DNA of 60,914 bases, filler included, from Basidiobolus ranarum (lineage: Eukaryota): the NCBI GenBank assembly GCA_040143965.1. It is 6 parts of 6 records of this genome, joined end to end, with 100 filler letters (N's around TTAATTAATTAA, not from the genome) between each part and the next. Parts side by side here need not be neighbours in the genome. Positions count along the whole stretch, not along the records: positions 20,362 to 30,435 come from JASJQH010000745.1; 5 more parts are not named here. One strand, 5' to 3'. Made by a program: the position numbers and the translations under genes. How positions within the stretch are numbered: position 1 is the first letter of the stretch; each line of letters begins with the position of its first letter. Shown here piece after piece: positions 1 through 60,914 of this stretch. A model generated the notes under the pieces. It had not been told where the DNA came from. It saw only the letters and a program-made list of their open reading frames with translations, and ran no database searches.

Positions 1-1263
1 TGTGCCCAGATAGGCGTGTTGTGAGGGACTTCACGCTGAGAAGGGAAAATATTGCCAGGGATCCACTGCTTCAAATTGATATACGCCCGAATTTTGCTAT
101 GTATAGAGGGGATTCCGCCGAGGTTAGCATCTTCAGGACGCATAATAATGGTTTTTTCGACGTGTTTTAGAAACTGCTCTTCCAAAAATTCACGCGAATT
201 ACCAATAAGATTCTGTCTGAATTTGACTGCTTCAAAGCTGTTGTGATCTTCGTTGGGATAAGCTCTAGAGCATCGGCTTTCCTCAAGAGATCCCATTAAA
301 TAGGCCTCATTAGTTTTGTGTCGTTCACCTGAAACAGTGAATAATAGTCTCCAGCTATCAATGATTTGTTGAGCCTTCATATCGCCACTAAAACTCTTAG
401 CAACCTCTTCAAAGGCATGAATGACACCATAAGTTTCGCCCATGAGGCGATGATCGTTGAGATCCTTGACGACCGAAGCATAACGAATCATTTTTGCGTA
501 AGCTTGCAGACCAGAAATATTTTGTTCATCAGATCGAAAGCTTCTATCTAATTGAGAATATCTCATTTCGGAACTACTCAAAAAGTTAGGAGTACTGAAA
601 TCCCTGTCTATCTCTTCAAAGCTTTTTCCCCTGTGCTGGCCAAGTTCTTCAAATATTTTCTTTTTTGATCTTTCCCATTCCAGTGAAGTAAGTCGCTCGC
701 AAGTGGAGTCGAAGTCACGAAGAGACTTGGGTGAACGTTTAGTACAACAAAACCATTTGTACCAATAAATCAATGCAAGTACCTGTCTCCTTCCTTCTTC
801 TATGGCACTAATAATAATTTGTTCATGTTCATGGCGTAAATGGCCCTATCATAGATGAAAGAGTCATTCATGGCTCAGATAAGGAATAGAGAATACACGG
901 ATACCTCAATATCAGTATCGTGAATTGGCTTTAAAGGTTCAAATGTAGCAAGAGGGTTAATAGAATTAAGTGTCTGGGTTAATTCCACAGTATTAATTCC
1001 GCCGTCAGTGAGGAGATAGTGACTAAGGAATGATCTAAAGAATCTTAATGCTTATTCTTTACAATACAGCTTCGCGTTCAAAGTTCGACTTACGCTCTAC
1101 TGTTGATTTCCACGCCAGTTCGGGCAGCTTTGGCAGCAAGTTTTCTAGAAGAGCTTTCTATCTGGCCAAGGCCTCTTTCGATCCGAGGGAGATCAATGGA
1201 AGAAGATATTTTGTCTGTCAATCGACGCGACTGTTCTAGAAGTTGTTTGAGATTCGCCGCCAT
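1..1263 (-). CDS. NIC96: Nucleoporin Nic96/Nup93, 5' part (multi-exon, runs off the contig start)
   Basis: Manual splicing gives MAANLKQLLEQSRRLTDKISSSIDLPRIERGLGQIESSSRKL...HYLLTDGG...FEPLKPIHDTDIE-GHLRHEHEQIIISAIEEGRRQ-SLRDFD...EWERSKKKIFEELG, the typical Nup93/Nic96 N-terminus. ATG at 1263-1261; GT-AG introns. Confidence 0.88.
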
Positions 1264-1459
1264 GGCAGTTGCTAACGTTCTAAGAAACAGAGATAGCCGT
1301 AATCGTGAATAATCTTTGAGGAAAACAACTTTATCTCATCAACTTTAATTTTGATCCCGTCAAACATATTTGAATTGCCCAAGTGAAACTTAAGGATATA
1401 CTAGACCAATCAGTCAGTCAATCAACATAACGGGTTTTCAATAAGCATTTAATGTTATA

Positions 1460-2200
1460 CCTTGACCATCACAGAACGATATACAGGTACTGCCATGGAG
1501 ACTGGGTTGCTAATGTCGAAACGTGAATAAAAGATGGCTCTGGTTAAGAAAAAAATCCAAGTAGTATCACATGCTTGGATTGGTAAAACGGATCCGCATT
1601 GATAGTAGGAAGAGCAAAGAATAGAAATGAATGCAACTACAAGGTTGAGCACATCAGAGTATTGATCTGACAGCTCTGGCGCATCTATGTGCTCGGCTTA
1701 TTGCTGATGGATGGCTTGTACTATTGTACTTGATTCATCCAAGCATGTCAGCTCTCATTCGTGACCCACAAACTCGTTGACATGCAACAAATCAAGTGAC
1801 GTTAACAAAGATTGCTAATAATGGAAGTAAATCACCAATTTAGATTAGAGGCAGTCCTACGACCTAGCAACAACGTTGTCAAATAGATGGAGTGAAAACG
1901 CTCAATCTATATATGGTTAATTTAGCTACTCGATGATGATTCTCTAGTAGGATATTTCCCCTTCGTCTAATGGATTGCATGTCGTCAGAGTAAAATATTC
2001 AATGAAACTATTCTAAGCCACCAACTAGTGAACCATAGATTCCTGGATGATTAGTAGGATGAGTCGAAGCAATGCCATTGCGTTTATTCTAACTTGGGTG
2101 ATTTAAATGGCCTTGTCTTGGTATTACTCGTTTACCACCATAGTTGGTATGTCAACAGATGAAGAGCTTGAGGTGAACATTATGTTTGCATCTGAAAGTA
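1460..2200 (+). ncRNA. Candidate large structured ncRNA of unassigned family (boundaries approximate)
   Basis: Dense stems whose non-Watson-Crick pairs are mostly G-U on the + strand: 1461-1468/1541-1548, 1554-1563/1572-1581, 1644-1654/1687-1697, 1743-1752/1776-1785, 1883-1910, and long-range 1828-1844/2088-2105. No credible ORF. Confidence 0.5.
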
Positions 2201-2591
2201 CTTCCTGATGGCTCATAAAATACATGTTTGATTAAAACGTATCTGCAAAGAGAGCGCAAGTTTAGATGGGGTAAGATTAAATCTTTTATAGGTACAAATG
2301 TGAAAAAGATGAGGAACAGGTGTGGTAAGGTTAAGGTAATCATACAACCAGACATGTATTAGATCGAGGGAAATCCAAAAAAAAGTATTTGTAAAGTTAC
2401 ATATAAATGTGAGTAATAAGAGTTTGGTAATCCGCAATGATCATGTCTGGTCAAGAATAGAAAACTAAGTATGCAAAGTGAACGCAAATTTGATAGTTAC
2501 GCAAATAACGGTGGGGTTCCTGTTCAACCGTATCGTTAGGATGAAAGGAAGATAAGTGTGGTGGTGTGCGTGCGAGTGTGGATAGTAACGA

Positions 2592-5122
2592 TTAGTAGCT
2601 TGGGACGGCATTTTGTGCATGCTTTAGTGTTTGTGTGAACTGAGTAGTGTCACCGCCGTCTTCTTCTAGGAAATTGTATCCATCATCTTCATTGGAAAGC
2701 TCCTCACCTTCATCTTCAAAATCTCTTAGCTCTTCTTCTTCTTCAGCGCCATACACTAGGCGATCATACTCTCCTTCGACATACTCATCCCAAGGACTAC
2801 GATGCATTAATTAGTCACTAATATTAATTTACAAAGCAGTGTATATGATAAACCTACTTTATGACTTTATCAAATAGCCCCATCTTTCGCTTCTTACGCA
2901 AGTGTCTCGGGCGACTTTCGTAATCAATGAAACGGGACAAGTTAAAGAACATGTCAAAGAATACATTTCCCTCTGGGCAGCTCTTCAGGTCCTTTAGAGT
3001 TATTATGCCCTCTTTTGCAGGCTTCACCAAATCTGACCTGAAAAATAACAGCCAACGAAGATATTAGCAATTGGAATCCAGAATTGATCCATTTTATCCA
3101 ACTTACATCTGACAAAAACAGTCATCTAAGCTGACATGCTCGACACCAGCATACTCCATACGTGCCAGTTGTTCCTCGTAAAAATACTCCAATTCGAATA
3201 CCGTAAGTAGGCCATCTCCATCGATATCCAAGCAGCGGAACCAATACTCGATTGCCGTCGATGTATTTTTATTAACCTCGGACAAGATGAACCCTAGAGT
3301 GGAAGCATATTTAAAATCGAGCGAAATAACCATACTAGTAGATACATTCACTTACAGACAAAATCTCTATAGCTCATTCTTGGCTCCGAAAAGCTGGTTA
3401 GTGGTAAGTCACTAATTTTACCATAACCGTCAATCACTCGTCTGATGATCTTGTCAGTTAAGGAGCCCTCCATATAACAAGCTAATTGATCTTCATTGAT
3501 TTCTAGGTCGTGATCCTGATCTAGCTCCCAGAATTTACAATATATCACGTAGAAATCTTTATAGGAAAAGCAGGTCTTGTACTGTATGATTGTTAGCATT
3601 TTGCGTGGAAGCGAATAAAGAAAGATGATATTACCTCGCCGGAATCTATTCCGTTCTCAAACTCTCGAACAATCTCAATAATCTGACCGCGCTTGAATTC
3701 CTGCAAGGTTAGTTTGCCGGTCCAGGTACGGTTGTAATCGTAGTAAAGACGTGCTACAACAGTCTCGGCTACATGTAAAGTTCATTGAGTCATGTGAATA
3801 TCTCTTGGTAGGTATCTTGTTTCATATATACCATATCTGTCCTGGAAGGTGGTGTTTCCGTTCAAAAACTCCAGCTCTGGATGACCACAGATTATATCTG
3901 ATAAAAGCGTATATTAGAGTCGTGCTATTTTGGGCAAGATTAACGAGTGACTCTAACCTTCCAGTACAACGTAGAAGTCTTCAGGAACTAAATAGTCGTT
4001 ATCATCTTGCTTCAATAAATAAAAAGCAAGTGAGGCTTCGTCGGTGAACTCTTCTTGGATTAACTTCCATCCCCTAAACCAAGAACTGGTTAGCACCAAG
4101 TCAACTACTGCAATATAGTGCAGAAGCCCTTACTTCATTAATTGCTCATAGCTAATGGAGTTTTCGCAATCAAACATGGCTTCAATCTTGCGAAATAACG
4201 CGAAAGTGAAATACCGAGGAAGTAGAAATGCTTCAGTAACTGGTGTGAATTTCTCGTCCGTCAGAGACCCTTTTTTGTTAAATAAAGGTCTCAAATTCAC
4301 CTACATCAAATAGACCGAAGCAAATTAGGAAACAACAAGGTAACTAATTTCATAAACATCAACTCTAACCAAGTTATTTGAAATTTGCTGGTGAAGAGCG
4401 GAAACAAGCTCAGGATCTCCACCAGGAAAATAGAAGCGTGGAATCAGTTTAGTGGATCTTGAGACAACTGGTTGTGCATCGTTTATTTTGGGCACTTCCG
4501 CCGATAGTTCAAAATCCTCCTTTGGTTCTGCTGGCAGTTGTGAACTGTCTGGAACCTCACAATCTTGGAATACTAGCTTTTTAGGTTTACGGGCGGCAAA
4601 GAAATCATTCAGCTCGTCTTCTGAGCAAAGACTACGACCAGATATAGGTGATAACGCTTCGAATTTAAGACGAGTTGCTTGTGTTGGAGAGGATATCTCA
4701 ACTGGTGAGCGCAGACGAGTGAGTGGTGAAGATGATAAATCAGTTGCATCAGTTTCTGTCGAATTATTTTCCGCATTAATATATTATTCTTGTATATTTC
4801 AATCAACTCTTATTATACCTATTTCAAACATGGGTGTTTTCGGTGATTTTCTGGTACAAACCGGGCTAATGGGTGCAGGAGAGCGTGGTGAGCTCTTCAA
4901 GTTGAAAGGGGAGCCCACTGGGGAGTTTCTTTCAGGGCTCAAAATGCCTGGGAACTTTTGTTTGAGAAACTCATTGTACCGTGGGGAATATGAGGCTCTG
5001 TCAATTTCATTTCGGACAGGGCTTGAAATAAAACGGTCCGTCACTTCGTCAATTTGAGGTGGTGGGGGTGCAGGACTTCTATTGTTAGCTTTAGGAGTTC
5101 TTATTGGGCTAGTGAATGCCAT
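2592..5122 (-). CDS. Protein phosphatase 2A regulatory subunit B'' (PR72/PR130 family, EF-hand), multi-exon
   Basis: Exons encode CFSYKDFYVIYCKFWELDQDHDLEI and NKNTSTAIEYWFRCLDIDGDGLLTVFELEYFYEEQ, hallmark PPP2R3 segments. SP-rich N-terminus; acidic C-terminus after SPWDEYVEGEYDRLV. Confidence 0.9.
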
Positions 5123-5617
5123 TGCAAGTACGTTGGAGAGGATTTAGGGAATAATTAACGAATGGGTTTATAAACCAGAGAATAGGGACGGAATGCTATA
5201 GGGAAAAGAGTGTTAGTTAAGACTGGCCACGAGCTTACGAAGGAATTATGTTATTATCGATGACTTTTTCTGGTAACTGAACAAAAGAATGGAATCAAAG
5301 ACCTCCAAAAAAGTATAATTTTCTAATTCTATCTAATTTTTTTTCGCTGTTTTGTTTACTTTTTCGAGTCAGAGTCAAAACAACAAGGAAGGTTAAGATC
5401 CCAAAAGAAGGCTACCCATTGGCTTAGCTTAAGATAGTTAAAGATATCGCAGTGATATATCCATTAATTCATGCATGTTTTTATTTATGCTTCCTTCTAT
5501 TTAGAGCTGTGATTTATAGGCAAATAATTCGCATCAGCATATATATAATTATAACGTATGTTGTTAAAATATGATGATTGTTTTTCAGCACATTTAGACA
5601 ACATTGACAGTAGAAAG

Positions 5618-7968
5618 TTAGAGACATCCATTGCATTTCCATATTCGCAGCTCTTCTCTAAAGTGAAAGAACATAAAATTATTAGGAGTACGGGGGAAAG
5701 AACTTGGATGGTCATTACGTACTCTGTGAGATCTCTCTGAATTGTTGGTTTGAGACAGAGCATATGGAAATAACGTCTACAAGATGAGCACTCAAGTAGA
5801 ATTAACCGACGATATTGGCGGTTGATCACTGTATTATTGACAAAACCGTATGTTTCTTGCATGGTATTCCATGCTTTGCCTTGACCTGGGTTTACTGGTT
5901 GCATCTCTTCGGAGATAGTGAAAGGAATACTCAATTTAAAGCAAATGCTACATTTTATCTTTTCGGTTTTCCTTCGAACGTGAGTATTATTACTTGGTTC
6001 AGTAATTCTCTCCAAAGAATTTCTATCTGGCGAATTACCAAAGAGCTCTTCCCAAAATGTTTCATTGTCGAATTCTTCTTTTACGGGGATATTTTCATCA
6101 TCGATACATATATCGGATACCTTGTTGTAACGATTTTGCTCCAAGAACTTTGATATTGTAGGCTGAAGACCACACGCTGACACTTCAGTCAGGAAATAGT
6201 TAATCACATTCTCCTCTGATAACTCCAATTCCTTTAGTAGCTGATCAGAGATTTGAAGGCCTCGAAAACTCCGAAGCAAGATTTTCTGTAAGGAACCCAG
6301 CTCTTGCTCTGCACCTTGAAGTTCCTCCGTAAAACGATTGATACTTTCCTCCAAACGTCGGCTTTTCTGTTTCTGAGTTCTCAAACTTTTCTCCAGTACA
6401 GCATTCTCACACGTTAGCTCGGCTATATTCCTTTGAACTGATCCAATACATAGAAGATCCAGATTCTGATAATGACTTCGACAGTAAATTCCAGGAAATT
6501 GATCCAACATCCGATCTCGTTGGTTTACCCACAACTTCCATATATTTAGCCTTACCGGATCTTTCGTGTGCTTTTTACAGAGAACAGTTGTGGCTCCAAT
6601 ATCGTTCCAGGTGTCATATAGGCCGTAATCATAGGCACATGTTACGTGTAAACAATTGCGACATTTTCCCGCTTCACATTTGATACTTATGCCTTGAACT
6701 GCCTCCGCTTCATCACAGACACAGCATTTCTTGGATAACAGAGACAGTGATATGAGTAACTGCCAAAGAATATGCGAAGAAACTCAACTTACCGTTTGCC
6801 AAGATTTCCCTAGAATTTCGTTGATCTTTAGCCTGTCTCTTGCGTATTCAACGTTTATATCGGTCGGAATTATCCACATTGCACAAATCACGTGCACCCA
6901 ACCATCAGGAACATCCTGAACTCTCCAGAAAGCACCGACTAGAGAAGGGCACAATAAACAAGTCTATCAAAAGAGTTGGCATCAGTTAATTCCACCATGA
7001 GCTAACAACAACGTACCACAACATCGTCAGTATTTGAAGCACATCGATCACAATACCAATTCCTGTCTTTGGGTATTGGACCGAGGCCGTAACATGCTAA
7101 TGATTTAAACAAGCGAAGGGGAATAGAATTCAGAAAAGGATATTCGAATGGAAGAGAAATCAAGAAATTCAAGAGAGACTCACTTCGGTGTACAGAAACT
7201 TCACAATAATCACCGTCGCACCACACTAACTCATCATTCGATTGAGTACTATTTTCATCCAAGCAAATACAACACATATCTGGACCGCTGTATTTCTATA
7301 AAAATTCTCAATTTAGCTATTTGTTAGACCATCAGCCAAGTGTTAAGTCGAGTTACCCAATTATGCAGTCTCTCTTCGATTGGAGTCGAGACCACCTCTT
7401 TGCTGGTTTCTGTACTCGGTGGATTCGAACTCGGCGGCTGGACCTCGTCGATACCTTCATCGTCAGAGACAACGACCACCTCAAGATCCTGGCTCTTTCT
7501 AGTCCGTCTATGAGGACGCAATTCAAATACCAAATCATGATCATCAAATGTGACTTTCTTTTTTGGACGTCCTCTCATCTCTTCAATCGATCAATCTCAT
7601 TGAGTTTCAAGAAGCTATTGACGAAGCCTAAAACAAAGGATGTGACCTACTTTTCTTCAGATTCGGGGAGATCTTTGGTCTTGTTACTTGAGGTTGCGAT
7701 ACATGTGGTTGAGGAGATTCTCTCGGATGTTGAGGATTCTTCTCTAGGATCGTATCTATCAAGAACAGATGAAAATAAGCAAAGACTTGAATGTATGACA
7801 ACTTGGTAGGTTACCATTTTCAGACTCAGTGCTGTCAGATGTAGAACTTTGAGGGCTCTCAGACCCTTTACTGGAACAGGATTCAGTAGAAGATTCAAAC
7901 ATTAGATCCGGAGACCAATGTAACTTCTCATTGTTAAGGAAATTCGAGTAACGTCGAGCCGACTCCAT
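5618..7968 (-). CDS. PZP (PHD-Zn knuckle-ePHD) chromatin reader with coiled coil and C-terminal PHD (PHF14/AF10-like), multi-exon
   Basis: CCICLDENS...LVWCDGDYCEVSVHR-ACYG...WYCDRC; CLLCPSLVGAF...WVHVICAMW; CCVC...IKCEAGKCRNCLHVTCA; coiled coil in ORF 5497-6534; final PHD CSIC...CSSCRRYFHMLCLKP spliced to IWKCNGCL* (stop 5618-5620). Confidence 0.8.
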
Positions 7969-8589
7969 AAGAAGTTGCTACGCTTCAAATCGATAGTTAT
8001 GTTGTATTGTTATTCGTAAGTGTAAAACTGTTTACCCGTAATCAATTCTCAAAGATCGAAATTGATCTCGCAAAGGAGTAGAAAAGCAAGAGGAAGAGAT
8101 CCCATTGATGACATCCCCAAACAATCTATCAAGTATCTTTCATCTGGTGGATGGAACCTATTTGTTCATGTAAAATCAGTGGAATTATATCCCGAAACCA
8201 ACTAGCCAAATTGAACGTGTAAGGATATATCTCAATCCACTTTCTAGAAGGATCTTCGTTGAGAGATATGAATTTGATTGATGGGCTTATAGATTTAATT
8301 TATTGAAATTCCACGATATTGAATAGAAACTTCGTCTGTCAAAGAAAGCTTATCATGCACCCATGTTATTAGGAGTGAATAAGCCGCTATATCTTTGTGT
8401 GTAATTAAGGCGTATTATATCGATAGTTCCCCCAAAGAGCACCTCCATTTAACAAAGATGAACTTTAGATTCATTTTGGACGTTGATATTGATGGTATCA
8501 TAGATAATCCGCCAGATAATCAGTAGAATCAATAATATAAAACACGACAAAGGTTTGAAGATCAAAAAGTTCACGAAGAATAACACAGC

Positions 8590-9267
8590 ATTTTTATTGC
8601 TTGAACACGTCTAGTATTATTAATTAGTATAATGATGAAGTAATATGGCCATACGGTTCTGTCGATCAACACATACACACGAGTACACATGCTTCTAGAA
8701 TCTAAAGTAAACACACAACAGCTATGGACTACCTAAACGACACTTTCACCACGTAGTCACAAACATCGTCCTATAAAAAGGAAACTAGGACTGAAATCAC
8801 ACTAACTTCGTAGTCACACCCTCCAACAAAATTCGATAATAAAACCGAAAAAGTTTGCTCACTAAGGGGGAGCTCTACACAACAGCTCACTAGAAAGGAA
8901 TCTCTCCTGACGAGAGGCACACGAAGGCTTGTACGCTCCAATAAATGTGAAGGCTTGTACGCTCCAAAGAAATCATCACTGGGCAGATTACATGTAAAGA
9001 ATACATCATACGAGTTTTCGGGGGGTTTACAGCGGTGAACAGGAAACTGAAGACTTTGATAGACATTCAAGAGCAGAGTAGATACAAAATTATATCGGAA
9101 GAACATCAGACGCGTCAAAGGGACAATTGAAGTCTCTACATAAAAAGCAAAGGGCCAGAGTGAGTACCTACGGAAAGAAGAACATCATAGTTACCAAGGA
9201 AGCGAAGGGAAGGTGATATGAGAACTGTTTGAATGGAGATCTGTCAACGCAGTACTTTATTTATATA
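8590..9267 (-). other. Putative non-coding or short-peptide transcription unit built from paired direct repeats
   Basis: Minus-strand TATATAAA at 9260-9267, AATAAA at 8593-8598, five pairs of exact 8-19 nt direct repeats in between; the 115-aa ORF is not protein-like. Confidence 0.35.
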
Positions 9268-10082
9268 GTTTTTTGAAAAGTGCTACGATGCTACGTAATA
9301 AATGGATCAAGCAAATATCATATCAACAGGTGCCTGGAACTCCGTAGTGCAGAAATTCTGCAAATTACTACTGACTAAGTACGTATAGATAGAGTCTGAT
9401 GATTCAGAAATTACATTCCAGGTTTCACAGGTTGCCCAGCGACCAATTGAGACATGCTACATGTCTTGATTTGAAATTCCATGTTGGCCAGGCCAATGGT
9501 GTAATCCTTAACCGGCTCGGCGCACGATGTTCAAACGAGGTTGATAGAGGATGAAGTTCGAAGGTTCTGCGACCATTGAGTTCAGAATTTATTGACGATA
9601 ACTGCGGTTAGATTCAATGAGGGCGGATATCTGCCAGTACGAACAGGATTGATTCATGATTGTATAAGAGAAATTGAAATCCATTTTTCCACTGTATTTT
9701 ACGTAAGATTCAATATGTAGTAATTCCAGAATGTCCTATTTGTTCATTGAAGGACTTTTGTTGTCGACACATTGCAACTGTAAACACTTTCAACTCCGGA
9801 GCTCATCAACACACAATTGCTTGAATTAAATATTGTTCGAAATAGCGATTCCGTGGTCGCAGCCAGAAAAATAATGGCAAGTCCATAATGAGCGGAAAAT
9901 CAATGAACAGCCTTAGAGGATGGAAATTGACACACTTCGGAGGCTTTTACGCTCCTGGAGGCTTCTATGCTCCAAGATGAAAAACATTTCGTAAATTACA
10001 TGACTAATTCTAGACATGGAAGCCAAAAGGCGATGGTACTCAATGAGCGTAGGTTTTGGAATCTGACAAACATGAGAGAGCG

Positions 10083-10182
10083 NNNNNNNNNNNNNNNNNN
10101 NNNNNNNNNNNNNNNNNNNNNNNNNNTTAATTAATTAANNNNNNNNNNNNNNNNNNNNNNNNNNNNNNNNNNNNNNNNNNNN
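10083..10182. other. Artificial contig linker (N44-TTAATTAATTAA-N44)
   Basis: 100-bp spacer with stops in all six frames; identical at all five gaps. Confidence 0.98.
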
Positions 10183-10530
10183 TTCAATAACTCATTTATT
10201 GAGTGGAAGGTTGTTAGGAGCGGTTTGGAGCACTAGAAGAATAGATGGTTTCCACTTTTTCATTTGCTGAGTAGAAAGCTGAAATTTTAGTTTTATCAAG
10301 ATGTAAACAAACACGCTTGTAGAATGTTTTAAGGAAGGCCCAAAGAACATGAGTTCAGAGTCTGAGGCCTCTAGAATAAAAGTAAAAAGATTATATATCT
10401 GAGAACTTCATAGTAGGTAAAATATTCTAAGTATATTCCAATTGGGAGTAGTGGATGATATTTTAGTGCAATATGAAATACCTCAATACTACGCTATATA
10501 TGACTATATTAGTGCTTAAGCTATTTCAAC
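10183..10530 (-). mobile_element. Degenerate Ty1/copia LTR copy
   Basis: Colinear similarity to the LTRs at 11008-11337 and 50290-50638 (GAAGGCCCAAAGAACAT, GCTATATATGACTATA, ATTTCAAC). Confidence 0.75.
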
Positions 10531-11007
10531 TTTAACAAAGTTGGCATTTATACTTTTGTCAAAAAGCTGATACACCATCATGTATAGTACAGAGCTTATG
10601 GTGCTCTGAGCAAGTTTATCAAAGTCAAATAATCTGAGACCTTCTAAATGTTGGAGTATTTTGGAGTTAGATATAACAGGCTTGGAGGAATTAGTCAAAT
10701 TGGTACACCTGAATATCTTGGACAATTGAGATACTTCTCTGTTTAAGTTACTGTATTTTCTTACTATTAAAGTGGCTAAAACAGTGCCACAAGTTGCCAT
10801 AAATATACAATGATTACCTTCACCATGACGTTGCCGATATATTAACCAAGCTACTAGCTAGGCAGAAATTTGAGAAAGTTAGACCTTCCTGATGATTATT
10901 TTATGTAAACATTTGGCAATAGGAGGGCATTGAAATTAGTATTACTTGAGCACCTACATAGTCATATATAATTTAGTATTTAGTCATTCCATATTTCACT
11001 AAGATAC

Positions 11008-11337
11008 TGTTAAAGTAATTTGGGAGCCTGTTAGAAGTGGTTTGAAGGAATAGAGAAGCTGATGATTTCCACATATTGCTTTATTGAGTGGAGAGTTGAC
11101 ATTTATGGTTTTTTTTTAAGATGTGGACAAACTAGCATACAGAGTGTGTTAAGAAAAGTCCCAGGAGCATGTGTGCAAAGTCTGAGGCTTCTGGCCCATG
11201 TTTGAAAAATCTGTATATCTGCAAACTTCTAAATAAATTCCAATTGAGAATAGTGGATGATATCTTAGTGGAATGTAGGATAACTAAGTACTAAGCTATA
11301 TATGACTATAGGTGTTTAGGCTATGCTAATTTCAACA
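11008..11337 (-). mobile_element. Solo Ty1/copia LTR
   Basis: TGTTAAAG...TTTCAACA termini, 330 bp, flanked by GATAC/GATAT (5-bp target-site duplication with one mismatch); same family as the LTRs beside the copia pol/gag fragments at 49.5-50.8 kb. Confidence 0.85.
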
Positions 11338-11614
11338 GATATCACTCACTATTCTCAAGAGGAATTTGATTAGAATATTCTTATCAGCTTAGAAGTTCCC
11401 AGATATATAGCTGTTTTCAAGCTCGTGATCAAAGCCTCAAACTTAGCACACAAGTTCCTGGGATCTTTCTTTACACAACCTACATATACGTTTATTTACA
11501 TTGCAACAAAACTATATATTGCAACTTTCTACTCAATAAATCAATTAGTGAACAGCACTGTTTTTTCTAGTTCTCCATGCCACTTCCAACAAATGCCCAA
11601 AATACTTCAACAAC

Positions 11615-11945
11615 ACTAAGCTATATATTACTATATTGGTGCATAGGCTATATTAATTCGAATAGTTTTCACTTGATAATTTATCAGGCGTTGGTTGACA
11701 TCCATACTGATATTAAGAAGTAGGCAAACAATGTGTTGAATATGTTCAGCAAGGTGCCAGGAGTATATGTACGAAGTTTGGGAGCTCTTGAACAAGTTTG
11801 ATAAAATTATACATCCTCATTACTTCCAAATTAGTAAAGATATTCCCAGTACGTTCACAGTGAAGCTATTGAATAATGTCATAGTAAGTATAGGTAACTA
11901 ACTCTATGACTATATAGATGCTTGAGCTATATTACTTTCAAAAGA
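11615..11945 (-). mobile_element. Highly degenerate LTR fragments of the same family
   Basis: CTAAGCTATATATTACTATA and AAGGTGCCAGGAGTATATGT motifs match the LTR consensus. Confidence 0.55.
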
Positions 11946-13868
11946 TTCTTTATTGTAATATGGCTCCCAGTTGATGGAAACTTGATGCAAAATATTGTCA
12001 CAAGACTGATTTGATGAAAGAGGGCTTAATAAGTTTTGCAAGCAATGTGAAGATCGGGCAACTAATAGAGAGAAGCAACTCCAAATTTAGCTCTGTGAAA
12101 TTGGCCTAGGACCATTTGACATAAAATATAGCCATCTATAACAAATAATAGTCTATGAAAAGAGTAATCTAAAAATGTGAGCTCAGTAGTGCTGTATACA
12201 CCTGTATATAGAATCACAAAGAGTGAAGGTGGCAATTCCATAATTTCTGAGACTTTTATTTGGGCTCTGATTAAGATGTGTGTAAACAGGATAGTTGAAT
12301 ATGCGGTGAATGTAGAGAAATTGCCATTTGAAAATGTTTGCAAAAAAGTGAATCAGTTATAGGTACTAGCTTTTGGCACAATGCTTCAAATACGCACTTT
12401 AACAATATTTCATTCCACCTGTCATGAACTCTGCGGAAGATGTTGGTGAACATATACATTTACCACTTGCCTCTTGTAAACGTATAGATTCTTACGCTTA
12501 AGTTAGAATCCGCTTGAAATAACGAATATATTGAACGATTTTCTTTTCAAAACTCTCAGCACTTTTATTTAGCAATTTATGTAGGACTACGGTGGAATTA
12601 AAGCTACAATGTAGGATGTTAAGTATTGGCTCAAGTATGAGTATAGTAACATATAATAACCAATTTGATTTCGTTTGCATGGCACTGCTTGATGGATTGA
12701 TTAGTAAACTTCATCTTATTTTTGCAGGTTTTGCCTTGCTCTCTAGCAATGATATACATTACTATTCTACCAGAACCACCTTTACTGCTTCACTGTCTAA
12801 AAATACTTACTATAGCAGTAAAAGTTGCAAAACCATATGTCAATAGTAGTAGTTGAAGCAGATAGTGCAATTATACCAGAAATGGCAATTCCAAAATCAT
12901 CTCATGACTGATTCACTATTTCATATATCAAAATCGAGAATAGCTTAGTGACTAGAGGCTCCAACAAATTAATATTACAAGAGATAACCATTTTGATGAG
13001 AATCATGTCAGAGGCTTTTTGGTTGCTAGAACATAGTAATTTATGTTACTTTAGAACATTTCCCGTGAATTTCCAAATGAACGCAAACCGGAAAATGTCG
13101 TAAAGTAATGATGCAAAATATTCTATAATATCAACTACCTAGTTTAGTAATGAGATCTTTTATGCTATTAAGACATTAGATACTCAATGGGAATTACTTC
13201 ATGACACAGATTCTGGGAAAAAATTACTTGCTAACTGATATTGGTATATACTATTCCCGCTGTATACCAGTAGATCTATCCACGTTAGGCTAAGTAAACA
13301 CTACGTCAACACCTATTACTCACCAGAATGGTGAAATAACACGGGGCCAGATCAAGGTTGATGTTGAATATTACTTCTTCCTTTCACTCATTACTGCTAA
13401 TTCAAATCCCGCTATGATGCTCGTATTACCACTCTGAAAATTGGGCTACTGCATAAGCGCACATGGCGACTTGAGATTTGAACAAACTGACATGTACCAC
13501 AAGCGAAATAGAGGTTGGCCTAGAGATTGATGGCGTACATTGCATCTTCTTTAACATCGGTTACTGCTTGTTGCGATCTACACAGCCTAGATCAAGGATT
13601 GCTTACCTTCTTTCTAATCCCTGCTTTCGCAGGTCATATCACTCGTCGTCGTGGCAACAAGGTTTCAAGGCATATACAAATTCCATGGAGCTTAAACCTC
13701 ATTGCCGTAATAGACTACTTGTAGTGTGATTGGACACTTCGGCCCTACCTCACCAGATCACATCGGTTTGGCATTATATTATGATAGCTTTACAATATCC
13801 GAGATATTTCTTTGATAGATCAATATTTATTCAAATGGAATAAAGGATCAACTAAACACTTATAAATA

Positions 13869-14933
13869 TTAAAAATCAAAGCTCAGAACTGACAAAACAG
13901 CTAATAAACCCCATGAATATAGGCACCAATGGCTAACCATATTTCCCCTTTCGCCGCTGGAGGTACTCAATACATCGGAGCCTTTGGAAGGGTTGTTGGG
14001 GGAGTCCTTGACGACCGTTGCAGGTGTTGATGGACTATTGCTGGTGGTGTTGGTGACACTGAGGAACTGCTTGTAGTTATTGATATTTACGAAATACGTG
14101 ATCTCTCCAGAGATGCTACAATTATCCGATAACGGATCCACGAGATTGACGCCATAACTGGTTAATCCAATCAATTTTCCTGCGCCATATACTGGACTAC
14201 CAGAGTCACCAAAGCAAGGTGCCTTTCCGGGCACCGGCTTGGTACAGAAGATACTAGGGTCCGACTTGGTCTCCCCAATAGACTTCATACAGAAATCAGT
14301 GGTTCCGATTGTTAGTTCCAACTTAAGTAAAGTCGGGGATTGTTGCTGAGTCTCAGTCTCACCAAATCCTACTGTGGTAACATTCTGATTCGCTTTGGGA
14401 ACGCTACCCAGTACGGCCGGCTTAATATTGTCAGTAAATTGTAATGGGCTGCTCAACTCAATCAAGCCGATATCATTCTAAGATTATCCAAATCAAAATC
14501 ATCATTAGATCTAATTGCTACCCATCTGGTGATATAACAAAATACAAACCTTGGAAGCCACCAAGTCAAACTTCTCATGTAAGATGTATCGTTTGATCGA
14601 AACGGTATTGGTTTTGATGTTTAGAGTATTCCCTAATACTAGCGCAAAAGATTCCACTGGTAGTTTCACAAAATTCGTCGTTGAAGTGTTGGAGAATTGT
14701 ACTAAGCAATGACCCGCAGTGATGATCCAGTTCTCATTGAGAATAGCGCCTCCACATCTTGAGTTACCACTCAACAATATATGGGCCATGGAAGGAAACT
14801 CGGTGGAAGTTGTAGAGCTCCCACCAACTATGTAGCTCATTGGCTGAGGCTTGATAGTGCCATGAATTTCTTCTTGGGCTCCATTAACCACAATGAAAAG
14901 AACTGAAAGAAGGAATGGGATGAACATATGCAT
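13869..14933 (-). CDS. Secreted S1 (trypsin-fold) serine protease with S/T-rich stalk and probable GPI signal; two exons (14550-14933, 13869-14477)
   Basis: Signal peptide, IVGG activation site, CGGAILNENWIITAGHC (His), NDIGL (Asp, at the splice junction), GDSGSP (Ser), hydrophobic C-terminus. Confidence 0.9.
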
Positions 14934-16004
14934 GCAAAAGCGCGCTCAAGTGCCAGATATTTGGTTATAAATGTATATAAGGTTTATATACGAATGTATG
15001 GGTATGGGTATGGGTATGTGCTTTTCGAGAAACAAAAAGGTTAGAACAAAAATGAAGTAGATGATGGTCGCCAATAAATACAGTTGGGTAGTTGTGTCGT
15101 GTATGGAGTATTTAATCTAGCAGATTATCATCTTCCTTAAGAGAAAACCGAACTTATTTACCAATATATTCGTCGCAACGTTAAAGAAAAGAAGGTGGGG
15201 AAGGGAGAAAATAGCCCAGACTCTGAGCAGCAAAGGGATTAAAAATATTTCCCGTCATACTATCCCATTTTAAACGTACGATCTGAATCGTCCTAGTCGT
15301 ATTTCCAGTGATCAAATATATAAGATGCATAGAAAATGGCTGGGTTGCTTGACATATTCGGATAATGTGAAGGGTAGCCAATCATTTTCTTTGTAGCGGT
15401 TTCTAATTCATCAAATAGACTGTATTCTATCTATTGTTAAGAGACATGTACCCTGACTTCTTTTGATGTACTCTTGGTATATCTTATTCAAATGGCGTAC
15501 AGCAAGTTCCCTCCAATTTAACACCTTTTTATTGTCTTTCATTCATGCAATACATACACATTTAAAAGATTACCGGATTTGGACAAATCTTTCTAAATAA
15601 ACCTTCTTAGTGTTTCACCTTCATGGCACACAAATATCCAAATGTGACCTTGCTCATGCGGGCCTCTAATCGGCCTTGTCTACTAAGTTGCGCCAACCCT
15701 CCTGTTCACGTGTTCTCACGGTAAACTACCCAGGTATATGGTAGTCCAGATTTAGAATACTAGGTGATGCAAGTTGTGGTTTATAGTGTATTTGCGTATA
15801 TTGTATATGTCAGATATAGATGAGACAGACTGATAATTGAAGTATATTAAATCAGAAATATTAGTGTCCGAGTACTTATTATTTGTATAGGTGATTCCCA
15901 AATAATGTTATAGCAATAGTGCAGTAGTATTTTTATCGCCTTCCAATGATTAATTCGTTGTTAAAAACACTAGATATTAGCGAGCAAGCAAAAACGCCCA
16001 CAGT

Positions 16005-17766
16005 TTATGAATGGTGGGAATTGGGTTCCGAGTCGCTGCTTACTGGCGCGATTACATTCTTCCCGACTAGGTCTTCCTCATGCGGTAAAACCAAGGTGGG
16101 TGGGTTGATTTGACTGGAACTTCGCATGTTTTTAAGATTGTTGACTAACTTCACAACATCCACTGCTGTGCGAAACATACGTCTAGCGTTGAAGTTTTTA
16201 CGTATGTTAGGCAATAAGTCTCTTTGCTCTTCAGGAGTGCGTAGTCCGTTGGTACGAGCAAGCTCTCGAAGCCATGGGTGTTCCAACGCTTGACTTGCAG
16301 TGAGACGCTCACATGGATTGACCACAAGTAGACATGATATAAAGTTCTTTGCTAAGTTCAATAATATAGAGAGGTTTAATCTATGTAGGGCAAGATAGTA
16401 TTCATAACATCAATCTATACCTTCAGATGAAACATGCTTCCAATACTCAACTGGGGTAAAGCTATAGCCCGCGTTTAAAATCGACTTGACTTCCTCATCA
16501 CGATCCTCGCGATCAAATGGAGTATATCCGCACAGCAAAAAGTAAGTAATTACTCCAACTGCCCACATATCACTACGTTCAAAGAGGATGGAGAAGGGGA
16601 TTGCTTAGTCAATTGTCTATTCTTTAAATGCATTTGACGTATACTTACACTGGCTTTCCGTGGCCTGCTTTTGCAAGAACCTCAGGGGCCTTAGATATTT
16701 GATGTAGAGGTTTAATACAACTTCTAAACAAGAATATAGCTTAGCAATATTATGCTTACCATATACCCAGGGGTTCCACAAGTTGTCCTCAACACTGAAA
16801 CGGTATCTTTATCAATTATTCTAGAAAGTCCAAAATCTGCTACCAATAAATCTGAATCTTCGGCTCTGGTTCGAAATAATAGATTCTCGGGCTATATCAA
16901 AAATAAGGTTTACTCTTCAAGTTCTTAACATACATTCGTAGCTTGGAAAAAGCTACCTTTAAATCTATAGATGGAACTATATTTAGCATATGACTTTGAC
17001 ACTTAATACAAGAGTGATCACTTACCTCGATGGACGATGTCCTTTTCGTGCAAATAATTCACGGCGTCGACAATAGTTCTGACCAGGACTGCGGCATCCT
17101 TTTCATAGTAGTTTCCTTTCTCACAAATCCTATCGAACAGCTCACCACCCATCGCTAACTCGGTAACTAAATAAACTGGAGGAGATTTCAAAATTTTCCG
17201 AATTAATTATTAATAACATCAAGAACAAGTGAATTCAACAAATAAAAATTCTAAAGGAAATTCAAGAACTTTACGGTTGTTGGTGGTTTCAAAAAAGTCG
17301 ACCAAAGTTAATATGTGCCTGTGTCCTTGACTGATTTTTTTTAAAACCGCTATCTCGTTACGAATCAACTTTTCTTTTCCTCTCATGGCCTGTTTGTTGA
17401 TGACTTTAACTGCATAATGTTTCCCGCTTTCAATCTTCAAATAAATAAGTTGAAAACCATTTATTAGTATATAAAGAGAAGCATGCCAGATCCAATTTAA
17501 AAACTCCAGTTAAAATGGAAATATACTCACATGAACAGCCTCTATGGAGATGTGGTACAAATTCCGACAATATATCATGAGTTAAAAATACAGGACGGGG
17601 AATAGCAAAATTTGAATAGGTTAGAGGAATTGATTTTTTAGGCTTCATGATAATGAAAGTAAATCGGTTTACCTTTGACAGTGGCATATGTACCTTGACC
17701 TAGAGTCTTTCCAGTTTTATATTTACAGGGTACAGTGACCACTTTTGGGCTACTGTGCTCTGGCAT
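16005..17766 (-). CDS. Ca2+/calmodulin-dependent protein kinase (CMK1/CMK2-like), multi-exon with two micro-exons
   Basis: MPEHSSPKVVTVPCKYKTGKTLGQGTYATVK, YAVKVINK, GGELFDRICEKG, HRDLKPEN, DFGLS, TTCGTPGYMAPE, DMWAVGVITYFLLCGY, and a CaM-binding tail FNARRMFRTAVDVVK. Confidence 0.93.
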
Positions 17767-20261
17767 TTGTAGGATGGTGAAAAAGTTATAGTACACTAAG
17801 TTGGAGGGTTTTTATGTCTTGTCAAGGTCAGTTGATCGGTTGGAGCGGGAGTTAGCGTTTTATTTATTAAATTGCAGTTAAATAGATCGATAGTTTAAAT
17901 AGCAATATCCATACACACATACAACAACCAAACCGATTTCTCATGGCTTAATAGTAGTAATTTATATTGAATATTTTCTTCAGATCAAGGGCTAAAAGAG
18001 TTTGGACATGAAGCCTTCATCCTCCTTGATAATGCGAGAAAGGCGACCAATACTCACATCCGTTTGCGGCTATTGGTGGAAGTTTGGGTTCCACTCCCTA
18101 GGGCAATATTTGATAGACCACTAATTGTGGATATCTCCCACTATCTGATATATAGTGTGCTTCAAACCTTGCTTAAATGTTTAGGCCACGAAGTCTTCCG
18201 ACAGGTTATCGTATGCGCTAAACTCAGAGAAATGGTAAATGACTTTTCTGCTGTCAAATAATACAACCACGAACAACGTTTAGCAACGGAAACACTGGTT
18301 TTTATCTTTAGCAGTATTCATGATGTTACCCACTGAAAAGTAATACCTTCGTAGGCCTCCTATTCGTTTCCTTAGCTAGTGAGGCTTGAAAAGCAAGTTC
18401 TAATATGGTTGTCGTTGGCATCTAATTGGGAATCCCTCCCTTTAAAATATTCACTAATGATCTTATGCGGAATAGCACTAACCTGGTTTGCTCACTATCC
18501 GGCCTCAACGTTTCTCCCTAAGTCCACTTTTAGTGTGGAACAGTTATCATGGCTAAAGTATTCCAGAAAGCAGCTGAATACAACTTCCGGATTTAGAGAA
18601 TGAGTCATCCTCATAGCGTATCAGAATCTAGAATAGGTAAACCTTAACAGCTGCACCCCTAAAATTGATTCAGGTTGACATGCGCATGCGGCTAGCCCTG
18701 AGATACTTGGGTATCTGAAAACAGAAGCAATTTGAGTTGGGAAATACTAGGATCAATTCCAGTATAATCAACATAAATCTCCCCTTGTAAATGAGTGGAG
18801 AAAGGTGGTGGCTAATGGTCTGTAATGGTGATCAGCAGTTGCGGCTAGTGAGCTTCGGATAACCCTTGACCTTGAGTTTAGTCTTTTATTTCGAACTACA
18901 GTGTGTTCTTTTAGTAGCTTAATAACATAACCGAAAATACAGAATTCAAATGCACATGAACCTATATAGGAGGACCCAAACTTGCACCATTAGCGTGCTC
19001 CTTATACTCTAATAGTGCCACAGGACTAGTATATCAGAGCAACATACAGTTACTGGTAGATATATTCAAATACTGTGCCAAGTCGGTTAGATAAGGGCAT
19101 ACAGGTAGGGGGTATTCCAGACTCTATGAAAAGCACATACACATGTATATGAAACAATTAAAACTCAGTTAGGTCATATTACGAAATTCACTGGTGAATG
19201 TAGGGACAGAATGCTTCAAGTTTAGTATCATTGATGGTGCTTGCTTTGCGGTATAGTAGAAGAGAAATCACTCTTGAGCAGAGAACCAGTGTTCTGGAGG
19301 AATTTTGCCTATCCTATAGTGATGTAATGTTTCGGAGTCAAACCTGCCATGCTTAATCGTAGCCCCTATGGTATTATTCATAAATAGCTAGAGTATTTGA
19401 AGTGTGCAATCCAATCAAAATCTCATATGGAGAACACAATAATGTTGGATTAGGCTAAAGGCGGTCAAGGGTATCTCCAAATCAACAAATGATAGCAGTG
19501 TGTGCTAAATAGAGGGTGATTCTTGTTGAAGCTGTAGTGATTTCAATAGAACAGGATGTCAAGATCCACAGCTTGGTCTCCAGGCTTTTCTAGAAAATGT
19601 ATGTACAATCTAGAGGCATTAGAGCACAAACTGGTCAAGTTCTGGTGCTTTGAATTTTAGGTGCCAAGAATTGTAATTATGTGAAGAGGAAAAGTGTAAG
19701 AATACGAGATTGAAAAGAGTAAATCAGTGAGACAACTTACAATGTCTTGTATAATACATGAACGGTAACTGCTTGGCACGCCGTGTTAGTTGCCTCTACA
19801 TCGATACCCTTCAGCTGTCAATTTTAGGAGTCAAGTTTGTCTGTTTAAAGGCAATTCAGTATTCGTCACTAGATCCTGGCCCGTGAAGGATTGGAGGTTT
19901 TCGAGAATGGAAATATATGTGGATATAAGAGTGTATACACCGATCACCCTCTCGGTAAGGTATATGCCAGAAAGATGGCGTCTCCCGTAGAGTCATTACA
20001 TAGTGATCCCTTACAAAAAATATTAGGTTTGAATTTCGTACTATTTTCCTACTTTCTTGTCATGCTATTATGGTGATATTTCACCCATTTTCTCATGGTA
20101 ACTCTACCAGTCTTCTTTTCCTCCCATTTTCTTATGGTATTCCTACCTCTATATTCAGGGGGATGAAAAGCACCAGGTGGTGTGAACTTTATTTAGCTTA
20201 TATACTAATCTAAACAAAGTGACAATCAAGACATCAATCTTTTAATATATTGTGACAATAC

Positions 20262-20361
20262 NNNNNNNNNNNNNNNNNNNNNNNNNNNNNNNNNNNNNNN
20301 NNNNNTTAATTAATTAANNNNNNNNNNNNNNNNNNNNNNNNNNNNNNNNNNNNNNNNNNNN
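20262..20361. other. Artificial contig linker
   Basis: N44-TTAATTAATTAA-N44. Confidence 0.98.
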
Positions 20362-20381
20362 GTAATCCTTGTGCAGGGGCC

Positions 20382-20412
<31 letters not shown>

Positions 20413-20445
20413 TTCAAGTGTCAGAGGTTCCGGAGAACTTGACAA
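20362..20445 (-). ncRNA. U6: U6 spliceosomal snRNA, 3' end cut by the contig edge
   Basis: Reverse complement reads AAAATTGGAACGATACAGAGAAGATTAGCATGGCCCCTGCACAAGGAT (ACAGAGA box, AGC triad), preceded by a 5' stem-loop, with a TATA-like TTTATAA about 25 nt upstream. Confidence 0.95.
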
Positions 20446-21019
20446 CTGTCACAAGGCAATTCACATTATAAATCTCGAAACAATACTGCTAATTAAACTT
20501 ATGGGACTCAACTAACTATCACAGGAAGTAGCCTTTAATCCAATGCCTACTTATTTTGATTGGACCATTACAAATTTTCTATTTTTGGTCATTACTCATA
20601 TCGTGGTACAATCATAATATGACTCCAGATGACTTTTTATATCATCGCTAGATTTTCGGTATTTTCGGTAGAGTTGACTACACACTAATTTAGCTAAGAC
20701 AGAAATATTTTTCTATCTGTCTCATACAAACCTCTAATATATGTACTATCATTACCAGTAAGCTCTCTAATGATACTTACCTTAATATATTCAGTATTAG
20801 ATGGTTCTTGAAAGAAAGTTACAAGTTTACGTTCCATAAGTGCTATTTCAGGAGTAGCAGCTCTCGATGCTGTAGATTTACCCGTACTTGTAGAAGTAGG
20901 TAACTTTTATGAGTCTTCTCCTAAAGATAACTCAATTGGTTTCATGAGCATACTTATATATCAGACATTTTTCACTCGACTTGTATACAAATTTAGGTAA
21001 ATCGTTTGAAACGACAAAA

Positions 21020-21101
21020 TGATGAGAGTGGGGTTCGAACCCACGCCTCCGAAGAGACTGCGACCTGAACGCAGCGCCTTAGACCACTCGGCCATCTCAC
21101 C
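21020..21101 (-). tRNA. tRNA-Leu(CAG), intronless
   Basis: GGTGAGATGGCCGAGTGGTCTAAGGCG-CTGCG-TTCAGGT-CGCAG-TCTCTTCGGAGG-CGTGGGTTCGAACCCCACTCTCATCA; complete cloverleaf with a long variable arm. Confidence 0.96.
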
Positions 21102-22837
21102 TCCATTTTGTTGTAACGCAATCCAGTAAATAAACAAAATAAGAAATTACTTACTAACAAAGAAACATTCTAAGATGTCGTGTTCTCAGAATAATATATA
21201 TCTAAACAAAGTGAATGTAAGACATATATACATAATTATATACTACTCTTCTACTTCCTATCTTCACATAATCTTTGCAACGTTAGTACCTACAAGATCC
21301 TCAACATATTTTGAAACTCAAATTGGATGCTTTGTCATAGAATTTTAGAAACGGCGTTGCCATGGTTAATGTAAAGATGTTTGTAGGTATGTAAATTGAT
21401 CAAACTAGAAAACAATATCTCAAAAGTAATTTTGCGGACTTATTTGTTGGCATACGGAATATGAGGAAAATCTAAAGTAAATATATGAAAACAGCTGCAG
21501 GATCCTTTTTAAAAATATAGAATTGTACATGCATCTATTGAGTGTGGCTTATTGTCCAACTATCAGGTTCTCACCGTTAAGGTGGATCATATATATAGTA
21601 TTGGTGTTTGGAGAGATCTGGTTGTTTGCAGTAACAACAATGGGAGTGGTAAAGCCTTCCTCATTAATGACAACGGTGTCTACATTCATTTTGGGCCAGG
21701 AACTTGCTATTCGCAAGTGGTTACTTGGAATAAAATGACAAAGAAGCCATCTGATGTCCAGGAAATGAAGGATCTGTCAATAGAAACCATAAGCTTACAA
21801 ATGGCAACTGTGAGAATAACGGTAATGGTGGGTGCAACCATGATTATATTAACCAGGCCGGACTGAATTCGAAAGACTGGCTCCCTAAGTTCTATAGCGA
21901 CCCTTGTTGGTATTAAAACTATCGCTTATGGCGTTGTCTGACATTCTTATCCTACTGAGTATGCCAATATCCATCGGTTGCTCCAAAGGAATATTTACTA
22001 CATTGCGACATGGAAAAATTTGAAGGTTGTATTAGCGGGCTTATTTCAGTCTCTTACTTCAAACTAATTCTCAGTAACAGACAAAAAGAAGATAAGATTG
22101 ATAGTGAAATTGAAGCTCAAGTACTATAAATACTGGTGTTCCTTGATTATTCAGTTGGCCATGTTAAATATACGAGCATATAAAGAACCAGCAGCTAATG
22201 AAGAGTTACACATGTTTCCTGTTATCAAGATATTTGAGTGGATAAGATGCCATTGCTATACGTTACAATGTAAGAGATAATGGACGAATTGACTATGTGT
22301 ACTTTTGGTAAACAAGCCTATCAGTAGAGCAAGAAAAAGAGATATGTGAAGGATGCTAGTAGCATGCCAATATTTACTTGTAATCTCGGACTACACTTGG
22401 GTAGCATTACAGCAAAACATGACTTTATGCACTTACCTACGACCAATCCATCTTTCTCCACTTGTCAAAGTGATGATAACTGGAACTTTCAGTGGGTAGA
22501 TAGTTCTCAAGCCACTCGTATCTATAGCAACCATACTCTTGGACTACAGCTTTCACTTGTGAGAATAATTTCGGCAATCTCAGCTACTCTCTCATGTTAG
22601 CATTTTCCCAATATCCATTTAGTACTGAATGAATCATTTTTGGATTTACTTTTCTCTTGTCTGAAGTAATAATTTTAAATATATCTCCTGGTGCAGTATC
22701 CTACAACCAATATTATCTTTTAATTGCACCATTGGTTACTTTGGTGATGTTTGTCATGTTGTAGCTTACCATAGTTGTCACAAAGTGTGAGGGACCAAGG
22801 TGAGCTTCAGGGTCCATAAGCTTTCTGTACTTAAAAT

Positions 22838-23027
22838 TGTTAAAGTATTTGGGAGCCTGTTGGAAGTGGTTTAGAGAATTAGAGAAATTGGTGTTTTCAT
22901 GTATTGATTTATTGAGTATAAAGTAGAAATTTATACTTTTGTCATGATCTAAGCAAACTGACGTATCAAAGATGTTACAAAAGGTCCCAGAAGCATGTGT
23001 GCAAAGCTTGGGGCTTCTGGATAACAC
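22838..23027 (-). mobile_element. Partial copia LTR (3' half)
   Basis: TGTTAAAGTATTTGGGAGCCTGTTGGAAGTGGTTT is nearly identical to the end of the LTR at 50290-50638. Confidence 0.8.
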
Positions 23028-23652
23028 TGAATAAAAATGATGGAGTTTGGTTCAGAATATCTGTAAGAGTAAAATGAGCTATGCTAAGATTCACAGAGAG
23101 AGAGAATTCACAGATTTCATGAGTATATGTACTGATTTGAGCTAATTGGCACTTGGCAATATAGTATGTAGCTGGTTGGATATGAAATAGGGAGTTGTAA
23201 AGATACAGGGAGAAATAATATAATGGAGGTAGTAGGCTTCAGCTGTTGGATTGGAAGAGCAACGTGTAGAGATTAAAGAACTACAAAAGTATGATTTGGG
23301 GAGTTTAGTGGATGTCAGAGAATTGAACTCAAAAGTCAAACAATCTCTTATATAAATGATGGTAATATGGTACCATCGTGATATATGCCACAAGTGAGTA
23401 GATATATAGAGAGAGCATATGTATAACCCTAGTAGCGTATAGTATTAGTAAGTAGTGGCATCTATCTGTATGAATTAAGGTAAGTACCAAACCTATAAAA
23501 CGTTTATGTACGTGCTGAAGTAGTTCTCTATAATTTACATACTAATCAAACAATTACGAGCAAGTGTGGATGTACTTTCAGTTGATCCGGAATGAGAAGC
23601 AGATATTGATCTGGAATAAGAGTAAGAATCAGGTTCAGAGCTATAGTTGTAT

Positions 23653-23689
23653 GATAATGCTTCCAAACAGGATAATGCTTCCAAACCGG
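23653..23689. repeat. Short tandem duplication
   Basis: ATAATGCTTCCAAAC[A/C]GG twice. Confidence 0.8.
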
Positions 23690-24040
23690 AACATCTACGC
23701 ATAGAATAGATATGGAATGCCTACGTATTGGGAAGGAAAAGACACTATGCATGAGTGAACCTATATAGCATTGAACTTATATACAGCCTTCAGTGATGTC
23801 GATGAGCAGTCAGCTTATACACAGCATACAATATAGATATTATGGTATCAAGCAACATTCTTCTTACAAATTGCTAATCAATTACGCTCATTGTTTGAAG
23901 TCTTTCACTACTAGAGCGCACCTCTATACTCCATATACACTTTACGTCATCCCATCTTTGCGAACCAGATAGAAGTAGGCTTCTCTACCAATACGAATTA
24001 CCGATACATATACTTAATAATAGTATTACAGCGCGGTACT

Positions 24041-24095
24041 TGCATGTAGTAAAGCAATACCTATCATGCATGTAGTAAAGCAATACCTATCATGC
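24041..24095. repeat. 26-bp tandem duplication
   Basis: TGCATGTAGTAAAGCAATACCTATCA twice. Confidence 0.85.
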
Positions 24096-24541
24096 AAATG
24101 TCTGAAAGCAGTAGTCTGAAGGCAGTAAAACTTCCAATCAGAAACTATTTTGTTCCAGAAATCCAAATTGGAATCTAAATTAAAACCTGATAGAATTTAA
24201 CGTGGAATACTAGACATATATAGTGGCTTACTTTAGTACTCTCTGTATTACTCTCAGTTTGTACAAACATTCATAGCCATATCATTCCCCAAGTACGAAC
24301 ATCAATAACGATATATTTATAGTAGTTATATCTAAGTACGAACATCAACAACGGTATTATCAATGGAAAAAATATAGACTTCGTGGATGAATAGCGTATT
24401 TATGATGGATATGATGGAAAAGCATAGACCTCTATCGGTGAATAGTGCATTAACAAACAGTGAACAGCAATAGATAGAAGAAATTTTCTCACATCCCGTT
24501 TCACCAACATGCACATCACTTCCCAAATTGATTCCCTCATC

Positions 24542-24620
24542 TTATCAGATGCATCTGATAATACATATTTCATTTTGATTCCCTAGTTTGGAACAACCTA
24601 GTTTGGAATAATTATCTGAT
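24542..24620. promoter_or_regulatory. Cluster of ATCWGATAA iron-GATA (SreA/Urbs1-type) sites including a perfect palindrome
   Basis: TTATCAGAT-GC-ATCTGATAA at 24542-24561 and TTATCTGAT at 24612-24620. Confidence 0.55.
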
Positions 24621-25022
24621 GCTAACACTTGGTATACAGTAACTCTCAGCGTGTAACATACTACATTATATATTCTTTGACACCTAACCCTAACCCACTG
24701 CTTTATATATCCTTTGACGTTACACCATATTTTCTTCAACCAAGTAAATCCCAAATCATCAGTAAACCCTAAATCGTCAGGTGGAATAAGCATACCATAT
24801 ATAGATGGATCCGATGAATATTCGGAAGCATTATTCGAAAGCGTTGATCAAAACATTGGATTTGCAATGGTTTCTGTAAACCGGGATAATAAGGAATCTG
24901 CTGAACGTGTCGGGATAATTCGTATAACTTTATTTTAAGAGTTTACAGTGAGAAGGGCAGGACACGCTTGGAATGTACGTGTCCCAGGACCTACTTGGAA
25001 ATTATTATGATATCAATTGCAC

Positions 25023-26695
25023 TCATTCCAGTTGAACAGTGTGAGTCTCTAGTTCGTGCTTTTCCTCTGGATTAACCCAAGTGTCGGGAAGTCGAGGCTC
25101 AATGAAACGGAGGATGAACGATGCAACCGTGACGCAGCAGTGGCAGACTCCCAGGATAAAGAAAGGAGCACCAGCCATCCAAGTATCAAACAGATATCCA
25201 CCCAACTTGGTGATGACCAAGATCGAAATTGACCCACAGAAACTGTAAGCTCCAGCAATACTACCACGTCTTCCAGGTGGGACATAGGGACCGTTGACTA
25301 GCGACATGCTTGAAATGATCATACCAATCTCTCCGCAACCAATGAGAGTGATCCAAAAGTAGTTGATCTTGTTGTATGGGTCATGGTTGAATGCCAATCC
25401 AAAGCATCCAATGACACCGAACACACCACCAACAAAAGTGACAGTGGATCTTCTGAAGTAATGATGGGCCCAACCGTAGAAAGGAGCAACCAGTAAAGCA
25501 ACGATTTGCCCGGTACCGGTCATAAGCTCGGACTGGCCTTGACCTACAGGGCAGAAGAGCTTATCAGGGCTCTTACATCTTCCGGACAGGTAAAACACCT
25601 TCGAGACCCACATAGTGACGAAGGTCGTTAACATCACCTCATCCGATCTTGCCTACAAAAATAGATTTCATTTAGTTTCAATGACTGGACAGAATGTCAA
25701 AGAAAACTCTATGTAGTTACCACAAAACTCGTCGCATATCCCAAGGCCACTCTAGGGTCTTTTGCAGCCATAAATCCTTTTTTGAGTAGCAGGAAATAGT
25801 TTTCCCGCTTAGGCCTATTAACCTTCAGGCTCTTCTTTTCCTGCTTAACACCTGAGGAAAATTTGTTATTTAGTTTTCTCCACAACCATCTATCTGGCCC
25901 CTCCCACACGTCCGTGTGACTTGGTAGCATGAACCACAAAATAACACCCAACGCAATTGCACTCCCTCCGATGATATGAAAACCTTTGTTAACAGCAGTG
26001 AAGTAGTCTGGTGTGCTGTTTGCGAGAAGAGCTGGAACACTTGACAGTACGAATACACCCAATAGAGCACCTAAAAAAATAACAACAGGCTTAGCCACTG
26101 CTCATATGCTATTACAGCGAAGTGACGATGGGACCCTACCACAGCCAGATGTTGCTCCGATAAAACCAGAGATGAATCCACCACTCTTGACAATAATGTC
26201 ACCGAGGGTTGCAGTCATCATTGTCGTTGCTCCACTGCTTCCCATACCAAACAGAAGGCGAATCAACAATAGATCGGGATAGACATTTCTTGCGTGTGGG
26301 TAAGCAATCAGAGCTGTTCCTAAGCAGAAGAAACTTATTGCGTAGACGTAACGCTTTCCAGTAAGGTCAGATATTGGACCCCAGAAGATGCACATGAAAA
26401 TCACAATGATTTCTTGGTACATTGTGAGACTTCCAACGACATTACCCTGTTCAGTGACACTCACACCAAGGTTGGTGATAATGATCGAACTTTGAATAAT
26501 GCTCTGGAACACGAGCAACGCAATGGTGGCAAAGACTCCCAAAATTAAAGCCAAAACATTCAGATATCCAACATTGGGATTCACGGGGACGACTTTGAAC
26601 AAGTACTTCACTGGAGCCGATCCTTCTTGTGCTTGAACGGGGATATAGGAAGGCTCTATGTCACCCATTCTCTCCGTCTTTTCATCCAGACTCAT
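25023..26695 (-). CDS. MFS transporter (about 12 TM), three exons
   Basis: Motif A-like WGPISDLTGKR, RLLFGMGSSG, C-terminal half PPGRRGSIAGAYSFCGSISIL...LGGYLFD; introns at about 26073-26138 and 25653-25719 join the three ORFs. Confidence 0.9.
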
Positions 26696-27310
26696 GAAGT
26701 AAAACTGAAATTTTATCAGATGGTTTCTCTCAACAGTATTTGCTTGACTTATATACCGCCGCTACCTAATTTATGAATATCTGAATAGAAACTCTTAAGT
26801 AGAACAAGCAATATGAATACGAGTGGGTCTAAATTAAGTGATTCTTCCTAAACGATGTCCTATCATATAGCGGAAGCCATGCAGAGGCTGTGTAGCCTTC
26901 TTCGCAACCCCATGATCTTCTGGATGTACATCTGTTGGGGCTATCCTTGCCTATCAAGCAATTAGCCTACTTTGCCCCTTGAGGTGGATGTGAGTTAGTG
27001 GACAACTATGGTCATTTTGAGATAGTGCACACTTAGAGGCAGGGTTGAAGGCGACAATACACTTCCAAGTTAAGGCTAGGGTAAGGTTTTATCCACACCC
27101 AAGTCTACTGTAAAGAAAATGGCCATTTCAGCAATGCCAAGCTGACTAATCCCCATATCCTCAGAAACGAGATTTTTCTTCAAATGATTCTGATGACTAG
27201 TAGAAATAACTAAATTTGAACAGACTAACTATTACACATGTGGCTGTACATACGTATTTTTGCTTGTGTAATGAACGGCTCGAAGTAAATGGACGCTATT
27301 TGCCATAGAA

Positions 27311-27557
27311 ATCTGATTGTAAGCTCTGAGAATAATCTGATCAGACTTCATACCTAGTAAATTTCTGCTTGTATGTGGTACATTCTGGATCTACACTCGA
27401 TATTTATCTGATCTGTATGCGAAGAATTTATCTGATGGAAATGTATCCAATCATCTCTGTTCATTCATGCACCATACCTACTTGCCATATTTCCTAGAGT
27501 GTAAAGTATGAATCAGATAAACTTGCTCACATTGACTTTCATAACATCTTATCTGAT
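27311..27557. promoter_or_regulatory. Cluster of ATCWGATAA iron-GATA sites in the divergent MFS / Cys-rich gene promoter
   Basis: Exact sites at 27404-27412, 27428-27436, 27512-27520 and 27549-27557; partial ATCTGAT at 27311 and 27335; one more exact site at 26713-26721 beside the MFS start; TATATA at about 27743. Confidence 0.7.
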
Positions 27558-27801
27558 CTTCTTCAGGTTGTAGTGATGTACCACTTTCTATTCCTCTTTG
27601 CAGCATTTGCGTAACTTCGGATCAGCCCAGATTCAACGTTTTATCTCACAACAAAATCTTTCTACAGCAATGAAAACTTCCCATTTTAGGCAAACATCGG
27701 ATAGTTTTTAGAACGCTAGCATCAATACCCCAACTTAAAGCCTATATATACGGCAATGCAGTCGCGTATTGAATAGCACATCAGCTAAAAACTACTTCAA
27801 G

Positions 27802-30435
27802 ATGCGTTTTCTTCTCTTAGTGCCTCTTTTGGCAGCTGCTGTGGCTTTCCCCGCTGAGGACTCAACCAATGTCAACCTCAAGAAGCGCGCTTTGACATGT
27901 TCTGGAGCTACCTACGATGTACCTGCATTCAGCACTTGCATTGAGAACTGTAATATGGTAAGTGACATACGCATGCTTCAGTACATTCGTGGTCATGCTA
28001 AATTAACTATGATTGTTCATTCTAATAGAAAGCCGGTCTGTTATTCTATAACGACTTCTCTAAGGATCCCACCAGCCCTGGTTTCATCAAGTCTCTTTCA
28101 TACGAATGTGACTCTGCCAACCCCGACCGTACCTCCTTTATGACAAAGGCTGGTATCTGTATGGTTGGCTGCACTACCGCTGAGCAAGATGGTTATACCA
28201 ATGGGTATAAAGCCATGTGTGGTTGGTATACTGAACACAAGAATGATGTTTGCACACCTGCAGTGAGCTCTACTTCAGTTATTCCTGAGCCCACTACATC
28301 AAGTATCCCTGAGACCCCATCTCCCTCAGCCATTGAATCTGTCACCCCTTCTATAACTGTCACCTCCAGTTCCGCCTCCGTTACCGATTCTTCATCTGCT
28401 TCCGAAGTTGTTCCAACATCTCCTCCCACCTCAGTATCCGTCACTCCCACAGCGAGCCCGATTCCACCTTCTGGCAAATGTGTGACATACGATGGCCCTG
28501 TTCCAGCTCCATGTATTCAAGGTTGCCTTCTTGTAAGTATTATTTAATTTAAATACATAACATCTCTTTCTTTGACTAAGAAATCTTCGATGGCTTTAGG
28601 TTTCTGGTAGAAAACTCTGGAATCGCTACATCTGGAAGCCTACTAGCGAAAACTTCATCCCATCCCTTGGTTATGAATGTGATAGCAGTAATCCAAATCA
28701 CGAGGAATTTTTGAGAAACTCTGCGTCTTGTGTTCAAAGCTGTACTTCTTACCCTGACTACCAGAGCAAGCAAGGTCCTATTTGCAGCTGGTACGAGGCA
28801 AATAAGGCCAACACAATTTGTACAGCACCTGTCCCTACTGTGACTCCTACCACTACTGTTTCTGAAACTCCCTCACCTACTTGTCAACCATTCCGTGCAC
28901 CCGATCGTGGACAGTGCATCAACAACTGTAACGACGTTAGTATAATTTATGATTGAAATATTTCCGTACTTCTTTTATTTACTGTCTTTAAATATATAGC
29001 AAGCTGGAAAGACCTTCTTTGGCGACTATTCCCAAGATCCCCAAAATGCTAGCTTCATGAAATCCTTGTCTCTCGAGTGTGATTCGGAAGATTCTTCTCA
29101 CACTTCATTCATGATTAAAGCTGGTACCTGCATGGTTGGATGTTCAACAGAAGAGCAAGGAAAGTATACCGATGGATATAGAGCAGTATGTAACTGGTAC
29201 ACTGCAAATAAGCAAGGCGGTTTTTGTAACCCTAGTGCCACATCCGTGTCATCTTCTGTAGTCCAAACACCCACCTCAATCCCTACCAACTCTCCATCTG
29301 CATCGGTCAGTATCTCATCCACTATCAGCTCAACAGGTCCCACTCCTACATGTGTAGCAAGTGCCCCCTACACTGGCCCACTTTTCGGATCATGCATCAA
29401 CAACTGTAATGAGGTATGTGATTTGTGTATCACGTAAAGAAAATCTTAGATTCTAACTAAATTCTGGTTCATAGCAAGCAGGAAAGGTTCTCTTCGGTGA
29501 TTTCTCCAAGGATCCTACCAGCCCCAACTTGATCAAATCCTTGTCCTTTGAATGTGACTCAACCAACCCTCAACGTACTGCCTTCATGACTAAGGCTGGT
29601 ATTTGCATGGTTGGCTGCACTACTGCCGAACAAGACACTTATACCAACGGATACAAGGCCATGTGCAATTGGTATCAAGAACACAAAAATGATACACCTG
29701 GAAACTGCCCCGGTGAAAATACTACTAGTGTGTCCTCGAGTTTGCCTACTACCATTCCTACTTCAGTTGTCCCAACTATATCTGCATCTGTCACCACCTC
29801 CCCATCTGTCACTGCCTCTCCAGCCCCATCCAGTACCTGTACCCCAGGCGGCGGCCCTAGCTACAATGGACCAACTTTCAGTGCTTGCATTGATAACTGT
29901 AATGAAGTAAGTTACTGATACAGTGTGCAAATATTTCCTATTTATTTACATATTCTTTATTAATACAGCAAGCAGGAAAGGCTCTTTTCAGTGATTTCTC
30001 CAAGAACCCTAACAGCCCTAACCTGATCAAATCTTTATCCTTTGAATGTGACCCAACCAACCCTCAACGTACTACCTTTATGACCAAGGCTGGTATTTGT
30101 ATGGTTGGCTGCACCACTGCTGAACAAGATGTTTATACCAACGGATACAAGGCCATGTGCAACTGGTATGAACAGAACAAGAATGGTTCCCCTAATACTT
30201 GTACTGGTGAAAATACCTCCAGTGTTATTGTCATTCCTACTACTGTTGTCCCAAGCAACACTATTGTCCCAACTGGCTCTGCCACCGCTTCTCCTGCTCC
30301 ATCTGGTACTTGTACCCCTGGTGCCGCTCCTGCCTACACCGGTCCTACCTTCAGCACTTGTATCAACAGCTGCAATGATGTATGTTAATAATTTTAGATG
30401 ATTAGTAGAGGGGAACATCGACGTGATGGGAAACC
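27802..30435 (+). CDS. Secreted protein with at least 5.3 tandem ~80-aa Cys-rich domains separated by S/T/P linkers; 3' truncated
   Basis: Signal peptide MRFLLLVPLLAAAVA, Kex2 site KKR, repeat Y.GP.FS.CI.NCN-intron-.AG..F..DFS.DP..P..IKSLS.ECD..NP.RT.FMTKAGICMVGCTTAEQD.YTNGYKAMC.WY..K; phase-0 introns start at 27958, 28533, 28936, 29414, 29907 and 30380. Confidence 0.88.
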
Positions 30436-30535
30436 NNNNNNNNNNNNNNNNNNNNNNNNNNNNNNNNNNNNNNNNNNNNTTAATTAATTAANNNNNNNNN
30501 NNNNNNNNNNNNNNNNNNNNNNNNNNNNNNNNNNN
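30436..30535. other. Artificial contig linker
   Basis: N44-TTAATTAATTAA-N44. Confidence 0.98.
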
Positions 30536-30721
30536 CTAAACACAACCACCTACCAAGTATACAAAATATCAATCGAATAAGGAGTTGGCCTGGGGTGTCA
30601 CTGAGGTCATAGAAAAGGTAGCTTTACTGAGTTATTATCATCTGTATTAGATGCATATATATACCAGCTCGAATAAGAAATAAACTGCCTTTCAAATTTA
30701 TGATTTGCTGATATAGAATTT

Positions 30722-33700
30722 ATGAACAAAGAAAAAGTCAAGCAACCTTCTGGAACAATATCCCCTCTTTATGGTCATTATCCTATTGACAGTGAGAATG
30801 ACGCGAGTCAAGAGAGTTCTTTCAAAGCAAATCTCTACCAGCCAGTGCCTAGTAACAGAACTGCTGAACCTCAGCCTCAAGTATTTCAAAACGAGGCCAC
30901 AGACCGTGCTCAAGTTGAACGTACTAGTTCAAGCTCCGCATTTTGTGGAGAAGATAAAACTAGTTCGAAAGTAATCTTTGAAGGACTAGACTCAAAGTGA
31001 GCCTACTTTCAGTAACTTCATTTTAGATACATTGTTGCTCATGCCGTTTCTTCGTGTAGTGCTAAAGAGGTTCAAGCCTTGGAAGGTCACTTAAAATTGA
31101 ACCTCCATTCTTTACTTACAAGGAAATCTACTGCTTACCGTGACTTTGACTGTGTGCGCGGATCGTATCGTCGATATAGAGCTACTATAAGGTAAAGTTG
31201 AGTATCGCTCTCTCTTCAACCTCAAGCCCAAAATATAAACATAAGCGATTTTTAGAGATAATCGTAGCAACAGAAGCTGGAAAGATGTGATAGAGTTAAT
31301 ATTCAACTTATCGGAAATTCGAAGTCGGATACACAAAGCTTTTAGGAATACACACCGAAAGGTTTTCGTGGTAAATATTGGTAAATGTTATGTTTGCGAA
31401 AACTGAAGAGCTAATTGTGATTTACACATCAAATAGATCCTTTTGGACCTGATTATAGATGTTATGTTCTGTGTATTTTATCTTGTGCAAATCAATACCT
31501 CGCATCCAGAAGATTCATACTCTCCAAAGTGGCTATGGGTATCACGTTCTATAGTGGTTCACGATTTTCTAGTGGCCATGAGTTGGGAACGATTAGCCTC
31601 ACGAATTATAGGTCAGTAATCGGGTAACGATTTCACTCAGCAACTCCGCATCTCACCCTTTTCTTTATAGGAATATGCTTAAGTGATCTATGGTACGCGC
31701 CTTCTTGAACATTCAGTTATGATTTTTAAACACAACTCACACCAGCATCGTCTTACAATCTGTTTAGGTACAAGCTTATCTTTAGTACTCATACACTTAT
31801 CGATCTTGTCACGCTCGTCCCCTTGATTGTTTCGAGTTTTATTCCAAACGGACGATACCTATTCGGTAAGTTGTATACCCGTGTTCACGTACTATTCTTG
31901 ATCTCTAACTTTTTGTAGTCCCATATTTTTTTAGGAGTGTTATTGTAGTTTGGCAGATGCGCAGAGTTTTACATTTACGAAATGATTTGTCGCATGATGG
32001 TGGGTGCTTCTTACTCTAGTTGTTACGTGATTTCTAGAGATTCATCTGTATACGTTTGTTTAGATCGACCTTATGATCCACTATTGATCAAGCTTAGTGT
32101 CCTAAGCTCCAGTATCATTGTAATTATATTCAATGGTATGGCCGCCTTTCAGTATTGTGAGATGATGTTTGGCGATCACAACTATGCAATTTTAGAGTGC
32201 ATGTAACTATATCCCGAATAGTTCTTGATTGAGAAAAGCGGCGAACTTACTTTACTTTTAGCTATTTTGTGTTTATTACTATCTCGACGGTGGGTTATGG
32301 AGATATATATCCCGAATCCACCGAAGGAAAAGTAGTCGTAGTCATTATCATCATATTGGTTTTGATCATTCTTCCCAGTCTTATCTCCGAAACACTAGAA
32401 ACATTCTTTCAAAAGCAAGGTAGGGTTTTTTAGTTTAAAGATTCAGAAAAGAAGCTTCAAAGTAACTCTTTCCGTTATATAATAGCCGGTGGAGGAACCT
32501 ATCATTTGCGTAGAAGCGAGAATTTGATCGTGATTTGCGGACAATTTGATAGTACCCAGCGTGTTCTGAATATATTGAATGCGTTTCTTCATACAGTAAG
32601 TACTTGAAACCTGTGTTGCCATTTCCATCATTTTTCTCATCTCCTTACGCACAGGAAACATATGAACAAAACCTCAGATTGATACTCCTGGGCAAAGGAG
32701 ATCTTACCCGCGAAGTAAAGGCACTTGTGAATTCCCCAGCATTCAAAAATCGTGTGGCATATTTGCGAGGCTCTCCTATGGTAACTGGCTAAGATGCCCG
32801 ACTGGCAATGTTAATATTTAAGTCAAACTAATAATTCTGTCGATCCAGGATGAGGAAGCTTTGAAAAGAGCAGCATTGCGAAAAGCTGAGGCGGTGTTTA
32901 TACTGTCTGGTAATATCCTTGGCTAATAATATTGACTCACTTACATTTATTTACTACTTCTTTACTTATGATACACAGATCAGCGTGCTACTAGCCCTAT
33001 AATTGAGGATGAGAACAACTCCCTGAGAACCTGGTCTATTCATTTATATGCGCCTCATGTTCCAATATATACGTACAATATATATCCTTCAACGAAGATA
33101 TTTCAACGAGTGGCCAAGCACACCCTCTCCTCTCTTGAAATTCAACAATCGTTACTTGCTTTTGGTTGTATATGCCCTGGAAGCGCCACTTTCATTGTAA
33201 ATTTACTTCAGCATACTCAACCAATCGATGAGTATTCCTTTCCTTGGGAAGCTCAGTATGGTAAGTATACTATTTATCGGTGCTAGCCTACAACTGCTAA
33301 AGTTTCTTCTCTAGATGACGGTCGTGGCAATGAAATATACATAGAAAAAGTGAACTCGCTATTTGTTGGCCGGCCATTTTCTGCCATTTCCTGGGTATTC
33401 CTTCAAATTACTTTCCTTTGCAATGAGAGAGTTAGCATCTAAATTCTTGCCTTGACAGTTTATCTACTGTGAATTCCAAATCATTTTGTTTGCCGTCAAA
33501 ATCCAACTTCCTGAACATAACCACTACCGTATAATATTAAATCCTGGCGCAGAGTACTGCTTTACCGAGAATGATGAGTGCCTTTTTATTGGGCAAGCCC
33601 CAGAGGACATTGAAGCAGTGTCAAATCTGGTTAGTTACAAACTGATTTATATACCTGGAACAAGTATCTAACAAATCTTCATAGACTAGCGACCAATTTA

Positions 33701-35181
33701 ACAAATCTATGAATCATTTCAAAAGCATTGTTACACCTGCTGAATTCGATCTTTTGAATGCAAAAAATTCGTACGTTGAACATAATTACAGCAATTCTAA
33801 ATACCCTACAATACGAAAAAGCATTTGTGTTGGTCTGCCTGGTCCGCCATATCTTAATGCAAAGACACCACTATGTCATATATTGAAGAAAGAACATGAA
33901 TCAATTGAAGATCTCATGGGGGATAGTTTTGAGGATATGAAGGGCCATATATTGATATGTGCAGGAGATATTGACTTGTTTAGCCTAATTAGTACTCTGA
34001 GGTAACTCATGTTTTGGATTGCTCGTAATATACTATACTAAGAACTCTTAAATATTTGCGGATCTGAAATCAACAGAAGTGCTCACATTACCTCAGAAGA
34101 GTATCAAGATATCGTTGTGCTTCGTTCTAAAAAATTATCCCATGATGAATTTAATTCCCTCCGCGCATTTCCTGATGTTCATTTTGTAGAGGTAAGGTGC
34201 GGTCATAAAATATTCCTATATATTTCATGAACTAATCCATTTCAAATTTTCAGGGAAGTACTCGACAACAAAAAGATCTGCTAAGAGCTGGTGTCATAGG
34301 AGCAGATAAAGTTCTTATTGTCAAGGGAGATTTTGCTTCGCATGATGAAGAATATATCGATAGTTCTACAATGTAAGGACTAATAGTTACTATAGGTAAC
34401 TAATCAACTTTGGCTAACCAGATGCCACTTTTGCAATATTTTAGCATTACGTCCCAGTTGATCCAAACTATTTGTGGAGACATTTCAAAGAAGTTTGTTT
34501 TTTCAGAGATTGGTAAGATTAGAGAAGCCACAACCCAGAAATATTAAATGTAGTAATGTTAATCAAATTCCTATAGTCGAGGAACGAAACGTCCGTTTAA
34601 TCCAGATAGCTAACTCAAAAGTGAATAATGAGCCTGATCTAGCACATGCTCCTGTATATGCTGCAGGGAGAACGCTTATTTGTAGTTCTCTTGATAGTAT
34701 CATTTTTGAAGTAAGTTCTGTCGTGTTTAAATCGAGATATTCAATCAACTGACATGAGATTGCCACACATACAGGCTTACCACAATGAATCTATTATCTC
34801 CATTGTAAGCCAATTTTTAGGGATTCGTTACAAACAAGACTTTGATGATATGCAATCAAGAGGGGTGGCTTCCTCTTATCTATGCTTAGATCCCCTTCCC
34901 GAAGGATTCATGGTTAGTTATAAAGGTTACTCTTTAAATTAAGCAACTTTTTTCAACTTTCCATCCTATACTTTCAGGGCAAAAGTTGGCTAGATCTATA
35001 TCGTAAGCTAACATTGAGCGGTGGCATTATCCCAGTTGGAATTCTGAGAGCACCTAATCCTGATTTTGGAAATCAACTTCCTTTCGTCTTCACTAATCCT
35101 GTTCCATCTGTACTACTAAAGCCAGGTGATCAGATATACGTACTTCGTACTAAAATCAAACACTCTTCGAATAATAATTAA
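30722..35181 (+). CDS. Slo-family potassium channel with tandem RCK domains (KCNT/Slo2-like), many exons
   Basis: Pore TISTVGYGDIYP (about 32278-32313), RCK motifs LRGSPM-DEEALKRAAL.KAEAVFILSD, GCICPGSATFIVNLL, YDDGRGNEIY-like segment, ILNPG, APVYAAGR, and C-terminal LPFVFTNPVPSVLLKPGDQIYVL; stop 35179-35181. Start codon less certain. Confidence 0.88.
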
Positions 35182-35330
35182 TGGATAGATTTATTCATTG
35201 CGTGCATTATTTTTCATAATTGATTAGAATTGCCTCGTGTAAATACTCTAATTCTACTGTAATTTCAGAACTTTTCAACCTTTTTTATTAAACTGACAAG
35301 TATCAAACACATTGCATATAATAACCATCA

Positions 35331-36756
35331 CTAATTGCCATTTGGCTGATCGATAATCTTCGTTATCAATCCCTCGCAATACTGAACAAGATTGTCTTGC
35401 TCCTCCTTAGTTGATCGGGTTTGCGCTAGGGGAAGATGCGTATTTACTGCTTTACGATCTGCGAACCAACGATTTAGTATGTAAGATCAAAATCCTCAAC
35501 AGATATGTGTCCTACCTTCTAAAAACGAGCCATTTGGATATGCTAGCACTTCATCGGAAACTGCAGCCCAAATAATGGTATCGGCGCCTTGCTCGGGTGT
35601 TCTAAGTCTAGATTTCATACTATTGTAGAAACTCTCCATAGAGGTGCTCACTATATCGTGAAAGAATCTAAGAAAGTGTGGTTGAAAGATAACAAGAAAT
35701 ATGAGAGAACCCACCTCCTGGAGTATCAGACCAACCAGGGTGCATAGAGTAGAACCCTACTCCATTGCGGCCAAACTCAGTAGCCCAGCGCTCATTCAAT
35801 TCAACTTGTTGACGCTATTAGAGCATGAGTTAACCAGTTGAATACCTACTGCAGTAATGAATGCTATATCCTACTTTGTTCTGGGCATAAACTGAAGTTC
35901 CATCAAATTTTTTGACTTTTTTACCCTCTGGATCCTCAGCGTCAAGTTTAGCTGAGAACATTCCACCAGAGGAAACCGTAATCTTGAGATATGTGAATAT
36001 AAGGCTAAGGATACATAGTCTTAGATAGAAATACATTACCACTCTAGAGGGAGCCGATTTTTCCAACAATGGTATCATAAGCTTAGTGAGGTAATAGGTT
36101 CCAAGTGTGTTGGTGGCGAAGTTTACTTCTACTCCATCACGAGTGATTTTACGTTCGTTGACCATGCAGCCAGCATTATTGACCTATTACGAGAGTGAGT
36201 TAGGTATAGATCAACCGGTAGTTTAACAATCCTCATACCAAAATGTGACAACTCGGACTCTCTAAGGTTTCGACGAATTTCTTGATGCTCCTAAGGTCAC
36301 TCATATCTACCTCGTGTAGTTTCAATCTCTCCTCTGCCGATTGCTTCTGCTCTGAATCCATTTCTATAGAAGCCAAAATCTCCTCACGAGCTTTTTCTCC
36401 ACGTTCTGAGTTACGACATAACATGTGAACAATGGCGCCTTGGAAGATATACGTATGTTAGATGATTCCTATTGTAAACTGCAATAATAATCACTCACCT
36501 TTTTTCCACAACTCCCGTGCTGTGATTTTTCCTAAACCACTATTAGCACCTAATATTTATAAGCAACGGTTAAAAAAAGCAGACGAGGATGAATACAAGT
36601 CTCCAAGAAACCCATACCACTAACAATAGCCACCTTCCCATTCAATTTTATATCAGTTGCCTTAGGATTGAAAGATTTAGCTCTCCGCTCAAACCCTGCC
36701 TTGGTGTAGTTCCAGAACCCGTAAGCAGACCAAACTATGATTCGATATATGGACAT
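35331..36756 (-). CDS. Short-chain dehydrogenase/reductase, DHRS12-like, multi-exon
   Basis: MSIYRIIVWSAYGFWNYTKAGF, SG-ANSGLG, VNNAGCM, NFATNTLGTY, TVSSGGM, YAQNK, SMHPGWSDTP, LRTPEQGADTIIW. Confidence 0.88.
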
Positions 36757-37289
36757 AAGTGTGAGGGAAATCAGATGAATCAATGAGAATATAAATCCAT
36801 GGAATCCAAGGAAATGCTTATATAAGTGTGAAGCAATAATTTATGTAACTTAGAGCAATTGAGCATTGTCTCTTATATCAACTATTGACTCCATTACCCC
36901 CGATCTTCAGACATTCATGATGGTGAAACGAATTCCATTCTCATTTCTATTCCACTCGTGGCTATCGATCGATCGTTTTGTATGTCGATATAGTACTGGC
37001 GGCCGATGAAGAGCCAAGGAGATGGTTATACCATCAAATCGAAATAATTCTTTTCCTTATCGAGTAAGTTATTAAGCCTTTGTAAGAATTATTATGGATG
37101 ATTACTACAAGGGTTTTTGTTATAATTATCAACAGTGAATTTGGGCTTGAGACCAAGTATCTGAAAATAATGGAAGATTTTTCTTCTGGGGTCAAATATG
37201 GATAATAAATTTTATGATAGAACAAGAAATCAAAATCGATCAAGTCAAATAAAAATAGTCTCCTGTAAGTATGCAATGGGTGTAAATGC

Positions 37290-38398
37290 TTAATTATTGT
37301 TATGATATCCCGCGTAAAGAGCAATTAAAGACATAATGAATGTGGGGGAGTAGGTGCCAGCGGAATTTTGTTGGCCTACAGAGCTTACTTTTGGCTGCTG
37401 TACGGTAGTGCTCGAATGAGTGGCACTTGATCCAGCTGAGACGGTGGTACTTTGAGATAACTGGGTAGTAATACTGGAAACTGAGCTGGCGGAAGTAGCG
37501 GTCGCTGAAGATGTCACACTTGTGCCATTGGCAGAAGTCATGCTTCCCGTGGGAGTGACAGTGGAAGTAGAGCCAGAAACAGATGCTGAGCCACTTGGGT
37601 TGGCTACGTTCTTGTACATAGAGAAGCGATTACTCAAACATTCAGAAACGGTGACAAACTTGTATCCTTTAGCCTTGATGAGAGCAATAACCTTAGGGGT
37701 TCTTTCAACGCTGAATTGATGGATATCATGTTGCAGGGAAACGAAGGAGTCAGATTGAGGATTTGAAGCATCAACTACCTTACCAACATTGGTGACAAGG
37801 GTATCCCAATTTTCAGGTTGTCCCATATATTTCCAATCGTTGGAATCAACACTCCACTGCACAACAGTATACCCCATTTCCTTCATTACTCCTCTGCACT
37901 GAGCATTACAATTACCATATGGAGGGCGCATCATAGCTGGGACTACACCTGCCGCTTTCTTAATGGCTTCTTCAGTTATCTGCATTTCCTTTTTGATCTG
38001 ATCAACACTAAGCTTGTTAAGATCAGCATGAGTATTTGTATGAGAAGCAATTTGATGGCCTTCGTCATAAGCTTGCTTGAGGTACTTCGCGATAGAGGCA
38101 TCAGCAGCTTGGGTACCGACCGAGAAGAAAGTAGCCTTGATACTATTCTCCTTGAGAGTAGCAAGTAAGGTACCTGTATACTCACTTGGACCTGAATTGA
38201 TTATAAACAGTAACATATTAAATATCGAAAGAATGAGTGTGTGTATGTGAGGAGAGCCGACTTACCATCATCAAAAGTCAATGCAAATACTCCAGGATTG
38301 TCGCATTTGAACACAAAACCCTCGCCAGAATCCTGAGCAGCAACATAGCCAGCAGTGGCTAAGGTTAGGAGGGAATACTTGATTAAAGAGCGAACCAT
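37290..38398 (-). CDS. Chitin deacetylase (CE4/NodB) with S/T-rich tail and probable GPI signal; two exons
   Basis: Signal peptide MVRSLIKYSLLTLATAGYVAA, TFDDGP across the intron (about 38193-38264), HTNTH, RPPYG, DSNDW, LQHD. Confidence 0.93.
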
Positions 38399-40265
38399 GA
38401 TTATTGGTATGTTAGGTATAGAAGGGGATTGTAAAAGTATTCGATGTTCTGAACTTCGTTCTTGTTTCTCTTTATATAAAGCAACGTGGCGCTGAGAACT
38501 CATCTCAATATTTGTTAAAATGAAAATCTTGATTTTATCACGAATATGGCTACCGGCTACAGTCTATCAATAGAGCATGTAAGTATCGTTGAGTGACAGT
38601 TCCATATAGAAGTTCTATTTGCAGCCCAAACGATCTCAGGAATCTTGGAGAGTTGTCATCATGAACGGTAGGTTGTGACTGTTTGAGGGGCTTCATCCAG
38701 GCTTAACGAACTCTAAAAATAACTTCAACTTTGGGCTTCAAGCCAACCAACCAGTAAGAGATTTTATTTGCTTGACAACTGTTACCAACGCACGGGAGAA
38801 CCCTTTGCGTTTACTTGTATAGCAATCAAGTCAGTCCGATGTAGTACCACTGAGGTAATCCCAAAGAAGCTTATAGTAGCGCCAACCTTTTTTCATTAAG
38901 ATCACGACGTTAATATAGATTAAATTATCACTAATAACTCCACTGACGCGATGCATGAATCGCCAAGGAGCATACAGACAATCGCCCACATTGGTTCAAT
39001 GAGACATGGAATATATTTAGATTTCCTGATTGAACACTTAGTTATATTGCATTCTGCAGCTTACCCTACTTGGTAGTAGTGTTAAGCTTACGTTGAAGTA
39101 GCTTTTTGAATCAATTATTACAGTTAAACAGCAACCCGCAACCAGCGGCAATGATGAAATTCAGTTTGGCTGGAATCATCCCAGATTTGGTAATTCTGGA
39201 CTAGTTGGGAGGCGCTGAAATACAGTGTTCGTCAAGTCAAAGGATTTCTTAAAATAGATTCCCATTTCGGATCCGATCACGGCCTCTCCGAATAGCGAGG
39301 TGGCAAAAGGGATCGGTTGCCACTTCAACCGGTTTAGTAGCCGTCTGAAGATAAGGATATTTAATAGGTTGTCAGCTTGGTTACTTTCGGGTACAATGGT
39401 TGTGTTGCACACCAATTTCCGAGATAAGCGGTTAAATACATGGTTTGTCTAGACAGAGGATGCATCATACATGGTTACGTAGTACTCAAGTGCCATTACT
39501 ATCAAGCGATCTGCAGCTTCTATTTGTGGGCTTTCAATTAAACCAGTGAGGTAAAGTGCTGAGATGAATTGTCCAACAGGAAGAAAATACGAATACGTTG
39601 AATAAGCGCAGGACTCTCATGGCCACTTAATTCCTATAGTGGGCGGCCTTTGCATAGCCAATCACTGAGATTTTCATACTAGCGGCACGTACTAGTGTTT
39701 AGATTTTCCTTACTCTTTTTGATCAAGATTTCATTTAAACTCCATTGAGTAGTGTGATAGATATTAAGGATTGATGCTGCTGTTCGTGTGGGGAAGCACC
39801 TGATTGCATTGTTTGTCATTGTAGTGTGTCCGCTATGGTTATGATATTGGCTCCAAAATATCATTTTCTGTATTTGCGCAAGATACATGTATTATTCTCT
39901 GTGTAAGAGTTCTCCCATAATTTTACATGTAGTCATCGAGTGTAATGGTAGAATCAAGTTTTTTAGGCAATGGCCCAACTACCCAGTCTATTTCCTAAGA
40001 ATCATGTCTAATATTTCAGTAGATTCCACATGTTTATTCAACGCAACGGGAAAAATATGGAATGGTAATGCTAAATATCAAATATCTGAGGATACTGCTG
40101 AACAAACTAGATTTGGACAAGAGAAATACTGATATTAAGGCAAAGGTAGTTAGATAATGACAAAACACTAGAGAAATGGAAAATAATCAGCCAACTTAAC
40201 ATACTGATTAGTTTGACTATAATAAAGATTTCAAGTCTGAATTTTGTGACTCCTCTGCTAGTTGT

Positions 40266-40382
40266 TGTTGAAGTATTTTGGGATCCTGTTGGAAGCGGTT
40301 TGGAGAACTAGGGAAATTGGCAGTTTTCACTTATTGATTTATTGAGTTGAAAGTTTTATTTATAGTTTTGTCAATATGTAAA
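40266..40382 (-). mobile_element. Partial copia LTR
   Basis: TGTTGAAGTATTTTGGGATCCTGTTGGAAGCGGTTTGGAG matches the LTR family end. Confidence 0.7.
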
Positions 40383-40606
40383 ACTTTAAGATGGGGAATC
40401 AATGGTATGTAAGCCAAATATGAACGATATTTACCTGATTCAGTGATTGCCAATTGTGTGCAAACAGTACATGACTTCAGGTTTTTCAGATCACCGGTGA
40501 AAGCCAAACAACCATTTGGACATGAAGGCAGTTTAATTACTGAAGGATTATAAGTCATACAATTGACAAGTGTTTTCCACTTGTACCAGGTCTGTGGCAA
40601 GCAACA
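40383..40606 (-). mobile_element. CACTA/EnSpm-type transposase remnant
   Basis: CPNGCLAFTGDLKNLKSCTVC...YIPLIPHLK resembles the CxxxC...CxxC...Y.P motif upstream of Transposase_21; interrupted by the LTR fragment. Confidence 0.6.
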
Positions 40607-40706
40607 NNNNNNNNNNNNNNNNNNNNNNNNNNNNNNNNNNNNNNNNNNNNTTAATTAATTAANNNNNNNNNNNNNNNNNNNNNNNNNNNNNNNNNNNNNN
40701 NNNNNN
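40607..40706. other. Artificial contig linker
   Basis: N44-TTAATTAATTAA-N44. Confidence 0.98.
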
Positions 40707-40842
40707 ATGGTTCATTCAATATCATGGGATCTGTCTATTTTGTTAATCAAGAAATACATATAAAGTTATGGTAAATGTGAAAGTATATTCACATCTATAT
40801 ATATAAATATTTCTGGCTCTATTGCAAGGGATTGGGAAGAAA

Positions 40843-40917
40843 TGCTGATCCAACCAGGGACTGAATCTGGGACCCAATCAACTCTAGCAAGTGGCTCCGA
40901 CCACTGAGCTACCAGTC
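40843..40917 (-). pseudogene. Degenerate tRNA or tRNA-derived SINE head
   Basis: GACTGGTAGCTCAGTGGTCGGAGC (A box, D arm) ... CCCAGATTCAGTCCCTGG (decayed B box, T arm); anticodon and acceptor stems broken. Confidence 0.6.
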
Positions 40918-41349
40918 TTTATACTCTGGCTTCTATCAGGCTATGTTTCAGCATAATATATTGACACTACATACAAAGAAGCGACCAGCACATGTCCGTT
41001 CTATCAAATTCTTAAATTAAGCATTAAATATCGAATAGCCATTTACTAGAAGTCCTATACTGGTGATGTACTAGTGTGTTTTCTACAAACTTGAAATTGA
41101 GCAATTGTTCAAAACCAAATTCTTCAAATTACAGGATCACCGACAGGTACAAAACATCACCATAGATTTACCCACCGTTATCCCTCTACATTTACTCACG
41201 TTTATCTTTGCAACAATGGTATACGCCGTACCACAAATAACACCAACAACGAAAGTAAAATTCAATATTTATATTTCTTCCATCTGTTTAATTAGGTTAC
41301 ATGAATATCTTGTTATCTGCATGACGATGGAAGTGAGTAGAAATTAGTT

Positions 41350-44300
41350 TTAAATTTGTTTCTGTAACTCGTTAAATTTTCTTGCTAGAGTACGCCCTAT
41401 TTCAGCCATCGGTAAAGGTCTGTCCATGTCTCGATGTGTACAGTTAATGTCGAAAATCTCAATATCACCAAGAATGTAAGGTTTCCACAAGTCAGGAGAC
41501 ACTAGCGGGATAGACCGATGCTCCACTTTTGTTGCTCGAAAGAAAATTGCGTTATCGCTATAAACAGGTGGTGTAAACCCCTTCAATATCTCGAGATTAT
41601 TTTTGATGACATTGTGCGTTTTTTCCCATAAATATTCGCCGGCATTTGGATCACCTTCGTCACAATAGCGATCTAAAAATCTGATGTACCAACTATCTCT
41701 GTCCGCCTCTGTTTCGTAGTTTGGCGGTGAATATTCCGGATTGATATCTAAAAGAGCAAGTAGCGCTACCTTTTCTCCTTGTTCTTTGAGGCGCGTCGCA
41801 ATGCTGTGAGCAATATAAACGCCTAAAGACCATCCAAGTAGATGATATGGTCCATTAGACTGAACTTTACGTATTTGTTGAATATAATCGGATATCATAT
41901 CATCCATTGTTTTCGCCACCGGTGTCTCGTTGTTGAGTCCGCGAGCCTGTAGACCATATATCGGCTGATCAGGGCCTAAATGTTTAGATAGACCAATGTA
42001 GCCCCAACTTAAACCGGAAACGGCGTGAATACAGAAAAGAGGAGCTCGAGAGCCTTGAGTATTTAAAGGAAGCATTACTGAAAAAGAATTTCGTTGGTGG
42101 TTAGTATCTTTTTCAAGTAGACGTTGCGCCAATTTCGCAACAGTAGGGGCTTCAAATAGCGTGTGTAGAGCAATTTCGACACCCAACATGGTTCGAATAC
42201 GGTTGAGCATCTTAACGGCGAGCAGAGAGTACCCACCAAGCGCAAAGAAATTATCGCAGCGTCCGACAACGTCCAGGTTGAGAGTTTCAGCCCAGATTTG
42301 GGACAGTGCTTCCTCAATTTCTCCTTTCGGTGCTTCGTAAATCTGATGAACAAAGTCACCCTCATCTGGCTCTGGCAATGCTCGGCGGTCTAGTTTGCCG
42401 TTAGATGTCATGGGAAACGTTTCCAGGCGTACAAATGCAGATGGAATCATATATCCAGGCAGTTTACTTTCTAGGTGGACTCGCAACTTGCTAGAGAGCT
42501 GTTCGTCAAATTCAGCTGTGATGTAAGCGATTAAGCGCTTATCACCATCTTTGTCCAGCGCAAGTACAATGGACTCTCGCACCTGGGGATGCTTCATGAG
42601 GAGTGTCTCAATCTCCCCGGGTTCAATTCGAAATCCGCGAATCTTTATCTGAAAATCGTTACGACCCAAAAATTCGATGTTGCCATCTGGTAGATAACGA
42701 GCTAAATCACCAGTTTTGTACATGATTGAACCTTCCAGTGGACAGAAGTGGTCACTTATGAATTTTTCAGCAGTCAACTCGGGTCGGTTTAAGTAACCGC
42801 GTGCAACACCGACTCCCCCAATGTATAATTCTCCTATTGCCCCAAGCGGCACCGGTTGTCCTTGCTTGTTAAGTAAATATATCCGAGCATTTGCAATTGG
42901 ACGGCCGATAGATACCTTTCCATTTGTAAGAGTATTGCACTCACTTGTCCAAATCGTAGCTACATGAGTTTCAGTTGGGCCATAGGCATTGTATATGACA
43001 CCCTGATGAATCATATTCTGAATCAATGTTGAATTAGGTGCCTCCCCTGTTAATATCAATGATAGTGGTTTACTCAAGCTTTGTAGATTTCTCCCATCCT
43101 GCAGAAGCGCAGGTGGTAATATTGCGTGAGTTATTCCATTTATCTCCAAATACTTCCAAAGTTCATCGCGATCTTGACGGACCATATCGGTTGGGATGTA
43201 CAAATTTGCCCCGCGACTTAAGGTTAATAAAATTTCCCAGATACTCACGTCGAAGCTGAAAGATGCAAACTGTAGAACTCGACTGGAAGGCTGAATTTCA
43301 AAGCCGGCCGAAGGAGCCATAATGAGGTTCACGATTGATTTATGTTCCATCATTATTCCCTTTGGCATACCAGTGGAGCCGGATGTGTAAATCACATAGG
43401 CAAGATGTTTTGCAGTCAACGTTTCTACCTTTGGATTAGTAGTGGATGAGTTCAAAGTTCTATCCAGATCCAGTACAGTGAGCGATGCAAGGGTATCATT
43501 GCCTATTGCTCGTCTACCTATCTCATCAGCTATCAGAATCACCGGTTTTACATCAGCAAGAATGTACCCGAGCCTTTCACTCGGATACACTGGATCAAGC
43601 GGTATAACCGCACCGCCAGCTTTCAAGACCGCCAAAAAGGTTACAACAATCGCTGGACTACGCGCCATACACACTGCAATATACATATCTGGTTGAACAC
43701 CCATATCTATTAGTTCATGCGCCAGACGGTTTGCACGCGCATTCAGCTCAGCATAACTAAATACACAATCCTCATATGTTACCGCGGCTGCGTGAGGAGC
43801 ACGCTCGACAATATCTTCAAATAGATGGTGAATACAGAGAAGATCTGGATATGGTGAAGCGGTTTCATTCATTGTTTCGATCAAAGTTTTGCGTTCCTCA
43901 TTAGGAAGTATTTCAAGTTGCGAAACAGGTGCATTTGGTGAATGTTGCAAAGTATCCACCAGACTCTGTAGTGCCTTTTGCATGTAGTCACACACACGAG
44001 CTGGATCATGGGGATAAACGATTTGAGCGGTCAAACCCAGCGAATCGCCAAAATCTTCCACAGAAAGGAGTATTGAATAGTTGGAGCGTTCTTGTGTACT
44101 CAAAATTTCAACTCCAGGTACCGTTGAGCCGACACCTAGTGTCGTAGCATTGTGGCGGTAATTTAGAAGTGTACTGAAAAGTGGTACCCCGGCTGGTAAT
44201 GCTGCACAACGCTGGGCTATAGAAAGAGACGCATGTTCATGCTCAAGCAACATTGCCAAACACTTATGGGTATGAAGCACGGTTTCTAGAACGCCCCGCT

Positions 44301-47300
44301 CATTCACATCTACACGGAATGGTAATGTGTTGATGAATAATCCCATAGCTTTGTCGGCTCCTTCACCTGCGTGCATTCGCCCAAATAATACTGTGCCAAA
44401 AACCACCCGTTCTTGGTCACTGGCGCATGCTAGAACTTGTGCCCACGCCAGATGAAATAAACTGGCCAAGGTCACACCTAATGTTTTGGCTTGAAAGCGA
44501 AGTCGTTCATTTAACTCTTGCGATAACATTTGATGTGCCTCTGTGACCTGTGAACCATCACAGTAGACGTCGGAAAGTCCGAATGGGAGTGTCGGTGCAT
44601 CAACATCACCTAACATATCAGAAAAGAACTTTTCATGCTCTTGATTGCTCAGTCCTGTGCGGGATTGCGCAACTAAGTTTCGGAAATGCTGCGCAGTTGG
44701 CAAATCGCTTTCCCGATTGTTAAAAAATGCCTCCACCTCAGATTGCATCACATCTACCGTAGAGTGGTCACCGATGAGATGGTGAAGCAACTGAAGAAGA
44801 GACCAGCGACCATTACTCTCTTGCGTGATCGCATAGCTCAACAAAGGAGCTTTGGTTATGTCGGTGCGATAATAACAAGGGTCATATTTTTCTAATAACT
44901 GTTCGGAAATTGGCCCATTGGCTGGATTAAAAGTATATTCGGTGACTGCAAGCGACGCTTGACGGCAAACAACCTGGACAGGTGTGGATATATTCTTCCA
45001 AATAAAGGCAGTGCGCAGGATATCATGGCGATCTACTATCCGCTGGATGATATTCAGGTACTTATCAAGCAACTTCCGGTTTTCAAAGGTCATTTGGGTG
45101 ATGACTAAATAGGGATCCCCTTTGTAAGGATCCCCTTTAGCAGCCAAGAGATGATGAAATAGAATTCCATCTTGTAGTGGGGTTAAGCCATAGATATCTT
45201 GGATGTTGGCCACGCCGCCAGGGATCACTTCTGTTATATAGTCAATTTCGGTTTGCGAGAGGTTGACCAGTGAAAGTAAGTCTGGAGTTATTTTTTCAAT
45301 ACCAGGCTTAATTAATCTGGGGGGTATGACTACTTCACGACGTTGGAGTGTTTGGGCAAGCTCACAGAGAGTTGGTTTTTCGAATAACGTACGTATAGAT
45401 ATCTTTAAATTAAGGCGACTTAGACGTTCTATCATCTGCACGGCGAGAAGTGAATTCCCTCCCAGCGAGAAGAAATTATCATGACGACCAATTTCATCCA
45501 AATTTATTAACTCAGTCCAAATCTTCGTCAGTGTAGCCTCGATCTCTCCTTGTGGTGCTTCATAAGATTTCTGGGTAAAATCCTCTCTATCTGGTGCTGG
45601 TAGTGCCTTGCGATCTACCTTTCCATTGGATGTTAATGGTAAAGTATTTAGACGCACGAAAGCGGCTGGCAACATATAATCAGGAAGGTTGGCTGCAATT
45701 AAATCGCGTAGCGCGCTGATAAGTAGCTTCTCTCTGGGTTCCGCCACAATATAAGCTACTAAATGCTTACTGCTGTCCTTGCCCATTACCAGTACGACGA
45801 CTTCCTTAACCTGGGGGTGCCTAATGAGTAGCGCTTCGATCTCGCCTGGTTCGATCCGAAAACCGCGAATCTTAATCTGGTGATCTTTACGTCCAAGAAA
45901 CTGAATGTTGCCATCAGGAAGATAACGAGCCAGATCTCCGGTTTTGTACATACGAGCTCCTTCTTGCTTGCTGAATGGATCGGGAAGAAATCTTTCGTCA
46001 GTCAACTCTGGCCGATTTAAGTATCCGCGCGCGACGCCGGCCCCGCCTATATACAATTCGCCAGTTGCCCCTAATGGCACTGGTTGGCCTGCCCCGTCCA
46101 ACAGGTATATCTGCTTGTTCGCTAATGGTCTTCCAATAGGGATACTGCTTGTTGACTGTTCTTTGTGCAGAGGGATTGTATAAAACGTAGCGAAGGTAGT
46201 GCATTCAGTTGGACCATACCCGTTAATCAGTTGCTGTGGAGGAGTGTTGCCTATTATATTGTTGATAACTGCAGGATTGATAATATCTCCTCCAAAAAGT
46301 AGATATTTTAACTGCGGAAAGATAGGTTGCAGTGGTTCCGCCATTTGGACTAACAAAGCAGGCGTTAAAAACAAGACATTAATTTTCTGCCGTTGCAAAC
46401 ATTGCACAAATATATTTGGGGTGAGAACAGTGTAGTGGTCTACAACGACAAGGGTACCGCCATTTAACAAAGGCGCCCACATTTCAAAAGTAGTTGCGTC
46501 GAAAGCTGGGTTGCATACAAAACCAACACGATCGTTAGGCCCGATGTCAGTGAAGCCATTGTTGATAACTAGAGAAGCAATGGCCCGATGAGGCACCAAC
46601 GCACCGTTTGGGGTGCCAGTTGAACCGGAGGTGTACATTACATATGCCACATCCAAATCTGGAGAGAATAGGTCAAGATTGGCTATTGGTATATCTAAGG
46701 AATTTTTGAAACAAGAGGGGATACGGAACAACTGCATGTTCTCGGTGAGTGAAACATTGGTATGTGTATCAGTTATCAATAGTCGAGCTGCACAATCCAA
46801 AATTATCGAAGTTTGCCGCTCCACGGGAGCATGAGGATCAATAGGAACATATGCTGCCCCCACTTTAAGAACAGCCAATTGAGCAATAACTAGCTCCATA
46901 GAACGCTCAAGCATGGTAGCAATAAAATCACCTGGTTTAATACCTAACTCGACAAGGCGATGTGCGATGTGATTGGCGCTTGTATTTAAATCCCTGTAGC
47001 TTAATGATCGATCTTTGTATACTAATGCGATTGCGTGTGGCGCACGCTGAGATTGCTTTTCAAATAATTGATGAATCCCTTGATTTTCGGGAAATTCACG
47101 CTCCGTTTTGTTCCAGTTAACCAGGAGTTGTTGTCGCTCGTAGGTATGAAGTAAATCGATACCTCCAATTGGGATTGTAGGCTCGTTGGTTAGTGCTTCC
47201 AGTAGTTTCAGGAAACGGGGCATGTGTCCGATCTCGTTATTAACACTAGTTAGTGTTGGGTCCTTTCTGGTGTCAAAAAGTGCATCATTTAGAACATCAG

Positions 47301-48870
47301 GGTCATAAATCCATCGAAAGCTTCCATCTTTTGAACACAATTGAATTGTGAGGTGATCTCCGCGAGCCGCTTCTTGGGAGCTTTGAGTGCCAGTATGTGC
47401 TGGAATGTTGTTGATATCGTCGGAAGTATGATCTAATACTAAGGCTATAACGATATGCCAAGGTCGTAATGAACGCAACCCACTAACATCTTGGAGTTCT
47501 GGGCGACGTGCAATGAGGTCAAGAGGAAATGTAGAGTTCTTTTTCAGAAGTGAACATTCAGTCTCTACCTTTGCACGAACCTCGTTGAAGCAATCCTGTA
47601 AATCGATTTCAATCTCCATTGGCACTACATTGGCTAAGGAATTGCCCATCGCGGATTTAGTTATCATCGGCGCCCAACCCAAATGGAGATGCCTCTTCTC
47701 AGTGATCCGTTTTAAATAAATCAGGAAAGCACTCAAAATGAACTCGACACGTTCAACTTCTGGAAGCTTCAACAAATTGTTGGGGATATTCCATTCAGTC
47801 GCATGCCAGCGTCGTACTGTTCCCGACGTATCATGAACGAAAGGGTGATGAAGTGAGTTGAAACGTTGCAAACGTCTTACCCAGAAAGTCTCTCGTTCTG
47901 CTAACTTTTCATAGGTCTCAGTTAATATGTGGGCATCTGCGTCCGATATCATGGGTAATTGATCGCCTGTGCGAAGCCCTAGTTGTTGCGCCAGTTTCTG
48001 GGCTTCAAATGGCTCTCCAATAAGACTGGTGAATGCGCTAATGCTAACGGTATCACTACCTGTCGCTACATGCCAACCATCAGAGTCGATTTTCAGCAGG
48101 GTTCCTGGTCTACTTTCAGAGCGCTTCTCAAGGACTACCAAGTTTAACACGCGCACAATGCAATTAGACAGCAATAATTTAGGTGTAGCCAACGAGTTTG
48201 GATGAAGATCTCCAAAGTTTAGAGCCCGCACCAAAGCAGAGAGATTTTGAGCCGTTAGCTGCCAGCGCAAAAAACCAGCACCTAAAGGGCGGCGACGACG
48301 TGGATAAAAACTTCTTTTCGCCAAGTCTTGAGGGCAGGATCTTAATGTTCCCAATGCCAAGTTTTCTACTAATTCAGTGAAACCTTTACTCGCTGCTTGG
48401 TAACACTTCAAGTTAAGTGACAGAGCGTTGTCAGTGGAAGAGATGTGTACCGGATACTGTACGTACACATTCCCGGCATCAACTTTACTGATAATGCGGT
48501 GCCAGGTAATTGCGTAGGTGTTTTGGAGCTCTAATAGGGCCCAGGAAGTAGCATGTGTTCCGGCGTAACGAGGTAAGGGAGCGTCATGATAATTAATTGC
48601 GTGACTCATCCTATCTAATAGCGACTCCGGTAGAATGATCGGGTTGACTATCGAAAATAGTACATCCGCTGATCTCTCGTCTAGCATGGTACTAAGCTCC
48701 TCTACTGTGCCCACGCAAGTTATTTTTTCGTTCAAAGCCCAATCTGTAACCAACTTGTCTGTTGGTAACACAGCTTCAATGATATGGCCTGCTGCACATA
48801 GGCGTTTTGCACATTCGATGGTTAGTGTGGTGCCACCGACGATAATACATGAGAAGGAATGTCTGCTCAT
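41350..48870 (-). CDS. Intronless bimodular NRPS, F-C*-A-T-E/C-A-T-TE, 2506 aa, bacterial type
   Basis: Formyltransferase NYHDAPLPRYAGTHA; A domains YTSGSTG.P, YGPTE, YKTGDL, QIKIRGFRIEPGEIE, NGK.DR (twice); T domains LGGNSLL and LGGYSLL; C domain with FHHLLAAKGD and HHLIGD; TE with GWSLG and CTHRDM. Confidence 0.97.
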   Translation of the reverse strand: MSRHSFSCIIVGGTTLTIECAKRLCAAGHIIEAVLPTDKLVTDWALNEKITCVGTVEELSTMLDERSADVLFSIVNPIILPESLLDRMSHAINYHDAPLPRYAGTHATSWALLELQNTYAITWHRIISKVDAGNVYVQYPVHISSTDNALSLNLKCYQAASKGFTELVENLALGTLRSCPQDLAKRSFYPRRRRPLGAGFLRWQLTAQNLSALVRALNFGDLHPNSLATPKLLLSNCIVRVLNLVVLEKRSESRPGTLLKIDSDGWHVATGSDTVSISAFTSLIGEPFEAQKLAQQLGLRTGDQLPMISDADAHILTETYEKLAERETFWVRRLQRFNSLHHPFVHDTSGTVRRWHATEWNIPNNLLKLPEVERVEFILSAFLIYLKRITEKRHLHLGWAPMITKSAMGNSLANVVPMEIEIDLQDCFNEVRAKVETECSLLKKNSTFPLDLIARRPELQDVSGLRSLRPWHIVIALVLDHTSDDINNIPAHTGTQSSQEAARGDHLTIQLCSKDGSFRWIYDPDVLNDALFDTRKDPTLTSVNNEIGHMPRFLKLLEALTNEPTIPIGGIDLLHTYERQQLLVNWNKTEREFPENQGIHQLFEKQSQRAPHAIALVYKDRSLSYRDLNTSANHIAHRLVELGIKPGDFIATMLERSMELVIAQLAVLKVGAAYVPIDPHAPVERQTSIILDCAARLLITDTHTNVSLTENMQLFRIPSCFKNSLDIPIANLDLFSPDLDVAYVMYTSGSTGTPNGALVPHRAIASLVINNGFTDIGPNDRVGFVCNPAFDATTFEMWAPLLNGGTLVVVDHYTVLTPNIFVQCLQRQKINVLFLTPALLVQMAEPLQPIFPQLKYLLFGGDIINPAVINNIIGNTPPQQLINGYGPTECTTFATFYTIPLHKEQSTSSIPIGRPLANKQIYLLDGAGQPVPLGATGELYIGGAGVARGYLNRPELTDERFLPDPFSKQEGARMYKTGDLARYLPDGNIQFLGRKDHQIKIRGFRIEPGEIEALLIRHPQVKEVVVLVMGKDSSKHLVAYIVAEPREKLLISALRDLIAANLPDYMLPAAFVRLNTLPLTSNGKVDRKALPAPDREDFTQKSYEAPQGEIEATLTKIWTELINLDEIGRHDNFFSLGGNSLLAVQMIERLSRLNLKISIRTLFEKPTLCELAQTLQRREVVIPPRLIKPGIEKITPDLLSLVNLSQTEIDYITEVIPGGVANIQDIYGLTPLQDGILFHHLLAAKGDPYKGDPYLVITQMTFENRKLLDKYLNIIQRIVDRHDILRTAFIWKNISTPVQVVCRQASLAVTEYTFNPANGPISEQLLEKYDPCYYRTDITKAPLLSYAITQESNGRWSLLQLLHHLIGDHSTVDVMQSEVEAFFNNRESDLPTAQHFRNLVAQSRTGLSNQEHEKFFSDMLGDVDAPTLPFGLSDVYCDGSQVTEAHQMLSQELNERLRFQAKTLGVTLASLFHLAWAQVLACASDQERVVFGTVLFGRMHAGEGADKAMGLFINTLPFRVDVNERGVLETVLHTHKCLAMLLEHEHASLSIAQRCAALPAGVPLFSTLLNYRHNATTLGVGSTVPGVEILSTQERSNYSILLSVEDFGDSLGLTAQIVYPHDPARVCDYMQKALQSLVDTLQHSPNAPVSQLEILPNEERKTLIETMNETASPYPDLLCIHHLFEDIVERAPHAAAVTYEDCVFSYAELNARANRLAHELIDMGVQPDMYIAVCMARSPAIVVTFLAVLKAGGAVIPLDPVYPSERLGYILADVKPVILIADEIGRRAIGNDTLASLTVLDLDRTLNSSTTNPKVETLTAKHLAYVIYTSGSTGMPKGIMMEHKSIVNLIMAPSAGFEIQPSSRVLQFASFSFDVSIWEILLTLSRGANLYIPTDMVRQDRDELWKYLEINGITHAILPPALLQDGRNLQSLSKPLSLILTGEAPNSTLIQNMIHQGVIYNAYGPTETHVATIWTSECNTLTNGKVSIGRPIANARIYLLNKQGQPVPLGAIGELYIGGVGVARGYLNRPELTAEKFISDHFCPLEGSIMYKTGDLARYLPDGNIEFLGRNDFQIKIRGFRIEPGEIETLLMKHPQVRESIVLALDKDGDKRLIAYITAEFDEQLSSKLRVHLESKLPGYMIPSAFVRLETFPMTSNGKLDRRALPEPDEGDFVHQIYEAPKGEIEEALSQIWAETLNLDVVGRCDNFFALGGYSLLAVKMLNRIRTMLGVEIALHTLFEAPTVAKLAQRLLEKDTNHQRNSFSVMLPLNTQGSRAPLFCIHAVSGLSWGYIGLSKHLGPDQPIYGLQARGLNNETPVAKTMDDMISDYIQQIRKVQSNGPYHLLGWSLGVYIAHSIATRLKEQGEKVALLALLDINPEYSPPNYETEADRDSWYIRFLDRYCDEGDPNAGEYLWEKTHNVIKNNLEILKGFTPPVYSDNAIFFRATKVEHRSIPLVSPDLWKPYILGDIEIFDINCTHRDMDRPLPMAEIGRTLARKFNELQKQI

Positions 48871-48956
48871 TATTTGCTACAGTTTCCTAGCTAGTGTCTA
48901 CTGATTTCAAATTTATAAGGGTTATTTTGGTCTGTCCGAAATCCGTATTTTAACAC

Positions 48957-48966
48957 CTTATATAAG
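48957..48966 (-). promoter_or_regulatory. Candidate TATA box of the NRPS
   Basis: TATATAA about 90 bp upstream of the ATG. Confidence 0.4.
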
Positions 48967-49519
48967 ATAGTTCTAAGGGGTCTATTTATGCTCGTAATCA
49001 TTATAAGAAACAGGGGCGCTATAAATCTAAATTTTCCCCAGGAGCGCAGGGGAATTATAGCAATGCTTAATTAAAGGTCGCAGGGCTAATGCACAGACAC
49101 GACGTAGTTGCGATTGAACAATTCGCACAATCAATATGAACTGTATGGTGATCCCTTGTCTTCCATATTTTCAGCCTACACTAGCCTTCAATCTAGCCTC
49201 ATACTTCTAATACTTACATATGCCGCCTGCTCTATGACTCACTAACATATGATTTCCCAAGGGTTAAGGGGGAAGGAACCACTTGGATACAATAGATTTT
49301 AATTTTGTTGAGTTACATTTTCTGCCTGGATACAAGGATATATGAATAATTGCTTTCTAACCAATTCTTGTCAGAGGGATACCAAACCCTTTCTGCATAT
49401 ATATATAAACAAATGCCACCTCAGAAGTGCAAAAATAGTGTTTTGTGAGAAAGAAAGACAAGTATGTGTGTAAATCAACCAAATTGGCCAGATTTGATGT
49501 AAATGCACATTTAAATAAG

Positions 49520-50289
49520 AATTAGAGAAATTGGTGGTTCCCACTTATTAATTTATTAAGTTGAAAGTTGACATTTATAGTTTTTTCAGGACGTAAGCAA
49601 ACCAACATGTAGAATGTGTTAAGGAAGGTCCCAAGAACATGTGTGCAAGGTTTGGGGCTTCTAGCATAAGTTTGAAAATTACATATATCTGAAAACTTCT
49701 AAGTTGGTAAATATATTCTAAGCAAATTCCTCATGCAAACAATGCGTAATATCTTAGTGGGATGCAAGATAACTAAATACTAAGCTATATATGCCTAGAT
49801 AGGTATATAGGCAATGCTAATTTCAACACTCTCCCTCAACTAAATAGTAATATAAATTAATCCTAACAAAGGTCCAAATTTCTATCTACCTAATGGTTTG
49901 GTTGATATATCTGTAATCATGTCTTCTGTAGAACAACAAGTTAAGTCAATAAGCACATTCTCTATAGTTTCTCTAATAAAAAGATATCTACTATCTATAT
50001 GCTTGCTTCTAACATGAAACATGGGATTTCTAACAAGTTTGATCCAACTTTGATTATCTTGAAACAGTATAGTTGGTTAATTTTGATTATAGCCCAAATC
50101 TTATAAGAGTTTTGATAACCATATTATTTTTTTTATTGCTTTACAGGCAGCTACATATTCTGCTTCTGTTATTAAAGGTACTATGGTAGGTAGTTTCTCT
50201 GAACTCTGAGAAATAGCCCCATTACAGCAAAGAAATAAGTATGCTGTTGTAGATCTCCTGTCTTCAATATCCACTCCTCCATTTGAATA
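49520..50289 (-). mobile_element. Ty1/copia 3' end: decayed RNase H, polypurine tract and 3' LTR
   Basis: DRRSTTAYLF...AISQSS...TEAEYVA, KHIDSRYLFIRE and DISTKPLG motifs with stops; PPT AGTTGAGGGAGAG (49841-49829) directly followed by the LTR start TGTTGAAATTAGC at 49828. Confidence 0.9.
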
Positions 50290-50763
50290 CATTGAAATTA
50301 GCATTGCCTAAACACCTATATAGTCATGTATAGCTTAGTACTTCTTTATGTTATATTTCACCAAGGTATTATCCATTTTTCTCAATTGGAATTTATTTAG
50401 AATATTTTTTGACCAACTTAAAAGTTATCAGATATATAGTTTTTCAAGCTTGTGCTAGAAGTCCCAAACTTTGTTCACATGTTCCTGGGACCTTCCTTAA
50501 CCTATTTTACATGTTGGTTTGTTTACATCTTGACAAACCCATAAATGTCAACTTTCAACTCAAGAAATCAATAAGTGAAAGCCACCAATTTCTCTAATTC
50601 TCCAAACCACTTCCAACAGGCTCCCAAATACTTTAACAGTTTATGAGCCCCAAGCTTGCACTCTCTGTAATGTCAACTTCTTAAAATTTTGGATCTTGTC
50701 CCTCTTCTGAAAAATGGATGTAATCAATAATCAAGTTTGGAAAATTAAAATGAAAATGCTGCT
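50290..50763 (+). mobile_element. Second copia element 5' end (LTR 50290-50638, PBS, decayed gag start), opposite orientation
   Basis: LTR ends ...CTTTAACA, then GTTTATGAGCCC (copia-type GGTTATGRGCCC primer site), then QVWKIKMKMLL, a copia gag N-terminal motif. Confidence 0.85.
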
Positions 50764-50863
50764 NNNNNNNNNNNNNNNNNNNNNNNNNNNNNNNNNNNNN
50801 NNNNNNNTTAATTAATTAANNNNNNNNNNNNNNNNNNNNNNNNNNNNNNNNNNNNNNNNNNNN
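50764..50863. other. Artificial contig linker
   Basis: N44-TTAATTAATTAA-N44. Confidence 0.98.
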
Positions 50864-51888
50864 TTGAAGATCCCAATTGTAATGCTGGACAGTACACTAT
50901 GAGTGTGGCAGCTCATCTCAAATACTGGGATATTGTATTTGGAAGCGGTTGCGTTTAACGACCCAAACTAAAACTCACATCCTGATACGCCAGTCGTATA
51001 TTGGAATATGCATCCCGATACATAAAAATGAAATTTTGTTAATAAAATCCGATAGAGATTAATACTTGCCTACAATATTCACAACCCAATTTAATGGAAA
51101 TTCCGAGTAATCTTACTTTACTCATCAATTTTTCCCAATTTCCAACGCGTCGATGGTCTAAATTTCCTCATCAAATGGCGTAAACAGACAATCAAACTCC
51201 GGAACTGATTGGAGCAAAGTCATCCAATAGTCATCAGTTATTCAGGTCAAGTGATAGATGTATTCGACGTATCAGCTACCCTTATCGCTATTGCCCTTAT
51301 CGCCATTGACGGGATGAACTAACTAGAAATAGAACTCTACCAGCAAGCAGAGAGTTTCGAAAATAGCCGTAGAAATATGTGATCAGCTTTTGCTAAGAAA
51401 CTTAACATCACTTCGAATTAGCAGTGTTACTACTCACGTATTATCGTTGCTTTGATTATTGATCGTAACCATAGTCCTGTTGATTGATGATACACCCTTT
51501 TGGGGTTTTGGGAATCTTTACCACGTATACGCCTTTAAGCCTATCGTTTCTTATCATTTCTTTTTGGGCTTTATTGCCACGTAGTATAGAATATACAGAT
51601 ATGCTATATAACCCTAAGTATATGATAGGAAATACTGATATGTGACTTACTATTTCTATTTCTAAATTCATCATTTTGATTATTACCTGAGTGTGTAATT
51701 TACCTTTGAGTTGTATGTTACGTGGGTTAAGATTGTCGCGATTATCGCTTGCTGAATGGAGTGAAATGGCGATTAGTAGACACTGAAAATCACTTGAAGA
51801 TAGGAGGTTTGACAAGTACTTATGTGGCCATTAGAACCAATCACCATAATTGATTTTCTCTACATTTATCGCTAAGGAATCCACTAGA

Positions 51889-51964
51889 GACACAGGTAAT
51901 TTATATGATACTATGATAACTGTAGCGACACAGGTAATTTATATGATACTATGATAGCTGTAGC
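51889..51964. repeat. 38-bp tandem duplication
   Basis: GACACAGGTAATTTATATGATACTATGATA[A/G]CTGTAGC twice. Confidence 0.85.
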
Positions 51965-53753
51965 AAATTGAAACAGAGATACATGCGAAACAAATTCGAA
52001 AGAACTTTTTTTGATTTATTAAGTCTTACCTTTGCGATCATGTCAATGTGATCTAATTTGGATGGATGACGGAAATGGATGTTTACTCAAACCTAAGATT
52101 ATTCACCATCTTAATCTGAGGCACATCGGTCAAATTCAGTACCCCAGTGGCTTATGATGTTTACTGGTAATCAGATGATTTAAATAGCATTCAAACCTTC
52201 AATAACTTTTGGAAAGTTGATTTTGCAGATAGTTCCATTGTTGATATCCAGCAAACAGGCTGTGAAATTCAATATATTAACATAATTTGCAACAAACTAT
52301 GATTCTGAATCTGGTGTGGTATTTTCATTGGCTAATGTACATGGGAAATAATGCAAAAGTTATGCTAGTACTCAAGACTGCTTCACTTTTTTTGATGCAG
52401 CCTGAAAATGACAATATATGCGCATTCCTTTTATGATTCAACTTCATATTTGTTACATTGATTAATGATCACCCAAATAATGGCCTTGGATAATGAGAAG
52501 GTGTACGCACTGCACTTGATGATGCAATCTATTCCTGAATTCATTACAGCTAGTGTAGATGAAGGGGGGAGAGGAATAGATATAAAAGTAGTAGAGATAG
52601 GTTGCCCAGTGAAAGAGTAAATGGGATTTTTAAAGAGGTATGGAATAGATGCATAAGGAATGAAAGGGGACAAAATTTTGCATGAGGTACAAAAGAGAAA
52701 AGAGGATGAAGTTTTAGGTTAATTTGGCACTAAAAGTATGTTGAAAATGACATGGCTTAAGCATCCATATAGTCATATAGTTAGCTACCTAAATATCACT
52801 ATGTTATTATTCAATATATTCATGAGGAATTTACGCTCAATATTGAGACCAACTTGGAAGTTTGAAGATTATATGATTATCTCAACCTTGTCCAAGAGAC
52901 CCTAAACTTTATACTCTACACGTTGGCTTGCCTACCACTTGACAAATATTTAATCCAGATACTATAATCGACCTCATCAGACAGAAAAAATACACCAAAC
53001 GCAACAATTAAATCACTTGCACTGAGGATTACTAACATAGAATCGACTACGGATCTAGCTGCCGAAGGACTTTCATAGCTTAACCCGCCAAAACTCATCA
53101 ACTATTTGGAACTATCAGAAGGTACAATCCTGATTAAGTTACTGGAGGATACGGGACTTTGCTATTTAGCCACAAGGGTAGGTCTGATGCACCATGTGTC
53201 CCAATAATGATTTGAATTATGTACTAGTTAAACTGCTTTTTCTTCAATTTGAGTCATACAGTGCATATGAAACCACGAAAGAGAAGAACTGAAATATTAT
53301 CACAGAATATAGGATATAAACACTATCTTCTAACAACAGAGAACCTTCCCTCCTTCTCTATATAAAGCAGACAAGAAAATGCAACACTGTTCTATTAACC
53401 AGTATTTGCTAAGCTATAAAGGTATTAGAGTTGACACTGAATCTAATTGAGTAAAGGGAAATGAATTTATTCAGTATGCTAAAAATTGAATTTTGTAGCA
53501 GAATTTAACATCCAATGCGCTAAGCATGATTTATCGATATTCAGAGGGTTAACTCTGATATTTCCACGAGCTATATATATTTACCCACAACTAAGCATTA
53601 AGACCAGATTTGCAAGCATTATACTATAGTATATGATTTGTTAATCTAATTCCAGTATCCGGTCACAGCCAAGTCTAGAGGTTACTTTTATCACAAACGC
53701 GAAATATTGCATTTAGATTGATATTTTCATTTGATCGTAGATGAGAAAAAGGA

Positions 53754-53915
53754 AGGAGGCGGCGCATAGCGCTCACCTCCCACAAACAAAAATTTAACAG
53801 TCGAGACACCCCTAAGGATGTTCGCGTCAAGGACCCTGAGACGCTGTGCAATGCTCAATTTCCAAGACGAAGAGCTCACCTACATGATCGTAAGCTCCCC
53901 CTGCCAGGTAAGTAT
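53754..53915 (-). ncRNA. U1: U1 spliceosomal snRNA
   Basis: Reverse complement starts ATACTTACCTGGCAGGGG; loop I GATCATGTAG, loop II ATTGCAC, CTCGACTG, Sm site AATTTTTG, 3' GC hairpin; about 162 nt. Confidence 0.95.
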
Positions 53916-56284
53916 GCTTACTACCCAAAAGAAGGAACCAGTTTTAATTCAAATTGGCATTCTTGTATATTATGGGATGCTATATAAAATAGGATTCAAA
54001 TAAATAATGATCTCTTCACATATTCAAATCGCTAATAAATAATATTACACAAAACTTGGTAAACCTTCACCGACACGAAGCAAGAAATTCAATAACATGG
54101 TGGTTGATGTTTCTTCAGTCGATATAAATTGGATCATTAATACAAACCTACTGTCTACCCAATACCATTGCCTATAAAATACATTAAAAAGACTCAAACT
54201 ATGTGTTTTATAGATTGATCAACACACTCATCGATCGGTCCTTCGTCATTTTGACTGTCATTATTAACTTGATCTGGGTTCTCCTGATTCACAGTTTAAC
54301 GGCACAAGTTTCCTTTAAAGCGGTGTTCGTACCCATGCATTTTCTCTTTAACGTATTGCTCGATTTTCAGTGTTCTCTGGGCTTGTGCAGATAATGTGGC
54401 TTCGTTATCAGTAACTTCAGTTGCACTTCGATACCGTTCCGAGGCTAATTGATAGCTTTCCCGTCGTAACATATATCGCTGATATAACATGTATTACTCA
54501 TACATTTGACTCTTATATTCTACCTTCTTCGCTAATTCCTGAAATATACGTATGTTTCATTGCAGCTTGTGGTATGAGTATATGAGTATCTTTCCGCCTT
54601 AAGAAACGGCAACAGTCACCCCATATGAAATCGAAAAATATCCATCATGAACCCTTTCTTGTATAATCTTCGTTTGTAAGCCGTTGTAATTCTGACTAGT
54701 ATTTTTAGAGAAAAGTCAATAAAGTAAATTGTAACAGAGTAGCGTAAATAAAATCTTGGTACGCGGTAGGGTCACCTTTGAGTTAATCTTGGTAGATTGA
54801 AAAGTGAATAGTATTTTTCCGTAGAATCTCTCGGCTTCGGAAATGAAGTAACGAACGGAAAATATTGACATATCAACCAATCGGAAAGCCGTCGTCACGT
54901 TTTCTTCCGCCAAAATGGCATCCGGATGAACGGTACCATCATAAGTAAGCCGAATTTGGATTATAATCCCGAAACTCAGGAACTCTTAAGCTACCACCTC
55001 ATGGAGTGACTCTTGATCGACACTAAGCACTTCGTCACACAAATCGAAGCTGTTAAAGTGTACGTTGACTTGTATTGTAAATGATCAACGATTTTATTTC
55101 TTTTCGTAAGGAAAAGATTAGTGGAAAGTGACTACTATATGATTGGTTCATCCCACGAGTGCCAGCATACCAACATTCCTACAGTAGATGTCTGAACTTT
55201 TATTCACGTCATATACTATCCATCTCAGTTAAGTGGAGGGTTCTACGTGACTTTCTTCCACTTCTTATCTCTTTTCCGATGCTACGTTTGGGTTGTGGGC
55301 TGAGTGTCTTAAATCCGGAATAATTTCTTTCGTATTCCATTGTTAATTTTTCGTAAATGGTGGCTTAATGTTAACCTGATCATATTCATATATTATTATC
55401 AATATTAGCTCTTCCAAGTGGCAAATATGTTTAGGTTGAAGGAAAATGAAGTCAACAATTGGATGATCAATAATGCGACATGAAGAAGTGGACAGAAGCG
55501 TGTGTAGTATTAACCGTATGAAACCAAAAGCCAAGTGTTAGTGATTTTATGATGTTAGAATCGATTCTAGACCACGAAAGTTCACCTGTTAAATGCGTGA
55601 ACAATGTTTATCCCTTCTCTAAGCAAAATCAATTCCGCTTGGCTATAAATTCGCTTGCCTATAATCAAAACAATACACGTTTACTATCACCTATGTATCG
55701 AGAAGTTTAAAATTATTTCCTAGTTCGATCAAACTGCCCGCTTAAAGGTTTAAGATTAAGTAAACGCGCGCTAGGCCATCATATCTTCATCAATAGTACA
55801 TAGCGTCATATCAGGATATGGTATCAGGTGATGGTATCAAACCCCTAAATCTATAGAAACCAAATATAACAGAATTGGAATCCAAAGGATTTTCTCTTGA
55901 TTTGGTTATCTACTTGCCCAAAACTTTCTTAAGGAACCTGGATTCAGACCCGATCGCAATCAAAAATAAAGATCAGTGATTAACAGCAACCAACAATAGT
56001 AATTTCGCTCTGGTCTATCTATCACTCACAATCATTGCCAATCCATCTCACTCCTATTTTGTATTAGTGCTCACTTTAGAACAATATTCCACCAATGAAG
56101 TTGTAATCTCGTTGGTGTAGAATAAAAGAACCGAAGGGAATCCGGAAAAACCATGAAACTCGTTTTTCATAAAAACAGACTGCGATATGGATTGAATTCT
56201 TATATAAAGCCCTGCTCTGAATGATATTGTGATAGTTCCCTCGCCTGGTAACAAAAGTTTCCCTCAACCTTTTAACTGCAAGTT

Positions 56285-57451
56285 ATGCACCTGACCCATC
56301 ATGCGTTATCTCCTTACCTAAGCTTCCACAGGGATCACGTCAACAAAGGAATCCATATTCCCTATCATTCGCAAGATTCGCTTCACATCCAAAGTGAGTG
56401 CGAATCGAGCCAAAGCTCAGCGGCATCTTCGGCCTCCTCTCTCGATTCGACCAACTGCCCACTGTACAGTGTTCCTTCTAGATTTGTGCTATCTAACTTG
56501 AAATTGAAAAAGTTCTCTGACGAACACAAAAGTCATTTTAGTCTATTCAAGAAACACAAGAGCCTCAAAAATCGAAAGGAGTCGTTCTTACCTTTACTTG
56601 AAGCGTTAAAAAAGCGCAATGCTCCTTCATTACGCAAGTTATATGGAGATTCAAGCGACCACGTGTCAAGTGGTGCTGGAGGTAGTGTTTATGTTACATA
56701 CTGCCCTCGGGATGGTAAAAAGTATGCCGTCAAGAGTTTCCGAAAAAGAGGTATTGACGAGAGTGAGAAACATTATTACGAATGGATCTCCAATGAAATC
56801 TACATTGCCATCTCTCTCTCACATCCGAATATCGTACAAACTGTGGATGTCGTGTTAGAACGTAACCAAATCCACCAAGTAATGGAGTACTGCCCCAAAG
56901 ACCTATTTACCGTTGTTAAGGAGGCTACGCTTACCCAAAAGAAAATGGATCACTATTTTGCTCAATTAATACAAGGATTAGCATATCTTCACCAACGTGG
57001 TGTAGCTCACCGTGATCTCAAGTTAGAGAACCTCTGTATCGATGAAGAGGATAATTTGAAGATTGTTGACTTTGGTTGCGCCTTTATTCTTCTAGACCCA
57101 TATGCTGAGGATAATAAAGCCTTTGCTTCTTCTATCGTTGGGTCCGATCCCTATATCGCACCCGAGATATTTGAAGGAGGAAGTTACGATGCAGCTAAAT
57201 CGGATATCTGGTCCGCTGCCATCATATATCTTTGTATGATTTTACGCAAATTCCCATGGGATATTGCTCGTACCAATGAAAAGAGCTATTCCAAGTTCCT
57301 AAAGTACCGCCACGAAGACAGATATTTCCGCAAGGTTCCAACCCAAGCTCTCAAGATCATCAGAAAAATGTTGGACCCCAATCCTGTCACTAGAGCCACT
57401 ATTGAAGAAGTATTACACGATCCTTGGTTCCAAAGTATCAAAAGCATGTAG
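56285..57451 (+). CDS. Ser/Thr protein kinase, HAL/NPR (Hal5/Sat4/Ptk-like) family, intronless
   Basis: SGAGGSV, YAVKSFRK, SLSHPNIV, HRDLKLENL, DFG, GSDPYIAPE, FPW.IA; TATAAA about 80 bp upstream. Confidence 0.9.
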   Translation: MHLTHHALSPYLSFHRDHVNKGIHIPYHSQDSLHIQSECESSQSSAASSASSLDSTNCPLYSVPSRFVLSNLKLKKFSDEHKSHFSLFKKHKSLKNRKESFLPLLEALKKRNAPSLRKLYGDSSDHVSSGAGGSVYVTYCPRDGKKYAVKSFRKRGIDESEKHYYEWISNEIYIAISLSHPNIVQTVDVVLERNQIHQVMEYCPKDLFTVVKEATLTQKKMDHYFAQLIQGLAYLHQRGVAHRDLKLENLCIDEEDNLKIVDFGCAFILLDPYAEDNKAFASSIVGSDPYIAPEIFEGGSYDAAKSDIWSAAIIYLCMILRKFPWDIARTNEKSYSKFLKYRHEDRYFRKVPTQALKIIRKMLDPNPVTRATIEEVLHDPWFQSIKSM

Positions 57452-58791
57452 ACATAAAAATCACCTGTGAATAGTCAAGACCATTTAACTGTAATAAGGA
57501 ACAAACACACTTATTAGATCATTTTGTAAGATACCGTACATATCCATCAAATAAACAAATGGATTATTGAATGACCACTTTTTAAAATTGTTTGGACCTC
57601 CGCTTATTTTATTTCCCATTTTTCATCAACTTTCCTATTTCTACTCAAACCTGCCCCATCATCTGGTTCTGCCTTTACTTGATCGGAGCATGCCAATATT
57701 TCCTAAAATGGCTTTTTTGACATTATTAATCTGAACAATAATTCCAAGTCTCTTAATCCTAATCTTCCTACAGTACAGTATACATCTACCTATATTTTGT
57801 AAACATTCTATCTTAAAGGAACGACCTAACCGAGTGGAGTTGAAGGCTTAGAGGCCCAGGGGGAATCAGGTGATGGTGGAACTCTAGGAGTCTACCTCGA
57901 GCTCGGGAAACCTTTCAAGTTACATGATTACCGAATCCATATTAAGTAATTAATAGCTTCATACAAGGAAAATGTAACAAGTGCAATTCGAAACAAGATA
58001 CCCAATTCAACACTGGGAAATCCCTTTACCTCAGCTGAAGTATTCTTAATAAGTTTACATGACATAATAATTCGGTTAAAATTATACGACGTTTAACTTA
58101 ACCAGATTGACTTTTTCTTCCGATCGGGTTGATGTTAACCATTTTTCGTAATAATAATCTAGTTCGAAGGGTTCAATTAATCGAACATTAATCACTCTGA
58201 TGATTCAATTTTTTACATAATTGTATGAATGAGGTAAGCTTGTATTGCAAATATTTATTGATGTTATTTATTGCTTTTTATTACCCATTTAATCGATTTC
58301 AAGATCTTTACGTGAAATTCCAGAATCTTCTCTATTTAAGACTCCACACGGCATGAATATTGAACCGATAATATAGCAAATAAGTCAAGATAGTTCAACA
58401 AAGAAGCCAATTCACCCGACAATATGCAAAAGAGTTTTGTTGATAATTTTCATATCGAGTTTGATCTAAACCTACGTTAATGACATCTGAAAACTAAAAT
58501 GGTGAGAATAGATGGCTATAAGGATGTGGCTTAGAAAAAAGAATCAGTAACCAATGATGAACCATTATTCTTCATCAATGAGACTGAAAACATGAACTAT
58601 CAATAGGAAATGATTTGATTGATTCTAAACCAAACTCAATATCACGTCACTATTCTATCAGACGTGGATAGTCACGCTTTTCATGAGTGAAAGTAAAGAA
58701 ACCAAACATGTACTAGAAATTGACTCAATCCAAATATCATTATAAATTGAACCAAGAGCTAGGAGTTGGAACTTATTTCTCTTCCTCAAAA

Positions 58792-59847
58792 ATGACTACA
58801 AAAAACACTCAAATTATCTTCAAGAAAATCCCCGAGGGTATGCCTGTCGTAGGCGAAGACATCGAGGTGGTCACCAAAGATTTCGATGTCAACCGTGTTA
58901 CTCTCAAGGACAATGATGTTCTCCTTCACAATTTGTACATGTCAGTGGATCCATACATGCGCGGTAGAATGCGTCCAGCTAAGATCAAATCATACATCTC
59001 AGCTTTCACACTTGGTGAAGTTATGCAAGCCGGTGGTGTCAGTGAAGTTATTAAATCCAAGAATCCTGAATTCAAAGAAGGCGATATTGTCAGTGGTATG
59101 ATCGGTTGGGAGAACTATACTCTCGTTTCTGAAGGTAAGGATTTGCGCAAGATTGAAGGTGCTCGTGAGTCGTCCATTCCATTGTCGTATTATCTGGGAA
59201 TTCTTGGTATGCCTGGTATGACTGCGTACATTGGTTTGTTCCACATTGGAGAGCCTAAGGAAGGTGAAACCATCTTCATCTCAGCTGCATCGGGTGCCGT
59301 TGGTCAAGTGGTTGGTCAGATTGCCAAGGTCAAAGGACTTCGAGTTGTAGGTACTGCTGGAGATGACTCCAAGGTTGACTACTTGGTGAAAGAGTTAGGG
59401 TTCGATGCTGCATTCAATTATAAGAAAGTTGACTTGAACCAAGAATTATCATCATCATGTCCCAAAGGTATTGACATTTACTACGAGAATGTTGGTGGTA
59501 AAATGTTGGATGCTGCATTGGAACACTGTAATGATTTTGCACGTATCCCCGTATGTGGTATGATTTCACAATACAATCGTTCATCCGACCCTGAGCCAGT
59601 TTACAACACCTTGATGATATTAACTAAGCGAATCAAGATGCATGGCTTTATCGTATTCGACATTGAACATTTATACGCTACCCAGTTCGCCAATGATGTT
59701 CCTAATTGGTTGAAGGAAGGTAAGATTAAGTATAAAGAGGACCTCATGGAAGGCATCGAAAATGCTCCTGAAGCATTCCTTCGTATTCTTCGAGGTGAAA
59801 ATTTCGGTAAACAAGTAGTGAAACTTGCTGATCCATCTGGCAAATAA
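58792..59847 (+). CDS. NADP-dependent alkenal/one oxidoreductase (PTGR/LTB4DH family, MDR), copy 1
   Basis: SVDPYMRGRM, LGMPGMTAY, SAASGAVG, GIDIYYENVGG, CGMISQYN, GENFGK; start set at the ATG downstream of TATAAA (58741). Confidence 0.93.
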   Translation: MTTKNTQIIFKKIPEGMPVVGEDIEVVTKDFDVNRVTLKDNDVLLHNLYMSVDPYMRGRMRPAKIKSYISAFTLGEVMQAGGVSEVIKSKNPEFKEGDIVSGMIGWENYTLVSEGKDLRKIEGARESSIPLSYYLGILGMPGMTAYIGLFHIGEPKEGETIFISAASGAVGQVVGQIAKVKGLRVVGTAGDDSKVDYLVKELGFDAAFNYKKVDLNQELSSSCPKGIDIYYENVGGKMLDAALEHCNDFARIPVCGMISQYNRSSDPEPVYNTLMILTKRIKMHGFIVFDIEHLYATQFANDVPNWLKEGKIKYKEDLMEGIENAPEAFLRILRGENFGKQVVKLADPSGK

Positions 59848-60216
59848 GCTTCGATCATATAAAAGAATGCCATAATTTGAAAAAAAAGGTATATCGGATT
59901 CAACAGTTTTATATGGAAAATGAGATTCAAATTCGATGATTATTGCATATTATTATCCTATTAAAAACGAATCCCATACAATTCTCGATAACACGTAAGA
60001 CATGACCATTTATCGGATCTTATTTATCCTCAAGAGTCAGGTATTTGACGAAATTGAACAAAATCAAGTAATAAGATGACATTAAATAATCCTACAATGA
60101 TGCAATATAAACAGTAATTAGTAAGCTGACTAATGATATAGGATATTTGGAAGCAACTTAAAATCAATAAAACCAAGGCTAGTCTTTCACATCACCACAA
60201 AAAACTATTCTTCAAT

Positions 60217-60914
60217 ATGGCTTCCAAAAACACTCAAGTTATCTTCAAACAAGTCCCCGAGGGTATGCCTGTCGTAGGCAAAGACATCGAGTTGGTCACC
60301 AAAGATTTCGATGTTAACTCAGTCACTCTCAACGAGAATGATGTTCTCCTTCGCAACTTGTATATGTCGGTTGACCCATATATGCGTGGTAGAATGCGTG
60401 CTCCAGAAATTAAGTCATACTCTCCAGCTTTCACTCTAGGTGAGGTTATGTTAGCTGGTGGAGTCAGCGAAGTAATCAAATCCAAGAATCCTGAATTCAA
60501 AGAAGGTGATATTGTGAGTGGCATGATTGGTTGGGAGAACTACACCATCATCCGCGATAACAAGGATTTACGTAAAATCGAAGGTGCTGTCTTACCTGGC
60601 AGCAAGGGCCTACGTAAGATCGAGGGTGCTCGTGAATCATCCATTCCATTGTCCTACCACCTTGGTGTTCTCGGCATGCCTGGAATGACTGCATACGCCG
60701 GTTTGTTCAAGATTGGAGAACCTAAGGAAGGTGAAACCATCTTTATCTCTGCTGCATCAGGTGCTGTTGGTCAAGTGGTTGGTCAGATTGCCAAGGTTAA
60801 GGGGCTCCGAGTTGTAGGTACTGCTGGAGATGACTCCAAGGTTGAGTCCCTATTGAAAGAGTTAAAATTCGACGCCGCATTCAACTACAAGAAGGTTGAC
60901 TTGGATCAAGCTCT
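60217..60914 (+). CDS. Tandem paralog of the oxidoreductase, copy 2, 3' truncated
   Basis: MASKNTQVIFKQVPEGMPVVGKDIELVTKDF...SVDPYMRGRM...LGMPGMTAYAG...SAASGAVG; open to the window end. Confidence 0.92.
   Translation, partial: MASKNTQVIFKQVPEGMPVVGKDIELVTKDFDVNSVTLNENDVLLRNLYMSVDPYMRGRMRAPEIKSYSPAFTLGEVMLAGGVSEVIKSKNPEFKEGDIVSGMIGWENYTIIRDNKDLRKIEGAVLPGSKGLRKIEGARESSIPLSYHLGVLGMPGMTAYAGLFKIGEPKEGETIFISAASGAVGQVVGQIAKVKGLRVVGTAGDDSKVESLLKELKFDAAFNYKKVDLDQA

Follow-up and report, generated by a model that had tools for sequence, protein, structure and literature searches.

A divergent gene pair of Basidiobolus ranarum, encoding a CFEM-like repeat protein and a 12-TM MFS transporter, as a candidate iron-starvation uptake module

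Iron acquisition is central to the gut life of Basidiobolus and to the disease caused by zygomycete fungi, and we know of no iron regulon mapped in the Basidiobolus lineage. A divergent pair of genes in Basidiobolus ranarum, encoding an MFS transporter and a Cys-rich repeat protein, raises the question of whether such a regulon can be recognized from its promoter and, if so, what the two proteins might take up. The pair (K7432_010624 and K7432_010625) lies on the third (20362-30435; 10,074 nt) of six ~10-kb B. ranarum contigs, which are joined by N44-TTAATTAATTAA-N44 linkers into the 60,914-nt stretch analysed here (the window). An earlier sequence-only reading had proposed a divergent pair on a single contig, and both gene models, when rebuilt, agree with P0001 and P0009. 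The proposed span, 25023..30435, contains the genes as described, but position 30435 is the end of contig 3, and the repeat-protein gene continues past it. The locus is laid out as follows.

25023..26695, minus strand: MFS gene K7432_010624, 511 aa; exons 26695-26140, 26070-25721 and 25652-25023
26696..27801, no strand: shared divergent promoter, 1106 bp; five ATCWGATAA sites versus 0.061 expected
26750: TATA-like box on the MFS side, about 55 nt ahead of the MFS ATG
27743: TATA-like box on the repeat-gene side, about 55 nt ahead of the repeat-gene ATG
27802..30435, plus strand: secreted repeat-protein gene K7432_010625, 3' end cut by the contig end
27802-27957, 28029-28532, 28600-28935, 29000-29413, 29475-29906 and 29969-30379, plus strand: exons of K7432_010625

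In the splice model, the MFS gene has two introns of 69 and 68 nt; its exon-3 translation, searched as query, is matched at 100% identity by P0001 (an NCBI protein from the same contig). The introns of the repeat-protein gene are all in phase 0, each placed after the third Cys of a repeat, and a sixth GTATGT donor follows the last exon at the usual position. P0009 (753 aa) equals the rebuilt 751 residues plus 'VC*', which comes from reading into the next intron.

The part of the repeat protein encoded on contig 3 comprises five complete domains and the beginning of a sixth.

27892..28262, plus strand: CFEM-like domain 1, aa 31-130; Asp at the family-invariant position
28473..28830, plus strand: domain 2, aa 201-297; Lys at the Asp position
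28876..29236, plus strand: domain 3, aa 313-411; Asp retained
29345..29717, plus strand: domain 4, aa 448-551; Asp retained; the domain used for modelling
29832..30211, plus strand: domain 5, aa 590-695; Asn at the Asp position
30305..30379, plus strand: start of domain 6, aa 727-751; remainder past the contig end

The earlier description of a secreted, Cys-rich protein is supported by a signal-peptide-like N-terminus, and the inter-domain linkers form stalks that are 50-75% S/T/P. A signal-like N-terminus and a hydrophobic C-terminal tail are each present in all 11 relatives inspected, and one paralogue, P0010, has a CBM19 match near threshold. Domain 2 is divergent, with 28-36% identity to the other repeats.

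What kind of domain is repeated? A profile of ~100 aa, made from the five repeats, is matched by 78 of 79 representative hits, the sole miss being an archaeal protein. Among the proteins that match it is P0023 (1.6e-23 and 2.5e-22), a member of a canonical-like Basidiobolus subfamily (A3) that hhalign aligns with the repeat subfamily (A1) at 100% probability and an E-value of 3.4e-47. P0023 passes the Pfam CFEM model at 23.1 bits (cut-off 22; E 7.6e-5), its residues 169-232 aligning to profile positions 9-66 of 66, and four A3 members are called CFEM in UniRef. P0023 is the one family protein of the 85 scanned to pass: P0009 and the exons of K7432_010625 give no match to Pfam CFEM (PF05730) at E<=1, and PDB profile searches with both subfamilies found no CFEM chain by sequence. 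By its profile relationships, the repeat is classified as a divergent CFEM-superfamily domain, although the chain of homology depends on a single Pfam pass and on names assigned automatically. The profile link to the subfamily that contains P0023 led us to reject a fold family that is new and has no relation to CFEM.

The cysteine pattern shows where the repeats depart from the canonical domain. Across the ten Cys columns of the family, all five complete repeats read 1110011111; with the columns mapped by eye to CFEM numbering from the P0023 Pfam match and the hhalign alignment, this corresponds to six of the eight canonical Cys (C1, C2, C6, C7 and the C5/C8 pair), with C3 and C4 absent and an extra terminal Cys pair added. 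Eight Cys in canonical CFEM spacing occur in none of the five complete repeats. The sequence-only reading had concluded from the lack of CFEM spacing that the system was distinct; its observation on the strict consensus stands, but the conclusion is not supported, given the hhalign relationship to CFEM-annotated paralogues. On ferric reductases, CFEM-like domains that have six or four of these Cys are known (PMC9635878). Between the C3 and C4 positions, the family carries an Asp with at least 90% conservation; this candidate ligand lies farther from its flanking Cys than in the CFEM consensus, and is kept in three of the five complete repeats.

The AF2 model of domain 4 (pLDDT 88.4) has four helices. 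Csa2 (4y7s_A) ranks 4th of 48,161 against this model (weak Z of 3.6, 78 aligned, rmsd 4.9) and 12th of 48,161 against a model of the paralogue P0082 (weak Z of 3.9, 74 aligned, rmsd 3.9), and these VIA Z values of 3.6-3.9 are tied with those of unrelated helical chains. Foldseek returned nothing at E<=0.001 for either model; among named Atlas structure clusters, the closest consists to 100% of PF05730, at a TM of 0.53.

The family is distributed among zygomycete fungi and Malassezia, and is much expanded in B. ranarum (>20 named paralogues), so most of its members need not act on iron. CFEM is said in reviews to be confined to Ascomycota and Basidiomycota (PMC13586796), and our search of the literature on CFEM and early-diverging fungi found no description of such a family. 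If the family is a working relative of CFEM, the fold would be older than Dikarya, and the locus would give a specific pair of genes to test for heme or iron uptake, one that also has homologues in Mortierellaceae and Mucorales.

The divergent partner is matched by Pfam MFS_1 in both of its halves. Its twelve hydrophobic segments, with a long central loop, and the alignment of its Atlas model to 12-TM bacterial MFS proteins of 444-453 aa (TM 0.77-0.88 over 430 residues) bear out the view that it is 12-TM rather than of the 14-TM SIT type. The SIT/ARN class of siderophore-iron transporters was rejected on this segment count, and none of the 21 relatives carries a siderophore-transporter name. 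The best curated matches, NF040986 (MamH; E 7e-21) and NF040998 (MamZ; E 8e-20), are bacterial magnetosome families linked to iron handling; however, they cover the C-terminal half only (residues 286-483) and score far below their cut-offs (74.8 bits versus 300, and 70.7 versus 650), and membership was rejected. No characterized relative was found beyond these sub-threshold matches; the transporter belongs to an uncharacterized family that occurs in Basidiobolus, Mortierellaceae and Mucorales.

The case for iron regulation comes from the extended GATA motif ATCWGATAA. The sequence-only reading had placed five sites in the promoter, four of them within 154 bp, and three more downstream of the MFS gene; an exact-motif scan recovers them all.

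26713..26721, minus strand: ATCTGATAA site, 18-26 nt upstream of the MFS ATG, with the TATA-like box on its other side
27404..27557, both strands: four-site ATCAGATAA cluster at 27404 (minus), 27428 (minus), 27512 (plus) and 27549 (minus), 245-398 nt upstream of the repeat-gene ATG
24542..24620, no strand: three more ATCWGATAA sites at 24542, 24553 and 24612, 403-481 nt past the MFS stop

Two of the downstream sites form a perfect 20-bp palindrome (24542-24561), and no convincing ORF and no Rfam family was found around the three. Elsewhere in the window, single sites occur at 3896 and 50425. ATCWGATAA is over-represented in the SreA regulon of A. fumigatus, and the sites that act in vivo at U. 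maydis sid1 and at S. pombe str1 and fio1-fip1 conform to it (PMC2610380). Among zygomycetes, an in silico report places the motif in the promoter of rfs of Mucor lusitanicus, which is iron-repressed (PMC9226013), and two GATA factors similar to SreA have been described in Rhizopus microsporus (PMC12638772).

That the cluster arose by chance or from a repeat, and has no regulatory role, is hardly credible from the counts. The window contains 10 exact sites versus 2.58 expected per 60.9 kb (in keeping with the earlier rough expectation of one per 25 kb), and 10 were reached in 0 of 100 shuffles. In first-order Markov simulations, the eight sites within the 3.5 kb of 24300-27801 (0.139 expected) were reached in 0 of 1500 runs, with a maximum of 3, and the five in the 1106-bp intergenic region in 0 of 4000. 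The site flanks differ, and neither a longer repeat containing the sites nor a repeat family including them was found. It is less far-fetched, yet still improbable, that the sites serve another GATA factor (nitrogen AreA/Nit2 or a light-responsive one), the pair answering to nitrogen or some other signal rather than to iron. Each ATCWGATAA encloses a generic HGATAR core, and zygomycete GATA families are expanded, with members that bind similar regions (PMC12638772). However, the 9-mer is about 60-fold enriched locally and is found 1, 0, 8, 0, 1 and 0 times on contigs 1 to 6, whereas the corresponding counts of WGATAA (15, 15, 20, 21, 21 and 17) and HGATAR (41, 30, 43, 40, 44 and 50) show no enrichment of generic GATA sites on contig 3. 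The ATC extension is present on five of six WGATAA in the shared promoter and three of four downstream of the MFS gene, that is, on 8 of 10 in the two MFS-flanking regions, and this partly palindromic extended form is tied to SreA-type factors (PMC2610380). The promoter enrichment of ATCWGATAA is as expected for a SreA/Fep1/Urbs1 regulon, and the motif statistics are best read as iron-GATA control of the pair, as proposed earlier; the support is good, but in silico only. The SreA-type extended motif could also flag iron regulons in the Basidiobolus lineage.

Basidiobolus makes rhizoferrin. Iron regulation is also compatible with a pair that has nothing to do with heme: the MFS would move a siderophore, by export or import (e.g., the rhizoferrin-type carboxylates of zygomycetes), and the repeat protein would share the promoter and nothing more, acting as a wall mucin, an adhesin or an effector-like relative of CFEM proteins. 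We consider this possible though somewhat unlikely. Among the nearest structural neighbours of the MFS model are 12-TM bacterial proteins, and at TM 0.71 these include a cluster named 'bacillibactin exporter'; siderophores are a heavy investment of Basidiobolus (PMC7466969); for many CFEM proteins, functions apart from heme binding are described (PMC13586796); and both the expansion of the family in B. ranarum and the absence of the Asp from two of the five complete repeats point the same way. Against this, four of the five promoter sites are nearest the repeat gene, which argues that it is a direct target and not a bystander, the family-wide Asp conservation and the CFEM kinship fit ligand capture, and no siderophore synthetase was found on contig 3.

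We lean towards the reading in which the two divergent genes form an iron-starvation module of B. ranarum, with a CFEM-like capture protein and a 12-TM MFS under SreA/Fep1-type repression. Since sites of the iron-repressor type are packed into the promoter of a CFEM-like gene and transporter pair, the pair is probably an iron-starvation uptake module. When iron is abundant, a GATA repressor of the SreA/Fep1 type probably switches both genes off. Once expressed, the repeat protein would be secreted and mucin-like, with at least six tandem, four-helix, disulfide-locked, divergent CFEM domains, and its S/T/P-rich stalks probably keep it in the cell wall or at the wall surface. On the model of the Candida CFEM hemophores and their co-regulated membrane partners, it most likely binds an iron-bearing ligand extracellularly, ferric heme being the leading candidate, and the MFS most likely carries either this captured ligand or a siderophore through the plasma membrane; which way transport runs and whether the two proteins touch are, like the ligand and the iron repression, inferred. 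A bolder form of this reading, in which the zygomycete and Malassezia proteins are an ancient, pre-Dikarya hemophore branch of CFEM, here as at least six domains strung along a mucin stalk, with a 12-TM MFS as their dedicated importer and with SreA-type control, seems to us unlikely. If the hemophore reading is true, the locus would represent a third fungal heme-uptake architecture, beside Candida CFEM-Frp and S. pombe Shu1-Str3, and the first candidate heme-uptake machinery for Basidiobolus and, via homologues in Apophysomyces and Cunninghamella, for Mucorales.

In Schizosaccharomyces pombe, Shu1 is a surface heme receptor and Str3 an MFS heme importer, both repressed by Fep1. The likeness lies in a Cys-rich surface protein and an MFS under a (here putative) iron-GATA repressor with sites that fit ATCWGATAA; the Basidiobolus MFS, being 12-TM, is set apart from the SIT-type Str3 by topology alone.

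The Candida hemophores Rbt5, Pga7 and Csa2 have a single CFEM domain each, whereas at least six are arranged in tandem in one Basidiobolus protein. Like PF05730 and Csa2 (4y7s), the repeat domain is fungal, extracellular by prediction, about 70-100 aa long, helical and disulfide-locked; unlike them, P0009 and 84 of the 85 scanned family members fall short of the Pfam model. As in Candida CFEM, an Asp is conserved between the third and fourth Cys positions, a candidate counterpart of the Csa2 Asp; the domain is without Cys 3 and 4, has longer spacing around the Asp, and gains an N/C-terminal Cys pair. The S/T-rich stalks are likewise shared, and relatives of the repeat protein have GPI-like tails. 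As for layout, the claim of a distinct system is not supported: FRP1-PGA7 and FRP2-CSA1 of Candida, head to head on common promoters and iron-induced, are already CFEM/membrane-partner pairs under iron control (PMC9635878). In both fungi, a gene for a Cys-rich helical domain faces a gene for a polytopic membrane protein across a common promoter, and the C. albicans pairs are repressed by Sfu1, an iron-type GATA factor of the kind predicted to act in Basidiobolus. The differences are the partner, a 12-TM MFS rather than a ferric-reductase-like protein, and the host, a zygomycete outside Dikarya in which heme binding is putative. In layout the pair mirrors PGA7-FRP1 of Candida, except that an MFS stands where the reductase-like partner would be. 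The locus probably represents a familiar type of iron-starvation uptake module that turns up in a lineage where it was not expected.

Both genes of the divergent pair lie on the third of the six ~10-kb pieces that, separated by linkers N44-TTAATTAATTAA-N44, make up the 60,914 bases. By protein search, the MFS transporter is the Basidiobolus ranarum protein K7432_010624, and the repeat protein, encoded on the same contig, is K7432_010625.

Features of the six joined contigs
3-845, minus strand: Nup93/Nic96 fragment, contig 1, running past the contig end
5500-6783, minus strand: PHD-finger protein gene, contig 1
20332-20443, minus strand: U6 snRNA gene at the very start of contig 3, the match extending into the linker Ns
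20362-30435: third piece, holding the MFS gene and the repeat gene
21020-21101, minus strand: tRNA-Leu(CAG)
25023-26695, minus strand: MFS gene, K7432_010624
27802-30435, plus strand: repeat gene, K7432_010625
41350-48876, minus strand: NRPS, an intronless open frame of 2508 residues, contig 5
53753-53915, minus strand: U1 snRNA gene

The NRPS comprises an N-terminal formyltransferase domain, AMP-binding and carrier domains (two of each), a single condensation domain and a thioesterase, and its GC content (44-45%, against 33-40% in the flanks) fits that of Basidiobolus NRPS genes of bacterial origin (PMC7466969). A lone ATCTGATAA is located at 50425, ~1.5 kb upstream of the NRPS, and another at 3896 on contig 1, within a 116-residue open frame that has no family match.

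The MFS gene model encodes 511 residues in three exons, and the NCBI protein from the same contig (P0001) is 100% identical to the exon-3 translation used as query. Both halves of the transporter are matched by Pfam MFS_1; it contains twelve hydrophobic segments and a long central loop, and its Atlas model compares with 12-TM bacterial MFS proteins at TM values of 0.77-0.88. Relatives at 34-44% identity come from B. ranarum itself (a paralogue), B. meristosporus, Podila, Mortierella, Apophysomyces and Pilobolus, and those from Ascomycota and Candida share 25-31% identity. No characterised protein was found among these relatives; the best curated match, MamH/MamZ, covers only the C-terminal half and scores far under the cut-offs. 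We note that two cysteines within residues 326-338 of P0001, Cys328 and Cys336, are eight residues apart and at least 90% conserved in 11 sequences, and are positioned just past what would be helix 7 of a 12-TM arrangement.

The repeat protein begins with a signal-peptide-like N-terminus, followed by five complete domains of ~100 residues and the start of a sixth, and the linkers between them (20-75 residues) are 50-75% Ser/Thr/Pro. Pairwise identity is 67-76% among repeats 1, 4 and 5 and 51-56% between these three and repeat 3; repeat 2 shares only 28-36% identity with any other repeat. Each intron of the six-exon gene is in phase 0 and directly follows the C-x3-C-N-[DE] motif of a repeat; the array therefore arose through duplication of an exon-intron unit. 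A GTATGT donor occurs again after the sixth such point, the contig ends 56 nt further on, and the NCBI model (P0009, 753 residues) continues into that intron (window 30380-30435), reading VC*; the gene is therefore cut off by the assembly, and its C-terminal end, possibly a GPI signal or a chitin-binding module, falls outside contig 3. The other five contigs showed no continuation of the gene: domain 4, as a tblastn query, matches 28029-30211 only. The database name of K7432_010625 carries no 'partial' flag although the protein is not whole.

Pfam has no match to the repeat protein or its exons. An exhaustive search of 1.84 billion representatives retrieves 79 proteins at E ≤ 0.001, of which a profile built from the five repeats matches 78, the one miss being an archaeal protein. 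The named members belong to B. ranarum and B. meristosporus, to Mortierella and Linnemannia, to the Mucorales genera Apophysomyces, Cunninghamella, Gilbertella, Zychaea, Dichotomocladium, Radiomyces, Circinella and Fennellomyces, and to the basidiomycete skin yeast Malassezia pachydermatis (P0047), so that the family ranges over zygomycetes and at least one Dikarya lineage. P0058, a member without a name, resembles P0047. The usual form, consisting of a signal peptide, a single domain, an S/T-rich stalk and a hydrophobic C-terminal tail (present in 11 of the 11 relatives inspected), looks by its layout like a GPI-anchored wall protein. More than 20 named paralogues are present in B. ranarum, often as adjacent pairs. 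The paralogue P0010 has a CBM19-like C-terminal module at residues 331-387 (19.3 bits, cut-off 20.1), and three others (P0053, P0083 and P0089) also have CBM19-like ends, with Pfam matches weaker than that of P0010; P0089 is named 'CBM family 19' by UniRef. Such ends suggest that Basidiobolus paralogues may use chitin-mediated attachment to the wall as an alternative to a GPI anchor.

Cysteine framework and profile comparison suggest a link between this family and CFEM (PF05730). In 81 complete domains compared, four cysteines, arranged as two C-x3-C pairs, are invariant, and three more pairs are each present or absent as a unit, a pattern that predicts the pairings 49-86 and 3-98. Four forms result: 34 domains have four cysteines, 8 have six, 28 have eight through an additional N/C-terminal pair (all five complete repeats of K7432_010625 among them), and 6-7, from B. 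ranarum only, show the canonical CFEM arrangement. The canonical-like form aligns to the subfamily of this locus with an hhalign probability of 100% (E = 3.4e-47), and one of its members, P0023, scores above the Pfam CFEM threshold (23.1 vs 22 bits, E = 7.6e-5), with residues 169-232 covering profile positions 9-66 of 66; four other canonical-like members are 'CFEM domain-containing' according to UniRef. By-eye reading of the alignments indicates that the domain of this locus retains CFEM cysteines 1, 2, 5, 6, 7 and 8 but not 3 and 4, and has the terminal pair in addition. Within the stretch from the Cys 3 to the Cys 4 position, an Asp shows at least 90% conservation across the family; in the Candida CFEM hemophore Csa2, an Asp in that stretch ligates the ferric heme iron (PMC9635878). 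This Asp is retained in repeats 1, 3 and 4; Lys replaces it in repeat 2, and Asn does so in repeat 5. Reduced-cysteine relatives have precedent, since ferric reductases carry CFEM-like N-terminal domains with six or four of the cysteines, with Asp or Asn (PMC9635878). Against kinship, the Pfam CFEM model is reached by only one of the 85 family proteins scanned, and profiles of the subfamily of this locus (A1) and of the canonical-like subfamily (A3), searched against PDB sequences, retrieve no CFEM chain, just antibody light chains and low-complexity matches.

Repeat 4 is modelled by AF2 from a 43-row alignment as a confident four-helix structure (pLDDT 88.4), and the model of a paralogue, P0082, has pLDDT values of 92-98 across its domain. 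The sequence-only reading had proposed CFEM as the fold to compare. In exhaustive VIA searches, Csa2 (PDB 4y7s_A) ranks 4 of 48,161 for the repeat-4 model (Z 3.6, rmsd 4.9, 78 aligned) and 12 of 48,161 for the P0082 model (Z 3.9, rmsd 3.9, 74 aligned), the match spanning almost all of both domains; the Z values, however, are just 3.6-3.9 and tied with those of unrelated helical chains, and Foldseek against PDB returns nothing at E ≤ 0.001 for either model, its top rows being chance helical matches. The Z values would say little alone; the ranks of Csa2, a target named beforehand, are suggestive. An Atlas structure search has as its best neighbour outside the family a cluster from Ascomycota with 100% PF05730 (TM 0.53 over 75 residues), and an ESM Atlas feature search with the domain gave no usable match. 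We consider the repeat domain a probable remote homologue of CFEM.

The eight iron-type GATA sites reported from the sequence were confirmed as exact copies of ATCWGATAA, five in the shared promoter (26713, 27404, 27428, 27512 and 27549) and three downstream of the MFS gene (24542, 24553 and 24612). One site lies 18-26 nt upstream of the MFS ATG, between the ATG and a TATA-like box at 26750, and four lie 245-398 nt upstream of the repeat-gene ATG, for which a TATA-like box is located at 27743. Two of the downstream sites form a perfect 20-bp palindrome (24542-24561); all three (24542-24620) are 403-481 nt beyond the MFS stop, and no gene, ORF or Rfam family was found nearby; they may act on the MFS gene, on an antisense RNA or on a gene that lacks annotation. 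We reject a transposon or tandem array as the source of the sites, whose flanks differ and which no repeat family includes. De novo motif search in the SreA regulon of A. fumigatus yielded ATCWGATAA, which also accommodates the in vivo sites at sid1 of U. maydis and at str1 and fio1-fip1 of S. pombe (PMC2610380). Rhizopus has SreA-like GATA factors (PMC12638772), and in Mucor an in silico match to the motif has been described for the iron-repressed rfs promoter (PMC9226013); the supplements of the Rhizopus DAP-seq paper give targets as JGI gene numbers only, without motif strings.

The whole window contains 10 copies against 2.58 expected, and 10 were reached in none of 100 shuffles. Locally, 24300-27801 contains 8 copies against 0.139 expected (8 reached in 0 of 1500 local first-order Markov simulations), and the 1106-bp intergenic region 5 against 0.061 (0 of 4000 such simulations), and we regard a chance cluster as extremely improbable. 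A different GATA factor could regulate the same sites, each of which includes the generic HGATAR core. This is quite improbable in our judgement: the generic motifs WGATAA and HGATAR are no more frequent on contig 3 than on the other five contigs, the ATC extension is present on 8 of the 10 WGATAA sites that flank the MFS gene on its two sides, and the enrichment is thus confined to the extended motif.

The pair is probably under iron-repressed control: an SreA-like factor would occupy the sites when iron is sufficient and silence both genes, which would be expressed upon iron starvation. The repeat protein would be secreted, its stalks O-glycosylated, and retained in or on the wall, where it would display several CFEM-like domains to capture an iron-bearing ligand; the MFS transporter may then carry across the membrane either the captured ligand or a siderophore. 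The pair might instead be iron-regulated and unrelated to heme: the transporter would export or take up a siderophore, and the repeat protein would serve as a wall mucin or as an effector. Siderophore genes are abundant in Basidiobolus (PMC7466969); the likeness to CFEM and the Asp conserved across the family fit ligand capture, and we find this alternative rather unlikely.

CFEM hemophores are already known, as are control of the SreA type and the head-to-head pairing of such genes with one for a membrane partner; new at this locus are the lineage, the changed cysteine framework, the tandem array and the MFS partner. CFEM is confined to Dikarya according to reviews (PMC13586796), and literature searches on CFEM with early-diverging fungi or Mucoromycota yielded no description of this family; a few paralogues are already tagged CFEM in databases through automatic UniRef names. 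Like the Candida pairs PGA7-FRP1 and CSA1-FRP2, which are head to head around a common promoter and belong to the genes that iron regulation induces most strongly (PMC9635878), the two Basidiobolus genes have the same arrangement, here with an MFS transporter as the partner.

Follow-up and report, generated by a model that had tools for sequence, protein, structure and literature searches.

Is an NRPS with an N-terminal formyltransferase and a bacterial domain plan truly part of the genome of the fungus Basidiobolus ranarum, where did it come from, and what would it make? A preliminary description of this locus had proposed that a 7.5-kb intronless ORF encodes such an enzyme and was acquired horizontally from a proteobacterium, possibly a Burkholderiaceae endosymbiont. 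Having analyzed the whole stretch of 60,914 nucleotides in which the gene lies (the window), we consider it highly probable that the gene encodes a bacterial-type two-module NRPS, that it was transferred horizontally from a proteobacterium, and that it has since become host-codon-adapted and duplicated while remaining an intact single exon. Transfer of bacterial NRPS genes into Basidiobolus and Mortierella, which the preliminary description mentioned, has been published, for Basidiobolus more extensively than that description allowed (PMC7466969). The novelty is the formylating starter and not the transfer, and because the general phenomenon is already on record the gain is incremental.

Architecture of the encoded synthetase

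The gene occupies positions 41350 to 48870 on the minus strand, as do all the domains below, and comprises 2506 codons plus a stop codon without an intron. Its frame is uninterrupted over all 2506 residues, and the stop-to-stop frame is just two codons longer, opening two codons 5' of the ATG. A single-piece tblastn alignment to the Mycetohabitans orthologue spans residues 5-2502; hence the gene needs no intron, and the ORF is as originally described. The domain order is formyltransferase (F), C-terminal half of a condensation domain (half-C), adenylation and carrier (A-T), dual epimerization/condensation (E/C), A-T, and thioesterase (TE). Pfam places Formyl_trans_N at residues 57-166, Formyl_trans_C at 199-281, Condensation at 1224-1663 and Thioesterase at 2277-2387, together with two AMP-binding and two PP-binding domains. 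The protein's terminus is a TE and its inter-module condensation domain a dual E/C, and the terminal CT or R domain of canonical fungal NRPSs was not found in it.

The F domain (47953 to 48870; residues 1-306) lies at the N-terminus ahead of A1-T1. It is a two-subdomain, ArnA/Fmt-like formyltransferase, recognized by PF00551 and PF02911 and by PDB sequence matches to ArnA and Fmt. A structural model (pLDDT 87.7) matched the ArnA and Fmt folds at Z 28-29, and model residues 6-306 gave a VIA Z of 29.3 against ArnA. In an alignment of 23 family sequences, Asn93 and His95 of the catalytic set are invariant, Asp131 is at least 90% conserved, and the PLP-Y-G residues vary little or not at all. The folate-site motif, NYHDAPLP, is invariant across the F family alignment and differs from the SLLP form of Fmt and ArnA. 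The domain has the fold, the catalytic set and the N-terminal position of an NRPS formylating starter, and is predicted to transfer formyl from N10-formyl-THF to a carrier-bound amino acid.

Only the C-terminal lobe is present in the half-C that follows (47086 to 47928; residues 315-595). Its structural matches are to TomBC residues 270-527 (VIA Z 18.0) and TycC5-6 (Z 17.8); Pfam gives a weak Condensation match to profile positions 241-342, and a motif scan of residues 315-595 found no HHxxxD motif. The lobe is poorly conserved: its best matches are rhizobial, at 35-38%, and Mycetohabitans is absent from the best 14. As a unit, F plus half-C is represented by 1311 representative clusters at E<=1e-30, in a library that carries no organism names.

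Pfam and motif scans delimit A1 (45586 to 47085; residues 596-1095; pocket code DAFFLGGTFK), T1 (45346 to 45534; residues 1113-1175; GGNSL serine at 1140) and T2 (42091 to 42348; residues 2175-2260; GGYSL serine at 2215), while A2 (42361 to 43833; residues 1680-2170; pocket code DVWIITAVAK) was assigned by Pfam and pocket-code reading. Code positions follow the GrsA rule, and code tables predict a Val/Ile-like substrate for A1 and gave no assignment for A2. The A3 motif of A1, TSGSTGTPNG, carries Asn where Lys is usual, a change common to both paralogues (see below). A3 motifs in our collected set carry Lys in 976 of 984 cases, Asn in seven and Arg in one, and the Asn variant is also found in five bacterial NRPS A domains of that set; judged from sequence, the replacement could reduce adenylation by A1. 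Beyond A3, motifs A5 to A8 are intact in each A domain, as are the Lys of A10, the serine of each carrier domain, the two His motifs and the TE triad. The A2 motif is intact in the first A domain, and our search pattern gave no match to the corresponding motif of the second. A high PDB score to the second A domain of LgrA, entertained as a clue to glycine, was discarded because it is two domain matches summed.

Dual E/C domains are defined by an N-terminal second His motif, HH[I/L]xxxxGD, alongside the active-site HHxxxD(G), according to the available portion of the defining study (PMC1894796). The condensation domain between the modules (43861 to 45228; residues 1215-1670) has HHLLAAKGD at 1239, which fits the former, and HHLIGDH at 1363, which fits HHxxxD with His at the Gly position. 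This His recurs in seven of 12 other proteins scanned: five with both dual motifs, the paralogue, and one Mesorhizobium protein. The E/C tree groups the domain with those of Photorhabdus/Xenorhabdus and, at greater distance, with Pseudomonas domains of the arthrofactin and syringopeptin types, all in one clade; rows of the HHxxxDG type of C domain fall outside on long branches. By both motifs and by clustering, residues 1215-1670 are assigned as a dual E/C domain. The C-terminal domain (41353 to 42078; residues 2265-2506; PF00975) has a GWSLG serine, and when it is aligned to five relatives from bacteria its Ser, Asp and His columns are retained, the GxSxG serine with Asp and His expected of a type I NRPS thioesterase. 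The F, dual E/C and TE assignments of the preliminary description were thus all upheld.

Residence in the fungal genome

The window consists of six contigs of 10,051-10,082 bp each, joined by 100-nt spacers (N44-TTAATTAATTAA-N44). The NRPS contig extends only from 40707 to 50763, between the artificial spacers at 40607 to 40706 and 50764 to 50863, and leaves the gene just 0.6 kb and 1.9 kb of flanking sequence. Most apparent neighbors of the gene consequently sit on other contigs. Nucleoporin, PHD, kinase, ADH, MFS and deacetylase frames, all beyond the N spacers, were rejected as neighbors and kept as host codon references. The NRPS contig itself is without any fungal protein-coding gene; what ties it to the fungal genome is its 2.5 kb of flanking DNA together with a repeat family.

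Both flanks are 34-35% GC, with longest open frames of 87-90 aa. Eukaryotic features are found on other contigs: contig 3 carries a U6 snRNA gene, and a contig 4 gene has one ~65-nt intron and exons that encode, letter for letter, a protein listed by NCBI under Basidiobolus ranarum. For the intron-rich genome asserted earlier, the window offers that one intron directly, split MFS and trypsin frames indirectly, and nothing further. The upstream TATA box proposed earlier is there as a TATAAA, which lies 42-47 nt ahead of the ATG (48912-48917). The window contains 76 TATAAA occurrences against 76.4 expected, a chance level at which the box carries no weight. Scans for sigma-70 promoters and terminators scored below or at shuffle level.

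A dispersed, LTR-like repeat of ~355 bp with ends TGTT...AACA lies upstream of the gene in two copies, one 5'-truncated, 650 bp from the ATG (49517 to 49828, plus strand), and the other inverted and 82% identical to it (50292 to 50640, minus strand). The repeat is also present, at 74-86% identity, on contigs 2, 3 and 4, and a weak match lies on contig 6. The copia LTRs of the preliminary description are therefore real as a shared repeat, and the copia label was dropped, as none of 30 ORFs scanned held a reverse transcriptase, an integrase or any other retroelement domain.

Codon usage likewise resembles that of the host. GC3 of the NRPS gene is 0.40, compared with 0.37-0.51 in host frames, and its RSCU correlates at 0.62 with host frames versus 0.34 with the Mycetohabitans gene, which itself correlates with host frames at -0.02. 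A paralogue, P0002, 81% identical, is located elsewhere in the same assembly, on a separate contig; its model ends inside T2, without a TE. Reading P0002 as the orthologue of a different species was rejected because contig 4 exactly encodes a Basidiobolus ranarum protein. Between the paralogues, catalytic domains are 80-87% identical and the half-C linker 70.5%, as expected under purifying selection. Taken together, the common repeat, the AT-rich and ORF-free flanks, the host-like codon usage and the diverged paralogue point to a gene that is physically part of the fungal genome and make contamination of the assembly an unlikely source, as had been argued from the repeats.

Bacterial relatives, donor and rival explanations

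Setting aside the closer same-assembly paralogue, the nearest relatives of every domain are bacterial. The best full-length matches are Mycetohabitans proteins of 2536-2537 aa with the same architecture (52-54% identity, 100% coverage), and no bacterial protein among the matches listed from a search of 5.8 billion clusters exceeds 54% full-length identity. Mycetohabitans are Burkholderiaceae that live inside Rhizopus. By domain, the best non-paralogue identities are 60% for F (Glomeribacter), 62% for C and 56% for TE (both Mycetohabitans), 62% for A1 (P0011) and 64% for A2 (P0087). P0002 is the sole eukaryotic name among 120 matches listed in a search seeded with the first 500 residues, and the named F-family members among the matches listed include cyanobacteria as well as alpha-, beta- and gamma-proteobacteria, P0002 being the one fungal name. 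Dikarya are absent from the 240 matches listed in this search and a second, C-A-T search, and no B. meristosporus or B. heterosporus name occurs among the matches listed, one listing being ranked by summed bits, which favors long proteins. An exact-peptide-word search of bacterial genomes returned only eight distant loci (30-38%) and missed Mycetohabitans; it was not used as evidence. In all six trees, which are unrooted, the fungal pair (100% support) was placed among bacterial rows. Domain-wise phylogenies had been proposed as the check on origin, and these sequence comparisons strongly support a bacterial one.

The donor is less sharply placed. In a quick tree the fungal pair was the sister group of Mycetohabitans (SH-aLRT 100), a relation that was not recovered in a careful tree to which Glomeribacter module 1 had been added and from which P0125 had been dropped. 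The careful tree leaves the donor lineage as a polytomy, and an AU test on a clade of the fungal pair and Mycetohabitans (p 0.457) neither rejects nor shows it. The Burkholderiaceae endosymbiont suggested earlier fits the identities to Mycetohabitans and Glomeribacter. For A2, the Mycetohabitans domain is a more distant match than an F-A-T-TE protein or a Podila NRPS; with the differing pocket codes, this indicates that the gene is no simple Mycetohabitans copy. In Mycetohabitans rhizoxinica the plasmid-borne orthologue stands alone, adjoining a transposase, so transfer of one gene would suffice.

That the 10-kb contig is bacterial DNA, contaminant or endosymbiont, co-assembled with the fungus could be argued from its lack of a fungal protein-coding gene, from an intronless NRPS with bacterial relatives, and from endofungal Burkholderiaceae being the owners of the closest full-length ones. 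We regard it as very improbable: both upstream repeats have family members on contigs 2, 3 and 4, which show eukaryotic features, the AT-rich flanks with no frame above 90 aa are unlike gene-dense bacterial DNA, codon usage tracks the host and not the Mycetohabitans gene, a second copy is in the same assembly, and the 54% ceiling on identity to listed bacterial proteins holds across 5.8 billion clusters. Transfer from fungus to bacteria, or an old vertically inherited fungal NRPS, is extremely unlikely. The trees are unrooted and Mortierellaceae also have close C-A-T modules (six of 120 matches listed), yet PF00551 is present in none of those six, the named F-family matches are bacterial but for one, the F plus half-C starter recurs in the 1311 clusters of the unnamed library, and dual E/C domains and TE ends are called bacterial traits in the available text of a Mortierella study (10.1101/2020.08.21.262279).

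Two further alternatives accept a resident gene of bacterial origin and question its function. A silent or decaying relic with no product is improbable to our minds: the 7.5-kb frame is still open with all other checked motifs intact, and the paralogues differ in the pattern expected of purifying selection, against which stand the A3 Lys-to-Asn change in both copies (itself found in the five bacterial A domains), a paralogue that appears to lack T2-TE, and a short contig that shows no partner genes. We think it quite improbable that the N-terminal domain fails to formylate the first residue, whether inactive or using another donor or another amine. The folate-site motif differs from the SLLP form, and the architecture is unlike that of LgrA, described as the sole structurally characterized F domain; set against this are the conserved Asn-His-Asp and PLP-Y-G residues, the ArnA/Fmt fold match, and the formyl peptides made in E. 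coli with the FT domain of Xenorhabdus SzeS, as reported in the available part of PMC8362031. Xenorhabdus and Photorhabdus starters belong, by search and tree, to the same F family as the Basidiobolus domain.

Predicted product and comparison with known systems

An intact, transferred two-module NRPS would, from its domain content, work as follows. A1 would load a Val/Ile-like amino acid onto T1, and the formyltransferase would formylate its amine with N10-formyl-tetrahydrofolate, the half-C being a presumed relic of a former condensation domain that probably serves just as a rigid platform docking F onto A1. The dual E/C would turn the formyl-aminoacyl thioester to D and couple it with the residue that A2 loads, and the TE would set the product free; given a blocked N-terminus, hydrolysis is the simplest route. 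An N-formyl-D-Xaa-L-Yaa dipeptide, in which Xaa is Val/Ile-like, is thus predicted as the product. N-formyl peptides are classic ligands of vertebrate formyl-peptide receptors, and Basidiobolus is a gut-dwelling, early-diverging fungus. As a long shot, Basidiobolus may make formyl-D-dipeptides with an endofungal-type Burkholderiaceae enzyme and so could mimic a bacterial signal to steer innate immune cells, whether in the gut of amphibians or during human basidiobolomycosis; if this is true, the gene would also be a genomic trace of past bacterial endosymbiosis in the lineage.

The gene adds N-terminal formylation to the chemistry of bacterial NRPS genes captured by early-diverging fungi. It ties Basidiobolus to the gene pool of endofungal Burkholderiaceae and Mortierella NRPSs, which bears on the question of transfer between intimate partners, and, being small, stand-alone and intron-free, it lends itself readily to heterologous expression. 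The preliminary description knew of no characterized fungal F-domain NRPS; our literature search agrees, having found no paper that reports one, and as far as that search shows this is the first fungal F-starter NRPS. The mollusc FmtATR of the bursatellin-oxazinin pathway, of which that description was unaware, is likewise encoded by a eukaryote, as an NRPS that has a formylation domain at its N-terminus and a suspected ancient bacterial ancestry; compared by its description in the available part of PMC11869996, this animal Fmt-A-T-R enzyme has a single module and ends in a reductase, and its gene has introns.

The LgrA initiation module of linear gramicidin (PDB 5ES5, 6MFZ) likewise has the formyltransferase fold and catalytic triad before A-T. 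Its F domain aligns only to residues 5-193 of our model (Z 18), with marginal sequence similarity (E 0.003), and it has neither the Fmt-type C-terminal subdomain nor a half-C between F and A, both of which the Basidiobolus NRPS has; with ~280 residues of condensation C-lobe before A1, the latter is not the compact F-A fusion of the LgrA type. SzeS and other Xenorhabdus and Photorhabdus FT-starter NRPSs share the N-terminal FT followed by A-T and dual E/C, as well as the NYH..PLP motif, but are multi-modular and make longer peptides. P0003 and P0006, of this type, are 47-50% identical over ~90% of the Basidiobolus query; P0006 may, at a guess from residue order, be the szentiamide synthetase SzeS.

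Among fungi, Tabima et al. (2020) ascribed 'surfactin-like' bacterial-type NRPSs of Basidiobolus to bacterial transfer, in a main text where 'formyl' occurs 0 times (PMC7466969); its models with two A domains and beta-proteobacteria-like affinity include 372991, 298977 and N161_8304. Mortierella alpina MpcA and MpbA are likewise ascribed to (endo)bacterial transfer, and both sets are described as having dual E/C domains, a TE and host-like codon usage. MpcA and MpbA have, like our half-C, a truncated initial C domain without the HH motif, but their genes have nine introns each where the Basidiobolus gene has none, as given in the available text of 10.1101/2020.08.21.262279. The C domains of these fungal NRPSs form one clade with that of the formylating Basidiobolus enzyme (51-62% identity), while the six Mortierellaceae matches lack the F domain. 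The full domain order recurs in the Mycetohabitans NRPSs (P0012, in a chromosomal cluster, and WP_013428717.1, on M. rhizoxinica megaplasmid pBRH01), which like the Basidiobolus enzyme are encoded by single stand-alone genes. They differ from it in length (2536-2537 versus 2506 aa), in A2 pocket code (DVWHISLIGK versus DVWIITAVAK) and in gene GC (52% versus 45%). Our literature search found no named product for them, and the product of the Basidiobolus gene would be the first for a large uncharacterized bacterial family of the order F, half-C, A-T, dual E/C, A-T, TE.

A formyltransferase starter on a bacterial-type synthetase

The synthetase (NRPS) gene is a single unbroken frame of 2506 codons (41350-48870, minus strand). 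As the stop-to-stop frame exceeds the ATG-started frame by just two codons, the ATG at 48870 is the earliest possible start. Pfam recognized Formyl_trans_N (residues 57-166) and Formyl_trans_C (199-281), a single Condensation domain (1224-1663), a Thioesterase domain (TE; 2277-2387) and, in two copies each, AMP-binding plus AMP-binding_C and PP-binding domains, leaving approximately 300 residues between the formyltransferase (F) and the first adenylation domain (A1) without a domain.

By sequence, the F part was nearest to ArnA and Fmt, with LgrA marginal (E 0.003). In an alignment of the query and 22 short relatives, Asn93 and His95 were invariant, Asp131 was at least 90% conserved, and an NYHDAPLP motif was fixed; the AlphaFold model of the N-terminal region built from that alignment had a mean pLDDT of 87.7. 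Model residues 6-306 resemble complete formyltransferases with both subdomains (ArnA, Z 29.3; Fmt, Z 28.5), whereas the F domain of LgrA covers residues 5-193 alone (Z 18). For residues 319-576 the match is to NRPS condensation domains, in their C-terminal lobe (TomBC, Z 18.0, 222 residues aligned; TycC5-6, Z 17.8), and a motif scan of this stretch found no HHxxxD. The starter therefore reads F (N and C subdomains), half C, A, T, a layout that differs from that of LgrA. The F plus half-C unit is common in bacteria: a phmmer search against 1.84 billion representatives returned 7647 matches at E ≤ 1e-3 (1311 at E ≤ 1e-30), and about 140 of the 150 matches listed start within roughly 60 residues of the protein N-terminus.

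Downstream, the condensation domain carries both dual E/C signatures, HHLLAAKGD at 1239 and HHLIGDH at 1363, as defined in PMC1894796; the same two motifs occur in 5 of 12 other proteins scanned. The N-terminal His motif is followed directly by a 15-nt tandem duplication that keeps the frame (45109-45138, minus strand) and repeats KGDPY at residues 1245-1254; the second fungal copy, P0002, has one NGDPY. Both carrier serines are retained, as are the Ser, Asp and His columns of the TE. Each A domain has intact A5, A6, A7 and A8 motifs, and the motif A2 pattern was matched in domain A1 only. The A3 motif of A1, TSGSTGTPNG, places Asn755 (46630-46632, minus strand) in the usual Lys position, where 984 motifs of the collected proteins have 976 Lys, 7 Asn and 1 Arg; this Asn is common to both fungal copies and occurs in 5 bacterial domains. 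With pocket positions placed by the GrsA rule, A1 reads DAFFLGGTFK, a putatively Val/Ile-like code, and the second A domain reads DVWIITAVAK. Anatomy and catalytic motifs bear out the preliminary description of a bacterial-type, F-starter NRPS with dual E/C and TE domains. The gene is presumably expressed, and its product would be a dipeptide, with formylation by the F domain, epimerization by the dual E/C domain and hydrolytic release by the TE as the predicted steps.

Probable residence in the fungal genome

Five 100-nt spacers (N44-TTAATTAATTAA-N44; 10083-10182, 20262-20361, 30436-30535, 40607-40706 and 50764-50863) cut the window into six contigs in falling size order (10,082, 10,079, 10,074, 10,071, 10,057 and 10,051 bp). 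Genes on opposite sides of a spacer are unlinked, and the nucleoporin, PHD, kinase, ADH, MFS, trypsin and deacetylase frames were rejected as NRPS neighbors, all being on other contigs. Contig 3 also carries tRNA-Leu(CAG) (21020-21101) and, at 27739-30388 (plus strand, 44% GC), a series of 118-172 aa open frames with three copies of a 259-nt repeat (28027, 29473 and 29967) and no Pfam match in any of six frames scanned. Two tandem zinc-type alcohol dehydrogenase/oxidoreductase paralogues (58717-59847 and 60142-60912, plus strand) are 82-84% identical in DNA, the second clipped by the window end.

The NRPS contig spans 40707-50763 (10,057 bp). The gene is flanked by 643 bp downstream (35% GC) and 1893 bp upstream (34% GC), with no open frame longer than 90 aa in either flank. 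The upstream flank holds a roughly 355-bp repeat bounded by TGTT...AACA in two inverted copies (49517-49828 and 50292-50640; 82% identical to one another); the repeat recurs at 74-86% identity on contigs 2 (10204-11671), 3 (22834-23018) and 4 (40266-40382), with a weak copy on contig 6. Among these repeat-bearing contigs, contig 3 has a U6 snRNA gene in its first bases (20332-20443, minus strand; the match extends into the spacer), contig 6 a U1 snRNA gene (53753-53915, minus strand), and contig 4 an intron-bearing fungal gene whose exons match exactly a 344-aa B. ranarum protein at NCBI (a single intron, about 65 nt). The NRPS GC3 is 0.40, against 0.37-0.51 across ten host frames. Its RSCU correlation is 0.62 with the host frames pooled; with the Mycetohabitans orthologue, which itself correlates with the host at -0.02, it is 0.34. 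P0002 (2189 aa, 81% identical) lies on another contig (9866 bp) of the same species' assembly, for which reason we rejected it as an orthologue and treat it as a paralogue. Flanks, shared repeat, host-like GC3 and RSCU, and this diverged paralogue together make contamination very unlikely.

Two supporting details fared differently. The claim of copia LTRs common to other contigs holds for the sharing, but copia identity was unsupported: a scan of 30 ORFs yielded no retroelement protein domain, so we call the repeat LTR-like. The proposed TATA box (TATAAA, 48912-48917) carries no weight as evidence, the window holding 76 such motifs against 76.4 expected. A tRNA-like fragment (40847-40925, minus strand), 430-500 bp beyond the stop codon, combines a D-arm-like GGTAGCTCAGTGG with a degenerate T-arm; neither ARAGORN nor Rfam called it, and it may be a tRNA-derived SINE remnant.

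Bacterial relatives and the putative donor

A search seeded with the first 500 residues gave 1187 matches among 8000 scored candidates, and P0002 was the only eukaryotic name among the 120 listed. Relatives of the same architecture and length were the metagenome protein P0011 (54%), the chromosomal P0012 cluster of Mycetohabitans spp. (54%), and the Mycetohabitans P0013 cluster (52%), which includes the M. rhizoxinica megaplasmid gene. This pBRH01 orthologue (8890-16503 of locus L009; GC3 0.51) is a stand-alone gene with a LysR regulator gene about 2 kb upstream; because a transposase gene adjoins it, the orthologue could itself be a mobile gene in Mycetohabitans. Its 52% GC is low for a genus with genomes near 60%. 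Seeding with residues 1200-2506 listed 120 matches, including many arthrofactin-type Pseudomonas synthetases (45-46%) and six Mortierellaceae proteins (Podila, Mortierella alpina, Gryganskiella), none of the six with PF00551.

With P0002 left out, best identities per domain were mixed: F, 60% (Glomeribacter); half C, 38% (Mesorhizobium); A1, 62% (P0011); C, 62% (Mycetohabitans; Podila epicladia); A2, 64% (P0087, an F-A-T-TE protein); and TE, 56% (Mycetohabitans). Trees omitted cluster members P0265-P0284 (at least 90% identical to representatives). The window NRPS and P0002 paired (100) as sister to Glomeribacter (98) in the F-domain tree (45 rows). In C-domain trees (45 and 44 rows) the pair (100) joined Mycetohabitans, Mortierellaceae, Burkholderia gladioli and Podila in a group without internal resolution, nested in a dual E/C clade of Photorhabdus/Xenorhabdus, rhizobia and Pseudomonas. 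The TE tree (22 rows) placed the pair with P0087, Glomeribacter and Mycetohabitans, unresolved. A quick full-length tree from F to T2 (2248 columns; 22 rows, the window NRPS and 21 chosen proteins) made the pair sister to Mycetohabitans plus P0011 (SH-aLRT 100). The careful tree (22 rows; P0125 dropped, Glomeribacter module 1 added) gave a polytomy of the fungal pair, Mycetohabitans, Glomeribacter, Photorhabdus/Xenorhabdus and rhizobia; an AU test of a fungi plus Mycetohabitans clade (p 0.457) neither rejected nor established it.

Bacterial origin is firm, and the grouping of the fungal pair with bacterial relatives supports the proposed horizontal transfer. Our best guess at the putative donor lineage is an endofungal member of the Burkholderiaceae. 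The mixed best matches, together with an A2 code other than that of Mycetohabitans, suggest a donor gene unlike present-day Mycetohabitans genes, or modules exchanged before transfer.

Comparison with known systems

PMC7466969 reports 27-61% of Basidiobolus secondary-metabolite core genes as candidate transfers from bacteria, mostly intronless and with host-like codon usage, among them two-A-domain NRPSs with beta-proteobacterial best matches; its main text has 'formyl', 'dual' and 'Burkholderia' 0 times each. Our literature searches found no fungal or Basidiobolus F-domain NRPS, in agreement with the preliminary description, and no Mycetohabitans formyl peptide. A mollusc Fmt-A-T-R enzyme is described in PMC11869996, so a eukaryotic F-domain NRPS is already known. 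PMC8362031 and PMC8842026 describe the SzeS FT domain as functional and N-formylation as rare. Mortierella MpcA and MpbA, as presented in 10.1101/2020.08.21.262279, have dual E/C domains, a TE, nine introns and a starter C domain that is truncated and lacks the HH motif; its authors propose an endobacterial origin. The window NRPS belongs to two established groups, the bacterial-type NRPSs that early-diverging fungi have captured and the F-starter NRPSs of bacteria.
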